DNA of 64,000 nucleotides from the NCBI GenBank assembly GCA_965285935.1, contig OZ260667.1, positions 40,362,001 to 40,426,000 of the forward strand. Direction: 5' to 3'. A model generated the notes under the pieces. The model saw only the letters and a list, made by a program, of their open reading frames with translations, was not told the DNA's origin and searched no databases. Positions 1 through 64,000 of the stretch are shown here, in pieces. Each line of letters starts with the position of its first letter. The stretch's first letter is position 1. The position numbers and the translations under genes are program-made. Source of the stretch: Ophelia neglecta (taxonomy: Eukaryota).

Positions 1-3000
1 CAGTGAGAGCTCACGAGCGTCAGGCGCCAGCAAGGCCTCCACAGGTAGTAGTATGATGGAGTCTTCATTTCTCATACAAATATCACATGAGTACTGTGGT
101 ATCTAATGGTTGAAATAATGTCTGAATTGAATGTTGTAAGGTAAACATTAATTTTACTGCAGTTTTTATGGGGTGAGGGAGACAATGGTTTCGAAATAAT
201 AAATGTTTTATTGTGAAGGTAGCTTAGTGGCTGTTACTTAAAAGGGGTTTAAGAAAGCCTTCTGACTTCATGCAGTAACTCCTATTTAAGTTAATTGAGT
301 TGGTAGTTCCTTGCTAACCCCTGACCTGCCATGTTTTACAGTTAAGCTGCCGTCTGAGCAGCCCACACCGGTGGAGGAGAAGGCTCCGTCTCCGGTGACC
401 AGGCCCAGCGTCACTATGACTAGTAATGTGACCGTCATAGAGAAGAGGCCTCCCCCTGCTCCCCTCAGCCCTCCACGGGCTGAGCTGGAACACCTGGGGG
501 AGTCGGCACACCAGGGAGAACAGTACACCCAAGACGAGGTCTCTATTCTTATGTCTTAGTCAAATAAAGAGTAGTGATCCCTAGGTTGTATTGTTGATCT
601 ACACACAGTCTGGTATATTGTTACCCTAAGATGGAGCCTCAGATATGAAATATTTAAAAAAAAACTCTTTGTTTTCAACTCTAGGTGTTAATATCTAAAA
701 TTACTTTTTTTCTGTTCTTGTTACACTGAGTATATCATTAGCTTTCTTGGAAAGTGTAAACTAAAAAAAACAATTAATACAATAATAACATGGATATTCA
801 ACTAACTAAAATTATTTTCTGATATTAAACTACAGGAGTACGATGATGAAGATGAAGGTTCAGATTACTGTGAACGACATGTGGGATTCACAACAGATAT
901 AGGTGAAATGCCAGAGAATCAGATGAAGTTACGAAGGCGTGACACCCCACACCACTTGAAGAATAAACGTATTAGTTTAGGTAACACCAAGCAGGAAGAC
1001 GCAGAGGAGAAGGTCAGGGCGATACTGGCACAGTCAGGCAGCATGGGGGCCTCCCAGGAAGGCATGCAGCCCCAAACCTCACCCATAAGACAGGTAGGCC
1101 ACATCAATGTTATTCACCATATAAATCAGTAGCTACCAATCTGTCACAGGGAAAGAAATAAGCATGTGCCCGTAGGCCCGGGGCCTATCGTTTTAGCGGC
1201 GGGCCAATTGAAACTCTACCCAGCTGGCCCGGCGGGCCAGTTCAAATTTGGCTCCACTTATAATACTTTATGTATGTACAGCTAGAACATTAAAGAAATG
1301 AGCATTGTCGAAGTGCTGTCAACAGGTCAATGTATTATCGTCCTACTATTTACATATTGATTATGCGCGCACCGCTCTGCGCATAACGCATTGTAACAGG
1401 CTACGCCATTGGCTGCATCTAGTCCATTTTGTCCAATTGTACGTACCGTACCGTACATTTCGCTTCCCGGCTCTATAGCTTGCATCGGAATTCGCCGCGA
1501 TTGAACTCGACCAACCTGATGTTAAATATTTAATCCGGATTATATATGAAATAAAATGTTACAACACATAAATATAACTTCTTGCGGGTCTTAGACATTC
1601 TTCTTGTTTTGTTGTTTCAAGGCGCAGCACTTGCGTTAATCGGCTTTGAATAAAGTGCTTCGAGCCCCACAGCATGTCATTTTTCAGGGCCTGCTGAATT
1701 TGAGCAGGGCCTGCTGATTTTGAAAGTTACTGGCCCTGTGGGCCAGTAGAAATTTTGTTCTTATATCTCACCCTGTGTCACAGGGGGCCCTCTCATTAAC
1801 AGTGGGAACGTCTGGTGATTTCACTTGCCAATCATGACCTTTAGCCGTCTATTCTAAGGGTTTTTTATTAAAACTATTTGGTGCGTCAAATCAGCATAAG
1901 TAGCGTTGTTGCAAAAAAAAAGAATACCTTTACAGAATTAAATACACCTGTGGTGTGTCCCAAGACTCTGAATGATTTAGAATTGACCATTTTGTGCTCT
2001 GTTGTAGATTTTATTTTCATGATTAGCACTAGATTAGACTGGATGATAATGTTGGGTTTTATTCACAAGTCTTATTTAACCTAGATATCATTCAGAATCT
2101 CATTAGTAAAGTTGGCTACATTGTTGAATGGCCAACTATCCAATAATAAATAACTGAATTTTAGCTAATTTCCTAAAGATTCATACAAAACTGCCAAGCT
2201 TGGAATGCCATAATAAAAGACTATTTTAAAATGTGTTTGGGGGAGATACAGGTAACTGTTCCTTTTTTTCTCTGCTCAATGTTATGAGTCCGCCAAGGGG
2301 TGCCCACTACTATTGACTATGAATAGCTACTTAAAATGTTACTGACAGGACTGTGACCTTGTAAAGTTCTTTGACAGTTAACAGTAGATTTACATGTCCG
2401 TAATGAATTTTGGAATTTCTCTCTTGTTGAAGTGGAGGATGTGTGTTTAGTCGTACTTGTTTTATATTGTATTAGTCGCACTCTAGTATATTATAATAGT
2501 CATACTCTAGTATATTATATTAGTCATACTCATGATACATAAGTCATACTCATGATATATCATATTAGTTATGCTCGTGATATTTTATATTTGTCATACT
2601 CGTTATATATTATAGTATAGAATTTCTACTGTCTTAAAATAAAGGTTTTTAGCTTCTATTAGTACACACATTCTGCACGGTATTTGTATTTATTATATGT
2701 GTTTAAAGTCTGTAGTGATGTGTGTATCTCTGACATTCAGGACTTGACAGACAGTTTGAAGACTCCCGGCTCCCCAGTGAAGTCTGACGAGCTTCCTCCA
2801 CTGTCCGAAGTGCCTGTCACCACTACACATGTGCCAATAGAAGTGCAGGAGGAGGAGGCTACCATTCACATAGTGAGAGAGCCTGGCCAGGGGCTCGGCA
2901 TCAGTATTGCTGGTGGAAAAGGATCTACCCCTTACCGGGGAGACGATGAGGTCAGTATCACTTCTAGAAGGAAGAATTATCAATTTATTGGCTGAATTTA

Positions 3001-6000
3001 TCTAACAATATATTTTTGCTAATATTTATCTGAATTAAGATTTTTTTCTAATTACCTAAGTGCTGCAGTCAGATGATATTATTGAGTGATTTTGGTATTT
3101 ACAGTCAATTTACTACTTGCCTTTTGCAGGGTGTGTTCATTTCTCAAGTGAGGGAGGATGGGCCTTCAGGTAGAGGCGGTTTGATGGTCGGTGATAAGGT
3201 GCTCTCTGTCAACGGCAACACGCTAGTGAACGCCGACCACCATCGAGCAGTGGCCGTTCTCAAAGACGCTGGCAATGATGTCACCATGATAGTGGCCCGA
3301 GACAGGCCAAGTATCTCTCCCATCACTACAAACCCAGCATCGCCAAATAAGGTCATCAACAATCTGGCAGCAGGCATGGAAATACAGGCGGAGGTGAGAA
3401 CACATTGCCATCGTCCCTGCAGTGACGGGGTTAATGAACCCATGGGCGAAAATCAGGAAAAAAAACAGAAATATCAGATTGACTGGGGATAACAAGATAT
3501 TTTTTTAGAAATATTATTTCCATCACTTGAAAAAGCAGATACAATTTATTGTTTGAAATGTGAATTGTACAGGTTTACTTTAATGTAAAGTCATCTTTTT
3601 TTATCAGACCATTGCGACCACTCTCAACCGTGATGACAATGGTTTAGGTTTCAGTATAGCAGGTGGCGGAGGGTCCACTCCTTTCAAGGGATCTGAAGAG
3701 GTAAGGATCTGATCAGATTACTGTTTAAATTAGCAGAGTTCTCTATTCAAAGGTGAATAAATTCTTGCTGAATAAAATAGGAGGCAACTAAGTTCGTAAT
3801 GGTGTGAATAGCCTGACAATGCCACTCACTTCCTTAGTCAAAAACACCCTAGTTTTTAGTTCTGTGCATTTAAATGACATTTTAATTAACTAAGTACTGT
3901 TCTGACAAATCATCTTGTGAACATACACTCTCATGTCAGTTATGTATTTTCTATATCTAAACACAAAATTGAAGTATAGTTCTCACACTACATGTTAATT
4001 AGAGGCACATCAAAACCTATTTATTTACCCTTGGCCCTCAAAAGAATAACTAGCTTTAAAACTAATGATTGTACCTTTTTATGTTACTTGTTAATATTAA
4101 TTCCTTAACAATTCATTAACCATAGCCACTTATTCATTTGTCACGTTGATCATCCAGATGACAAACTCTGTAATGGTTAGTACCTATGTGGTATCTGACT
4201 AGGTGGTTTGTGTTAACATATGTCTTTGTGTCTGTGTTATAGGCACTGCATGTTTTTATTTGTTACTCTACCGTCTACAAACCACTTGTTCTGTATTTTA
4301 TATGTCGTCAAGTTTAAATTTTCTGTCTGATTTGTATCTTTGTTAACTAGTATTTGAGTGTACCACCATCCAGTCTATCAAACATTTCTACCTGAATTAC
4401 AAAAATTATCGAAAACTAAGGTTGGTCAAGTCTCTACCTGCTTCCAACAAAGATCATAAAAACATACTGCCAAGTCGGCGCCGTCAGTCTCCTTTTTTTA
4501 GTCTCTGGAAATGTAGGCCTTCCAGGTGTGTCGCCATCCTTTTAAAATTGAAATCAAGGCTTACCTGTGATAGATATCATCTCTGAATAATTGTGGCTCT
4601 GACAGTACTAGTATCTTGCCAGCGTTCTTTCTGGACTGTGTTCTGTTGTGTGTCTTGACCTCAGTCCTTTATCAGGCCATGCACCCTGTTATGGTATCTG
4701 CACAGAACATTGAAAATAAATATTACATATGTTGTGCAGCAACTTTGCAATTAATATTAAGTGCATATTAATATTAAGATCAGGCAAATTAATATTTGCT
4801 CTATTCTGAATATAAGACAAAAGGAGTCATTTATAGCAGAACAGAGGTTATATACTCTTTTGTATCTCTGCGAACTTTATAGTTGGGGACTTGTGCTTGC
4901 TGGCTAAATTGAGGAGACATTGAAATGTCAAATCATACAAAAAAGTGGCTCCTATCCTCATTTTTTATACTCTTAATAGGCTATATAGTAAAAAAGGGTA
5001 TTTTGATGTGCCATATTTCTGTGTCATGTTTCATCTGTTTTACAGCTTTCTCCTCCCTGTCAGGAGGGTTCAATATAAATAACGTGTACTGTAAGTGCCC
5101 TGCTCCAAGTGGCCAGGTCCTCCTGAGTGTTAACCTGGCTGAGCACTCATCAGGCCCTGCTCACCATGTAAACAAGGCCATAATACTCAGACCCTTTCCA
5201 TGGCTCTTGTGTTATCAATCATGTCATTCTGGCAAAACCTAGCTTTCTATCATTTATAAAATAAGCTATTGATTTGGGTGTAAGGTACTTTTCATTTTAT
5301 TACTATCCTCTAAGGAGTCCAGATAAAAATGAGTGTGATTATAGATATGGTATTGTTGGCAGGTTAGTTTCTTGGGGGGCTTTTAATAACCATTTCTTGC
5401 TGTTGTTGCTGTCTTTTTGTCCTGAAAGCAATTCTGCTATTCTTGTTACATAGGAAGTCAGGTCAGAGCACTCCTCCTAAATTGATGTATCTAAAACAAT
5501 CATTTCTAGGAATATGCTTAAAAAATAGTATGCCAACAGTAGGATACATAAAGCATTTATAAAATTACCTTTTCAACGATAAAAATTTTCAGTATATGAA
5601 TTGGTATGGGAATTATGTGATGCCTTTTTTCTCTTTAGTCGATATACATATCACGAATTAATGAAAACGGAGCGGCATACAAGGACGGAAAACTCCAAGT
5701 CGGGGATAGGATTATATCGGTTTGTTAAAGCTACATGAATACTCAATATATATATTGTTGCATAATTTGTCATTCCTTTAAGCCAGATAAATATAGTCTT
5801 AACTCAGGTATGGAACATATATCATTACATTCCAAACACTTAACTCCTTTAAAAACAGTTAGTGTAGATCACATGCTGTAATTGAATGTTTATTTACCGA
5901 CTGACCTGTAATTTCAGATCAATGGTGTAGACATAACCGATGCCAGACACGACCAGGCAGTAGCACTGCTGACTAGCGGTGAGAAGAAAATAACACTGGT

Positions 6001-9000
6001 CGTGTATCGGGAGAACATCATTGTACGAAACAACAACAATCCTAGCCAGCCGTCCAAACTGCCTGCTCCGTCCCCAGAGCCCAGGACAGTAGACCAGCCG
6101 CCACAGGTTAACAAGGAGCCTTCCGTCGTGTCTCTCAACACAACCACAGTGCTCACAGGGCCTCCAGTGGCTTCTGCCACAACACATACTGCCAAAGTTG
6201 ACACTACTAGCCCGCTGATAATCAGGACACCGCCGGCGTCGCAGCCGGTCGCCCCGCAGCCTGCTCCTCGCGTCCGCAGCACAGCCGAAGCACGGACTGC
6301 CTTCCTTCAATCTAAGACTGTCACACCTGTCACCACCAGTGGTGGCCCCAGCTTGTCTGAACAGTTCAATCAGCTGGCTAAACCCTCTACGAACTCTCAG
6401 ACGCATGGCCTCGCAGGGGCAACGTCTCCATCATCATTATCATCAACCCCTACAAACTACACTAGCTCCTCGCAGCCAGCCACAGGCAACTCTGTAAATA
6501 CTACCATCACCACCGCAAAGCCAACTGTGCCCGCCAAATTTTTGGTGCGGAAAGAGCCGTTAAATCACGAAGACAAGACAGCCACAGACACCAAGGTCCC
6601 AGAACCCTTCCCAGTCGAGGTACTGAATGCATGAAATATTTATTTCAATTTTTTAGAATTACCAAATTTACAGCATAGTTCAGTTTTATGCACTGCTTAT
6701 ACACAATCATCAGTTAGCATTGATTTATATGAAAGATTTATTTAATAACACACCATCAGTTTAAGTGTGATACATAACAAACCAATCATTGTTCCTTAAT
6801 CTGTGCTTGTACATAGAGTTGTTCCATACTAACTATTGTCTTGGCAAGCATGCTGGTGGACATAAGGGTTTTAGACTTGATTTACCCTCTAGTGTATTTG
6901 ACACAGTCATTGCATGGGGGCCTAACCATATAATTACACTTTAAATCACCCAAACATCATTAAAATAGGCCATAGCTTCGTGTGTTTTTTCTTTAGAACT
7001 GATAATTTTAATATGTACAATGTAAATTTTAGTCTAAGCTAAATGTAAAAACAAGCCAAGCTTACCTAGCAATGACAATTGCTTAATTATCTAAGTTCGT
7101 TATTTAATCGCAACACAGACTGTGCATCGTTTTGTGTGCTTGGGTGACGAGGGCTGTGCATTTCATTATTATTTATTTGCGTTCTGGTGCCGTTGTATGT
7201 TTTATTGCTGCCAGTGTTTACTTTTTATTTGTTGGCATTGGTTTTAACTTCTATTTTCTAGCAATATTTTTATTGTTAATTAACCTAATAATATACTCAT
7301 TCAGTGCCAGTTTTACCACTATGGAATGTGGTGTAAATGTGACTTTGGATCAGTTATTTACAGCATTATTTTTACTTACTTTTTTTGGCATAATATTTAC
7401 AAACCTTGCATTGTTCAATATAATTTGTATTTATTAAACAAATTACTTAGCATATGAATGGTGATAACATTTGGTGTTTACACTTCATTCAAAATATGCA
7501 GTATTCAGCAATAAATTGGAAAAGTATTTTTGGCATATAGCTTTTACAAAATCAGGCATCAAAGCCACATCTTTTACATTAGAAATTTACCAATAATCAC
7601 TAATTAATTGGCCACAATGGGCACAAAGTGGGTTTTATTGTAGGATTTCATCTTGGACAAATGAATATGACATAATTGAAAAAAAATAATATAAAATGAT
7701 GGATCATGTTGGTTAATAAGTCAGATAAATCATACTGCTTATATTTAATAGATGTGCTAAATGTGTTCATATGTCTAGTATTTTAATGATTTATAACACA
7801 GTTATCTCTGAGAACCTACCACCAAAGACAAGCCTTCTAATTCAAATAATTGGTTGTAAATTTTATTGCATTTATAACTAAAATTCTAGTCCCTTTATTA
7901 AAACATGACTTATGAATGTGTAATCCCTTATACTTATAATAATATAATAGATTTTGTACTGCTGAAAATAAATAGTTATCCAGAGAATACTACTAAATAT
8001 TATTTTTGAGTTGTGTCCTTTTATTAACCAGCATGCCATGGGTTTGTTCTTAGCAGCAGCATGAAAATTGACAATAATTGCAAGACTTTAGTTCAGTAAT
8101 CCCACGTCATTAGAATGCTGCATGTCACTGCACATAACAAGTGATATTTGTTACTGGTTGTAGTAAATGTCTCTAACAGTTGGTATGATTATCAATTAAC
8201 TGTAACGATAATATAGCTCGTTTATAGCACACAAGTTTTTTGTCAAGAATTGTGATATACCAGGTCAGGATAGGAAGGCACAAGGAAATATAACTTCCTC
8301 CATTATTTCAAGTATATAACCAAATGGAGTATTTAGCAGGATCTACTAGTTTATATATGCATATTTATGTAAACACATTAAGTATGAATCTTATTAGTGT
8401 CATATTTTTATGAGACTCCAGCCAAAATGCTCAAAATAAATGATATAGCAAGGCCAAACTTCGGTTCATCTGACAGCTTAAACCTATACAGAATTAGAAG
8501 TTAGTCTGCTCGTTTATAGCATTGATCACGTTAGGGTAAAGATAACCTAAACAAATATGCTGCGTCAGATAAAATGACTTAGTTTTTGATAAACTATTGG
8601 TATGGAATAATGTTGTTTTATGGCAAACATTTTTTGGTGATTTCTTCTGACAAAAAATCAATTATTCACTCTCTTTTGAAGTGGTTGGTACTACAGAAGA
8701 TTTATTGTTTTTTTTAACAATTTCTGTTAGATTCCAATTTAAAGCTTGCTGATATTTTTTTCCTGCTTTTTGGGTATCAAGTAATTTTGGGATCAAAGTT
8801 TTTTTCCTCAATAATTTTGCTTATTAACCTCCCTTATTTGTAAGATATTTTTAAATTCATTTTCACTGGCATACTTTATGATTTTGCAGACAATTAGAAT
8901 ACAAAAGGCAGGGGGTCCTTTAGGACTTAGTATAGTGGGAGGCATTGACCACACTTGCCACCCATTCGGAGTCACTGAGCCTGGCATATTCATATCAAAG

Positions 9001-12000
9001 GTAATTTTTTTATTATTTGGCAAATATATACATGTATGTATACAGGGAAACATGTTAGGTTATAATCATAAGTTTTTTAATCTACTTTGGGTATCAGCTT
9101 GTTATATTACTCAGCTTTATGGTACTGAAAAAACAATTTTGTGATAAGGAAAACATGAAACTTGGTAAATAAATTGAAGTCTTTGTCATTGTTCTGTGAT
9201 TGGTAGCATGTCAATTAAATGGTTTAATCTTATAATTAAGGTTGTTCCTGATGGTGCTGCAGCAAAAACTAACCTCAGGCTGGGCATGAGGATTTTATCT
9301 GTAAGTCAACACAGTCTCTATACATATTAAAATGATCTATACACTGGAAAACTCCCACCAAAAACATAATTATGATAACCAAATCAATATTCCTGTGCTA
9401 GTTGATTGCTGGTTTACTGCTGGGAGAGCATTTGACATTGGCCTGCTGCTTGTGACTGCAAACACACATTTTATCATCCATAGTAACTAATTGGTATGGG
9501 GGGACACCAGTTGGCAAGCCAGTATTTAAGGCATTGCAGTTATTGGATCCCAGGTTCCATCATAAGTAAGATTTATTGTTCAATAATGTCCTAAGCATAA
9601 AAGGGACTTGTATGACAAAGGGTGGTTTTCTGTCAGGCTGCCTTTTGAGCAGATTGAAATCCCTAGTAACATTGTCTGTATATTTTGTAGGTGAATGGTA
9701 AAGATATACGACATGCCACCCATCAAGAGGCAGTCATGGCGCTTATAGCTCCAACATTTGAAATCATCTTAGAAATAAGACATGATCCTACACCTCCAGG
9801 ACTCAAGGTAAGACAAGTAGTATCAAGGCTCCACAGCATCCACTTGGCGAGCCACACATTGCAGCCCTACACTCTAAAGGAAAATGTTAGTTATTGCCCA
9901 TCTATCCCCTCTAAAAATACAAGTCCTCTACATTCTGATGGCTATACTTAGCAGCACTTTAAGGTATTGATCCGATCCACGAGTCTTACAGAAAGCTTGT
10001 TTGAAGGAAATTTTGGAGGGAGGGGGGGGGGGGGAATTGACTGCCATTAAGTGCTGACCTACTTAGATGGTTAAAATTTGGCAACAGTGTGGCCAAGTTA
10101 AATTTGTGAATGTATATAGCAGAATGTGGATATTTTGAAGGAATTAGTGTATTAATTTTTGTCCTATGTTTTGTAGGAGCTGGTTATATACAAGAGCACA
10201 GGGGAGAAGTTAGGTATCAGTATTCGTGGAGGTGCTAGAAGCCCGGCTGGTAATCCACTTGATAAAACAGACGAGGGCATCTTCATATCTAAGGTAAGCT
10301 GATATATTGTACTAGACAGTATCAGTAGGAAGGCTTCTTTACATTATTGGAACTATTTACATTCCTTTATGCAGTAAAATGGTCTTTAACTACCAGATAT
10401 TATTTCTGTAGAATGTGTATGAACTGCTGATTAGTTATGTACTAGTAAGCTTTTGGGAGGAGAAGTACTCTGTTGGAGCCTAGGCCTATGTCACAACAGC
10501 TTTAAGAATGTTGTGTATTTTTGCATTTATATTAATATATTTCTTGGGGTGTAGAGCAAATTGAATTGAAGTAGTGTTCTTTGTATTTTTAGAACACAAT
10601 AATAGTTTATGTTGCAGTATTCTGTCAAGTTCCGATTACCTTTTCAGATTCATGAGAGCGGTGCGATAGCCCATGATGGTCGTCTGCGTATAGGCCAGCG
10701 TATCTTGGAGGTGAACGGCCAGAGTTTACTGGGCGGCACCCACCAGGAGGCAGTGCGAGCTCTCCGTAGTGTCAGTGACAAGCTGACCATCCTGGTGTGC
10801 GAGGGCTTTGATGGCTCGCTCATTGAAGTCAGCTCGCCTACGGCCGGTAAACTCTCAGACAAGTCACGTATGGATTCCTGGTCCAGCATTGACAGAGAAG
10901 AAGACTATCTGAGGAAGGTGGGTCTTGTGTGTGATTAAACTACACCTCTTTCATGCTAACTGCTTACTAGGATTTTCTCCTATCTCAAGTCCAATATGAT
11001 GTCTGAATCACTCAATTCCCAATCAATTGTAACTAATTGTGGTTCAGTAACACCAGATGTAAACAGAATTAATCTATTAAAAGTGATTTGCACAGATTTG
11101 CTTTGCTGCTTGCACTATTAAGGCTATGTTTTGTTAACCCACGGAGTGTGGTTTATGGTGTGTCTTTCGTCCATAGAGCCGGGAGGCCTTGAGAGATGAC
11201 ATGGAATGGGAACAAGAGGAGCTGAGGAAAATTGTAAGTCTCTAAAATCTACATTATTGTATATGGCTTAAATGCTTCACAGCAGTATTTGTCTATCTGC
11301 TTGCAAGTTTCCTTGATATCTTAGTAAACACAGCTTAAGATTTCATGCCCCATACTCTAGATCAAGAGAGCATGTTTGCTGTGTATAGCCATTGTATTTA
11401 AGCTATAGATCTGTGATGACAGGTTTTTATTGGTGAAACTACTACTATTTCTCGCTAGTTTCCTCAAGTAGCAAAATTATCCGCCCAGTCCTCCTAGTTA
11501 AAGTTAGGCTAGATGTTAAGATCTCTTCCTTATATTGGTAATTCCCTGTATATAGGAGCAAATGAGAAAGGAAAGGGAGCAAAGCACAGATGAAATTAAG
11601 TTTGCTGATGAAGACGAAGACATGGATGCCTTACAAACTCCCATCTCCCCTAACCAGGTAAAGATCACCGAAAAACAAGTAGTGTAAACCTCTCTTCAAA
11701 ACACTCCGTCTTTAGTGTAGAATCTGTTAGTAGCATACCATGCTACTAAAGCAGTATAGATATCAATGATTTTGCGCTTAAGGAATTTCCCCTGTATGAT
11801 GATAATTTGAAATGATCCTGAGGAATCAAAGCCTGCGCATCAAAGCCATACACATAGCTGTATGATCACCCTGATTAATAGCATTTCACATTGTTGACCA
11901 AGAATGTGTGTGGTCCTGCAGTGCATGGCAATTAATTATTTACAAGCATTCAGGGCATGGAATTCAATTTTAAGACCTATACTAATATGCTAAAAAACAG

Positions 12001-15000
12001 GTCCCAGTGCCTTGGTGTTCCATCATGTTATATACACTAATATGCCTTGAAGTGATTGCCCCAATATGACTGTGTAGAATGAAGTCTTTGTAGTTCTCTA
12101 ACCTATGCTTGGCTTGCCCTTTCTTCTTTCTCCCTGTTTGCGGCCGTCAGCCGGCAGAGGATCGTGACCAAGAGATCCTGCGCAAAGCCCAAGAGGTGGA
12201 GCAAGAGTACGTACAGAAGGTCCAGTGTCTAATGGCTGAGGAGATGGAACAGGTACCACAAGCAGCTAAACACTACTCCCCTCACCCTCTATCACAGCCA
12301 GCTTAACCAGCCTCATCATGCACAGTGATACAACTCACTTCTCCCTGTATCTGTGGACATCCTCTTTTGTCATTCCCAGTCAGGAAACAAGAAATAATCC
12401 TGCTTGGGGGGGGGGGGGGAGGGGTAGGGAGTTCTTTTACAAACACCAGTTGTCCTGCGTTTATGAAATTGGAAGCCAGAAATGGCAGAGATGAGAACAG
12501 ACCGTGTAAAACAGGAATTTCTTGAGCACTGTATTGTGATCAATGGGCATTTAGGAAATCACTCCAATGTTGTTAGCTGATTAAAGTTAACATATTGGGG
12601 ACCTGAAGAAACAAATTATTCTTTTAGACAATTGTGAGGGGAATTTGTAAATACAGAAAACACATATTTGGCTTCCTTAATTCTCCACTCAATTACTAGT
12701 TGAGATGATAAGGTATCCACTGAAAGTTCAATGTATCTAGCTTCCTTTTTGGAACACACAGGAAAAGATGTCCACAGGTGCACTCATCATATCTTAAACT
12801 ACTTTTGTACATAATTATCTAATCTTTAATCAGTCCAGTATTTCAGAATAATCTACACAAATATGATTATTACATAACTTGGCGAGGTTTCATCTAAACC
12901 CAGAGTCAGGAACTGCATGCTGCACCTACCATGCATGCAAAGGCTGCGGGTGTTATTATGGGCACCGTTTGATAACATTTGTATAGTAGTAACCTGGTGC
13001 TGTTGGAAAATAGAGAGGTGTAAATATTGCAAAGAAATAATACAACTTATAGTGTGTTGTTAATGATATAAATCTTCATGTTTTCATTATGAATTGTTTA
13101 AACATGTACTTGACTACATAACCAAATCTAATCTTAGAAAATATGTCTTAATCTCTTCTAGTTTTGCCTTATCCTAGTATGTTTGTCTACTAAATAGTAC
13201 TAAGTACAGAATGTTATGTTTAGTCTTATCTTAGTTGGTAATTTAGTTAAGAAATAATGATTAATATTTCAACACTAGTTCTGACTCCCCAATGCTTTAA
13301 ATGTATAATATGAATGAACTGTTTCAGCTTACCGCTGGCAAGCCTCCACCCTCTCCCAAAAAGATAAAATCCCCCACAGGAACCCCACCAAAGATCCCCA
13401 AGAAACCTATACTGCCAATAGTGCCTCGACCTTACAAGGGGCTCTTTACGGGGCCCGCCTCGACCATACCCACATCGGTAACTAACCCCTTCACCTTTCA
13501 GCATGACCCAGGTGCTGGGGGTCAGGGGCACAGCGTTGCATGCTCTAAGTGGGCTAACGGTACAATGCTGGTATGGTTTAATTTGTAGTTAGGATGATGA
13601 TAATTATTCATTTCATTTCAGATGGCAATAAGTTGATTTTTTATTTCTCCTGATTAGTTTCAGCATGGTTATTCCTCAGGTTAAATGCCCTGAATATATT
13701 TCTGTGTTCTATTTATTTACAACATTTATTTACAGCTGATTTAGAATTATAAATTGCTTTGACAATAATAATAGAAGATTACTTTGATTTTCAGTCTGAT
13801 TTTTACCCTTCAGCCAGCCATTTAGAAAAGATGGGGGCTATTGCATTAGGCTCTGTACCCCAATCGGGCACCCCGCCAAAGAGCGCACTCCATTTCTAAG
13901 CCTATGCTGTATGCTACGTTATGTATGTGCCACATGGGAAAGTTTGTTGTGGGAGCTTTTAAATATTTATTTAAAAGCGTTGGTATGGCAACCAGATGAC
14001 TCACAAATGAGAACTGAAATGTTCATGTATTTCTCCAGTTGGATGACAGTTTGTTTGCTCTCATATATACATGTATGTTCCATGCCATAATCATGTGATT
14101 CATTCATAATGACAATGCTGCAAGTATAATTTTACAAATTTTAAATGTAGAGCTAAGCCATTAACTCCTCTTATCTTTTACATTGACCTGCTCAAGGCTG
14201 CCTCAATGTGACCAGCAAAGATTTTTAAAGAAGTAGTTAAATGCAAGTAGTATCATTATGTTGGCAAATTAATCATCATGGAACTTGACCTTGGAACATG
14301 TGAACCCCACCAGTGGCCTTTACTCCAAATAACCCAACAGCACAAATATTTAAAATATCTTTGGGGCTGGAAAAAATGCCATCCCAAGTCTGTAGTGACC
14401 TCAAAGTATAGTTTTACCGTCATGCTCAAGGTCATTCAAGATTTGAATCACTGGTTTCTTAACAATTTGATAATCAAGTTGACGGACGAAGATACTTCAA
14501 TTTGGCTCGGGGTGACATATATTTGTTTTCGCATTACCATTTTGTCTCTATGGTTGAACTTTCAGAAATATTTTGTTGATGTATATGCACATGTTATGCT
14601 TTTTGCTTATAACAATCACAGATTAACTTATTTTAAATGATAAACATGTATATGAAAGTTGCATTTTTAGTTATAAAATTTCATGGCTGATTGACTTAAT
14701 ATTTATAATTTATTTATTGATGTTTTTTGGTCCATAACTAAAAACAGATCTGTTTGAGGTTTGGAGTAATAGACTTTACTGTCTTCTAGTTGCCTTTTTA
14801 ATTAATAGAGAGGATTTATTTTTCAATCAAGTATAATTGTGATAGTATTTTCATTAGTTACTGGTTTTATTTGCTGACGCCTGGGTCTTGACCGTTTCAG
14901 AAGCAGGCGGCCCAGCGCCCTCCCAGTTTCCCATCACAGGCGGGCAGTGGAGCCTTCACCTCAGTAGGCAACACCTCGGCGTCTGCCGAGCAGCACAGTC

Positions 15001-18000
15001 CCACACGCCAGGTGGCAGCATCACCCAACCAACGCAGCCCTGTCCACCAGGTGGCAGCACCCCTGCCTCAGCTCAGCCCTATTCACCACCAGGTGGCTCC
15101 ACCCTCTAGCCAGCGAAGTCCCATTCACCAGGGGTCAGTGCACACCTCGCCTCTACACTCCACAGCTGTGGCTCCACAGGTAAACCAGCTTTATTTTCTT
15201 TTTCCTACTTAATGGCCATTGCTTCGGTTGAAATGCTTTCTGGAATCATTTGTCTGTTGGATAATCTCATCAATATTTTACATCCTTGTTCTCGTCAATT
15301 GTCATACTTGATGTGAAAACTCACATTTATACTTGACCTGCCTCCCTCGATTTAGATTCATTATAAATATCAACTTAAACTTTTTTAATGTGCATACATA
15401 TACGTACATATTGATCTGCTTTTTCCAATTTGCCTAAGCTGCTAAATCAAATCAATATTTGCACCACTTTTAAATTCTAGGTATTTTTTTTCTTGCCATG
15501 TATAGTGACACTGACACATCAGTAATATTGGAATCATGGCTTTAAACTATTCTTTGAAATATACTCTGATTATATCTGATCTCTCTCTTTGTTTCTTTGC
15601 AGACATGACCCTAGTATCTTGCTCTCCCCTCTCACCTCTTTAGCTCACTTTTCTAATAACCCTATGTAGATAGCATTATGTGCTAACTTTTTATAATATG
15701 CACACAAGCTTTTAGTGTGATAGGCTATGCGATAGCAGACCCTTCATGGATTAAGCCTAACAATTTTAATGTGCCAGCCAATTTGTAAAAAGACCTGCCT
15801 TTATTGTGATTATTTCATTATTAATACCAACGATTGTGTGAACTGCTCCAAAGATATCAAAGTAACACCATGAAGGATGCAATACTCAGTTTAATAACAT
15901 GAACTGCATCATACGTGTACATAAAATGCATTCATGTCTAAGTTAACATTATTATATATTCTATGTTATCAGTAAATGGCTCATGATTCAGTGCACTATG
16001 TCTTGTACATACATTTAGTGCTACAGTGCATGTTGTCACAATGTGTATGAATACTAGAGGCTAAAAGTAGTGCCACAGACACTTGTTATCTAAGGAAGCC
16101 ATATCATGTATCATAGCAGAACGCCTGTCAACTCGTCTTTTATATCGCTGTGGGTCTGCGCCGCATTTGTTAATGTACAGAAAAACACAACTGGTGTATC
16201 CAAACTTGATTGTTTAGAATATGTGTACCGTTAGAGGTTTTTATAATGTGTTATGACGGGGCATGCTCCCTCGGCATGTTCCTTTTATATGTTGTGTGGT
16301 ACGGGTGTGTGTTGTGCATTTCTGATGATGTGAGTTTTTACAAATTTTCGAGCTGTGATTTCTCCTTGTAGTCTCTCTGGGGGTGGATCACTTGATATTG
16401 TTAAATGTCTTTAAGAAGAATGGTTGGACAAGCTTTGTTGACAGTTGTTAGAGATCTATTGAGTAGAAGGTTATTGTAATGTTAAATTAAATATTTTCAA
16501 TGTTTAGGAACATACTTGGAAGTTCATTGCATTGGTATTTTGTTATTGGGGTTAACGGAATGATTGTGGATTTTGTGACGAGTATCCCCTATCATGTTGG
16601 TCCTCACTGCATATGGCAATCATTTTTCATCTACCGGTAAATTTGCTCTTAAAGAATTTTCTCACCCCCTATAACATCACAGATTTTGTTCATGTGGATG
16701 AAATAGTGGGAAGCATAGTATCACTAGCACAAAATGGAGTTTCTGCTGATTGAAAACAGTATTAACAAGTTTGAAAAGATTATCTAAAAGGATGATCACT
16801 GGCCTTTGCATGCTACATTGTGCACCAATTGTAGTTCATTGTTGAAGAAACAGTTTGTGTTTTATTCAATTATCCGCTAGTGATTTTTATCATCCACACA
16901 TGGCCAAATTGAAGTATATGAAAATGTGTTTACCATGCACAACACCGTACCTCAGTGCAGTCACCTCAGAATCTTAATTACTCAATTCTTATATTTAAGA
17001 AATGTAGGAAACAGTATTTTTATATGCATGTGTAAATGAATGTTGCATCTAACCTGTATTAGCTGATCTTTAATTTAGTTCTGTGTCAGTGATTGACAAG
17101 TTTTAACAGTAGAGCATGTAATGTGACAATGTTATTTGGTTTTTGGTTTCTTCTTTTTCACTGTTGGGAATGCCTGTTGTTACATAGCTTTCAATATAAC
17201 TTCAACCTTAATACCCCCCCCCCCCTCCCCCAATTCCTCCCTCCTATGGCTTAGGAAAACTGCCCACCCTCCAGGTGACTTAGTGCCAGAGATCTGTGAG
17301 CCTAGTCTAGAGAGAAAGCCTGATGGTTTTAGCAGCCACACACCATTGGGCCTTTGTCAGCTGTGCCTTGAACCCTTGGTGGTTGACCCTGACTTCACTC
17401 CACCCTGTCCGCTGTCCAGTCTTCTCTCTCATCCAGGTAAAGGCTTCTTCCACCTTTCTTACTAGCAGGGCTTCCCATCAGCTCTGATTCAATTTTTCTT
17501 CCAGCGATTATCGTAAAATTGGAATTAAGTAATTGTATGAAAAATATTTAATCATCATAACAAAAGATTGGCAGACAAAATATTCAATTTTCTCTTTCTA
17601 TAATTTACTTAATCGTCATTTGGTTCCATCTGAATGTGATTAGTGCAGAATACAATGAAATATTCTGCATTCTGGTCAATCTGCTATGAATCATGGTGTC
17701 GAGGGGACAAGGCTTCATTGAAGAGGATTAATGAAGACTAGAAAGCAATAAATCATTATTAATCATTATTTGAAGGGCAAACATATTAGCAAAAGTGATT
17801 ATAAGCTTGCATCTCTCCATGATAAATGTGGAGCAGGACTAATTCAATAGGAACAAGGCTGATTACATTTGAAGTTTTATTTGTCCATTCAGTCATTAAA
17901 ATAGCTCATGAGAGGAATATATGACATTTGGTGTAGATTTCTCCTTTTGACCCTCCATACTGTATATATAGGTCTTTTTGTCACTGTGAAGAATCTCATT

Positions 18001-21000
18001 TCTCTCTGCGTTGGCTTTGGGCCAATCTGATTACCGTAAGTGAGGGTGAACTGGGTAAATCCTCTCGTTATTAATGTGCCTGTGCTCGGGCTGCATCAGT
18101 AATCAAAGCTTCCTGTTTCCACTCAATGCAATTTTGTTAGAATCTGATGAATAAATTGAGATGTGTGTTTGATAGTAGAGCCATTGTCTGGCGTGGAAGG
18201 CTTCCTCGTTTGTCTTTGTTGTTGGTTTTGCTAGGAATTCTGTTCAACAAGATCTGTACTGATAATTGCTCTACCCTTGTGTTCAGTGCAGCATTGGAGG
18301 CAACATACCTCGGGTGTGCCTTTGTAGAATCAGTGGCTCAATGCTGTAGTGTTGGCAGTGCCTGCTGACTTTATTATTGCTGTCTCAGTTTTCATTGTTA
18401 TGGTAATTTGATGATATTTTGCTGGTGCTGAGGAGCTCTCTGGGTGTGTTCCTGCCACTGTCACAGGCTCTGCCTGACACCCTGCAGTGCAGGCTTGGCC
18501 CGGCACCATGTGGCCTAGCTGTGTAATGCCTGTGCTGCCAGCTCATTGGCTCCAGCCATGCGTCAGCGGCTGAAGCCGGCAGACGCCCTGGCAGCAGAGC
18601 CAGGTATTGAACAAAAGCCAGCTTAGGCCATTTTTATAATGTTACGTTGACAGGGAGAGCTTGAGCACACACCCAGTTACACTGCACAAAGGACAAGGCC
18701 AAGCACAGGGTGCTGAGATCGCCCCTCCATCTTACAGCCACCCCTAGCCAGCAAAAATAACTTTAACAACATGACTTAGTTCACATAAGGGCATATTTTT
18801 CTTGCAAAAACGACCTTCCATATTGGACTATTCTGTACAGAAGGATGTTATGATTCAGTTGCTGGTGAATGTAAGTACCATACTGTCACTAGTCTTTGGC
18901 CATCTGGTCCTTGTGAGATAACATGACATTGTACATGAATATTGTAAAGAGATGTAAAGCAGAATGGCTTAGCTGATCTGAGTCAGCATTGCTGTACATG
19001 TACCTGGAAATGTGGATGTGATTATCTAATAATATATAGATGAGAATGGCACTGTGGGCCATGGCAATCAAGTATTAATACCCTGCCTTGTGTGAGGCTG
19101 TGTGTAATACACAATGTGTTGGTTTTATGTATTGATTTAACCATATCCATATTATACTAATAAACACCAGCGAAGTTCTGTCTCAGGACTAGGCACCATA
19201 ATGGCACTTAAAGCTCCTAATTCTGCTATAGAGAACTCTACTTATTTATTATCTAATGGATGGAGAACTTGGTGACTCCATCAGTTGATGGATGCTTTAA
19301 TAACCCACCATGTGGTAGTATAAGGATTTTACCGTCATCCTGTGGATTTAGGGTCTCATCAAAGGGCCAGACAAGTTAATATAAGCATTCTGTTGTTAAG
19401 GAAATAGAAACTGATATTTGTGGATGCAAGCATTTAGTAGTATGCACCAGTCTAATTGGTATTCCAGCCCTGTGTTTGATCAGGCAAGGAAACCATTGGC
19501 ACAAGGTGATGGTGCTATTAAAATGGTACCAAAAAAAGCCCTGTATCCATATCAGGCTCTTCAACTGGCCCATTGCCCGCATGTTAATGTAGATTCACCA
19601 GGCTTTTTTCCACACGATGTGAGTATAGATTGTTCATGGCCATTCTGGTTGTGTGCCACATTTGCGCCTGTAATGACTGACAACGTGCTTGCTCCCGGTG
19701 GTAATGGAGGATTCTTCCGGTGTCCCTGTTATCAATATTAAACTGGATCTGGCCTTCTTCCTCCATCATGCTGTATGGAATCTCTGGCGGAATTTTACAG
19801 ATTCAATCTAGACAGAAACCATCTTAGAATGATCAGCCGGTAGATCTGGCCGTCAGAGGCACGCCTCGGTCCTGCAGGTTACTGCCGGGGAAAGTGGCTA
19901 CTGATTTGGTCATTAACAAGCAACGCCATGACCACAGTAGATCAAAGGCCCCAGCAGGGGCTGCTCCCTGGGCATAGAGCCATGTCCTGCATTGTTCTTT
20001 GTCTGCTGTTTGTCAAACAAGTGCCAGAGGTTAGAACCTGGCATTTAACATCATAGGAATATGCTGCAGTAACATCAGATATTCTCAGCAGCCATATTTG
20101 AAAAGTAGCACTCAGTCAAAGGGATGACAGGCATTATTAATCTTGGGAGAAAAGTTAAAGCAGTGGCCTCCAGGGATATATTGTTAGCCAGCCCATCAGT
20201 CAGACTACTAGATATATTCAGGACTTTCAGAAAATGTATTACTGACAAGTGAACATGAATTATTATGTAGTAATTAATGGTTTCCCTTAAGTAATCATTT
20301 CTTTACTCTGGTAGGAGGACTCCGGGGTACATTAAACCACCCATCACTATGATCTGATGATGTTAGCTTCCTCTGGATTATACACAGATGTACATAACTG
20401 TTTTATGACATAATAAATCTTCTAAGAATCCTGTTCGTATTTCAACTTATCAAATTATTGTATGACAGTAGTCAATACTTGGGCAACAGTCCAACTCGAG
20501 TGGATCAATCATGGATGCGTATCAGAACCCTGAAACCCAAGGTCCATCACTATTTCCTTAGCAAGTTGGACAAATGTGTGTTGGGTAGAAACAACCACAT
20601 GTATCTTTATAACAGGATCAATAATGTAAACCAATTGCTCTCAAGGGTGCAGCAATTGCTGCTTTCATTTATTCTGAAGAAGTATAAGGGTTAAATAAAT
20701 AATGTATACAAAAGCAATACCCTTTATGGTATGGGCACACTTTTTTGAGACTCTTCTTAAAGAAGACTAGATTGGGACATTACTTAGCATAGTTTATGTA
20801 CGATCAATATATACCCGAGGTGTTCAGTTCACCTGACAGATCGTCTGCCTTATCCTCATGTTGCTACAGGGCTGTTTCCGTGGGAATGTCAATGGTATGC
20901 AAATGTGACTTGTCTAGTGTCTGTCCTCCCTAGCCAGCCTCTGTGCTGGCAAGCTGCAGTCATTGTTGTTCGTTATTCATCCTTTTGACAATAAGATGCT

Positions 21001-24000
21001 GCAGACAGCCTGGTTATGTAGTCCACACACTGTATTATACAAACTCTATGATGTGTTCCTGAATACATCTTAATCCAGAAGAGCTGCTGTTTTATCATGT
21101 ACCAGGGAGCCATACAAATCACAATACATTCACCACCTAGCATCCTTACTCAGGTGAATCCTGGGAGATTTGTACATCAAATAAAGAAATATCTCATCTG
21201 ACAGCTTCTTGTTGGCATTGGAGAAAGCCGCAGCTCAGGTGCCCCTGACTGTGATCACCCTCTTCACATCTGTTAGATTGTAAGCAGGATGAGAACCTTT
21301 ACTTAAGTGATATTTTTCTCCAGACAAATAAAAGTTCTAAATGTGTAGTGTATGTGACACTGCTTTATATGGCTATAAGATGACGCAGCTCATTTGTACA
21401 GGACTCAGATATAAAAATATCACTTAAATTACTACTCTTATGCTATTAAGGTGCTCCCTAGTCAATCTGGGATGCTTTCTGCTATTATTGATGATTTAAA
21501 AAAAAATAATATACATGTTATATTAAAGTTTGCTTAATGAAAAGACCCACTGTCAAGTTCACCATCTTCTCTTATTCCTCCTGCTAAGTTTTTGCACAAG
21601 TTGTAAACAAGCAATTTTTTATTATTACTGTCACTTAAAAAGTATTGTCCATAGTTTACAGATATTTCATGTTGTTTTAATTTTCTAGATACCATACAAT
21701 TCTGCCACAATGACAACTTTTGAGGGAGAAAGCATGACTTTCACTGACAAGAGGAAGTTCTTTGAACAGGAGATAGAGGATCAGAATGCCATCAAACCTG
21801 CACAAGGTAGGGGAGTCATGCCACTCAGGCAAAAAAATGTATGGCCACTATCAGATATACAAATAATCTTAACTTGGTGCATATTCCCAAGGTACTAGAA
21901 TTCTGGAAAAGTTTGGAACCTGGACTTTTGTATTAACAAAAAGGTCATGGAAAGCCTTGAATTTGTTAAATGGCTAAGAGACGCTGGAAAAATCTGGAAT
22001 TATCTCCAGGACAGGCATGTCATGGGAAATCACCGTCACTTGTTTTTCTGAAAGAACGCTTATGCCCTTGAAAAATGATGAAAGGTCTGGGGAAAAGTCC
22101 TTGAAATTCCGCGAATTTGGGTATTGATGGAAGACATAGACACACATGCCTATAAAAACTTGTTAAGTACAATCCCTACTTAAACCTGGCTTTTGGTCTA
22201 ATTCGCCTGTAATATATATTGCATAAAATGATACATTAGGTTAAGGATAAGAAAAATAGACATGGAACTAAATGTTAAATGGCCAAATTAAGAGGGATTA
22301 TTATATGACCATGGATATTGCTTGTGATTGTACAGAACAGTCTATTTTGTGCCTAAAGGAAGCTCGTAAAGTTTTTACAATTAAGTGATTCTAGGAAATA
22401 TTTAGAAAAAATCTTGTTTTTGTTGACTTGTGTCTGCGTGTGCCTTAACCTTTCCCCGCAGTTGTAACTCTGAATATCTCTGGCTATAAACAAGGGACAA
22501 TTAACCCTTTCAGCTCTGAATATCTCTGGCTGTTAACCATGGACAGTTAACGCTTTCAGCTCTGAATATCTGCTACTATAGTGGTATCTGCACACTGCAG
22601 AGGGCTGTAAAGTTGAAAGGGTTGATGAAAGAGTTAATAAAATCTGCCTAGTGTGGGAACCCTTGCCTACAGGAGATGGGTGTGTTAGATCAGATCCTAC
22701 CTGGCTGTACTCTGTGCTTTAATCATCATTTTTGTAGATTGACAAATACAGTTAACATTACCTGTGGAATGTTGACAAAATTTTCACAACAATGTATATA
22801 ATGCAGTTATGTTGTTGCCCATACACATAGTAATATGCCCATGCATGAAAATGCAAGCACACACCTGTTAATAAAACTATAGAATCATTTTTGTTAGAAT
22901 AGGGAACTACACCATTCTTGGGTGTCATACAATTCATTAGACCTCTCCTGACATTTTGATTCAGTAATATGAGTTATTTTGCCGTTCTTGTTATAAGTCT
23001 GCCACAGGCCTGAACATTCCTGTGATTTATATCAGGTATAGATTAGAGCAGGGATCGTATTCAGGGATGAGGGGAGAAGTTCAAAGTCTCCACGCCAATC
23101 AGGGCAACCAATTACTGATCATACGTGTAAGAATTGAAGAAAGTGCCACCGTGTGTAAGCTATGTCCAAGTCATGGCTAGCTCTGAATGGCATGAAGGGA
23201 AAAATCATCAGCAAGTCTTGGGCTAGTCCAGTGGATAATATTAGGGATGGGGAGAGTTAGGGACAGGGTTATATAGGTCTAGTGTTGTGTCATAATTTAC
23301 CTCCGCTTTTAATCAGAAGTCAAACTGGATGTGGGATGAGACAGTGCTGGTCATTAACTAACAAGAAATGTGGCTGAGTGATCTGCAGTCTAAGAAAACA
23401 ACCTTGGGCAAAAATCAATGTACTGACATACATGGTCTGCATGCATTGGTGGTGCTGCAATATGGCAATGTGCGGCTGCATTAAACCAAACAGGGCGTTC
23501 TTAGGCAGGTACATTGCTTATGGTAATTTAGTGTGATTTATCACATCATGGTGCAATCATTTCTGTGTAGTCTACAAGAAAGTCTGGGTGCACCACAATG
23601 TAAAACGTTGTTTAACATTATCACACATTATCAATCATGTTAATGGAAAAATATGGTTAGTGGCAGGAAAGTGGTGTAAGGTTATATGGCTCACAACCTC
23701 ACTGGCCCAGGAATACTGCCCTCCCCATCAGCTAACTGGCAGGCCCCTAACACCTTAGGATAACTGCCCTCCCAACAGCTCACTGGCAAGCCTCTTACAG
23801 CCGATCGATGAATACTGCCCCCCCCCCCCCATCAGCTCAATTGCAGGCCCCTAACAGCCTAGGATTACTGCCCTCTCACCGGCTCACTGGCAGGCCTCTT
23901 ACAGCCGAGGATAACTCCCCTTCCACCAGCTCACTGGCAGGCCTCTTACAGCCGAGGATAACTCCCCTTCCACCAGCTCACTGGCAAGCCTCTTACAGCC

Positions 24001-27000
24001 GAGGATAACTCCCCTTCCACCAGCTCAATGGCAGGCCCATAACACCCAGGATTACTGCCCTCCAACCAGCTCAATAGCAGGCCGTTAACAGCCCTGGATT
24101 ACTGCCCGCCTACCAGCTCACTGGCAGGCCCCTTACAGCCCAGGATTACTGCCCTCCAACCAGCTCACTAGCAGGCCTTTAACAGCTGAGGATTACTGCC
24201 CTCCTATCAGCTCACTGGCAGGCCCCTAACAGCCCTGGATTACTGCCCTCCCACTGGCAGGCCCCTAACAGCCTAGGATTACTGCCCTCCTACCAGCTCA
24301 CCGGCAGGCCTCTTACAGCCGAGGATAACTCCCCTTCCACCAGCTCACTGGCAGGCCTCTTACAGCCGAGGATAACTCCCCTTCCACCAGCTCACTGGCA
24401 GGCCTCTTACAGCCGAGGATAACTCCCCTTCCACCAGCTCACTGGCAGGCCTCTTACAGCCGAGGATAACTCCCCTTCCACCAGCTCAATGGCAGGCCTC
24501 TTACAGCCGAGGATAACTCCCCTTCCACCAGCTCACTGGCAGGCCTCTTACAGCCGAGGATAACTCCCCTTCCACCAGCTCACTGGCAGGCCTCTTACAG
24601 CCGAGGATAACTCCCCTTCCACCAGCTCACTGGCAAGCCTCTTACAGCCGAGGATAACTCCCCTTCCACCAGCTCAATTGCAGGCCCCTAACAGCCTAGG
24701 ATTACTGCCCTCTCACCGGCTCACTGGCAGGCCTCTTACAGCCGAGGATAACTCCCCTTCCACCAGCTCACTGGCAGGCCTCTTACAGCCGAGGATAACT
24801 CCCCTTCCACCAGCTCACTGGCAGGCCTCTTACAGCCGAGGATAACTCCCCTTCCACCAGCTCACTGGCAGGCCTCTTACAGCCGAGGATAACTCCCCTT
24901 CCACCAGCTCACTGGCAGGCCTCTTACAGCCGAGGATAACTCCCCTTCCACCAGCTCACTGGCAGGCCTCTTACAGCCGAGGATAACTCCCCTTCCACCA
25001 GCTCACTGGCAGGCCTCTTACAGCCGAGGATAACTCCCCTTCCACCAGCTCACTGGCAGGCCTCTTACAGCCGAGGATAACTCCCCTTCCACCAGCTCAC
25101 TGGCAAGCCTCTTACAGCCGAGGATAACTCCCCTTCCACCAGCTCAATTGCAGGCCCCTAACAGCCTAGGATTACTGCCCTCTCACCGGCTCACTGGCAG
25201 GCCTCTTACAGCCGAGGATAACTCCCCTTCCACCAGCTCACTGGCAGGCCTCTTACAGCCGAGGATAACTCCCCTTCCACCAGCTCACTGGCAGGCCTCT
25301 TACAGCCGAGGATTACTCCCCTTCCACCAGCTCACTGGCAGGCCTCTTACAGCCGAGGATAACTCCCCTTCCACCAGCTCACTGGCAGGCCTCTTACAGC
25401 CGAGGATAACTCCCCTTCCACCAGCTCACTGGCAGGCCTCTTACAGCCGAGGATAACTCCCCTTCCACCAGCTCAATGGCAGGCCTCTTACAGCCGAGGA
25501 TAACTCCCCTTCCACCAGCTCAATGGCAGGCCTCTTACAGCCGAGGATAACTCCCCTTCCACCAGCTCACTGGCAAGCCTCTTACAGCCGAGGATAACTC
25601 CCCTTCCACCAGCTCAATGGCAGGCCCATAACACCCAGGATTACTGCCCTCCAACCAGCTCAATAGCAGGCCGTTAACGGCCCTGGATTACTGCCCGCCT
25701 ACCAGCTCACTGGCAGGCCCCTTACAGCCCAGGATTACTGCCCTCCAACCAGCTCACTAGCAGGCCTTTAACAGCTGAGGATTACTGCCCTCCTATCAGC
25801 TCACTGGCAGGCCCCTAACAGCCCTGGATTACTGCCCTCCCACTGGCAGGCCCCTAACAGCCTAGGATTACTGCCCTCCTACCGGCTCACTGGCAGGCCC
25901 CTAACAGCTTGGGATTACTGCCCTCCCACCGGCTCACTGGCAGGCCCCTAACAGCTTGGGATTACTGCCCTCCTACCGGCTCACTGGCAGGCCCCTAACA
26001 GCTTGGGATTACTGCCCTCCCACCGGCTCAATGGCAGGCCCCTAACAGCCTAGGATTACTGCCCTCCCACAGGCTCACTGGCAGGCCACTAACAGCCGAG
26101 CATTACTGCCCTCCCACCAGCTCACTGGCAGGCCCCTAACAGCCCAGGATTACTGCCCTCCAAACATAGCGGTCAGCTAAGCGTTCCCCCTAGGAAATAG
26201 ACTGCCCAACTCCTGTTTTAATGCTACCAGGTCTTGTTCTTTGCCAGCTCACAGAGCTTGTCCCACTGGCTGTATTGTTCTGATTGTTTGAGACCTCCTG
26301 TCATTGTGACTCAGTTCTCCCGACATCACTAATTACCCTGTCTATCATCAGTCAGACAGCTGAGCACAGAGAACAAAGCCCTTGATGCCGTCTGTGCCTG
26401 GTTTTAATGTCTGGGTGGGAAATGTGCAGTGATAAATTATCATTGAAATGGTATTATTTCCTAAAAAAGACTAGAGGAATTCCAAGAATTGAAATTTTAA
26501 AAACCTCTCATGTTAGCAATATTGCCACACCACTTCTTGTATTGATAAGATAATATATTTGTTGTTTGATTTACCTCCCTAACTTATGGGCTGACAATAC
26601 ATCCTTTGATAAGAATTCCATCATGATCATTGCAAAGACCAAAAATTACTGTTACAAGTACCTGAGTACATTGTGTTCAACTTATTAATTACATGTGCTT
26701 GTATGCACTGAATATAGAACATGTTTACCTTGAATGGTAAAAGGCCAAGAATTCTACCATGTGAAGTGTGACATGTAGTTTAGCTAATGCAGGTATTTAT
26801 GTCCTTTACAGGTTAGATAAGACATGACTTGATCAGGACAGGATCATGAGGACACATGAAAGTGTTTGGGGACTGATAAGCTTACCTTATATTGAAAGTT
26901 GACAAGCGCATTTCTGTACCAGTAATCAAGCTTCTAGTATACTGATCCTTATGGTTGTAACACTACCTGCTTATTATGTGTGTAGTGTCCAATACTGTGT

Positions 27001-30000
27001 ATTTAACACATTACACCTGCTACCTTTGTCTTAAATTTGAGATTACCAGTATGCCTCTGTTTTGCCTCGCAAACAATTTTTGAAATAATAAGTGCCATTT
27101 AATGCTAGAAATACAATGTATGCATGCCATGACAAAATGAACGTGCAGAGTTAAGGTGAAAAATGACGAATTACTGGTGAAGTTTTAAATGTGCAGTATC
27201 AGCATGTTAAGAAAGGCATGCTGTAAACAACTTAAAAAAAGGATTTGGGCAACCAGGAAATCTTGACATGTATACAGTGTTACCACATGCTCATTCCTGC
27301 AGGTTTTTTCTATTGCCTGGAAAATAATTCACTGGTGTAGTAGGGACACTTGATTGTCCTTTGTGCTGAAATAAGGAGCTGTATGTGTCAAAGGACAATA
27401 CCAGAAGTAAATTAGCTAAAAGGATGAATCCTCTGCTGGCTTGGCTACCCCTCGAAAAACCAAAAAACTGTCTGGTGTTTAACTTCCTTTAGCTTACATT
27501 AATGAATTGTGGATGAACACTTTAGCCAAATGATCGTTTTGTGCCGGAGCCTTGCCGATTGCATTTTGTCTACATTATTACTGTGTCTTGTACAAAGTAG
27601 CCTATGAAGTGTCTTTCCATTATGCTGTTTGCCAATTGAAGTGGTCCCTGATGGACCCCTTGTTGCTGAGATGATGGGACTTTGTTCTTGAGTTATTGAG
27701 CATTTTTCAGACTAGTGGTGTACTAATGGAGGTTACCAAATACAGCATTGCACTTGTTGGTCGAATACTTCACTTACTGCCAATGGCCGGCTTCTGATGG
27801 TTAATTTGTGTAATAAATTGGTTTTGTAGATCTTTAAGGCTAAAAACCCTTTGTGAATTGTGAACAGTCCATTAACTTGATGAGTGTGTAAGTTATGATT
27901 GCATGAACACTACGAGATGTGCACCCTTGTTTGGTATGTACATATCAACAGAGTGAGTACCCAGTAGATGATGAGGTCCCACTTAAATGTCAAATGTGTC
28001 TCTAAGCCAGAGCATTGATTGTCCTTGTCATATGATGAGAAACTGTAAGGCCAGCAGGACAGTCCTCTTGACTAGGACCGATCATAGCCACATCACGAAA
28101 GTGCCACGGGTAGTTAGTCATTAGGCAATTGACCATCAGTGGTGAGTTCTCAGTGGTCATTCCTCAGTGGTGTGATCTCCAGATTGGTCAGCACCATGCA
28201 GATGTTAAGGGTCCAGTAATGGTCGCTTTAATAGGCAATGAAACGCAAACAAACAACCAGGCAGTTTGGTCTTGTCTTTGAAAGTGACTGTGCCCTGTAG
28301 ATCAGCTGTCCAGTTGTGTAGATGGAGATTTATGTACCACATAATTCTGTATGCTACACGTGTCACATTGTGTGTGGACGGCCCATTACCTACCCTACTT
28401 ACAGGACTTCTCACTCTGACCTACATTGGTTGAGTAAACTCAAAATTTGCAATGAATTAACTTTATTGGATGAGTAGGGTTTGAATTAATTCTCCTTCTG
28501 ATCAGATGGGGATTCGGTGATGTATTTATCCAGTTGAGAGTTATTTGGTATCCCAGCATCCCCCTGGTCATTTTATTACAGGACTCTCAACTGGTCTCCT
28601 GTTTGTGTTTCTCTATTGAAATAGAGCAAATTTCTTCACAAAGGGCACAATGCTAACAGGTCAATGACAATGTTTTAGGCCAAAATAGCTACCAGTGGCC
28701 TATGTCTGCTATTGCATCATTCCTGTCTCCACCACCAATCCCAGGAGAGTGCCAGTTCCAGCAGCATTTACCTGTCTCCACTGCAGCAGACGAAGTGTGC
28801 TTAATTTTGCAGACAAATTTTGTCATCAGGCAGACTGTTCGCCGATCCAATTTAATTTGGGCTATTTGTTTTGACATGCTTGCTAAAAAAAGAGCAAACA
28901 ATGTAATTTTCATGAGAATTTTTTCTGTGATGCTGTCTGTAAAATATCAATGTTTGATATTAAAAGTCATTTATTGTATTGGCAAATATGGTTGTCTCTT
29001 TTCAAAGTTGTATCTGCACCAATTTTGCAAAGCAAAATAAAAGGTTGCCCAGCAATGCCAGTGGGCAGGGGAGCTGATTTCATAATAAAGATATGTCTGT
29101 GGCGATTTCAGGCAAGTTGTCAGGAGGATATGTTTTTTATTAATGTCCCTATTGCATGTGATATTGGTCTATAAAAAAATCCATTGAATATCCCATGATA
29201 AGTTTACCTACATGTATACATGTTAGCTCAGATGTGCTATGACAGCTAGGAAAAGTCCCAATTGTGTGTGTGAAATGCTGGCTGTACTTCAAACCTTGTA
29301 AAACAAATATGATAGATCAGTGGGGTGATATACAAAACACACGCTGCTTACCATGTTTAACCATTTTAATTTCAAAACCTAGTCCATAAAGACAGCTTAG
29401 TACTTGCCAAGTTCTCTTTTCATTTTATTTCCACCTGGATGGCTGCCTTGATTAGAGTTTGACAGGGTAAATGTATTAGATGTACTTCTTTCTAGGCCAT
29501 CAACTGTCAACTGCTGGTAGTCCATTTATCAAGATTATCACATACAAATAATAAAAATCAGTAAAATTATCAAAATCAAAAAACTCTTGTCTGGTTTCAT
29601 TGAGAGGTTGTACCTGACATAGGTGATTCTTGTATACAGTGTTTATTTTGTCCAAACATATAAATATTTGTTCTTCTCTTTTCAGAAAGAAAATTCTCAT
29701 ACCTTCAAGAACATGAAGTGGCCAAACTCAGGACGGAAGATGGTATACAGCTAAAATTATTTTTACTATTTAATCCTTTTTGTGTACATTTCAACCTTCA
29801 AGTGTGTACATGTGTGTACACTGTATATTAGTAAGAGACCAGGAGAGAGGGGTTGATTACATTAGTGACTTTTCAGCAACAAGCTATGAACACTGAAAGC
29901 AAGAATCGACTCCATACCTAAATCAATATAATTAGACCTAGCCCTGACGAGCAGAGTGTTCTTTTTCAATGCCGTTGATGGGTCTCCGTCCTCAGAGAAC

Positions 30001-33000
30001 TTGTAATGCCAGGATTGATCAAACACTGTACAGAGGCTTCTCCGAGACACGTTCATAGCCTGAGTACTTAAGCAAAGTCTGCACCACTGGGTCAACCATG
30101 GCGTCTCTCACCTCAATATCAAAGCACACAGATTTGAGAGCAATACAAATATGTGATCAAGGGAAGTAAATGTTATCCCGCCAGTATTGATTGTATGCCT
30201 GTCGGGAAAAGCATATTATGGAGTGAGGGCTGTCGTTAATGCTTTTATGCTAAGCTATGACAAGCTGCCTTTTAGGCCTGGGTACCTCCGTTAACAGCTA
30301 TTTTCAGGGTCTCTCCCATTCCTGGCCAGACTCTTGGCCCTATATGGGAGGCACTGTGAGTACTGTTCAGCTCTCACCAGCAATGAGCTGTATATCCTGC
30401 AGGAAGGTGACTTAAATATATGAGGCCGGGTAAAATTGTTTGGCTCCAATTTGATTCACGAGGATGTGTCCTGCTCAGGCTGCGCCTGCCTGTATCTCAG
30501 CCCGCTGGAGGATGTTCTGGAGGTCGCAGAGGCTTGACTGCCCTCTGATAACCAGCTACAGCAGATAATGTGTTATTGGCATGTCAACATCCAACAGCCA
30601 TTGATGTTTGGATCAACAGTATAATCCCATCTTTAAACCATCTGTTGGGGAGAACAAACCCATGCAAATTTTCCCACCTTTATTCCTCTTTTGATAATTA
30701 AGCTTTTATAATATAATATAGTAGTTAAGTCCCTGAAGAATAAGTTTCTATCTGTAGCAAATTTATACAGGTTGTATGATTTTACTATTCCCCATTGAGG
30801 GACCCTTTGTGCCTCTTTAATATCTGCTGACCTCTTGCTCATCTCTTTGTCACAAGGTCCATTGCTCTAACATATATATTCAAAAATATTGATAAGGTGA
30901 AAGTATGATTGAAAGTATATGATTGTTTGTATATACAGTTGTCCCTGCGATGTAGGGACACCCCTAAATCCAAGCAAAAGTGCCCCTACATAGCAGGTGT
31001 CCCTTCATCAGAGGGACATTAATATAGGAAAGATAGGACATGGGAATTGAAAAAAGGCCTGCGGTCCCAGGGAGTCCCTTCATCAGAGGGTCCCTTCATC
31101 ACAGGGACCACTTTAAATGATATAATATAATTATGAAATATGCACAGAATAAGTAAACTGTAGATCATTACTTTTGTTGACAGAGAAGAAGATGAGTGGC
31201 TTGTCTGCTGAGCAGCTGATGAGTCACTACCTGGCAGACACGTCTGCTGACAAGGACTTCAACCATATCATGTCCAGGTAGGTGTCCAACAGAAAACTCT
31301 CAATACAACTTACATCAGGCATATTCAGTTGGTTAGGCTGATCTCTGCATGGTGTATGTGTCAACATGCAGCAATTCAATTACCAACCTTTACTATAATA
31401 CAGACTGTTAACTGGCTTAAGGCTAACAAGCTCATCAATATTGTATAGCAGGGCAATGATAACCACAATTAATATTATACATATTACTGTATATATTTTT
31501 TCTACCTTTTTTTCTAGTTTTTGGCAAACACCTAGCTACTGTTAACTGCTCTTCAGCCATAACACATAACTAATATGAATGGAATTTAATCCGGCCCTCA
31601 ACACAGAATTTATTGGCCAATCATAGAATTTCAATTTATTTCCTGTTGTTCAGTAGTATGTCTTCAGTAGAAAGGATCTTAATGTGAATAGGCCTATATC
31701 AAATATTCAGCCTGTATTTGGCATGCCAAAAAAATACAAAAATGGGTCAGATAAGGCAAAAGCACTTATAAACTGTCTTAGAATAATGCTGGCATCATGA
31801 ATGTGTCATGCACGAACGCCGATGAGGTTTATTAAAATACTGTTACTAAAATGAATGGTATGTACATGTACATGTTCTCTTGGTGCCATCACTACCACCT
31901 ATAGCACTACACCGGCTAAATATACATTTGAGGACAGATTTCCTTTGGCCTAAGGAGCCATATTGTTGAAGCCACATACCAATATAAACACTTCAAATAA
32001 TGCAATAAAACATTAAATATAGCTAAGAGTGTAAAAAGGAAATATATGAAGTTTAATTTATTATTATTCCTTTTAACTCATATCGACGTCAGTTTGGCTA
32101 CCAGGTAATACTTTTTATTATGTATGAATTTCTTTTCATGTTTGTGTATTAGTGTCACACCACTATCGTGGACCTGTCATTAAGCTAGTTGGTTGTAGAT
32201 TTTATCTAACGACCCAAGAGCATGAGTAATTAATTCTGAATATGTAACACTTGCCCGCCATTGTTCCAGTAAAATTGCATGTAAAAGTATCAATGTTATA
32301 ATATATGCTTTAGATATTTTTTGTCTTATAATTTGTAGCATTTATCGTTCATTTTCATACTTTAGTCTTGATTAGTATATTACCAAAACATGTTGGACTG
32401 AATGGTCCAACAAAGGAATCTGTGTTGCGCAGCTTGTCCATGTTCTGTAGAGCTTCGCCAGTGTGTGTTTCATACACGCATGTCTGGGTGTGACCAGTAT
32501 AAGAACACTGTTTAAGAGGCCTGGTCTGATCGCATGTGCCAGTCTACTGGCATGTGCCAGTCTACTGGCATGTGCCAGTCTACTGGCACAGAAGTAAATT
32601 TGATAAAGGCACCACTCCAAGTGTCTTATCAAGGAGAGAGGCTGTCAACTTATTGCCTGCTAGAGACTTGATGGGATGGGCAGAAAAGTGATTTTTGGCA
32701 CGTCCCCAATCTTCCTCACAACAATGGCATTAAATGTGGGATCTCAATTAAGTCTTCAGCTGATAGATTGTGATGAATGATGAACACCAAGTAAAAATGC
32801 AGTGAAATAGAGACTGGTAGCCTAGTTTAAATCAAGTCCATAGTCAAACAATCACTTGACCGCAGGTTGCCTGAGGTACAATGTGATTGATGTGTGTCTG
32901 TTTGTTTGTTGTAGTGCCAAGCCCCCAGTGAGAACAGTGAAGTCAGAGCGTCGTAGTCTGGAGAGAGTGTCACTAGGGGACAGCTCCAGTCCTCCTCTCT

Positions 33001-33815
33001 CACCCAGCCACCAGGGGGCGCTGACACCACAGCAAGAGAGGGCTCTCAATGCTCAGAAACGAGCAGACTGGCGAAAGGCGAGGTGAGTGAAATCTGAAAA
33101 TAACTCATAATATGGATAATGGATCTTGGTTTGGTATTATTAATTTGTAGAATAATTTCCTGACATGGGGAGAAAACATGAAATTTGCTGTTGATAAGTT
33201 ATTGGCCTCATTACGTAGCATAACGCTGGGACAGCACTGATGGTTTGTGGAGCTTCCTTCAGACAGTCATCTTGAGCTTTGCTAAATACAGAGACAAGAG
33301 GAGAACAAAATAATAAGACTTGTTAGTGATTGCTACGTACTCTACTGTTTTAGGATGAAGTCATTAGAAGCCGAGGCTTTGAAGGCACAAGCTGTCATAG
33401 CCAAGGTAGAGGAGATGAAAGGCATGGAAGGCTCAGCACAGGGTAGACTGGAGAATATTAAAGGTGAGTTGTCCTCAACACTACATTCTGTCTAAGTGAT
33501 AGGACCACATAATGAACAGTGCTGGTATACTACCTGTACATGTAGGTCTGGAGGCTTGAATGGTCCTGACTTCTGTCCTTCTGTCTAAGAGATGATCATT
33601 TAAAGGCTAAGTACCAGTAAACTTTTACATACTGAACAAGAGCCACTTTCATGTTTGAAATACCATACTATTTATAGATTATGTTTGGAAGGAAAATGTT
33701 GACTTGCTAAACTATAAACATGAAAAACGTGCTCTGACAACCTGGTTGTTTCCTTGTTTCAGAAAGCCAGGCAAACGGTCCAAATGGCACGACGAACGGG
33801 CACGACAGAGAATAA
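1..33815 (+). CDS. SCRIB: Protein scribble homolog (LAP family), 3' portion: PDZ1-PDZ4 and C-terminal region; LRR exons lie upstream of the window
   Basis: Phase-consistent GT-AG exons: <1-44, 342-538, 836-1093, 2741-2950, 3130-3393, 3608-3700, 5639-5719, 5918-6619, 8890-9000, 9241-9300, 9691-9807, 10177-10293, 10648-10917, 11177-11233, 11556-11657, 12151-12252, 13328-13477, 14901-15179, 21689-21806, 29686-29742, 31184-31277, 32915-33082, 33354-33463, 33763-33815 (TAA). Scribble signatures: KLRRRDTPHHLKNKR; PDZ1 [25 protein letters not shown]; PDZ2 GLGFSIAGG; PDZ3 GGPLGLSIVGGIDHTCHPFG; PDZ4 GEKLGISIRGG..GNPLDKTDEGIFISK; C-terminal MTFTDKRKFFE, KFSYLQEHEVAKLR, PVRTVKSERR, KRADWRKARMKSLEAEALKAQ. 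Confidence 0.95.
1147..1775. mobile_element. Non-autonomous DNA transposon (MITE), CAGGG termini, 5-bp TSD (hAT5-like)
   Basis: Imperfect TIR CAGGGAAAGAAATAAGCA / TTCTTATATCTCACCCTG (14/18). Flanks are TGTCA at 1142-1146 and 1776-1780. Subterminal palindromes CTGGCCC..GGGCCAG at both ends. CpG-rich relative to the host intron. Confidence 0.75.
2460..2615. repeat. Degenerate ~24-bp tandem repeat (TAGTCATACTC..GATATATTATAT-like)
   Basis: About six diverged copies of a tagtcatactc core separated by AT-rich spacers. Confidence 0.6.
13800..14550. mobile_element. Probable old interspersed repeat, class uncertain
   Basis: Begins TTTTTACCC...GGGGGCTATTG and ends ...GGGGTGACATATATTTGTTTTC with internal TTGACC/CAAGGTCA motifs, a layout resembling non-autonomous repeats of marine invertebrates. 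No TIR or TSD resolved. Confidence 0.3.
15603..15608 (+). other. Candidate alternative terminal exon of scribble (adds T then stop)
   Basis: Strong acceptor TCTGATCTCTCTCTTTGTTTCTTTGCAG followed by ACA TGA, in phase 0 with exon 14901-15179. Confidence 0.35.
21880..22130. mobile_element. Degenerate MITE-like fragment with repeated (C)TGGAAAA/CCTTGAA subterminal motifs
   Basis: Seven to eight spaced copies of ctggaa/cttgaa/catggaaa motifs; termini not resolved. Confidence 0.3.
22501..22625. mobile_element. Small piggyBac-like MITE relic
   Basis: TTAA-CCCTTTCAGCT ... AGTTGAAAGGG-TTGA. The left end (ttaac.ctttcagctctgaatatc) is tandemly repeated with a ~46-bp period. Confidence 0.4.
23690..26162. 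repeat. 47-bp GC-rich minisatellite, ~52 copies, with higher-order repeat structure
   Basis: Consensus CAGCCGAGGATAACTCCCCTTCCACCAGCTCACTGGCAGGCCTCTTA; period 47 (e.g. 24316 to 24363); homogeneous core with diverged edges. Confidence 0.97.
30936..31113. mobile_element. Tc1/mariner (pogo/Tigger-like) MITE
   Basis: TA-CAGTTGTCCCTGCGATG ... CATCACAGGGACCACTT-TA; related copy at 57007-57177. Confidence 0.75.
31518..31545 (+). other. Candidate alternative terminal exon of scribble (SFWQTPSYC*)
   Basis: Strong acceptor TTTTTTCTACCTTTTTTTCTAG; phase-2 compatible with exon 31184-31277; TAA at 31543-31545; AATAAA at 32004-32009. Confidence 0.35.
32093..32104 (+). CDS. Candidate 12-nt frame-preserving microexon of scribble (S-L-A-T)
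   Basis: ...TTCCTTTTAACTCATATCGACGTCAG|TTTGGCTACCAG|GTAATA; phase 2-2, matching both flanking exons; no stop. Confidence 0.5.
32532..32590. repeat. 18-bp tandem repeat x3 of a self-complementary unit
   Basis: (GCATGTGCCAGTCTACTG)3; contains the inverted repeat TGTGCCAGT-CT-ACTGGCACA. Confidence 0.85.
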
Positions 33816-34740
33816 AGGCAGTGATTCATTATTTGTGATAGAAGTAATAAACAGTGAATAACGGAGAGTGCGTGTAGCCATGGGCCCTGAAGGACTGTAC
33901 CACTTGATCTGTCAAGATAAATTAGTAGAAGGCTTCCTCCTCCTGCCAGGGAGAAAACCACATAGACTATGTAAAACCATGTAACTCTATTGAGTTGAGT
34001 GGTCACAGGATAACATTGTCAAACACCTTAACTTCTACACCAGTAGCCATTGTTGTGTCCATTCGTCAAGACCTGATGTTCAAATTCTCAACACTTGAGT
34101 CAGAGAATTATGGTCATGATGTACACTTAGTGTCCTCATTGATACATCATGTTAACTGTTCACATTCTCACAGCTGGAGCAAGATTACCAACGTCATAAT
34201 CCACTATGTTATACAGTAGGCAAATGTCAAGACCTGCCTTCTAGAGTGCCTGCTATAATAACCAATATAATGAAAATATATAATATGCTATTGACAAGGC
34301 ATAATTAATTACTGCTAGGTTTCAGTATCATGCGTTTAATCATAAACACCAAGTCATACTGTTAGTATAATTCTAATTCATTTGATTGTTTAATCATATG
34401 TCACACTGCTGATTTGTTCAATGAGGAAGATGTGTTTGGTGTTTTTTAAAGGTCGCAGCAAGTAGTTTTCCTTCAGTGAAAAAATACAGTAAAATTTAAC
34501 CTGTAGTGTATTGTAGCATCAGCAGACTAGATGAGGTCATATATGTATGTCATGATTTGAGGAGACTGTGGGTGTGTGTATGGACTGTCATAACTCTATT
34601 AAAGTGGGAATTTGAGAGAAATATATCTGGATAGTGAATCTGCAGACAACAAGCTTGTATGTATATAAAAACTCACCAACTAGTCAACGGTGTGTACTGT
34701 GTAATTTTGTGTCCTCTTCATTGTGTTTTTAAGCTTTCAA

Positions 34741-35761
34741 AATAAATATAAGATATATATACACTAAAAGTGTGTCCTACTCTCTACCTGAGAATTTTCC
34801 CCCATAGCGCTAAAATATTTGTTCATGAAATTATTCTGATTGTGTTGTGATTATGTCTTACAGGTAAACAGAGTATGCATGAAAAAATGCTATGGAATCT
34901 CCAAAATGGACTCAATTTGTCCTATTTTTAAGTTATCTCCATATGTTATAGACAAAATCAACAGTTACATCAAGCTGTTAAATTTAATGCCAAAACTTCT
35001 ATGTTCAATTTCTGTTTGCCAGAAGTTGTGGCATTGGTAGTTTAATAAATTAATGTTGGTCATAATTTAATATACTGAGTCATTATCACAACTAGGCTGT
35101 TCTTATGGTTAAAATACAGCAATGTTTATGGAATAATTAAATCTTAATGATGTTCTTATTTGGAAATTACCCCAGTATCATTATATTATAAGATAGTAAA
35201 GCGCTGAAGATGGTGATTGAAAGGAGCGTTAAAAGCTCAGCATGTGGCAGAGACTCTCACCAAAAACTTGCCAGCCGTGACCATTTTAGGGTATCAAAGC
35301 TTAGGTTTTATTTATTTTCATAACCCTTTTAAGTATTTTTAAATAACTAGTATTGCTAGCAAGTTGGCTTATTTGTACTCGTTTTAGATTTTTATGTAAA
35401 ACTGTATTAAAATAATCATATTACTCTATATACATTTTTACTGCTTAAGATGTTATAAAATCAAAGTAATTTGCTTGATTTCTGAAAATTGTCAAGCTAT
35501 TGTAAATCATGTATATTGATAGAGATCAGTAAGTGCAATAAAGCATTTATTACATGGATTATTTAGGTCTTGTTTTGCCGTTGTCAAACTTTTGGAAACT
35601 GTAATTTGAACTAAAAAACTTAAGCCAAAGTGGTGTCTGATTCCTCTTAAACCTGACCTAAAGCATGTCATATCTTGACAAGGCATTCCTTCTCTGGTTA
35701 TATTAAATATCAGTTCAAACTCTATACTCATCAATACAAAATGTCATTTTGAATGAATAAA
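34741..35761 (+). terminator. Candidate scribble polyadenylation signals (3' UTR of ~0.9-2 kb)
   Basis: AATAAA at 34741, 35044, 35537 and 35756 downstream of the stop; which is used cannot be told from sequence. Confidence 0.35.
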
Positions 35762-36483
35762 CAGGATGAAGCTATTCCCAGGTTATTTTAAGGAATAGAT
35801 GTACGCATTTGTTCGGGATCTTTTTCAGTGAGCTCATCCCCTTTTTAATTGTTTTGATAAAACACTTTCTGGAGTACAAGTAGATAGTAGTAATGATGCT
35901 ATCTCCAAATTTGCAACCCACATAAAAAACCTATTTCTGTGCCATTTAGTCTCGTAATTCTATTTGCTAATACCCTGGTAGATTCACATCTTTGAAGGTA
36001 TAAGCTGGTTAATTCTGTGCTTTTAATCACAAGCATTCCCATGTCCATATACGGTATCTGTCCATGCCTTTATGAACTGGTTATACACACATGACATTGT
36101 TTGCTAACAGGAGTTACTATTTGACCTGTTATTCAGGTCAGGTCATATGCAGTGATGTGTATAGGTTCAGTATAAACTTAAGGTCACCTTTCATCGCTGT
36201 TCATATATATTTATAGGCATGTATAGATATGTATACACCTACAGGCTTATAATACAGAGAAGGCAGAGGTACAACCACCTTCTCTGGTTTAGAGTGTTCG
36301 GCCCAACTGCCTCTTCCATTCACACATGATTAATAGGAGAGTAAACATACATATACACCCGAAAAACCTGGCTTTATGACAGGAATAGGATGGGAATAGA
36401 CTGAAAATATCTACAGTGCACTATACATACATGGATAACCCTTAACTAATTTACCAATATAAACTGTGTTTCGCCTGACAAAA

Positions 36484-36550
36484 TTTCACTTCCTGGTCCT
36501 CGTAAGGGAACTTTCAGTTGAACTTTTCAGCACTGACAGTAAGGGCGTGG
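36484..36550. promoter_or_regulatory. ETS-IRF composite, kB-like and Sp/KLF motif cluster upstream of the membrane-protein gene
   Basis: TTTCACTTCC 36484-36493 (reverse complement GGAAGTGAAA, canonical EICE); GGGAACTTTC 36506-36515; GGGCGTGG 36543-36550. Confidence 0.35.
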
Positions 36551-37420
36551 ATATGGTAACTAGCATACAATATGTGCAGTAAACTGAAGCTGGGTTTGGA
36601 AATATTTCACAGACCGATTATTAAAGGTATTGTATTATTATCTTACAAAGTTTTCATGCTATTAATATGGCTACATTACTGTATTTATAGTTTCAAGGCT
36701 TAAGTTAAAGTTTAAGATCCGTGTGTTACAAAGTATTTCCTTGATCACATGGTAGTTTGAACAATTTTCTAACTACCGGGAGGTGTTTTCCAGCATATTA
36801 TGGGCTGCTTGTGTACTAATATAACCCCTTCCCCATGGCTCTGGCTGGGTTATCATAGTCAATGATGGTAATTAAAAGTGACAATTTACCAAGTTTAACC
36901 TGGGCAAATTTGGGTGTGTTAATTGGGCTAAGAAAATATAATGATTGAAATTACATATACATGTATAGTCAAGTTTTAAGTCTCCCAGTAATTAAGTTAA
37001 TTGTCCACTGCAGCATGTCAGCCTATTTGTCCTAATTGTCTGTAGTTGTATTGTTGAAAATGACTACATTGAATGTGGGGGGAAGCATTGTTACACATTT
37101 TGTCCCAAGAATATATTGCCATAATCATGAACTTCAAGTCAATATATACATACAGTAACAGACATATTACCTTATATACAAGTATGGACAAGATCCTGTT
37201 GATAACAAGTTCACAATATTATTTACTCTATATACTGTTCATTGTGATATAAAAGTAATTTAATATCTACTTTACTCTTGTAAAGTATACACTGTACACT
37301 ATGTGAAGTGAACATTAAGTAAGTTTATCGTTAAACTTTGACATCAATCTTTGAACAGACATGCGTTCTATTATCAAAATAAGTTTGTGCAGTCTATACT
37401 TATATCTATTTTCATTGCAA

Positions 37421-37607
37421 ATTTTCACTTGGGGAAATCCCGCCTACAGGGATATATATAAATGTAAGGATCTAGCTATTTAATTTTTTCCCACAAGTGT
37501 ACCTAGTACAATATATCTCGATTGAACTATATGTTCTGTAGATTACAGTTTCATTTATAATGTACATTGAATGCATACCATATACTTTGGATTAGACACC
37601 AGGAAGT
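37421..37607 (+). promoter_or_regulatory. Putative proximal promoter: IRF-like, NF-kB, TATA and ETS motifs
   Basis: TTTCACTT 37423-37430 abuts GGGAAATCCC 37432-37441 (exact GGGRNWYYCC); TATAAA 37457-37462; ACCAGGAAGT 37598-37607. Possible UTR donors at 37646 or 37656 and an acceptor at 37773. Confidence 0.4.
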
Positions 37608-37810
37608 TTTAGAAGTTTAACAAGTGTCATATATTTATTGTATAGGTAAACAATGGTAATTTATATTACTTGGAGGTTTCCTTTAATGTATATTGGTTTA
37701 AAATGCTTGTACTGTTATGTAACTCCTGTGATGCACATCTAACAAGGGTCTCTTTCATTCTTTCACATTATAGATCCAATAGGAGTGAATTTATGATTTT
37801 GCCACAATCA

Positions 37811-40800
37811 ATGGACCCCAATATGGGGAAAGTTATCCTAGTAATCTGGCTGACACTGCTGCATCTGATAGCTATGGTATGTATGAAGAAATGAATTGTT
37901 TCAACATAAGAATACTTGGTAGTCCAATTATTTTGAATATTTCTATTCTGGCACTAATAGAAGAAGTGTTGTTTAATAGTGGACTTTCTATAAGCTGATT
38001 AGTCCTTCTCTCCTGATGAACTGACTAAAAGCCACAGAAAATGGACATGATAGTTGTCATGTACATGTATAGGGGCTGAGTTACCATTCAACTAAAAATA
38101 CTACATTATACTATGATAAATGGTATTTGGAGGGTTGGTTAATAAAGCGACCTAATAGTCTCCCTGTACTAAGGTCTCAACTGGCAATAAGAAAATCCAT
38201 ATCCTTCTTTCTACCTTTTAGTCTAGTTGTAAACTTATTTGTAAGATAAGTGTTTGCTATAAATTCATCTCCTTCTGAATTTCATAGTTAGTGAATCATT
38301 AGAAAAATGGCTATGACTAAGAAAGTAACTATAAAAAGCCAGTCTGTTTGTTGGCAACAGAGTTCCTGTTTAAAGATACTCTCAGGCTTTGTGTGGAACT
38401 TATAATGAAATGTGTTATTCTGGGTTTTTCAATAATGTTAGGCTCAGAAACCAACTGATTTTGCTTATCATTGCACAACATAGAGTGGTTATATAGGGAA
38501 GAAAAAAGGAATACTTTGTGTCATATATAAACCGGCCATCCATTAAGACTACTACTGGAAATCACGTATATCATATTACTGGCAATCCTTTGTAACTTAT
38601 TACTGGCAATCCTTTGTAACCTTTTACTGGCAATGCCCTGTAACCTTTTACTGGCAATTCCTTGTGACTTAACATATTACTGGCTATTCCATGTAACTTA
38701 TTACTGGAATATTACTGGCAAACACTTGTAACTCATTACTGGCAACCTTGTGTTACTTATTACTGGCAATCCCTTGTAAACTATTAATAGCAATTCCTTG
38801 GAACTTAATTTATTACTGGAATTTCCTTTTAACTTATTACAGGCCATGCCTTTTAACTTATTACTGGCAATCCTTGTAACTCATTACAGGATATCCCTTA
38901 ATTGTAACATTTTACTGACAATCATTGGAAACATATTACTAAATGGAAAGTCAATTTTAGGTAGTTAACTTTCAAGGGCCTCTACATTAAGAACTACATA
39001 TAATAAAGCGATGCACAGTTTAAAATAGGAATATTGGTATATTTTAACAAATATAGCAGTTTACCAGTATGTATACATGTACATGTACATGAACAGATGT
39101 ACAGACTAGTACTGTTATTATATCACACCACTATTATAGGTCAGCACATGTATATAATATGTAAAAGTTCCAAAGGCAGTTCTTTTTTATGGCAAAAATT
39201 GACAGACTGTGCGCAATTTATTCTTATTCAATTCAACCGACTTTTGGCAATTTTTCATTTTATTTTCAATCACCACAAATGCTTGCTCGTGTGATCAATA
39301 CTATGAAAGCACTAAGCAAAGTGGTCATACTATAGACAAACTGTGCCTTTACAATCCATGGTAATGAATGGCTTAGTGATTCAATCTTTAAAGCTACTAG
39401 GTAAAGTAGCTAAGTAGAGTATGTAAGAACTTTATCTAAATCAATCAAAATTATATGTAACAAGCTAAGAGTGATACAAACTGAAAGTTAAAGGAAAGAA
39501 AATGGTCGTCAAAGTCATAATAACCCCGGTATATAATTCTTTCTAAAGCCATTTATAGTCCTTTTCTGACAAATTAAAAAAAATGTAGCATGTTTTTGTA
39601 AGTAGTACTGTGTACAATGTGATTCTTTTGTATATTAACCAGGGGTCTGCAGCTTATAATTGCTCTTTATGTCAAATGGAGGGATGTGCTGTGTGCAACA
39701 CAGAGGGAGATACTAGTATCTGCAATGAATGTTGTGAAGGATATTACAAAATACCAATGACAGCACCTACTGGTAAGTAAACAAGGCCCATAGCTTTAGT
39801 GTCCTTGGTTTTATTATTTATTGATTTAGTATAAAGATAACTATATAGTAGGCGTTACAAAATGGAGAACGTTTGTTTACATTATTTTGTCATTCCTTAG
39901 GTGACACTGCTTTGAAGTGCATGTTAAAAATGAACATTCACTGAGTTCAGTAGATTTAAGATAAGATTTTACAGTTAGTTCCTGTATGTAAAGTCTAAAG
40001 TTCTACTAATATAATAGAAAAAATGCACGTAAACAATTTCAGATTTTTCAACAACTTATTTTCCTTCCTCTCCTGGACCAACTTCTGTGACTTATGCCCC
40101 TAAGACTACTACCCCTGATCCAGGTACCATGTGTGCTCCCTCCTGAACTACTCACCACAGGAACTAGTGTTCTAAAACTCAAATAAACTAACTTGCATTC
40201 AAATTGATATTTCTGCACCAAAATATCCATTTGAGAGCAGACATAATGCTTTTATACATTGCACAAACTAATGATAACTTAACATACCTGTATATACCTC
40301 ATTTAGGTGAGACTGATGGTCAGTTAATTGCTTAATGGGCTCAACTGTGCTTCAAAATAAAGGGCTCTTTGCAGCAATTACAACTTGATAGTAACAGTTT
40401 TGCTTTTCATCCTTTCATGTACATTTTTATACAATACCTTTTTGCTGAGATCTGAATTTAGGGTTTCATGTTTCAGCGGTGTCGAGCAGTTTAACCACTT
40501 CTGCAAATATATAATGAGACCTTCTAACAGTGATAAACATGTTTTATCAAGAAGAAAATAATAAATAATTAACCCACTACTGTAAACTGGATGACTAATA
40601 CGTTTTAAAAAAACATTTAGTTAATTATTGTAATTTGACCACGAGATAGTACAACTGTTATGGTAAACAATTAATGATCTGTTTAAAAAAAATTCTAAAA
40701 CTTCATTTCTGAATTTTTCAGTCACACAATCAAGCATCACCACAGTACCTTCAACCACAACGAAGCCTCCTCCCACCGTCACACAATCATCAGCTGTAAT

Positions 40801-43011
40801 CTCGAGGGGGCAAGATAATCCACCTGGTTTAAGTTCATACCAGTCGTGCATGCTGTGCTCAACTAGTGTGTCAAATTGCACCAAATGTACAAACGCAGCA
40901 CAAGGTGTGAATTGTTTAGCTTGTTCAATTGGAACTTACCTTCACAATGGACAATGTGAAAGTAGTTGTCCAACAGGCTATATACCTGACTCGGGGACTT
41001 GTAAGGAAGATGACAGTTCTTCTCGTTTAGCTATCATAATTGGATGCAGCGTGGCAGGTGCTGTTGTCCTTGTGATACTTCTAATTCTCCTTGTGTGCTG
41101 TTTGAAAAGGAGAAAGAAGCCACCACAACCAACACCTGCACTGCCAAGGAAAGAGGAATTGGATAGAATGAGGGTAAATTATTTTAATATTTTATCATTC
41201 AAAATGGCCAAATTCCTTTTGATGCCACTCACAAGAATATAATATTGCTTTTAATTCTAATTCATTATCAATTTTCTTTTGTACATGTATTATGAAATAT
41301 ATAATATATAATAAGCTGCAATAACCTTTTATCTGTAACAGTCTTGATAAAACATGGAATGAATTGAATTTGATATTTAAAAGATGAATTGTATTACCCA
41401 ATCCTTGGGTTGGGGGGGGGGGGGGGAGGGGTCTTCCAACCCCTTGAGAGAGGGAGCCCCCAACCCCTAGAGAGAGGGGTCCCCTAAACCCTGGAGGGAG
41501 GGATCCCCTTCAAGTTGATTTATTAGATTATGATCTGTTCCTTCTTCTAATGGGACAAATGGAAAACTGTGAAATGGCAGTTACAGCAAGAAGGTATTTT
41601 TAATTTAAGCATGTTTACTCCCTTGTGGGGGGGCAATGAATTGTGAACGGGGTAAATAAAAGGTAAATACCTAGCTGGGAAGTTAAGATAGCTGGCGTTT
41701 GGGGGGGGGGGAGGTGAGTGGGGGAGGAAATTATCTAATAAAATAAGTTAAAGGATACACCCTTCATTTTTACTAAGTTTGAGCCATACATTATTTTTTG
41801 AATTTTATAATTGAAGCCTTGTAACTGAACTTTGTTATGTTTTTATGCAGTCTATGTTCAAGTGTCCACTAGACATATTCACCATTCCTTTTCATAGGAG
41901 AGGGGCCTGGGTTTTATCAATGCCTTGTTTCTCTTGCCTTGTGTCTTTGTTTCTCAATGATTCCTGTTGACAACAGACAGGCTGATTTGGTTATTCCCGA
42001 TGACTTTTTTAACTACTGGTTGTTATCACTGTGCATTAATTCTTTTGCCAGCACACAGACACATTACCATTGTCTGATAGTCGCCGTCTTCCATCTGCAG
42101 TAATCCAAGAGGTGAGCTTAAATTTTCTCTTAGTTAATTTTTCCCCAAATATTTATCGTACAATCAGTATCTGAGTGTCTTATATTTTTTCTAATGCAAT
42201 CTTTACTTTTACATATACAAGGACAGCTTGATATCTAAATTTATACAACATTCACATACATGTACATGTATTATTATTGTCTCAACTCATAAAAACTTAT
42301 TGCCCAATGTATACATAAATGCTGGTATTTTTCCAGCAAGTAAACCATAATGTTGAGGAAGAGCACCCTCAGGGAAGGGCGTCTGCCAGGAATGGAAAAC
42401 CAGGTCCACCTAGTCACAGCAGAGTCGTATCTGACCCACAGTTATATGAGAACCCTGATGATGACGACCCTGAAGCCTTGTATGTCAACAATGAAGATGA
42501 CCCTGGGCCACCATCTCATGCATCATATGTTCAGGTGCACAAAAATATAAGTCCACTTGCACCTAGGAGTGTTAAAGACAAAAACAATGCAGGCGCTGTA
42601 GCCAATCGTGGTAAAGAACCAAAAATACCTAAGTATGAAAACACAAAAAAGGAACTAGAGGCATTTCATAAAAACAAAGGAAAAGGGACCAAAGATTATG
42701 TTAATGTAAGTGATACACTAGCAGAATATCGTGAAAGCAAGAATCCTCCTGCACCTAGTCATAAAGCACCCCCCCAAACGACAGCTCATAAGATGCCTCC
42801 CAAAGGACATGCCAGTCCTCTCAAACATGGATATGTTAATGATTCAGTGACAACAACGAATATGAGCAAATATGATAAACAAGTTCCAATTGGAGGAGGG
42901 GTTGAGGATGAATATATAACAAAAGACCAACAACATCGTAGCTATTACAATGTTCCTACTAACAAGGGTCCAGGATCGTCTTATTATAATGCTAAATCAG
43001 GGTATAAGTAA
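37811..43011 (+). CDS. Uncharacterised type I membrane protein (~487 aa): signal peptide, two furin-like Cys-rich repeats, mucin-like insert, TM helix, YxN-rich disordered cytoplasmic tail
   Basis: Phase-consistent exons: 37811-37876 (MDPNMGKVILVIWLTLLHLIAM, donor GTATGT; alternative in-frame ATGs at 37793 and 37823), 39643-39772 (GSAAYNCSLCQMEGCAVC...CNECCEGYYK), 40043-40123 (S/T/P-rich), 40722-41173 (S/T-rich, CMLC...CPTGYIPDSGTC, TM LAIIIGCSVAGAVVLVILLILLVCCL-KRRKK), 42052-42111, 42337-43011 (TAA). Confidence 0.85.
38574..38940. repeat. 24-bp minisatellite, ~14 diverged copies
   Basis: Unit ATTACTGGCAATCCTTTGTAACTT; period 24 (38581 to 38605); lies in the intron after the signal-peptide exon. 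Confidence 0.9.
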
Positions 43012-43074
43012 AGTACATGCCTTGGAAGAAGATCAAACAGAATACACATGTTTTGGTTTCTATATTATTTTAAA

Positions 43075-43080
43075 AATAAA
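43075..43080 (+). terminator. Candidate polyadenylation signal of the membrane-protein gene
   Basis: AATAAA 64 nt after the stop codon. Confidence 0.45.
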
Positions 43081-44923
43081 GTATTATATAAATGTATGAA
43101 CAAATAGTTTGGTTAAATAACCATGAAAATTTTAATTTTATACCTTGCATGAGTATAAATTATCTGGGATTCATACTGACATGTGGCACATATTATAAAA
43201 TATATGCCCACCTCTTTTTGAGAAAAAAAGGTACTGACACCACATTTTTCATAGATTGTACATAACTATATGCCAGGTGATGATTTACAAGAACCATTAT
43301 GCACACCTGCTGTGTTCAGGCGTGAGGAAGTAGGGGAGATCACATGATGACATTTTTAAAATGACGTTTTCAAAATAGCAAAAAACATGCTAAGTTGACA
43401 GCATACCAGGAAGTGGGTCCCGGCGGGGGTGTGTGGTGGGGGGATGAGGGGGGGGGGGGATGGGGCCCAATACTGGACTTGCTACTGCTTAATGAATTTT
43501 CAGTGTAGTATCATTATGATAAGGCACGGGTATTGAGCCGGTATGGGTGTGGAGAGTATTTGAATCCTTACAAATGTCTATAATTAATCAGAGCAGATCA
43601 ATGCTTTTATAACTGTTCTATGTGACATCAATTATTTTGCTCTCTAACCATCTGCATGAAAGTTTGAATTGTGAAATTGCTGATATAGTGAAATGTGATG
43701 TCGTTTCTCGCTGACTGGTGCTTATTTTTTCATGCATGTAAATGATAGCCTTGCCTCATGGTGTACATTTCTGGGGGAAAAACCCAGAAAGACTGTCATA
43801 ATAATCTATAGGCAAACAATTGATTACTTCAAAGTAAAAGAAATTCTTGTTATTAATGTGAAGTCTGCCATAATTACCGTAAATGATTTAATAGAAGACG
43901 CATCTCTAATAATAGATGCACACTTAGTTTAAGAAAATGTTTGGTCATTGATTTTATTTGGATATTCATGCTTAAAAATTCTTATAAAGGAACTTTGTTA
44001 TTCCAAAACAAGACTCATTCTTATGTTCACTTCAAAGTTTGTTATTTTCTAGGCCTGGAATATGAAAAAAGTGACACCTCTATTAGAACAAATATGGCAC
44101 ATTGATTATATATGGTGCACCAGAAATTGATCCTGGTCACCCTGGTCCTCAGTCTAGACACACAGTGAGTGTCTGATGTAAACCAGCTTTGTCTCTATGT
44201 GAGTCGATGTAGAAAATGATTTATGTACTGGTATTTTAATATTAAGCAACATTAGAATCACAGGAAATACATGAATTATTTGATCAAAAGAGGACCAGGG
44301 TCAAAGTGAGGCAGATCATTTTACTGTATTATGAATTAGTGTGTTGAAAAGTTAAAATTTACAAAAGTACATGTATATCTAATGAAGTAAAAAACTTACT
44401 TAAACTACATGTACATATATGAACTGGCAAATATAACATTTATTTATCATCACAGAACAATTTTATTCCAATAATGCATTTGAATTATTAAGGACATTTT
44501 TATGTGTATTACATGTATATTATCATATATTTATCAATGGATTGAATGAATGTTCAAGTATTTTTGCATGTTAACACCTTAAGAATATATGTTTTGTACT
44601 AAATAATAATTGGTAAAAACTAAGTACAAGTTACCCAATCGGGTATTTCTTAAATATGCATTGTGATTCATTTTACATGCTATCCTATTAAAACTGTAGC
44701 TTTATCAAATATATCAAAATTGGTTTTAATTTAAATTCATAAATGCTGAGCAGCTTAAGTAAATATAATACCATTTGGTGAAAGGTAAATTGTGAGAAGT
44801 TTTGTCTGAAATCATAAGTATAAATTAGTTTTGTTTCATCTTTCAAAAAAAGAAGCATTAAGTCATTCCTAAAGCTGTGTAACAATAAATGTATTATAAC
44901 AATTTTCCCTTTCAAACACAAAA

Positions 44924-47900
44924 TTAAAGAAAAGATGGCCTTCTACTCCAGTCAAATTTGTTAGTAAAAGTCCATTGTTTTGTGTCATCAGTAATGTCAC
45001 AGTCTCCTATCTGAACATCTCCATCTTTTCTTGGTTTCCCTAAACATAACATACCCCTTGTCGTTCTGTATCCTAAAACAAGCGTTTTACCAGCTTGCCT
45101 CAGATATGTCCATTGCATTGCCTTGCTACATGTTTGTAGCTGTAAAGAACTCCTCTCAATCTTGACACATAAATCAGAGCCGATGTTTTTCAATAACCCT
45201 GCTCTATTTATTGTAAAATATTGTGACCGTTCAAGGTCCACACAGTCTACCAAAGTGAAGGTATTATTGTGCGGTACTAGAGTCAAGCATTGAGATGTGG
45301 CCAAGCTTTTCATCTGCCCATAATATACAGCATCATGATCCGGTAGAGGCATTTCAGGAATGACATGTTTCATAAACCACCTGAAACTTTTACATTTTAA
45401 TTTGTCTTTGAGCTTCAGCCTCTCTCTCAGTGACTCCACATTCACATCCACATCCAACTGTCTCGGAGCTTGGGCATAGAAAAATCCTTTGTATTCTTGT
45501 AAGACCACTTCTGCAGTCCTAACAGAGTTGTGGTATATGACACTCTTGGCATCCCCCTGGAAAGAGTATGGGATTCTTTTTCGGAAGATATGTGCCACAC
45601 GCGAACATGGTAGAATCTCAACCCTTCCACCACATTGCCAGACACGGAAAGAAAATTCCACGTCATCCACACCCCATATTTTCATATCTGGGTCAAGCAG
45701 GCCTAAGTGCATGAAAAACTTTCTCCTGAGGGAAAATGCTCCAGCTGGCATTATAGGGGATATTATTGGCTGACTTTCCACACTTCTGCCATCTTTCATG
45801 GCTTTGGGGATGTCTTTCCAGTAGAACTCCAGGTTCCAGTTGAACCCTCCATGGTAGCCGATGAATGTGCCCTTAATGTTGAAGTCCTCATCGGAGATGG
45901 TGTCCAGTAGAGACATTACCACTGTATCTGGATGGATGTTTATGTGACTGACGATCGGCTCTAGCCAGTGCTGGTTTACTTCTACATGAGAATCTATGTA
46001 GGAAATGATGTGGCCACGAGCATAAGAGGCTCCGATGATACGAGCCCTGGTGGAGCCTTCTCTCTGTACAGTCCGGATCAAGCGAACCTGGCAATGACAT
46101 GTTATAAAAGAAGTATTAGGCCTATAGGAAGTTAATAACATGGAGTTAATGCTACTTTTATAGTGTTCTTGTATGGTTTATGGCATTCGGTGTCCATTAA
46201 AATGAGTATTTTGGAATTTTTGTAAACCAAATTAAGGGGCTGGATCAAACACATGAACATGTTCCCAACCCTCCCCCACCCTCACCCCCTTTAGACTGAT
46301 GATCACCATTGTTACGGGTGGGGACCCACCATGACTATTTAGAAGAAGAAAAAAAATAATTAAATATGAAACTGAGACCCAAAATAATTTGAACATGTCT
46401 ATAAATAATACAAAATAATAACTTTAAAATAAGTAAACCTAGGTACAGCAATACCATATTTCAATTGCCTTCTTCGTATTGGTTCCCTCCACTCATTACT
46501 CTTTACTGTGAACTAAAACTTAACCTTTAAATACAAACCACTGACAATATGACACAGATATATGTATCCCAGTGAAAGCAATGGCACAAGAAAGTTTAAT
46601 AAATAACTTATTTCCGTGGTGGTCCACACAAATTATACACCTGGTGACCATCAGGTCTAAAGTTAGTCCCCAAAATGCAGCATAATGCAACAAAACATAT
46701 ATATACATTGAAACCTGTCTAATCAGGTCAGTCAAGGGAATGGGAAAAAACCTGACCACATTATGTAGGTGACCTTAATGAGCAGGTCAGTTAACACAAG
46801 CATAAATTGGTATCAGGCTATTAATTAGTGACCTCAGTGGGCAGGTGACCTTATTACACAGGTGACCACAAACACAGGTTTCACTGTATAAGAAAAAAAA
46901 AAAAATCCAATTTCAAACGTAGTGCTAAAGTATGCCGAAAGGTACAATGACCAAAGGTACTACTTAGACTATAAGTTTAACAATGCCCCAAGCCATATAC
47001 CATCTCCTCCCAAAGGCCCACTGTTTAGCAGGACAGGATGCAATTACGTACTGTACTTGGGCAAAGCCCTCCAGACCGATCACGTTTCATGAAGAGCGCG
47101 TTCCATGAAGAGCAGAGCACGTTTCATGAAGAGCACGTTTCGTAATTAGGTCTGCTTTATTCAGTCTGCTATCAAAATTCGTTCCAATAAGCAATGTTTA
47201 AGACAGGGTCCCAGTTACATTATTAAGGGTCTGGTTAAAGAAGTTTGTATACGCAAGATAATTAAATTTAGGAAAGCATAGCTGAAAATGGAATGATTCT
47301 AGTTGGCAGTGTGATAAGAGGAATGTAGCAATTTGATATAAACACATCAAGTAATTAAATATTAACTATAATAACTAAATGTTGACCTATGGAATTCACG
47401 AGAGTCTTACAGGTCCATATTCATAATTATGGCAGCATGTAGTTTTTACCAAATAACCATTAAATATAATTGTCATGGTGTAATGATTTCTTCACCTTAT
47501 GCAATGTGCATATTGCCTTTTCCAGTTCTTCTTTTAGACAAGTCAAATCGTCTGTGCTCTTGTCGTCAACTAACAGTACCTCCAGCAATAGATCTGGGTT
47601 GGATCTCTCCAACACAGAATGGAGCGTTCTCAGCAGTGTAGAAAGTTGTTCATTGTGGAACGGTATGACCACGCTGACTGATGTCGAATCATTCCTGCTC
47701 AAATTAAACCTCTCTTGTTCTTTTATACAGACCTTGGGCCTGGTGTCCCAGATATCCCGATTGACCGCAATTTCGTTACCGATCTTATCGTTGTAGGAAA
47801 ATGTACCATGACATTTTCCGCGATTTGTTACATAAAGTTTTCCGTTTTTATCTTCTTTTGCCCAGTTTCTGTAAATACCAATGTGCTTTGCGGTGTCCGT

Positions 47901-48218
47901 GAGAAATACATCCCCGTGAAGAGCGGCAAGGAACTGATATTCTTTGAATGTTTCTTCCACTCCCTCGCCGCTGAGGAGAATGCTACTGACGGTCGGAGCA
48001 CCGAGCCGAACAACGTTTCCCCATTCTAAGCTATATTTGAATATCACAAGTGTCCATGTAAGCAATAAAAATGTTTTCTGTAATAACAACACCCTGTACT
48101 TCAGTTTTCGGTTTCGGAGACAGCCATTTATCCAATCAAATGAATATGAATTAGATCTACCAAGGAAATGGCTTGTCGTGTTCTCTAAAATCATAATATG
48201 GTGTCTTCTCCAAGCCAT
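44924..48218 (-). CDS. GALNT: Divergent polypeptide N-acetylgalactosaminyltransferase-family protein (GT27 plus ricin-B lectin), ~628 aa, two coding exons
   Basis: Exons 48218-47496 (donor AAG|GTGAAG) and 46087-44924 (acceptor CAG|GTT), phase 0. N-terminal hydrophobic anchor; motifs SVVIPFHNE..TLLRTLHSVL, LLVDD, DSHVEVN..WLEP, GGFNWNL.F.W, FRVWQCGG..ILPCSRVAHIFRK..PYSF, CKSF.WF; C-terminal three-repeat ricin-type domain with Q.F/QW motifs. The start codon is uncertain and no isoform number can be assigned. Confidence 0.92.
46706..46886. mobile_element. Tc1/mariner (pogo/Tigger-like) MITE in the GALNT intron
   Basis: TA-CATTGAAACCTGT ... ACAGGTTTCACTG-TA; internal repeated CAGGTGACC motifs. 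Confidence 0.75.
47081..47142. repeat. Short tandem repeat CACGTTTCATGAAGAG x~3.5
   Basis: Directly visible 16-20-bp periodicity. Confidence 0.75.
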
Positions 48219-48249
48219 AGTTGTATTTGTTTTGCGTTTAAACAATTAT

Positions 48250-49660
48250 GTGACACATCTGTACAAGTTCAAATGGTCATATATTATACTTACCTCAAAT
48301 TTCAAACGTGTACACAGATCTAATTACAGTTAAAATGTCGCTTGCCTCGGGCAGGGAAGCTCACAACTGGCAACATCATCGTGCCATAAACTGAATATCG
48401 TGCTAATAGCTACGGGAATTTATGTGCTGTTTTGTGTGTCTGTATTTTATCAAAGTATAGAATACCGTTACAGTATGCGTCGTTAAAAATACGAACATAA
48501 TTTGGCATGGTTGTGTTTGTTTCAGCTGTATCGATATCTTTACCTCTGCCGGCAATGTAGACACTAATAACTTTAAAACAAATATGAATATAAATTTGTA
48601 TAACAAATTTTATTTCTTTTACTCGATCGGACCAAGAAGTCTGTATTTGTGATTATAGTTGGGATGCTATCCACACATAACAAATAACAGTCGGGCCGAT
48701 CACGTTTGGTAAGAAGCCAGCGTCATTATCGCCCTCAAGAAACTGAAACACTTGGAAATGTATAATATTGTAGGCCTATATAGGCCTATAGGTCAATATG
48801 TGTAAAATAAAATTTTCATAGCCCCCCATATTTGATTTAATTTTGCAAACATTGGTTTCCACGCAGGTAAAGTCAATAACATTAATTATCACAATTTTCG
48901 ATGACCTAGTTATAAAACTATTTTATTACAAAATACACGTATACTACAACTGTTTCTATGAATATTCTGATGTCAACTCATATATATATAGTACTCACCT
49001 AAAATTGTTTATTTTTTTCTATTAAAATTTTATATCGATACAATTGTATGTCGACACTTAAAAAATTAATGTTAATTTACTGTCCAAACTCAAATAAAAC
49101 ATAGATTTAAGGATAAATAATCTGCAAACCCTTTTAATTTTGCTAGCCTTATAAATTTTCTTTAGTCTGATCAAAACTAATCCCTGGTAATTAAGTGTCT
49201 AATATATCACGTGATCCTAAACGCTATCACGCTACAAAAAGGCCTTAATTAAGGTGTTTAACTGCATGAACCTGCTTACCAATGTGGCATTTTTAAATAC
49301 ATTGGGACAACCTGAAACAATATAAATCACGGCGTGACCCATCCACTACGGTGACCCAGGTCACCGCGTTTCAAATCATATATTATACACGGAAACAGTC
49401 ATGTGTCCCAGATATCTCAAAATGAACTTCGAATATCTAAGAATCGAATTTAAATATTCTTTATGGTCCAAGATGGCTGGGACCAAAATGACCTGCTAAT
49501 AGATACACTACTACTACTTTTCTGGATCGACTCGGCGATCAACCACCACAGCACTGATCTGTTAATATTGCTGACATCTTACTTATCCTGTGACGTTTTA
49601 AACAACAATATTCATGATAGTCAGAGATAAACGATACAGTGAAAACAACATGGTCTCACC
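48250..49660. promoter_or_regulatory. Head-to-head promoter region between GALNT and DEPDC5
   Basis: Divergent start codons 1.44 kb apart; CpG retained; palindromic E-box ATCACGTGAT 49206-49215; inverted repeat CGGTGACC-CA-GGTCACCG 49349-49366; YY1-like CAAGATGGC 49469-49477; TGACGT at 49591. Confidence 0.55.
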
Positions 49661-49664
49661 ATGA
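49614..49664 (+). promoter_or_regulatory. Upstream ORF overlapping the DEPDC5 start codon ([16 protein letters not shown])
   Basis: ATG 49614 and in-frame ATG 49650 (AACATGG, strong Kozak). Its TGA (49662-49664) overlaps the main ATG (49661-49663) as ATGA. Confidence 0.5.
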
Positions 49665-52600
49665 AGCAATTCAAACTATGGATTCATCAGCCAGGGAATT
49701 TTAGAGGTAAATAAATGCGAACGACTGAATTCTAGCTAACAAAACTTACAGCCTCGGTCACAATCTGTTTTAAAAGTAGGAGGTGGCCATTTACTATGGG
49801 AGGAGGAGGAGGCGCAAGTCCTTGCTCCTGTCAAGAAAATTTTATGCCCTTGCTATCGGAGGCTGCGCCAATTATGTGACCCCACCAATATCATTGACCC
49901 CGCTGATTTTCACCCCCTCCCCCCCCCCCCCCCCCCCAGGCCACCTGCCCAATTCAGGCCAACTCTCCCAGTAGCCATCTCATCATTCGGTATTGGAGCA
50001 GTCGGGCTTACGTCACCACCGCTGATTTGTGACTACTTCACTAGGTGAAAACACCACAGGCTCAGCACTAGTTACATGCTAAATTCGGAATTTTCAACGC
50101 TCGATTGTCAATTAACTATCTGATATAAAGAGGGAATGTTATGGGATTCTGATTCTCTGTGATAAAACGAACATGACAGATTTTGGTCGAGTTTAAAGCT
50201 TACAGGGCAATTCTTATTTGACTCTTTTAACATAGAAAAGATAGCAACTTGACGGCAAATTCACCGAGCGCTGGACAACGGAGTGACGGCCAAGCGTGTT
50301 TGTGATTGGCCGAGCACCATTACCGACTGCAAGAATAGCACAGTCGCCCAGGTGTGATGGGCAACTCGCCCAGGTCCCATAATAAACTTGCATTTATTAT
50401 CTGTGTTAGACTATTTACAAGGGACACCTACTTATTATTATATTCTAATAATGGAAACAGTCTTCTCTGTCCAAATATGGTCACTTCCTACTTACCCTAC
50501 CCCTCCCCTTTCCCATTTGTGCCGTCCATGTTTACATTTCTCCCTCCCTCTCACACCTACTCATCCTCCATTTCTTCCCTCCCTGTCTCTTGCCCCTTGA
50601 TTTCCTCCCACCCTCCCTTCTTCTCTCGTGCACCTTCCATCTCCTGCAGTCCCTCCCTCTTATCCCCTTTCGCCTCAACCTCCCTCTTTCTCCTCACCCC
50701 CCTTCTAGTGTCCCTCCCGCCCCCCCCCCTCTCCCTGGGCTAGGGGGGCCGCATGCGATTTCTAGGTAATAGGGGTACTTTTGGGGTTTTGATCTCGGGC
50801 CCGAGGATTCCCGAATAAGGGGTACATTTTCTTTATTTTCTCCTGAGAAATTGAATAAAGTTTATTTTCTGTTTGACCATTTTGCTTTAGGAAGGAGAAA
50901 GACGTTTGAAGTCCTTCATCTATGTCTTTTATATGTCTACCTCAGTGTACCAGATCAGTACCAGCCTACCAGGGTTTATTGTAAACTTTAAAAATTTTAT
51001 TTCTGGGAACATGCAAAACAAGTATGTGTACATTTATTTTTGTTTTAGAGGAGGCACTGGTTTTGAATGCCAAAGACTTCCCTGGGATCAAAGCTCATGA
51101 TGTGGTGGAGATCTACCACCCTGAAGATGACTACAGGTTATACATATGATTAAAGATCTGGTTTCAAATTATCAACTTAAAGTCGAAATAATCTACATTA
51201 ATTCTCTATAGATGTAACAGTATTACTGATAGTTTTTTGACTGTTGTAAGCTGCAGGTTCTTTTCATTATAAACACATACTAAATCTATATCAGATGTTA
51301 TTAAGAGTACTGAAATATTGAATTGAATGCTTTAATATTCCCAAGTCTGTCAATACTCCTTTTTTGAAAACAGCAAATCACAGGAATCCCAACAGTCATC
51401 CCAACAATATAATTATTCATATGCAGAAATTAGATTTTCAGATTCATTTATGTTTTTTGATTTATGAGGACAAAGGGACAAAATTATTGTAAACACTGCA
51501 TAATTTTTGCTAACAAGGTTTTGCAAGCTACTTTATTCAATCTTTCAGCCGCCTATTGCTGCAGGTAAAGTCTCTCAACAAAGAAAATGACTTGCAAAAA
51601 GGTAAATTGTATACTTTTATTATTATCGCCCACTACCCTCACAGTAAACTGTTACTGTCTGAACAGAGAAGCACAGGTCCAAGTAATAAATGGGACGTGC
51701 TATGATCTATATTGAATCAGTGTGTTTGAAAATATTTCAAACTGACACATTTGTAAGCAGATGACAGGTATAACAATGGTTAAAAGTGAGACCCCTGATG
51801 TCTGGGACTACCCCATATAAGGTCAGGTGTTGCAGACAAGCATTTAAAAATGTAATATTTAGATTATTACTGGGGGTACAAGTTTCCTTTTTTAATTACT
51901 TTTGTTAATGACCCCAGATAAAAAAATCACCATTTGCTTTAGTTCAGAGACCAGGGCACTAAAAGATTCATTTTATGATAGCTTGCCATGTGCCAAATGC
52001 ACTTAATCTTTGTGGTAAAATCAGTTATTTTTCTGTCATCAGAAATAATTTTAGCATAAGTGGATATACTTTAACATGGGAACAAATAATAGTTCTTGTC
52101 ACTTTTGATAAATTGGACTTAGGCAACAGTGTTTTCATTAGGCTTAGCCCAGAGGGAGTCCCAAGGACTCCCTTCAGCTGGAAAATGGGAGTCCCCCATT
52201 AAGTTTTGGGAGTCCCACTTGTTAATGAAATATAGCGCCAAGTGATGAAAGTGCCAAGTGATGAAAATTGGAGTAATTTATATTTTAAGTCACAATCATT
52301 ACTTGGGATGACTTGTACATAATCTCTGTATATGAAATGCCGCAAAATTGGAGCAAACAACAAAAAAACTTTGAAATCATATTATCATTTGCATATTTGC
52401 GCCCATCCCTATGCTCCAGCCATGAGAATTCTACGAGCCACTCCTGACGGAAAGATCGGACTTTTTAAAGTTTTTCACCGACATTGCTGCCCCCAAGAGA
52501 CAACGCCATTTTCCCACCCCCAGCAAAGCATGTAACGGATAATACACCCGCTGTAATTGGCTGTCTGCTTATAGGCGCCAAATTTATATACCAATCACGA

Positions 52601-55600
52601 AACCTTTAACAAGTGTATTATGTTGACTGCTCCGTTGGATGGCGCGACCACCTAAACCCATTCAGTGCCTACAGAAAGCGCAAATGACCACTGAAGTTAC
52701 CAAATTACCGCATTGCCCATCACCAAGCCGTACACATCGGCGAATATTACCTACGTCCTTGGGACGTACATGCACTTTTATTTTAACGTCCTTGGTCATT
52801 TTCGGGAGTATTTTATATACTGGGACGCCGTAAATGAAGACACTGGGCAATAATTATGATTTTACAATAATTGCTTCACACTTGTATTTTTCAATTGTTA
52901 TGGTTTTTCTTAAAGATGTCATCAGTGTTGCACAAACGATTGCCACCAATTTTCATCTTAAAATGTACAGAGATGTCAATGTCAGCATTGTGAATCCAAA
53001 GGTAAAGAATGACAATTTCCTAATATGTTTTACTTGAACATTTCTTGGCAGACTAGAATATTTTATGAAAATTCAAAATAGATGGTGTGAGTGCCAAGTT
53101 TCCAAGTTGTAGTGTACTCATTGTTTGTACTTTTAGGATGTAGCCTGTGACTTGGTAGAACTGACTTATAAAGATCAGTATTTTAGCAGGGCAGACATGT
53201 GGAGGCTGAGAACAAGTTTGGTAAGATTTGTCCCTCACTCCTACACACCAACAGTGCTGATTATAAAGAGATTTAGATTTTGTTGTAGGTTTAGCCGTAT
53301 TAAATTCAGACAGAACAAAAACATACATGTATATGTGTTAATGTTGTCATTTCAGATAGGAACCTGCATGTATCTGTCTCAGAAGATTTGCTATGCTGAG
53401 ATGAGGGCCCAGGTGGAGGAGCTGTGGTCTAAGGGGGAGAAAGTCAAGTGTGGGTGTATAACAGAAGACACTAGGGTGGGTCCTCAAAACAGCATTTATT
53501 ACTTGTTAATTTGGTGTTGATCACAGGCAGTTGTTTGGTAATTTATACAGTATCATAGGGTCAATAAGCACATTGTAAGAGTGTCCCCTTCTGTGTTTCA
53601 ATTCTCCCATATGTTATAAATTCTGTGGGGTGGCGTGCTTCTGTGCCAACATGTCAGACTCCCATGCTATGCCCCCCCCCCCCCAGACATCCTTTTGGAC
53701 AGGTGGTAGCCCAGATATGGCTGCTTGGGGGATGTGAAGGCCCTAGGGCCCAAGATTGTGTGTGGCTAGCAGCTAAGTTGCCCCTTGTGTGTATATTGGT
53801 GGGTTATATAAACAGCAGGACTGTGAGCCCTTGAATTGCAATAAAGTTGTTGGGAACATGAAAATTTCTTTGTAAAGTGCTTTTGTACTGCATTTTTAAT
53901 GTAGAATACTGAGCACCTAATAAATATTAGTATTAATTGATTAATTAGCTGCTAGTTTCCTGTATGGGAAGAATTATTTGCTGAAATCTAAAAGATATAC
54001 AGACTTTCCTTGAGTGTTTACTCCCTTCGGGTATTGTATGTTGATAGGGTGGCACACATATATCAAGATGATGATATCTTATACATACATAGCTACTCTT
54101 TAGCCAAATTTCCCCTGTCTGGAATTCCCTTCCACTCTTTAGAAATCACTTCACCTGCCTGTGATTCACATCCTCTCTCTCTAGAACCACATCACTTGCC
54201 TGTGTTTCATGTCCTCCCTCTAGAAACACATCACCTGCCTGTGTTTTATGTCCTCTCTCTAGAATCACATCAAATACCTGTGTTATGTCCTCTCTCTAGA
54301 ATCTCATCACCCACCTGTGTTTCATGTGCTCTCTCTAGAATCACATCACTTGCCTGTGTTTCATTTTCTCTCTCTAGAATCATATCACATGTCTGTGTTT
54401 CACTTCCTCTAGAATCACATCACCTGCCTGTGTTTCAAGTCCTCCCTCTAGAATCACATCAAATGCCTGTGTTTCATGTGCTCTCTCTAGAATCATATCA
54501 AATGCCTGTGTTTCATGTGCTCTCTCTAGAATCACATCATTTGCCTGTGTTTCATTTTCTCTCTCTAGAATCATATCACATGTCTGTGTTTCACGTCCAC
54601 CCTCTAGAATTAAATAACATGCCTGTGTTTTTTATGTCCTCTAGAATCACAGTACCTGCCTGTGTTTCAAGTTCTCCCTCTAGAATCACATCAAATGCCT
54701 GTGTTTCATGTCCTCTCTTTAGAATCATATCACCTGCCTGTGTTTCATGTCCTCTCTCTAGAATTGCATCACCTGCCTGTGTTTCATTTGCTCTCTCTAG
54801 AATCATATCACTTGCCTGTGTTTTATGTGCTCTCTCTAGAATCACATCATCTGCCTGTGTTTCACATCCACTCTCTACAATCATCACCTGCCTGTGTTTC
54901 ACATCCTGTCTCTAGAGTCACATCCAATATATGTGATACACATCCACTAGCTAGACACATCCACTGTCTGTGATACACATCCACTAGTTAGACACATTCA
55001 CTGTCTGTGATACACATCCACTAGTTAGACACATCCAATGTCTGTGATGAACATCCACTAGCTAGACACATCCACTGTCTGTGATACACATTCACTAGTT
55101 AGACACATCCACTGTCTGTGATACACTTCCACTAGTTAGACACATCCACTGTGTGTGATACACCTCCACTCCGTATGAGACTGTGATTGTCATTTGGTCA
55201 GTACATTTCGATCCACATTGTCTCTCTGGCAGGTGACTTTCAGGTCCTCAACAGCCCAAGTCAACATATTCATCCAGATGAGCTCTGAGATGTGGGAGTT
55301 TGACAACTATGGAGATTTGTATTTTGAGAAAGCCGTTGATGGTTTCCTGGTTGACCTGTTTGGTCAATGGAAAGAGTTAAACTGTAACCATGATGTCACC
55401 ATAACCATGTTCTCTAGAACATTCTACGATGCTAAGTCTATTGGTACGTACTGTTTCATTTCATCACTGTTGCATTCTGGTCATAAAGACAAATATGTTT
55501 TTGATACAAATGACTTGTATGTTAATAATAATGATTTTATTGGTCTGTTCATTTATTAATGGTCACAAAAGAATAAGGCACATGTGCTATGTATTACAGT

Positions 55601-58600
55601 AGAGGCCTGATTATATCCAAAGTCTCGTGGGGCAGTAAATTTGTTTGGATAATTTGATGTTCAGATGATCCAAAAATATTCGCATATACATGTATATACA
55701 TGTATTTACAAATTATATGTACAACACCTTAGAAAAGTGTCTATATCATTTGCCTCAAATGACCACAGCGACACTGAACAATAATATAAAAGTCTCAAGT
55801 GCCACCTAGGCTTTAACCATGGCGTAACATTTTGCAAGCTGTTTCAAATTGAGCACATCAATCTAAATAGTAATGGTTAGTCATCAGACCTGTAGCCTCT
55901 TCCTTGGCATCAAGGGGGTCTACATTCGTCTGACTCTGGCTCACATTCAGGGTGGCTTGTTTTTAAATGATACTCTGACATCTTGCCGTAGTGTATTGTT
56001 TGGCAGTATTTTAGACTGATCAGGTTAGCAGCATAAAAATGATAGATAGGACAAATCTAGTGGCTTAGTATCACACCCACCGTCATGGATCTTAATATGG
56101 TTTTATTTAGTTTTATGCACTAGGGAAAATTTACAGATTGTGCTCATTGATTGACATGCCATAAGACACATACATAATTGAAAAACTCAACAAAGTTGAA
56201 AATGTCCAAGACCTATTTTATTGGACACTGCGACTGGACTGAAATGAACATAGTTTTTAGCAAACAACATGGTGGACTTATGGTTTGGTAATCAACATGA
56301 TTTTATGTGAAATACACCATAAATCACACATAAAAGGCAACTTATTGATACAAGTTTAATTGTTTGATTATTTCATGTTTTTCTAATTCATATTTTCTGT
56401 TATATTTACAAAAAATTGTGGGCCATGGATTTTGGGTGGATAATCCAAAATCGGGATAAGTGAAACCCGAATAATCAGGCCTGTACTATATGTTGAAAAT
56501 TTACAACATTAAGTGTTCATTTTGGCAGGAATTACATCACCTGTTATGCTCGGAAGGCAATATTTTAAATTTTCACTGAATTCATATTCAATGAGTCATT
56601 TGATGGAGACTGATTTCAGTTCATCACTGTGGCAAAGTGATATTAGGATATAAGCTGCGGCAATTCCCCTTAGATGGTTCTGTACCTGACTTGCAGACAA
56701 ACATGTACATACTATACATTTGCAGCTATGCTTAAGTTTGGGTCTAAAGCTCTTTTTATATTTCATTTCAGAGGAGTTTCCTATGCACATGAGAGAATGT
56801 GTTCAACAGGACTATCTTGGGCGTTTCTATGAAGACTTCTATCGGTAGGAGTGACAATCTGTATTTAATATGTTATAATACTGTTCAGTAGGAGTGACAA
56901 TCTATATTTAACATGTTATAATACTGTTCAAGCAACTTCTGCCAATGTACATTGGAGACATTCAAATGTATCATAATATTATGTTGATATGATATTTAAC
57001 TAAGAACAGTGGTCCCTGGGATGTGGGACCACCCCTAAAGGAAAAGTTGCCTATATTGCAGGCGGCCCACCATGGGCGGTTACTTAACATGGAAAAGATA
57101 GAGCATGGTAATTTAACGCCTGTCCTGCCAACGCAGGTTGCCCTTCATTGGAGGGGCCTACATGGCAGGGACAACTGTATATTAATACAGTAACTATCTT
57201 TACATAGTGTACATGTATCTAACTTCTAAGAGAATGTTAAGGGGCATGTTCTATTACAAGTCTACTCGGAATGTCTAAATTGGCAAATCGCATTGTAATG
57301 TATGATATAACAAGACTAATATTATATACATTCCCCTGTGGACATGGCCGATGAATACAGTCCTTGAGTCCCATCAAAGATACAGAAACTAACCCCCTAC
57401 CTCCAGACATAAAAAGCTGGTCTCCTTCCCTACCCAAAGGATCATTTCTGGAAAATCTTTGATATTAAAGTATGAGTAATAACATGTTTAGAATTGTTGA
57501 AGGGAAGGGTCAGCTTTCATTAGGAGGGCATGGGGTGAGTTGTTAAAGAGAACAGGGAGACAAACACAACAGACAAGAGAATGACCTAGTCTTGGTCATC
57601 TGGAGATAATGAGTGCAGCACCCATCCTGTAGTCTCCAGTTGTACGCCACCTTACCTATCCTTAGGTTGTATTACCTATGTCCCAGTTTCACAAATGGTT
57701 TACCTTGAGCACTCTTGAGTACATACCCAAGTGTGTTTATTTGGATATCTCATTGACCAAAAGCAGTCCACCTTGTATATAATTATTTTCAAAGCTTATA
57801 TTGACAGTAATCCTTCCTGTGCTCCATAAACATGTATCTTGTTCTGAATTGATGGAAACTCTATATATTATATTCACAGGAGCAAGTTTTGCCAATTTAG
57901 CTTCAAGTCCTATAGATAATGAATGCTTTAACCTTTGTTTTTTGTATTTTGCAAGAATTGTTTTCTGGCAGTCATATTTAACAGCCACAATTAAACAAGG
58001 AAAAGGTTGTTAATAATATTTTATTTAAATTTGAAATGTTTTTATTTTTACTCCAAACATGTGTATAATATGAACATTTGACAGAATAAAAACAGTTTCT
58101 GTTGATCAGATATGACCACGGTCTTGCAAAATAGAAATCATTATGTTATATTGTTGACACCGGTGTAATATTGCCTCATTTCCTGTTTCTAGAGTGGTTG
58201 TCCAGAATGAGAAATATCTAGACAATTGGCGTGATTCCACTGCTGGCGATGTGTAAACTATTTTATCTCCAGTAAACCCTGTGTGCCCCCCCTCCCACCT
58301 CCTGTAGTCGCTGGTACTTTAAATAGGCTGGTTCGGGATGTATGAAATATATAATTTGTTTGAATTTACACCCATTTGGTTTATTATGTGTCATTACATA
58401 ATAAACAAAATTTGAATTTCTGAAACATCATACCTTGATTTTAAGACTTGTATTAAAAAGCATATGGCATATTTTTGGAATTCAGTAATCCTTCAAACCA
58501 GCCTTCTTTTAGGACCGGTGGTTAATTCTCCCATTTTGTTAAGACTAACAACATATGGGCATTCTAGTATGTGCTGTAAAAACTGCATTCTTATGACACT

Positions 58601-61600
58601 TAATCCTGTGTGGTGAAATGATAACCAGCATGGAAGAAGTCATAACAGTAGGTAAATATTTATAACCTCAGTAGAATATGGTATGAGCATGAAATCGGAA
58701 GGATAAATGACAAAAGAATCTAACCACTTTATATTGTCCTGGCATTCTGTTGCTGGACTTGTAAATACATATGATTGTAAATCAAAGTGAAGAACATTGC
58801 TTTTGAAAAAAAATGTTTGATTGGATGTTCAAGCAGTCTCTACTGTAGTGTCTGCTCACATGTGCAGCCCCATGGGGCCTTATCTAGTGCCTGGCTTACT
58901 GATAGGTGTCAAAGCATCAACTAAGCATGGTTTGGGCATACCTTATTATGTCCTGAGCTCTCTGCTCTCTAGCAGCCTAAATAATACCATGGCCAAGGGA
59001 ACATTATTTTTACAGATGCTTGGCTGTTGAATTCATGTGGATGGGACAGTATATTTATAAAATCAAAATACATGTAGTTTATTCTATATTGTTGTCAATG
59101 AATCAGGAATGACAAGAGGAGCTGGTTGACTCATGAGTAGGTTACACCAGGTCTTATTAATGGTGACATTGCACTTGTAGATCATTTCATCATTGGAGGG
59201 ACTTTTAATTGCCATGACTTTACCTGCTGTATATTCATTCAGCTGTTGTCCATGTCTTTTTTGCCGAGTCTGTGCAGTCACTATAGGGCTGGTGTGGAAG
59301 CCGTAGGGAACATAGCTAAGCAGTCCCTCTGAGAATGAAATCATGTGTCCATAATATTCTGAAAACTGACTTCTTACTATTTTACTAGCTTATATAAAAA
59401 CAAATATAATAATTATAATTATAATATAACCATGATATGCTAAACTATATGAGTAGTTCTATTTGTTTTCCATGAACTGTCTGAGCATCTCTTTAGTAGG
59501 TCAAAAAAGTTCTTATTTGCCTTTATAAAAACACACATAGGTCCTTTTTAAGAATATCTGTCAGTTTTTCACTGAACTTCACCTTTGAGAAATGGTTTAT
59601 TTAAATGTAATCACCCCCAATTTTTTTGGAAACTTTATATCTAAGGCAGCCTTAAAAGTCTTAAACTCCACCAGACGAAATTATAATTATGTCAACTGCA
59701 TATATCAGCACTGTTAAATTGTGAAATTAGTTCCAATTTGAAAATAGTCCGCAGTTTGAAACTGACCCAAACGGGTTGTAAAGTGTCCGGTATAAAAAAG
59801 TGCTTCTTCGGGATTGTGGAGCACATTAAGGGGCAAGGCTTTATTTTTACTTCTTGAAATAACTAATTTAGGTTTCAAGTTGTTTTATTATTAAATTCTT
59901 TGTCTTTTGTCCTGACCTTAATTGGCATTCAGTTGTTGTCTGTCAGTTTCTTGCTCTGTGCTGAGTCTGTTCAGTCAACTGGGCTGGTGTTGAGCTGCTA
60001 GTCCCATGTTTACTGACTGAAGGGAGCATACCTAAAGCAGTGTTTCATGCTTCATTCCTGTTTGCTTTGTCCCCTTCATGTTTTGTGGCTGAACAAGAGA
60101 AAAGATAATTGCTAGCATTTCCAAAGTGTGTATGTCGCTGATACCAATTTGACCAAAACTACCATATAAGTTTTTATTATTGTTGCTTAAATATATCTTA
60201 ACATGAGCTGTGCATCTACTGGCATTGATGAAATATAGTCTGATCAGTAATTGTTTGTTGTTTGCTGTTGGTAAGTGTCAAGTTTAAATAAAGAACATGA
60301 AGTGATTCTAACGGAGGTTATTTCAAGGATACAAAACAAATCATATGAATCAAGCATCCTGATGTATGCCTTTAATTCATATACATGTATATAGTTGGTT
60401 GCTAATCAAATGGGACAAAAATCAGATTAAATTTGTATATACATGTACATAGAACTTATTGCATTTATTCCATAGTTAACACAAACATATATACTTGTCA
60501 ATGTACTTTTTAGATTTCCTACATAATGAAATGGCTAAAATTTAAGCTCTGTTCAAACACATACAAGTAACATTCATATCCATTGGTTGTAACCTTGTCT
60601 CATCAAAAGACAGTATTTTCATGAGAACCTAGTGTATTCAAAGAGAAGAGTACCCACTGTATTCAAAGGGAACGGTATTTAGCGTATTCAAAGAGAATAG
60701 TACCTAGTGTATACAAAGAGAATAGTACTCAGTGTATACAAAGTAATGAGCACCGAGTGTATTCAAATGGATGACTACCTGGTGTATTCATACATGGTGC
60801 TGTTTATTTTTGCTGGAATATACTAAGCCTGATACTCATACACTACACAATCTGATTATGTCATGCTGGGACAAGGCTTCTGACTGTAATATTGCTTGTA
60901 TAGCTATAGACAAAATGGTAAACTATCAACGCCGAATGAAGCTATCACACAGACAAATATCATTAAAATGTTATGTTTTCCTTAGCAAATATCAGAGTAA
61001 CTATATAATGGAGAATTTATGGGTTTCAAGTTAAAAAATAGGTGTTAGTAATAATACCTGACTTTTACACTAATTTAAATCAGCAATTTTGTTTTCTCCA
61101 TTTTTGTTGTTAGGAGTACATGTTGTATTTATTTACTTGCTCATGTGTGTCATTATCAAGGGATGATCATATAAGGCGGGTGTCATTCCAGAGTTGTTGT
61201 CCAGAATGAGAGATATGATGACTGGACTTCTACCATCATACAGCTGAAAAAGCTGATGATTGACTATCAAAATCATGTCATCCGATACCACCAGAGGGAG
61301 GGAGTGCATGTGCCAAGGTCATGGAACTCATCAGCCTCCCAAGGGAATTTTCTGGAGGTGCTCAATATGGCACTCAATGGTATGGTGGTGATTTAACAGC
61401 TAGCTTTTAACATAAACTTACAGTCTATTCACAAACGTCTTTTCTTCCTTTAGCTTGGTATGAAGATAAATTGAATTAAGATCCCTATCTTTCAATACAC
61501 TAACTGTTGTATCATTTAAAAAAGTATGTGTTTTTTTACACTGTCAATTGACTAAAAATAAGCCACTTTACTTAGTGTTTGAGAAGTATTTCCTTGACCG

Positions 61601-64000
61601 ATGTTTTGACCGGACTGGTAAGCTGTCAATAGTCATCACCCCAGGGCCGGGAGTATTTGAAGTGGACAGGGAACTCACCAACATCACAAAACAACGCACC
61701 ATCGACTGCGGTAGGCATAAAACTCAAATGTCTCTATCACAGACAGTCACTGGCTAGTTAAATCATCTGGGTATCAAACCTAAAATGGTGCATTTTTATG
61801 TGTTAATTTTATAAATGTTACTATTGGCAAAATGGTATGTTATAAATAATACATAATATATATCACTGAGTGAGAATTGAGATAGTTTAATCTAGATATT
61901 TGTACATGTACCATATTCCACATAAGCACCCAAGGCCATTTAAATATTTGCATGGCCCAAGAAAACTGAAACAAGTACCCATGTCCATTTTGATGTATAA
62001 TCTCCTCAAAACAGGAAACTGGCAACTGTCCATTTTGATGCATAATCTCCTCAAAACAGGAAACAGGCAAAATTTGAAAGATCTGACAGAAAGAAAGGGA
62101 CTGGGTTATTATTAGGGCAGGGGTGCTTTTTATAAAGAATACAGCAGTCTTATAATATGACTTTCTAGTGAGCATGTGTATACATGGACATATTCTCAGT
62201 TTATTCCTTCCCTTTTAGGAAACAGTAGTGATCTTGTATGTATGGGTGAGCAGCCCCTTCATGCTGTGCCTCTCTTCAAGGTAAATGGTGTGTTTTGTTT
62301 TAAATGTAAAATATCATGTACATGATTAATAATCATTAGTTAAATTATTCTTCCTTGTGTAAAGAAAATGATTGACATTTCTACCCTAACTGGGCTGGTT
62401 GTAAGTGGGATGTTCTAGGAAGGTGCCCATATGGCAAGAGTGATAAGAATTCACGAAAACTGAGAAATGAGCCTTAAACTAATGTAAATATAACATGGGT
62501 ATTAACACAAACAGGTTAACAATTTAATACAAGATGAATAGGCATAGCTATCTGATTTTTTATTGGATGATTAATAAATCTGGTGTCAAACTTTTTGGAT
62601 TAAAAGTTGAACAACCGAGATTGACTCGATAAACGGTAGGAATAAGATTGTAGAACATGTTTGTAGTCCTGCTTTTTGTACTGTCCAGATCAGTATCAAA
62701 GGTTCACAGCAAGACTACCAACTTGATCCTGTCTAAAGGTGTGTCCTCATATTTGAACGCCATACTTTTTACTTTCTTAGAATTCTGATTTGTGTCCAAG
62801 ACATTAACCTTCCCAGTCATGCACAGACAATCAGCTCAGAAGATGTAGTTTCTTGTCAGGCATTTGAAAACAAGAACCTTGTCTCTAGACTGGGATATAT
62901 CTTTTTTTGACCGCCCTGTTCAGTGCTCTACAGCACCATATTTGCTTTCAGTTTCACAACAAGAATCCCTCGAACACCATAGATGTCGGTGATGACTACA
63001 ATATACCACATTGGATGAATCACAGGTAGTTATGAAGAGAAGCATTTTGTCATGGTTTTAGATCACAATTTGATGAATACGTATATTATCACCTTAGTCT
63101 AATTTCAGCTTCATTTTGGTAAAATGATTCGTGGTAAAGTTTATGAAACATTATTATAAATATACTATAAATTGTTTGGATTTAATATGAATGTAATTTT
63201 TCTAAAAACAATATTGGAACTGATGTGGCACGGTGGGTCATCTTGTGGCTTCTTGTATAGTTATGTTAAGGTCTAAATGTTTTTCACTTTGGCCCTCAAC
63301 CATTATTAATTTTTGCCAACATTATCAGTGACTCATATTGCTAATTGTATACAATATGCATGCAAAATTTATTTATAAAAAATCTAAAACAAAAAGTAAC
63401 ATTGAAGAAGCAGATGACGATGTGCTGAATTCTAATGCATGGAGGCATGTCAAGTAGAAACAACTAGATGTATTCATTTGTTTTTAGAACCTATTTTCAA
63501 CTATTTATTCTCATTTTTCAGTTTTTACACCTCCCAGAGTCAGGCAGAGAGAATATGTCAAGGAAAATTCATACCTCGCATAAAAACACCCCAGTTTGTG
63601 GCAAGTATTAAATCTACTTTGAATGTCCTTTACAGCAATTGACTTCCTACTTTCCATCGAACAATAATGGTATACATGTAATACTTAATTTTGTTCCCTC
63701 CTCTTCAATTAGTTTTAGAAGTTAATTTCTGATGATATTTTACCATTTTAGCCATCCGTGTGTGATACAGGCATGCCAGAGCCCTCTACTGGTGAGATTT
63801 TTTATCAGATTTGGTAGAGGTAGAGTGTTGAAATTAGTGTGTTGGAATTTAACTTTCTTTCCAATGGCAGGCTGTTGGGATGGTGCACAAGGCGATTTGA
63901 CACCCTCTAGTTCTGTTCACTATTTGCTCAAGAGCTCTGTGTAATGGGCCTGTCTTCCCAGATGGTGTCTAAGTCTAAGACTCCCCCAGACCCACCTCTT
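49661..64000 (+). CDS. DEPDC5: GATOR1 complex subunit DEPDC5 (Iml1), 5' portion; continues beyond the window
   Basis: Phase-consistent exons: 49661-49706, 51049-51136, 51549-51601, 52916-53001, 53137-53220, 53356-53475, 55233-55443, 56772-56844, 61192-61379, 61576-61710, 62219-62280, 62952-63025, 63522-63600 (GC donor), 63962->64000. Signature peptides: [119 protein letters not shown]. Confidence 0.97.
50490..50740. repeat. Low-complexity polypyrimidine (C/T-rich) tract
   Basis: About 250 bp of CCCT/CTCC-rich sequence in DEPDC5 intron 1. Confidence 0.8.
52127..52845. mobile_element. Non-autonomous DNA transposon, CAGTG termini, 5-bp TSD (hAT5-like)
   Basis: TIR CAGTGTTTTCATT / AATGAAGACACTG; flanks GGCAA at 52122-52126 and 52846-52850; subterminal GGGAGTCCC/GGGACG repeats; CpG-rich. 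Confidence 0.8.
54140..54915. repeat. 39-bp minisatellite, ~20 copies
   Basis: Unit CTCTAGAATCACATCACCTGCCTGTGTTTCATGTCCTCT; generates spurious 13-aa repeat ORFs on both strands. Confidence 0.95.
54930..55170. repeat. 37-bp minisatellite, ~6.5 copies
   Basis: Unit GTGATACACATCCACTAGTTAGACACATCCACTGTCT (a dimer of ACACATCCACT subunits); period 37 (54970 to 55007). Confidence 0.95.
55597..56488. mobile_element. Non-autonomous pogo/Tigger-like element, ~890 bp
   Basis: TA-CAGTAGAGGCCTGATTAT ... ATAATCAGGCCTGTACTA-TA; subterminal GGATAAT repeats. Confidence 0.7.
56845..56930 (+). repeat. 43-bp tandem duplication beginning exactly at a DEPDC5 splice donor
   Basis: GTAGGAGTGACAATCT(G/A)TATTTAA(T/C)ATGTTATAATACTGTTCA x2. 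Confidence 0.9.
57007..57177. mobile_element. Tc1/mariner-like MITE, same family as 30936-31113
   Basis: CAGTGGTCCCTG ... CAGGGACAACTG-TA; shared internal motifs (CACCCCTAAA, AAAGATAG..CATGG, CCCTTCAT). Confidence 0.75.
58193..58313 (+). pseudogene. Degenerate duplicate of DEPDC5 coding exon 9 (pseudo-exon or poison exon)
   Basis: Acceptor CCTCATTTCCTGTTTCTAG|A GTG GTT GTC CAG AAT GAG AAA TAT versus the functional exon at 61192, A GTT GTT GTC CAG AAT GAG AGA TAT. Reads [21 protein letters not shown] (TAA 58254-58256). Confidence 0.75.
60628..60792. repeat. 25-bp minisatellite, ~6.5 copies
   Basis: Unit AGTGTATTCAAAGAGAATAGTACCT; period 25 (60634 to 60659). Confidence 0.88.
61982..62071. repeat. 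45-bp tandem duplication
   Basis: TGTCCATTTTGATG(T/C)ATAATCTCCTCAAAACAGGAAAC(T/A)GGCAA at 61982 and 62027. Confidence 0.9.

Follow-up and report, generated by a model that had tools for sequence, protein, structure and literature searches.

To our knowledge, membrane scaffolds that convert tyrosine phosphorylation into multivalent Grb2 recruitment have been described almost exclusively from vertebrate immune cells. Grb2-family SH2 domains are distinguished by their selection for Asn at pY+2, which Trp121 imposes, and among characterised SH2 domains a strict demand for Asn at this position characterises the Grb2/Gads/Grap and Grb7 groups. pYxN sites can be read by other SH2 proteins too (Grb7/10/14 types). 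LAT-like molecules were reported to be absent from amphioxus (PMC5431462) and from ascidians (PMC12582321). In MUC1, a YxN(P) site serves Grb2-linked internalisation and signalling (PMC5039420).

We analysed a stretch of 64,000 nucleotides from Ophelia neglecta (the window), in which a sequence-only reading had singled out a putative receptor with a LAT-like tail. We observed the gene structure, the domain content, the motif excess, the motif conservation and the presence of Grb2, and we favour, with a probability of about one half, the view that this type I membrane glycoprotein is a kinase-less phosphotyrosine docking receptor, and as such a functional analogue of LAT/NTAL/LAX or of the MUC1 tail.

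Structure of the gene and its predicted product

The gene occupies positions 37811-43011 on the plus strand, as do all features given below, and comprises five exons with 467 codons plus a stop, corresponding to a product of ~467 aa. All introns are GT..AG, and their phases (0, 1, 1, 0) are mutually consistent. Exon 1 (37811..37876) contains the start codon and a signal-peptide-like segment of 22 aa with the hydrophobic core VILVIWLTLLHLIA, and ends in a phase-0 donor (ATG/GTATGT); no other upstream ATG combines a hydrophobic core (here with a hydropathy of 3.1) with a GT donor in phase 0. Exon 2 (39643..39772) encodes a first cysteine-rich unit, CxxC-x4-CxxC-x9-CxxCC-xGYY, that equals half a furin-like (FU) repeat and includes one N-glycosylation sequon. 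This is followed by a Ser/Thr/Pro-rich mucin-like linker (65% S+T+P) in exon 3 (40043..40123; phase 1/1). Exon 4 (40722..41173) then provides another mucin-like linker, a full FU repeat, a stalk, the transmembrane (TM) helix and the juxtamembrane segment with CC, KRRKK and a Pro-rich stretch, and exon 5 (42337..43011) encodes a 224-aa disordered cytoplasmic part and the stop codon. An AATAAA hexamer resembling a polyadenylation signal, noted from sequence only, is located 64 nt past the stop (43075..43080). The gene looks complete and intact, and the earlier description of a complete single-pass protein held, with every feature found, exons in consistent phase and one TM helix. The tail and exon 4 are each single copy in the genome of the window, with weak matches only, on TM/juxtamembrane segments of other receptors. 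Of note, sequence searches and folding were run exon by exon, and the one line of support for the putative exon 4-exon 5 (TM-tail) junction is the conservation of the intron phases.

The ectodomain, ~190 aa between signal peptide and TM helix, consists of one and a half FU repeats and Ser/Thr/Pro-rich linkers. These linkers (56-65% S+T+P) total only ~67 aa, are without tandem repeats and are probably O-glycosylated. The FU repeat (40847..40999; residues 42-92 of the exon-4 translation) matched Pfam Furin-like_2 with an E of 0.001 and 19.7 bits, under the curated 28-bit cut-off (18.2 bits for the orthologue described below). A phmmer search against the PDB aligned its cysteines and a C-P-x-G-[YF] element with R-spondin-2 FU2 (E 4.3e-5). 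When the exon-4 model, which is of modest confidence, was run through Foldseek, the top matches were all FU repeats (R-spondin, ErbB2, insulin receptor) over 34 columns with an rmsd of 1.6-2.2 A and a prob of 0.99-1.0, but with an E of about 0.09.

The TM helix (41027..41104; exon-4 residues 102-127) has a best 19-residue hydropathy window of 3.17, and AF2 modelled a helix over residues 98-130 (pLDDT 65-88). Family matches to sodium-channel beta-2, PRIMA1, syndecan and the like were TM-driven and were judged to be hydrophobic-segment noise. At its cytosolic end the helix terminates in Cys-Cys (41096-41101), directly followed by the polybasic KRRKK and the Pro-rich PPQPTPALPRK, a PxxPxK-type motif (41105..41173), so that both VCCLKRRKK and PPQPTPALPRK are present as had been noted. 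One of the two cysteines is kept in the orthologue, and acylation at this position is possible.

Tyrosine motifs of the tail and their conservation

The tail had been estimated at ~265 aa, which we corrected to ~247 aa (23 + 224). Its characterisation as disordered, non-catalytic and kinase-less agreed with the AF2 prediction (mean pLDDT 47.8, pTM 0.13) and with the finding of no Pfam family and no kinase family. Exon 5 contains 14 tyrosines, seven of them in YxN context (YENP, YVNN, YENT, YVNV, YVND, YYNV and YYNA), exactly the count and list given before. Composition-preserving shuffles (100,000) yielded 1.19 such sites on average, and seven or more at P = 2e-5. An origin of the sites by internal repetition was rejected, PGPPSH being the only element present twice. 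The tail is net basic, with 31 K+R versus 28 D+E in exon 5 and 9 versus 3 (+6) in the juxtamembrane part. Several YxN sites are without acidic flanks, which Src/Syk-type kinases favour.

A syntenic orthologue was found in a second genome (L039), where it lies tail-to-tail with the same GalNAc-transferase gene as in the window. It shows the same five-exon order and phases (0, 1, 1, 0), with a similarly small first exon, an exon 2 equivalent of phase 0 in and 1 out, and a longer exon 3 equivalent of phase 1/1; exon 4 matched its TM exon by tblastn with an E of 3.5e-12. At the juxtamembrane position one Cys (C125) and the basic cluster (as KRKRR) are kept and the PxxPxK motif is not. The FU repeat is shortened, which makes a ligand-binding role of this repeat uncertain. 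The orthologous tail has six YxN among 12 tyrosines (P = 2.3e-4) and a charge of 32 D+E versus 35 K+R. The two tails are 39% identical overall. At six of the seven YxN sites the position is shared and neither Y nor N(+2) differs, whereas the +1 residue varies between the species (V/T, E/V, V/I). Retention of YxN amid diverging spacers, a test set beforehand, was therefore observed in this one orthologue species, as a single pairwise alignment that is partly anchored by the motifs themselves.

The one site not kept is Y37, YEN(P) (42445..42453). Y49, YVN(N) (42481..42489), has an acidic context and corresponds to YTNG followed by EDD in the orthologue, Y100, YEN(T) (42634..42642), to YVNV, and Y166, YVN(D) (42832..42840), to HGYIND. 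The orthologue is identical at Y121, YVN(V) (42697..42705; DYVNV), Y203, YYN(V) (42943..42951; SYYNV), and Y216, YYN(A) (42982..42990; YYNA). Three conserved sites also match the YxxV form of a sorting signal, and two further conserved tail tyrosines stand outside YxN, in YDxxVP and EY[IV]xxD. None of the ten coding SNPs between alleles (3 synonymous, 7 non-synonymous) alters a Y or N residue of any YxN: around Y100 they are synonymous at K99 and N102 plus T103A, and around Y121 they affect the flanks only (T118A, S125N). The sole coding indel among alleles is a 3-nt in-frame deletion. The best explanation for this pattern would be that the function of the tail resides in its conserved tyrosine islands.

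A phmmer search of 1.84 billion representative proteins gave no match to the tail, but since the same search also missed the L039 orthologue, a negative outcome says little about true absence when the query is so biased and disordered. No relative was returned by a word-indexed search with exon 4, by an ESM Atlas feature search or by scanning JGI metagenomes with the tail profile, and a word-indexed search with the two-species tail profile recovered the L039 protein itself only. Synteny walks from the GalNAc-transferase relatives P0002, P0011 and P0013 revealed no adjoining orthologue; the genes P0015 (Capitella) and P0006 are too near contig ends for such a walk. At a further locus (P0014), the same two-exon enzyme has two minus-strand ORFs downstream. 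The term orphan, used in the sequence-only reading, was too strong, given the orthologue and the absence from the libraries of any species close to Ophelia neglecta (for the neighbouring GalNAc-transferase, the best library match is only 63% identical). The gene is best read as lineage-restricted and appears so far in two annelid-like genomes only.

Candidate readers of the motifs and alternative explanations

In the genome of the window we found a Grb2/Drk SH2 domain that has the KYFLW tryptophan and an unchanged specificity loop. This domain is split over two exons, the second of which matched human GRB2 with an E of 1e-23 and retains a 21-residue stretch. We counted at least 67 SH2 matches in this genome. 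Some belong to lineage-specific arrays, among them one at C2:96.40-96.66 Mb, in which SHP2-N-SH2-like exons are arranged in tandem, and one at C12:55.49-55.53 Mb, which is SOCS-like. If the protein is a docking receptor, clustering or co-receptor engagement would lead to phosphorylation of the tail, either by a tyrosine kinase of the cytoplasm or by a receptor kinase associated with the protein, each of the six conserved pYxN sites would recruit the Grb2/Drk SH2 domain, and the resulting multivalent membrane docking platform would signal to Sos/Ras-MAPK and possibly to endocytosis or actin. This reading is a prediction made from sequence and one orthologue; phosphorylation, Grb2 binding and acylation, as well as the downstream pathway, the ligand and the cell type, are what we infer. 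What had been proposed earlier about phosphorylation by Src/Syk, an output through Ras-MAPK, expression in haemocytes and the formation of condensates is purely inferential.

The protein could also be a small transmembrane mucin whose motifs mainly direct its trafficking. The YxxV sites would bind AP-2 and control how this surface glycoprotein, protective or adhesive in function, is endocytosed and recycled; the role of Grb2, if any, would then lie in internalisation and not in Ras. Val is indeed found at +3 in YVNV and YYNV here and in both YVNV of the orthologue, but three conserved sites (YVNN/YTNG, YVND/YIND and YYNA) have no bulky hydrophobic residue at this position, the invariant residue is the Asn at +2, which is dispensable for YxxPhi recognition, and six sites are far above what sorting needs. 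An ectodomain that is mostly Ser/Thr/Pro-rich linker (56-65% S+T+P) and differs in length between the two species would suit a mucin, as would the mucin-type GalNAc-transferase that adjoins the gene in both, yet the Pfam scan of the exons revealed neither a SEA domain nor a long tandem-repeat mucin domain. A further point in its favour comes from MUC1, where YTNP and YHPM sites govern internalisation and the juxtamembrane cysteines are palmitoylated (PMC5039420). Altogether, we consider a predominantly trafficking role unlikely.

We are likewise doubtful that a real phosphotyrosine docking platform is read here by a different SH2 or PTB protein, such as a Grb7/10/14-like adaptor or a lineage-expanded SH2, with a possibly inhibitory or Ras-independent output. 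The strict Asn at +2, as the Grb2/Gads/Grap and Grb7 signature, and the unchanged specificity loop of the Grb2 orthologue argue against it, even though the large SH2 complement with its arrays on C2 and C12 offers other candidates and the conserved tyrosines in YDxxVP and EY[IV]xxD imply that other partners must exist. It seems very improbable that the gene is non-functional as modelled, whether because splicing does not join the tail exon to the TM exon or because the locus is a lineage-specific ORF that is silent or decaying, with an unselected YxN pattern. Such a view is consistent with the locus being contained in sequencing runs of DNA from one sample only, with the blank searches (1.84 billion representative proteins, word search, Atlas) and with the high non-synonymous to synonymous ratio among alleles (7:3). 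It is at odds with five open exons of matching phases that are kept in two species with a neighbouring enzyme only 63% identical, with a 230-codon open frame within 36% GC DNA, with motif cores that are conserved between diverged spacers, and with a sole coding indel that is in frame.

Comparison with known systems

A second, unrelated receptor at C7:47.13 Mb combines an IPT/TIG-like ectodomain with five acidic YxN sites, and this same tail logic hints that the lineage may have a broader class of such receptors, as yet undescribed. According to a more far-reaching notion, LAT-like signalling hubs evolved independently in annelids and perhaps in further lophotrochozoans, as single-pass proteins in which a multivalent pYxN tail nucleates Grb2/Drk-Sos assemblies and is directly coupled to an ectodomain that varies from protein to protein, the FU-mucin ectodomain described here being one example. 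This notion is a long shot; if true, it would fill the role of the 'missing LAT' of invertebrate genomes.

As for the ectodomain, the exon-4 module shares its cysteine spacing and beta-hairpin stack with the FU repeats of R-spondin, EGFR and the insulin receptor, but there are one and a half repeats here and no thrombospondin repeat, L domains or kinase. R-spondins are secreted and have two FU repeats and a thrombospondin type 1 repeat; we rejected this identity given the TM helix and cytoplasmic tail and the lack of a TSP1 match in the Pfam scan of exons. A receptor tyrosine kinase with FU repeats was also rejected, as the tail has no kinase family and no predicted fold. FRS2, the Shc CH1 region and Gab/Dos resemble the tail in having disordered segments with several pYxN sites, and the two Grb2 sites of Shc are of the YVNV and YYN-x forms. 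These proteins are, however, anchored by lipid, PTB or PH domains, have no TM helix plus ectodomain and show no homology. The MUC1 C-terminal subunit shares with our protein a Ser/Thr/Pro-rich ectodomain of the O-glycan type, juxtamembrane cysteines followed by a basic cluster, and a Tyr-rich tail with YxN. It differs in that our protein has FU repeats instead of a SEA or a long tandem-repeat mucin domain and six to seven YxN versus one, again without homology.

LAT, NTAL (LAT2) and LAX1 are likewise single-pass and kinase-less, with a cysteine at the membrane-cytosol boundary and a long disordered tail with multiple YxN (YVNV, YEN-x). The label LAT-like fits the YxN-rich disordered tail; it does not extend to homology, the ectodomain or the tail charge. 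Of the two juxtamembrane cysteines, one is conserved. The Pfam scan of all exons (E <= 5) found no LAT, LAT2 or LAX family, and phmmer found no match for the tail. Membership of the LAT family was rejected on the ectodomain, the net basic tail and the lack of sequence similarity, and the evolutionary origin is, as far as sequence can tell, independent of vertebrate LAT. If true, a conserved annelid multi-YxN membrane protein would mean that the design was reached convergently, and would allow motif valency to be studied in a simple natural example, a receptor equipped with its own ectodomain. LAT-type ectodomains span a few to about 20 residues versus ~190 aa here, made up of FU repeats with mucin linkers, and the LAT tail is strongly acidic, whereas this one is net basic and has no evident PLC-gamma-type site. 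The features shared by the two tails predict multivalent docking of Grb2-family SH2 domains.

Gene model and ectodomain

The five open segments at 37811-43011 on the forward strand could be joined via canonical GT..AG introns with consistent phases (0, 1, 1, 0) into a gene of 467 codons plus stop, with an AATAAA 64 nt 3' of the stop. The gene is single-copy in its own 762-Mb genome. Exon 1 (37811-37876) encodes a signal-peptide-like segment, exon 2 (39643-39772) a CxxC-rich half repeat, and exon 3 (40043-40123) a Ser/Thr/Pro-rich linker (65% S+T+P). Exon 4 (40722-41173) starts with similar linker sequence (56% S+T+P), followed by a full cysteine repeat, a 26-residue hydrophobic helix with Cys-Cys at its end (hydropathy 3.17), and a juxtamembrane stretch of KRRKK and prolines; exon 5 (42337-43011) encodes a 224-aa tail. 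The five-exon gene, its transmembrane (TM) and juxtamembrane motifs and a tail with 14 tyrosines and seven YxN sites, as described in the sequence-only reading, were all confirmed, and the cytoplasmic part, put there at ~265 aa, proved to be ~247 aa. Depth at the short intronic stretches 38988-39171, 41380-41563 and 42116-42299 is 3-7 times that of the contig, and joints or loose ends of contigs are numerous there; they are dispersed short repeats, and one has a G-run.

No match in an exon-by-exon Pfam scan of the ectodomain and membrane region exceeded its cut-off. The best was Furin-like_2 on exon 4 (E 0.001; 19.7 bits vs a cut-off of 28), and the others were discounted as TM-driven. In a phmmer search against PDB, exon 4 matched the R-spondin-2 FU2 repeat (E 4.3e-5), with the cysteines and a C-P-x-G-Y element aligned. 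An AF2 model of the exon contained beta hairpins (residues 52-95) and a helix (98-130), and every Foldseek match to it was an FU repeat (R-spondin, ErbB2, insulin receptor), with weak E values of about 0.09 and probabilities of 0.99-1.0.

Elsewhere in the window, a GC-rich island was seen at 24001-26000 (GC 0.59, GC skew -0.35; 33-45% GC in the rest). A 301-aa open frame at 54010-54915 (+) with degenerate tandem repeats, in units like one 13-letter segment, is probably a minisatellite or repeat-derived ORF. The ORF at 3073-3492 (+) includes a PDZ-like segment (GLMVGDKVLSVNG...) and probably belongs, as an exon, to a scaffold-protein gene lying upstream.

The tyrosine-rich tail and its orthologue

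Half of the tail tyrosines (7/14) lie in YxN, at the very sites listed in the sequence-only reading, compared to a mean of 1.19 YxN in 100,000 shuffles (P = 2e-5 for at least seven). Internal duplication was ruled out as their source, PGPPSH being the sole recurring segment. A Pfam scan of the tail found no domain, and AF2, with an alignment depth of two sequences, predicted no fold (mean pLDDT 47.8, pTM 0.13).

The tail had no match among 1.84 billion representative proteins, exon 4 had none in a word search, and an Atlas search gave no usable match. As a control for the meaning of these missing relatives we searched the neighbouring polypeptide GalNAc-transferase (Glycos_transf_2 plus ricin lectin; 44924-46141 and 47460-48245, minus strand), which lies tail-to-tail with the mucin-like gene, 1.9 kb apart. 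Its best library relative was only 63% identical and its best named match came from Capitella teleta; the libraries therefore hold annelid proteins without a close relative of Ophelia neglecta, and relatives of a fast-evolving tail could easily escape such searches.

The contig of the 63% relative (ENA ERZ25069296; locus L039, transferase at 9114-11170) carries, on the strand opposite the transferase and again tail-to-tail, a 231-aa tail exon (tblastn E 8e-20) and a mucin/FU/TM exon (E 3.5e-12), further upstream one mucin exon and one rich in Cys, and ~500 bp upstream a small signal-like first exon with donor TGG|GTAAGT. Its splice sites yield the identical phases 0, 1, 1, 0. L039 belongs to another genome than the window, since a search of the window's own genome gave the window copy only. 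The comparison, made between genomic loci and not from transcripts, offers the strongest support available for the predicted gene model, including the TM-tail junction. Polypeptide GalNAc-transferases initiate mucin-type O-glycosylation; the linkage with a mucin-like gene is retained in the L039 species, and may be coincidence or functional pairing.

The suggestion that YxN motifs would be conserved while spacers diverge held up in this one orthologue, where six of seven sites are kept at 39% tail identity (193 columns). YVNV (Y121), YYNV (Y203) and YYNA (Y216) are unchanged, YVNN (Y49) reads YTNG, YENT (Y100) reads YVNV and YVND (Y166) reads YIND; YENP (Y37) has no Tyr counterpart. In the six, Y and N(+2) are constant and the residue at +1 varies. 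Two of the tyrosines outside YxN, in YDxxVP and EY[IV]xxD, are retained as well, and three are not (Y64, Y131, which is F, and Y223). The orthologous tail has six YxN among 12 tyrosines (shuffle P = 2.3e-4), and its juxtamembrane stretch retains one Cys and the basic cluster, with the PxxPxK motif absent.

Three public runs cover the stretch, all of DNA from one sample; their contigs continue through introns and are thus uninformative on expression. Ten allelic coding SNPs (three synonymous, seven non-synonymous) leave the Tyr and Asn of every YxN unchanged: YENT has synonymous changes in K99 and N102 and the substitution T103A, and YVNV varies in its flanks only. Within the tail exon, 42598-42710 is a divergent allelic block with 8 SNPs over 113 nt; two of the runs carry it as an additional contig, and in the third (X2) it is the sole assembled form. 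Its changes hit only spacer residues or synonymous positions. Coding sequence has a single indel, which removes 3 nt of the mucin linker and keeps the frame; six indels of 1, 1, 4, 5, 5 and 6 nt are listed outside coding exons. In this small sample, the allele pattern is consistent with motif cores under selection and spacers that are close to neutral.

Candidate SH2 readers and a second receptor

Asn at pY+2 is the mark of Grb2-family SH2 ligands, and the Trp of the GRB2 SH2 forces the ligand turn that selects it. In a Pfam search the genome showed at least 67 SH2 matches, among them a two-exon SH2 (C8:51.99 Mb) whose second half matches human GRB2 (E 1e-23) and keeps a 21-residue GRB2 stretch including the Trp. 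At C2:96.40-96.66 Mb, at least 15 exons encoding SH2 domains stand in tandem; they resemble the N-SH2 of SHP-2/Csw-type phosphatases, some have in-frame stops, and the array is a lineage-specific expansion. SOCS-like genes, which combine an SH2 with a SOCS-box-like C-terminus and are for the most part intronless ORFs, were seen clustered at C12:55.49-55.53 Mb, on the window's own chromosome-scale contig, and at L037.

A weak own-genome match led to a second, unrelated single-copy, single-pass receptor (C7:47133855-47134478, minus strand) with a weak IPT/TIG match, a similar TM segment and FCCAKKRKK at the membrane boundary. Its strongly acidic 208-aa tail has five YxN among 10 tyrosines (YVNS, YVNS, YVNA, YGNT, YGNC; shuffle P = 3e-4), and the multi-YxN design may be recurrent in the lineage. 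A further receptor exon (C12:8348920-8349063, minus strand), with IPT/TIG-like upstream exons, shares the exact 9-mer IIIGCSVAG within its TM segment, with KRRK and prolines next to it on the C-terminal side, which could reflect exon sharing or convergence of these segments.

Interpretation and comparison with known systems

We consider a kinase-less docking receptor the most likely reading, with a probability of about 0.5. A cytoplasmic or associated kinase would phosphorylate the tail, which would then recruit several Grb2/Drk molecules; its phosphorylation, binding, acylation, pathway, ligand and cell type we infer throughout. The YxN sites might instead serve mainly to direct the sorting of a small transmembrane mucin, but Asn is invariant at +2 and three sites are without a hydrophobic residue at +3, and we regard this as unlikely. 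That pYxN is read by another SH2 protein also seems improbable. A silent or mis-joined gene is very unlikely, given open exons, phases and motifs conserved across two species.

The docking receptor would work like LAT/NTAL/LAX and like the MUC1 tail, for which YTNP and YHPM sites and palmitoylation of the juxtamembrane cysteines are described (PMC5039420). The sequence-only reading, which called it LAT-like, is partly supported: an analogous working is proposed, but not LAT family membership, since the protein shows no homology to LAT and differs by its large ectodomain and net basic tail. Unlike MUC1 it is without SEA and tandem-repeat mucin domains, and it has neither a kinase, as receptor kinases with FU repeats do, nor the TSP1 repeat that R-spondins carry. 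No LAT-like molecule has been reported in amphioxus (PMC5431462) or ascidians (PMC12582321), which would lend some interest to a convergent analogue outside chordates.

What the first reader, a model, noticed from the sequence alone, without database searches (positions are those of the whole stretch)
45500..46065. GT27 enzyme with intact metal ligands but a remodelled donor-sugar pocket
Seen: DSH and AHIFRK..PYSF are intact, but three near-invariant family motifs are altered: WGGENLE reads WGVDDVE, MAGGLF reads MPAGAF, and REGL(I/M)RAR reads REGSTRAR; AEVWMD also reads AEVVLQ. Known (human GalNAc-T2 numbering, from memory): L204, A307-L310 and W331-N335 line the GalNAc site and E334 is critical. 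The ~628-codon ORF is uninterrupted. Inference: changes clustered at the sugar site with Mn/UDP binding preserved suggest a different UDP-sugar donor, meaning a novel protein O-glycosylation type, or a pseudoenzyme.
Basis: partly seen in the sequence, partly recalled or inferred. Interest (0 to 1): 0.7.

Follow-up and report, generated by a model that had tools for sequence, protein, structure and literature searches.

The report
Annelid GalNAc-transferase with rewired sugar pocket
This gene belongs to a conserved branch, so far named only in annelid worms, of the enzymes that start mucin-type protein glycosylation; its sugar-binding pocket is rebuilt while the metal and peptide sites are kept, so it likely attaches a different sugar to proteins than the rest of its family does.

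Summary
The motifs are as described, but the 628-codon frame is two exons around a 1,408-base intron. The changes are not decay. They define a single-copy GT27 clade of 21 sequence clusters (58-76% identical to this protein; next relative 46%), monophyletic at 100/100, with dN/dS 0.03 in the one unsaturated pair. Named members come only from the annelids Capitella and Paralvinella. Only 12 of 250 catalytic-domain columns switch residue against 296 other GT27 proteins, and 8 lie at the donor-sugar pocket (T2 numbering L204S, I253L, A307P, G308A, L310A, G333V, E334D, N335D). Mn ligands, UDP contacts and the Pro-x-Pro peptide pocket are invariant. Best reading (0.55): an active peptide O-glycosyltransferase using a UDP-sugar other than GalNAc. 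N335D restores the aspartate that inverting GT7 enzymes use as base, so a beta-linkage is a minority rival. Annelid cuticle collagens carry sugars on threonine, and this clade is a candidate writer, but nothing links them directly. No activity or expression data exist here. Interest 0.7.

The parts
47496..48218 (-). Exon 1 (241 codons): predicted cytoplasmic tail, membrane anchor, stem and first part of the GT-A domain
   Evidence: (PF00535 E 4.6e-10)
48036..48092 (-). Predicted type II membrane anchor, residues 43-61
   Evidence: best 19-residue hydropathy window, mean 1.62; same position in orthologues
47562..47672 (-). Nucleotide-binding motifs VVIPFHNE and VDD, of the usual GT27/UDP type
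46088..47495 (-). Intron, 1,408 bases, GT..AG, phase 0; inferred from splice signals and colinearity with intronless orthologues, not seen spliced
44924..46087 (-). Exon 2 (387 codons plus stop): rest of the catalytic domain, linker, ricin-type lectin domain
46040..46063 (-). REGSTRAR: L204-equivalent changed to Ser; R201 and R208 equivalents kept
45986..45994 (-). DxH manganese motif (D224, H226 equivalents), intact
45905..45907 (-). I253-equivalent gatekeeper changed to Leu
45818..45826 (-). F280 and W282 equivalents of the Pro-x-Pro peptide pocket, intact
   Evidence: 21 of 21 each
45734..45751 (-). G-loop MPAGAF: A307P, G308A, L310A
45656..45676 (-). WGVDDVE: G333V, E334D, N335D; the second Asp sits at the xED catalytic-base position of inverting GT7 enzymes
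45560..45595 (-). AHIFRK..PYSF: third Mn ligand H359, F361, R362 and Y367 equivalents, intact
44972..45322 (-). Ricin-type beta-trefoil lectin domain; the GalNAc-binding Asp of the alpha repeat is absent
   Evidence: (PF00652 E 1.4e-08)

Best explanation
This is a two-exon GT27-family gene from a conserved clade, so far named only in annelids, whose donor-sugar pocket is rebuilt, and it likely encodes an active Golgi enzyme that puts a sugar other than GalNAc onto Ser/Thr of proteins. Shown: fold, clade, purifying selection, intact Mn, UDP and peptide contacts, and eight fixed pocket substitutions. Inferred mechanism: it binds Mn and a UDP-sugar as GalNAc-T2 does, holds a proline-rich peptide in the F280/W282/F361 groove and transfers with retention (alpha-linkage). 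The changes around the N-acetyl group (I253L, G308A, L310A, and by recall L204S) and at the O4/O6 reader (E334D, N335D) set a new sugar. Galactose is my single most likely donor (about 0.25 of the 0.55), since human T2 already uses UDP-Gal and galactosylated threonine is known from an annelid cuticle collagen; Glc, GlcNAc, Xyl or Man share the rest.
For: Clade: identity gap 58% against 46%; monophyly 100/100 with a stem of 0.79 changes per site (100 SH-aLRT on 106 rows); no further member among the best 150 of an unindexed search of 1.84 billion representatives. Selection: dN/dS 0.029 for L032 against L034; in the other 9 of 10 pairs synonymous sites are saturated (pS 0.79-0.91, pN 0.23-0.28); all seven signature codons examined vary only synonymously. 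Clustering: 12 switch columns of 250, 8 at the pocket. Invariant in the clade: D224, H226, H359, R208, W331, G332, E337, R362, Y367; R201, F280, W282, F361. Fold: model of full-length orthologue P0006, pLDDT 90.7, matches T2 4d0t at Z 48.5, rmsd 3.0 over 467 residues. Papers (passages read): G308, G332, E334 and R208 give donor specificity (PMC13071866); G308/G309 contact the N-acetyl group, the E334 equivalent reads O4 and O6, and human T2 also accepts UDP-Gal (PMC6994419); I253A/L310A reprogrammes T2's donor (PMC7276986); F280/W282/F361 bind Pro-x-Pro (PMC4432651).
Against: No activity, docking or expression data. Sequence cannot give the direction of the change: L310A enlarges the N-acetyl pocket rather than filling it, and the Met at T2 position 306 (aligned with the Tyr that I recall excludes GalNAc in beta-4-galactosyltransferase) is unchanged in 21 of 21. 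L310A is shared with sister subfamilies that keep E334/N335 (19 of 22). A pure GalNAc-to-Gal switch would not need E334 to change. That loss of the E334 equivalent kills canonical enzymes is recalled, not found in my search, and would favour an inactive reading. The roles of L204 and N335 were not found in the passages I read.
Confidence: 0.55

Rival explanations
1. Still a UDP-GalNAc transferase. The paired E334D/N335D and G-loop changes compensate one another and tune the acceptor (collagen-like peptides or a glycan) or accept an N-acyl variant, and the product is ordinary alpha-GalNAc.
For: All 16 solved relatives found with exon 2 are GalNAc-Ts or so annotated (one listed as 'Glycosyl transferase' is a Toxoplasma GalNAc-T3). 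R208, D224, G309 and G332 are kept. A307 and G333 also touch an acceptor-side GalNAc in T2 (PMC4432651), so some switches may concern the acceptor. E334D alone occurs in 3 of 296 other GT27 proteins.
Against: Eight simultaneous fixed changes at one pocket are far more than tuning would need; the genome keeps many canonical WGGEN paralogues for GalNAc transfer; G308A, L204S and G333V occur in 0 of about 296 others.
Confidence: 0.2
2. A switch of mechanism: the new Asp at position 335 acts as catalytic base, and the enzyme makes a beta-linked sugar-Ser/Thr by inversion, as its GT7 cousins do.
For: WGVDD aligns without gaps to WG(G/A/S)ED in 12 of 12 GT7-type exons taken from the own genome (scores low, 22-36, register set by the shared WG). 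The xED-Asp is the base of most inverting GT-A enzymes and GT27 shares a clade with inverting GT7 (PMC7185993). Asp here is 21 of 21 in the clade, 1 of 296 outside.
Against: The same paper notes that retaining GT64 keeps the xED-Asp without using it. Inversion needs attack from the other face, but the GT27 peptide groove is invariant. GT60, retaining, has an acidic residue here too (recalled).
Confidence: 0.12
3. A conserved pseudoenzyme: it binds Mn, UDP and proline-rich peptides as a chaperone, scaffold or regulator of other GalNAc-Ts, without transfer.
For: E334 is changed and W388 is no longer constrained; catalytically doubtful GALNT paralogues exist in vertebrates (recalled).
Against: The substitutions are fixed, not drifting, and every metal and diphosphate ligand is invariant. 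Two paralogues in the same genome that look dead (L006, L007) have lost DxH and lie on long branches instead.
Confidence: 0.12
4. An incipient pseudogene or an assembly or sequencing artefact.
For: None found beyond the absence of a spliced read.
Against: Three DNA runs of one sample cover both exons without a frameshift, and their only difference in the signature is synonymous; orthologues carry the same signature under strong purifying selection.
Confidence: 0.01

Closest known systems
Polypeptide N-acetylgalactosaminyltransferases, CAZy GT27 (human GALNT2; PDB 4D0T, 2FFU)
   Same: Type II membrane layout, GT-A domain plus ricin lectin, DxH plus C-terminal His, UDP contacts, Pro-x-Pro groove; E 1e-70 by sequence, Z 48.5 by fold.
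   Different: Eight fixed substitutions in the donor pocket, W388 unconstrained, lectin alpha-site Asp absent in 18 of 18 clade members examined.
Bump-and-hole GalNAc-T2 I253A/L310A (PDB 6E7I, 6NQT; PMC7276986)
   Same: Both gatekeeper positions are changed; L310A is identical. Precedent that these sites reprogramme the donor.
   Different: Natural, I253L rather than I253A, and accompanied by six more changes, including the O4/O6 reader.
Intron-poor GT27 subfamilies with a VGCA/IGCA G-loop (own-genome L002, L003; named members from Capitella teleta and Owenia fusiformis)
   Same: Sister group in the tree (98/96); share L310A and the lost lectin Asp.
   Different: They keep L204 (20 of 20 covered), G308 (21 of 22), E334, N335 and W388 (22 of 22); also uncharacterised.
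GT7 beta-1,4-galactosyl/GalNAc-transferases (WGGEDD motif)
   Same: Homologous motif (PF02709 hit in 20 of 20 clade members at E up to 0.01) with Asp at the base position.
   Different: GT7 is inverting, acts on glycans, has DxD and no lectin; the clade nests among GT27 proteins by identity and fold.
GT60 polypeptide alpha-GlcNAc-transferases of protists
   Same: Precedent for a GT27-related peptide transferase with another donor (placement beside GT27: PMC7185993).
   Different: Separate family; PF11397 matched only 1 of 20 clade members. No GT60 sequence was compared directly.

Membership tests
GT27 (sequence family) | GT-A catalytic domain followed by a ricin-type lectin, homologous to ppGalNAc-Ts | tested here: met
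GT27 (sequence family) | N-terminal type II membrane anchor | tested here: met
   hydropathy window at residues 43-61; long helix in the orthologue model; prediction only
GT27 (sequence family) | DxH motif and C-terminal His for Mn | tested here: met
   D224 and H226 in 36 of 36, H359 in 38 of 38 clade sequences, redundant members included
Canonical ppGalNAc-T (EC 2.4.1.41) | Gal/GalNAc-T motif WGGEN(L/I/V)E and xGGL G-loop | tested here: not met
   WG(V/A)DDVE and MPAGAF in 21 of 21 clusters
Canonical ppGalNAc-T (EC 2.4.1.41) | Pro-x-Pro peptide pocket F280/W282/F361 | tested here: met
   21 of 21 each (roles from PMC4432651)
Canonical ppGalNAc-T (EC 2.4.1.41) | GalNAc-binding Asp in the lectin alpha repeat | tested here: not met
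   0 of 18 clade members, 2 of 21 sister members, 58 of 95 canonical ones by an approximate pattern search; some canonical enzymes use another repeat
Canonical ppGalNAc-T (EC 2.4.1.41) | Transfers alpha-GalNAc from UDP-GalNAc to Ser/Thr | not testable with these tools
   needs an enzyme assay
Inverting GT-A enzymes (GT7 type) | Asp at the xED catalytic-base position | tested here: met
   ungapped register against 12 of 12 GT7-type exons, low scores
Inverting GT-A enzymes (GT7 type) | Acceptor placed for in-line attack; beta product | not testable with these tools
   model coordinates and UDP-sugar docking were not available
GT60 | PF11397 match and GT60 placement | tested here: inconclusive
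   1 of 20 members match; no GT60 sequence in the trees

The most novel reading that the evidence does not exclude
This clade is the unidentified enzyme that glycosylates annelid cuticle collagen: a GT27-derived polypeptide O-galactosyltransferase (or O-mannosyltransferase) that writes the sugar-threonine/serine units which stabilise the triple helix in place of hydroxyproline, possibly by an inverting mechanism regained through the N335D base. It would be the first GT27 with a native donor other than GalNAc and a natural case of donor, perhaps stereochemistry, switching by eight substitutions.
Probability: 0.18. Interest if true: 0.88.

Novelty: new variant of a known kind. Interest (0 to 1): 0.7.

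Why it matters
GT27 is described as a family that makes one linkage (abstract of PMC6994419). A conserved branch with a rebuilt donor pocket is a direct, testable candidate for the first exception, and so for a new way of starting protein O-glycosylation in animals. Annelid cuticle collagens carry galactose on threonine (Riftia; passage in PMC10141479) and a glucuronic acid-mannose unit (Nereis; title only); that no enzyme is assigned to these is my recall, not a search result. The clade names a protein to assay. It also offers a natural set of substitutions for engineering donor specificity in GalNAc-Ts, at the same positions used in bump-and-hole work.

Tried and rejected
Expression: no RNA holder listed; the three runs laid keep the intron and show no splice joint, so they behave as DNA. 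This says nothing on expression. Protein Atlas: it did not hold the window's protein or P0014; the Capitella member gave only generic GT2/GALNT neighbours, no new lead. Shorter fragments (30-157 aa): 17 hits, none showing the clade signature where the motifs are covered; proteins over 1,075 aa were not searched with the clade profile. Synteny: the Paralvinella gene model is fused to an Oxa1-type domain, but the PF02096 matches in the own genome are on C2, not C12, so no shared neighbourhood was shown; loci L031-L034 are too short to show neighbours. The wide fold search of the exon-2 model returned GT27 and beta-trefoils only. The cuticle-collagen link could not be tied down: named Lamellibrachia and Owenia GT27 proteins are in the database but no named clade member from them appeared, although Riftia, a relative of Lamellibrachia, is the best-documented case; unnamed members were left unassigned. 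Prior description: searches listed no paper on this clade; only listings were read, the terms were loose, and the library lacks most subscription journals. One search did not yield the T1 mutagenesis data. Two reviews sought by recalled identifiers were not held. Earlier findings of this scan: three look-ups, nothing. No complex prediction was run, since an enzyme-substrate pair and UDP-sugars are outside what that tool tests. No supplements were read. Rejected: pseudogene, artefact, single-copy oddity.

Full report
Observation. The region is the second exon of a minus-strand gene. The '628-codon uninterrupted ORF' is not a genomic ORF: the longest frames are 405 and 252 aa. Joining 48218-47496 to 46087-44924 over a 1,408-base GT..AG intron gives exactly 628 aa with one terminal stop, and the join is colinear with orthologues that have no intron. 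Splicing is inferred, not observed. The protein has a predicted membrane anchor at residues 43-61, a GT-A domain and a ricin-type lectin.

It is a clade, not an oddity. A search with the first 250 residues of exon 2 found 19 clusters at 58-76% identity, then a drop to 44% or less among the 120 listed. A profile of these added one more, from Paralvinella palmiformis. The unindexed search of 1.84 billion representatives returned four clade members at the top and no new one among the best 150. Over all 337 proteins then held, matches split at 58.2% against 46.2% identity, and all 38 clade sequences covering the motifs (near-copies included) read MPAGAF and WG(V/A)DDVE. The clade is monophyletic: SH-aLRT 100 in a quick tree of 106 of 335 catalytic segments and 100/100 in a careful tree of 42 of those 106 rows, with a stem of 0.79 changes per site. 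Its sister group (98/96; trees rooted at the midpoint only) is a set of intron-poor GT27 proteins that includes two paralogues of the own genome and named proteins of Capitella and Owenia. The only named clade members are Capitella teleta ELT94181.1 and ELT87154.1 and Paralvinella KAK2143829.1; no mollusc, brachiopod, arthropod, nematode or chordate protein among the named hits belongs to it. The window's genome holds one copy; the next paralogue is 45% identical. That the window's organism is an annelid is likewise inferred, from these homologues and from its very long Ala/Ser-rich collagens.

Selection. Four metagenome loci gave DNA of orthologues. For the one unsaturated pair, L032 against L034, dN/dS is 0.029 in the catalytic domain and 0.127 in the lectin. 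In the other 9 of 10 pairs synonymous sites of the catalytic domain are saturated (pS 0.79-0.91) while pN is 0.23-0.28. All seven signature codons examined differ only synonymously among the five sequences (four for none missing). Three DNA runs of a single sample show 10 coding differences from the window, 6 synonymous and 4 not when read one site at a time; none alters the signature, one is a silent change in the codon of the N335-equivalent Asp, and one changes a conserved C-terminal Trp. These numbers are small and add little.

Where the changes fall. With one sequence per cluster (21) against 296 other GT27 proteins, 12 of 250 columns are switches (at least 90% one residue in the clade, at least 80% another outside). 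Eight are L204S (18 of 18; 0 of 291 outside), I253L (19 of 21; 3 of 295), A307P (21 of 21; 5 of 296), G308A (21 of 21; 0 of 296), L310A (21 of 21; 21 of 295), G333V (19 of 21; 0 of 296), E334D (21 of 21; 3 of 296) and N335D (21 of 21; 1 of 296). The other four are conservative (F222Y, R-to-K, L-to-M and, counted above, none further at the pocket; the list is, where positions 222, 420 and 432 are the non-pocket switches printed, making 11 printed switch rows in all if I253L is counted once). W388 and D390 have lost constraint. Meanwhile D224, H226, H359, R208, W331, G332, E337, R362 and Y367 are invariant, as are R201 and the peptide-pocket residues F280, W282 and F361. Passages read place G308, G332, E334 and R208 at donor recognition and I253 and L310 in a hydrophobic pocket (PMC13071866); G308/G309 at the N-acetyl group and the E334 equivalent at O4 and O6 (PMC6994419); I253 and L310 as gatekeepers whose mutation reprogrammes the donor (PMC7276986); A307 and G333 at a GalNAc site close to the donor sugar, and F280/W282/F361 at Pro-x-Pro recognition (PMC4432651). 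The roles of L204 and N335 are recalled. A model of the full-length orthologue P0006 is confident (pLDDT 90.7) and matches T2 4d0t at Z 48.5, rmsd 3.0 over 467 residues, so the fold is normal.

How it most likely works. Fixed, clustered substitutions beside invariant catalytic machinery are the pattern of a changed specificity, not of a dead enzyme; two degenerate paralogues in the same genome show the contrast, with DxH lost and long branches. I therefore commit to an active, retaining, peptide O-glycosyltransferase with a UDP-sugar other than GalNAc (0.55). Which sugar cannot be read from sequence. Galactose is the shortest step, since human T2 already uses UDP-Gal, but E334D suggests the O4/O6 side changed too, which would suit Glc, GlcNAc, Xyl or Man, and L310A opens rather than fills the N-acetyl pocket. 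The lectin's alpha-site Asp is missing in 18 of 18 clade members, but also in 19 of 21 sister proteins, so it is not specific.

Rivals. The enzyme may still use UDP-GalNAc (0.2). It may have regained inversion (0.12): WGVDD aligns without gaps with WG(G/A/S)ED in 12 of 12 GT7-type exons, and this Asp is the base of most inverting GT-A enzymes (PMC7185993; PMC9364030; PMC7948508; passages). But retaining GT64 keeps that Asp unused, and the GT27 peptide groove is intact. A conserved pseudoenzyme gets 0.12, a pseudogene or artefact 0.01.

The collagen lead. Riftia cuticle collagen has galactosylated threonine (passages in PMC10141479, and PMC11766948); a beta-galactosylated (Gly-Pro-Thr)10 peptide becomes triple-helical (passage in PMC11923368); Nereis cuticle collagen has a glucuronic acid-mannose unit (title in a reference list only); galactose chains on earthworm cuticle collagen are recalled. 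The own genome has two very long collagen loci on C1 (1,212 and 2,415 triplets in the stretches fetched, 30 loci of 160 matches), with Ser at the Y position in 11% and 18% and Thr in 6% and 3.5%. Possible substrates thus exist, but nothing ties them to this enzyme, and no named clade member came from Lamellibrachia although its GT27 proteins are in the database. I give the link 0.18.

Comparison and novelty. By sequence and fold it is a GT27 member; by the Gal/GalNAc-T motif it fails the test for a canonical ppGalNAc-T, and databases label it only by family or as hypothetical. My searches listed no paper on the clade (listings only, limited library). Verdict: a real, conserved, apparently undescribed GT27 subfamily with a rebuilt donor pocket; new variant of a known kind; interest 0.7.

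Correction to the count above and elsewhere in this report: one search printed 11 rows marked as switches (T2 positions 204, 222, 253, 307, 308, 310, 333, 334, 335, 420, 432), not 12. The right figure is 8 of 11 at the pocket; where this report says 12, read 11.

Noticed in passing
window 46702-46890: A 189-base element in the intron with 17-base terminal inverted repeats beginning and ending in TA and contig depth thousands of times that of the flanks: likely a very high-copy MITE of Tc1/mariner type.
   Followed up: partly
L002 (G000:C2:32.33 Mb), L003 (C7:45.27 Mb), L004, L005, L009: Intron-poor GT27 paralogues with a VGCA/IGCA G-loop (G309C, L310A) but normal WGGEN; they form the sister group and include named Capitella and Owenia proteins. 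L002 appears to carry two lectin domains. Possibly an uncharacterised annelid expansion.
   Followed up: partly
L006 and L007 (G000:C2:67.42-67.43 Mb): Two adjacent single-exon GT27-like genes with intact long frames that have lost DxH and the WGGEN motif: candidate pseudoenzymes.
   Followed up: no
G000:C1:92.97-93.09 Mb (L051-L078 in part): Two divergently oriented, very long collagen genes rich in Gly-Pro-Ala, Gly-Pro-Ser and Gly-Glu-Arg triplets; candidate cuticle collagens.
   Followed up: partly
P0003, P0020, P0021, L031-L033: Intron positions differ within the clade: three loci are intronless, P0003 starts at the same place as the window's exon 2, and P0020/P0021 stop after the PYSF motif. 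This suggests a retrogene origin with later intron gains (inference).
   Followed up: no
P0287: The Paralvinella gene model fuses the glycosyltransferase to an Oxa1/YidC-type domain (PF02096); likely a merged prediction of two neighbouring genes.
   Followed up: partly
window 3073-10938, 40667-43011, 55179-61757: Neighbours on the plus strand: PDZ-domain exons (Scribble-like by recall), a furin-like-repeat membrane protein with a tyrosine-motif-rich tail, and IML1/DEPDC5 exons. No functional link seen.
   Followed up: no
G000, PF02709 search: At least 20 strong GT7-type matches in this genome, an expanded beta-4-galactosyltransferase-like set.
   Followed up: no
P0250: One unrelated, long-branched GT27 protein has independently gained Asp at the 335 position (WGAEDVE).
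   Followed up: no
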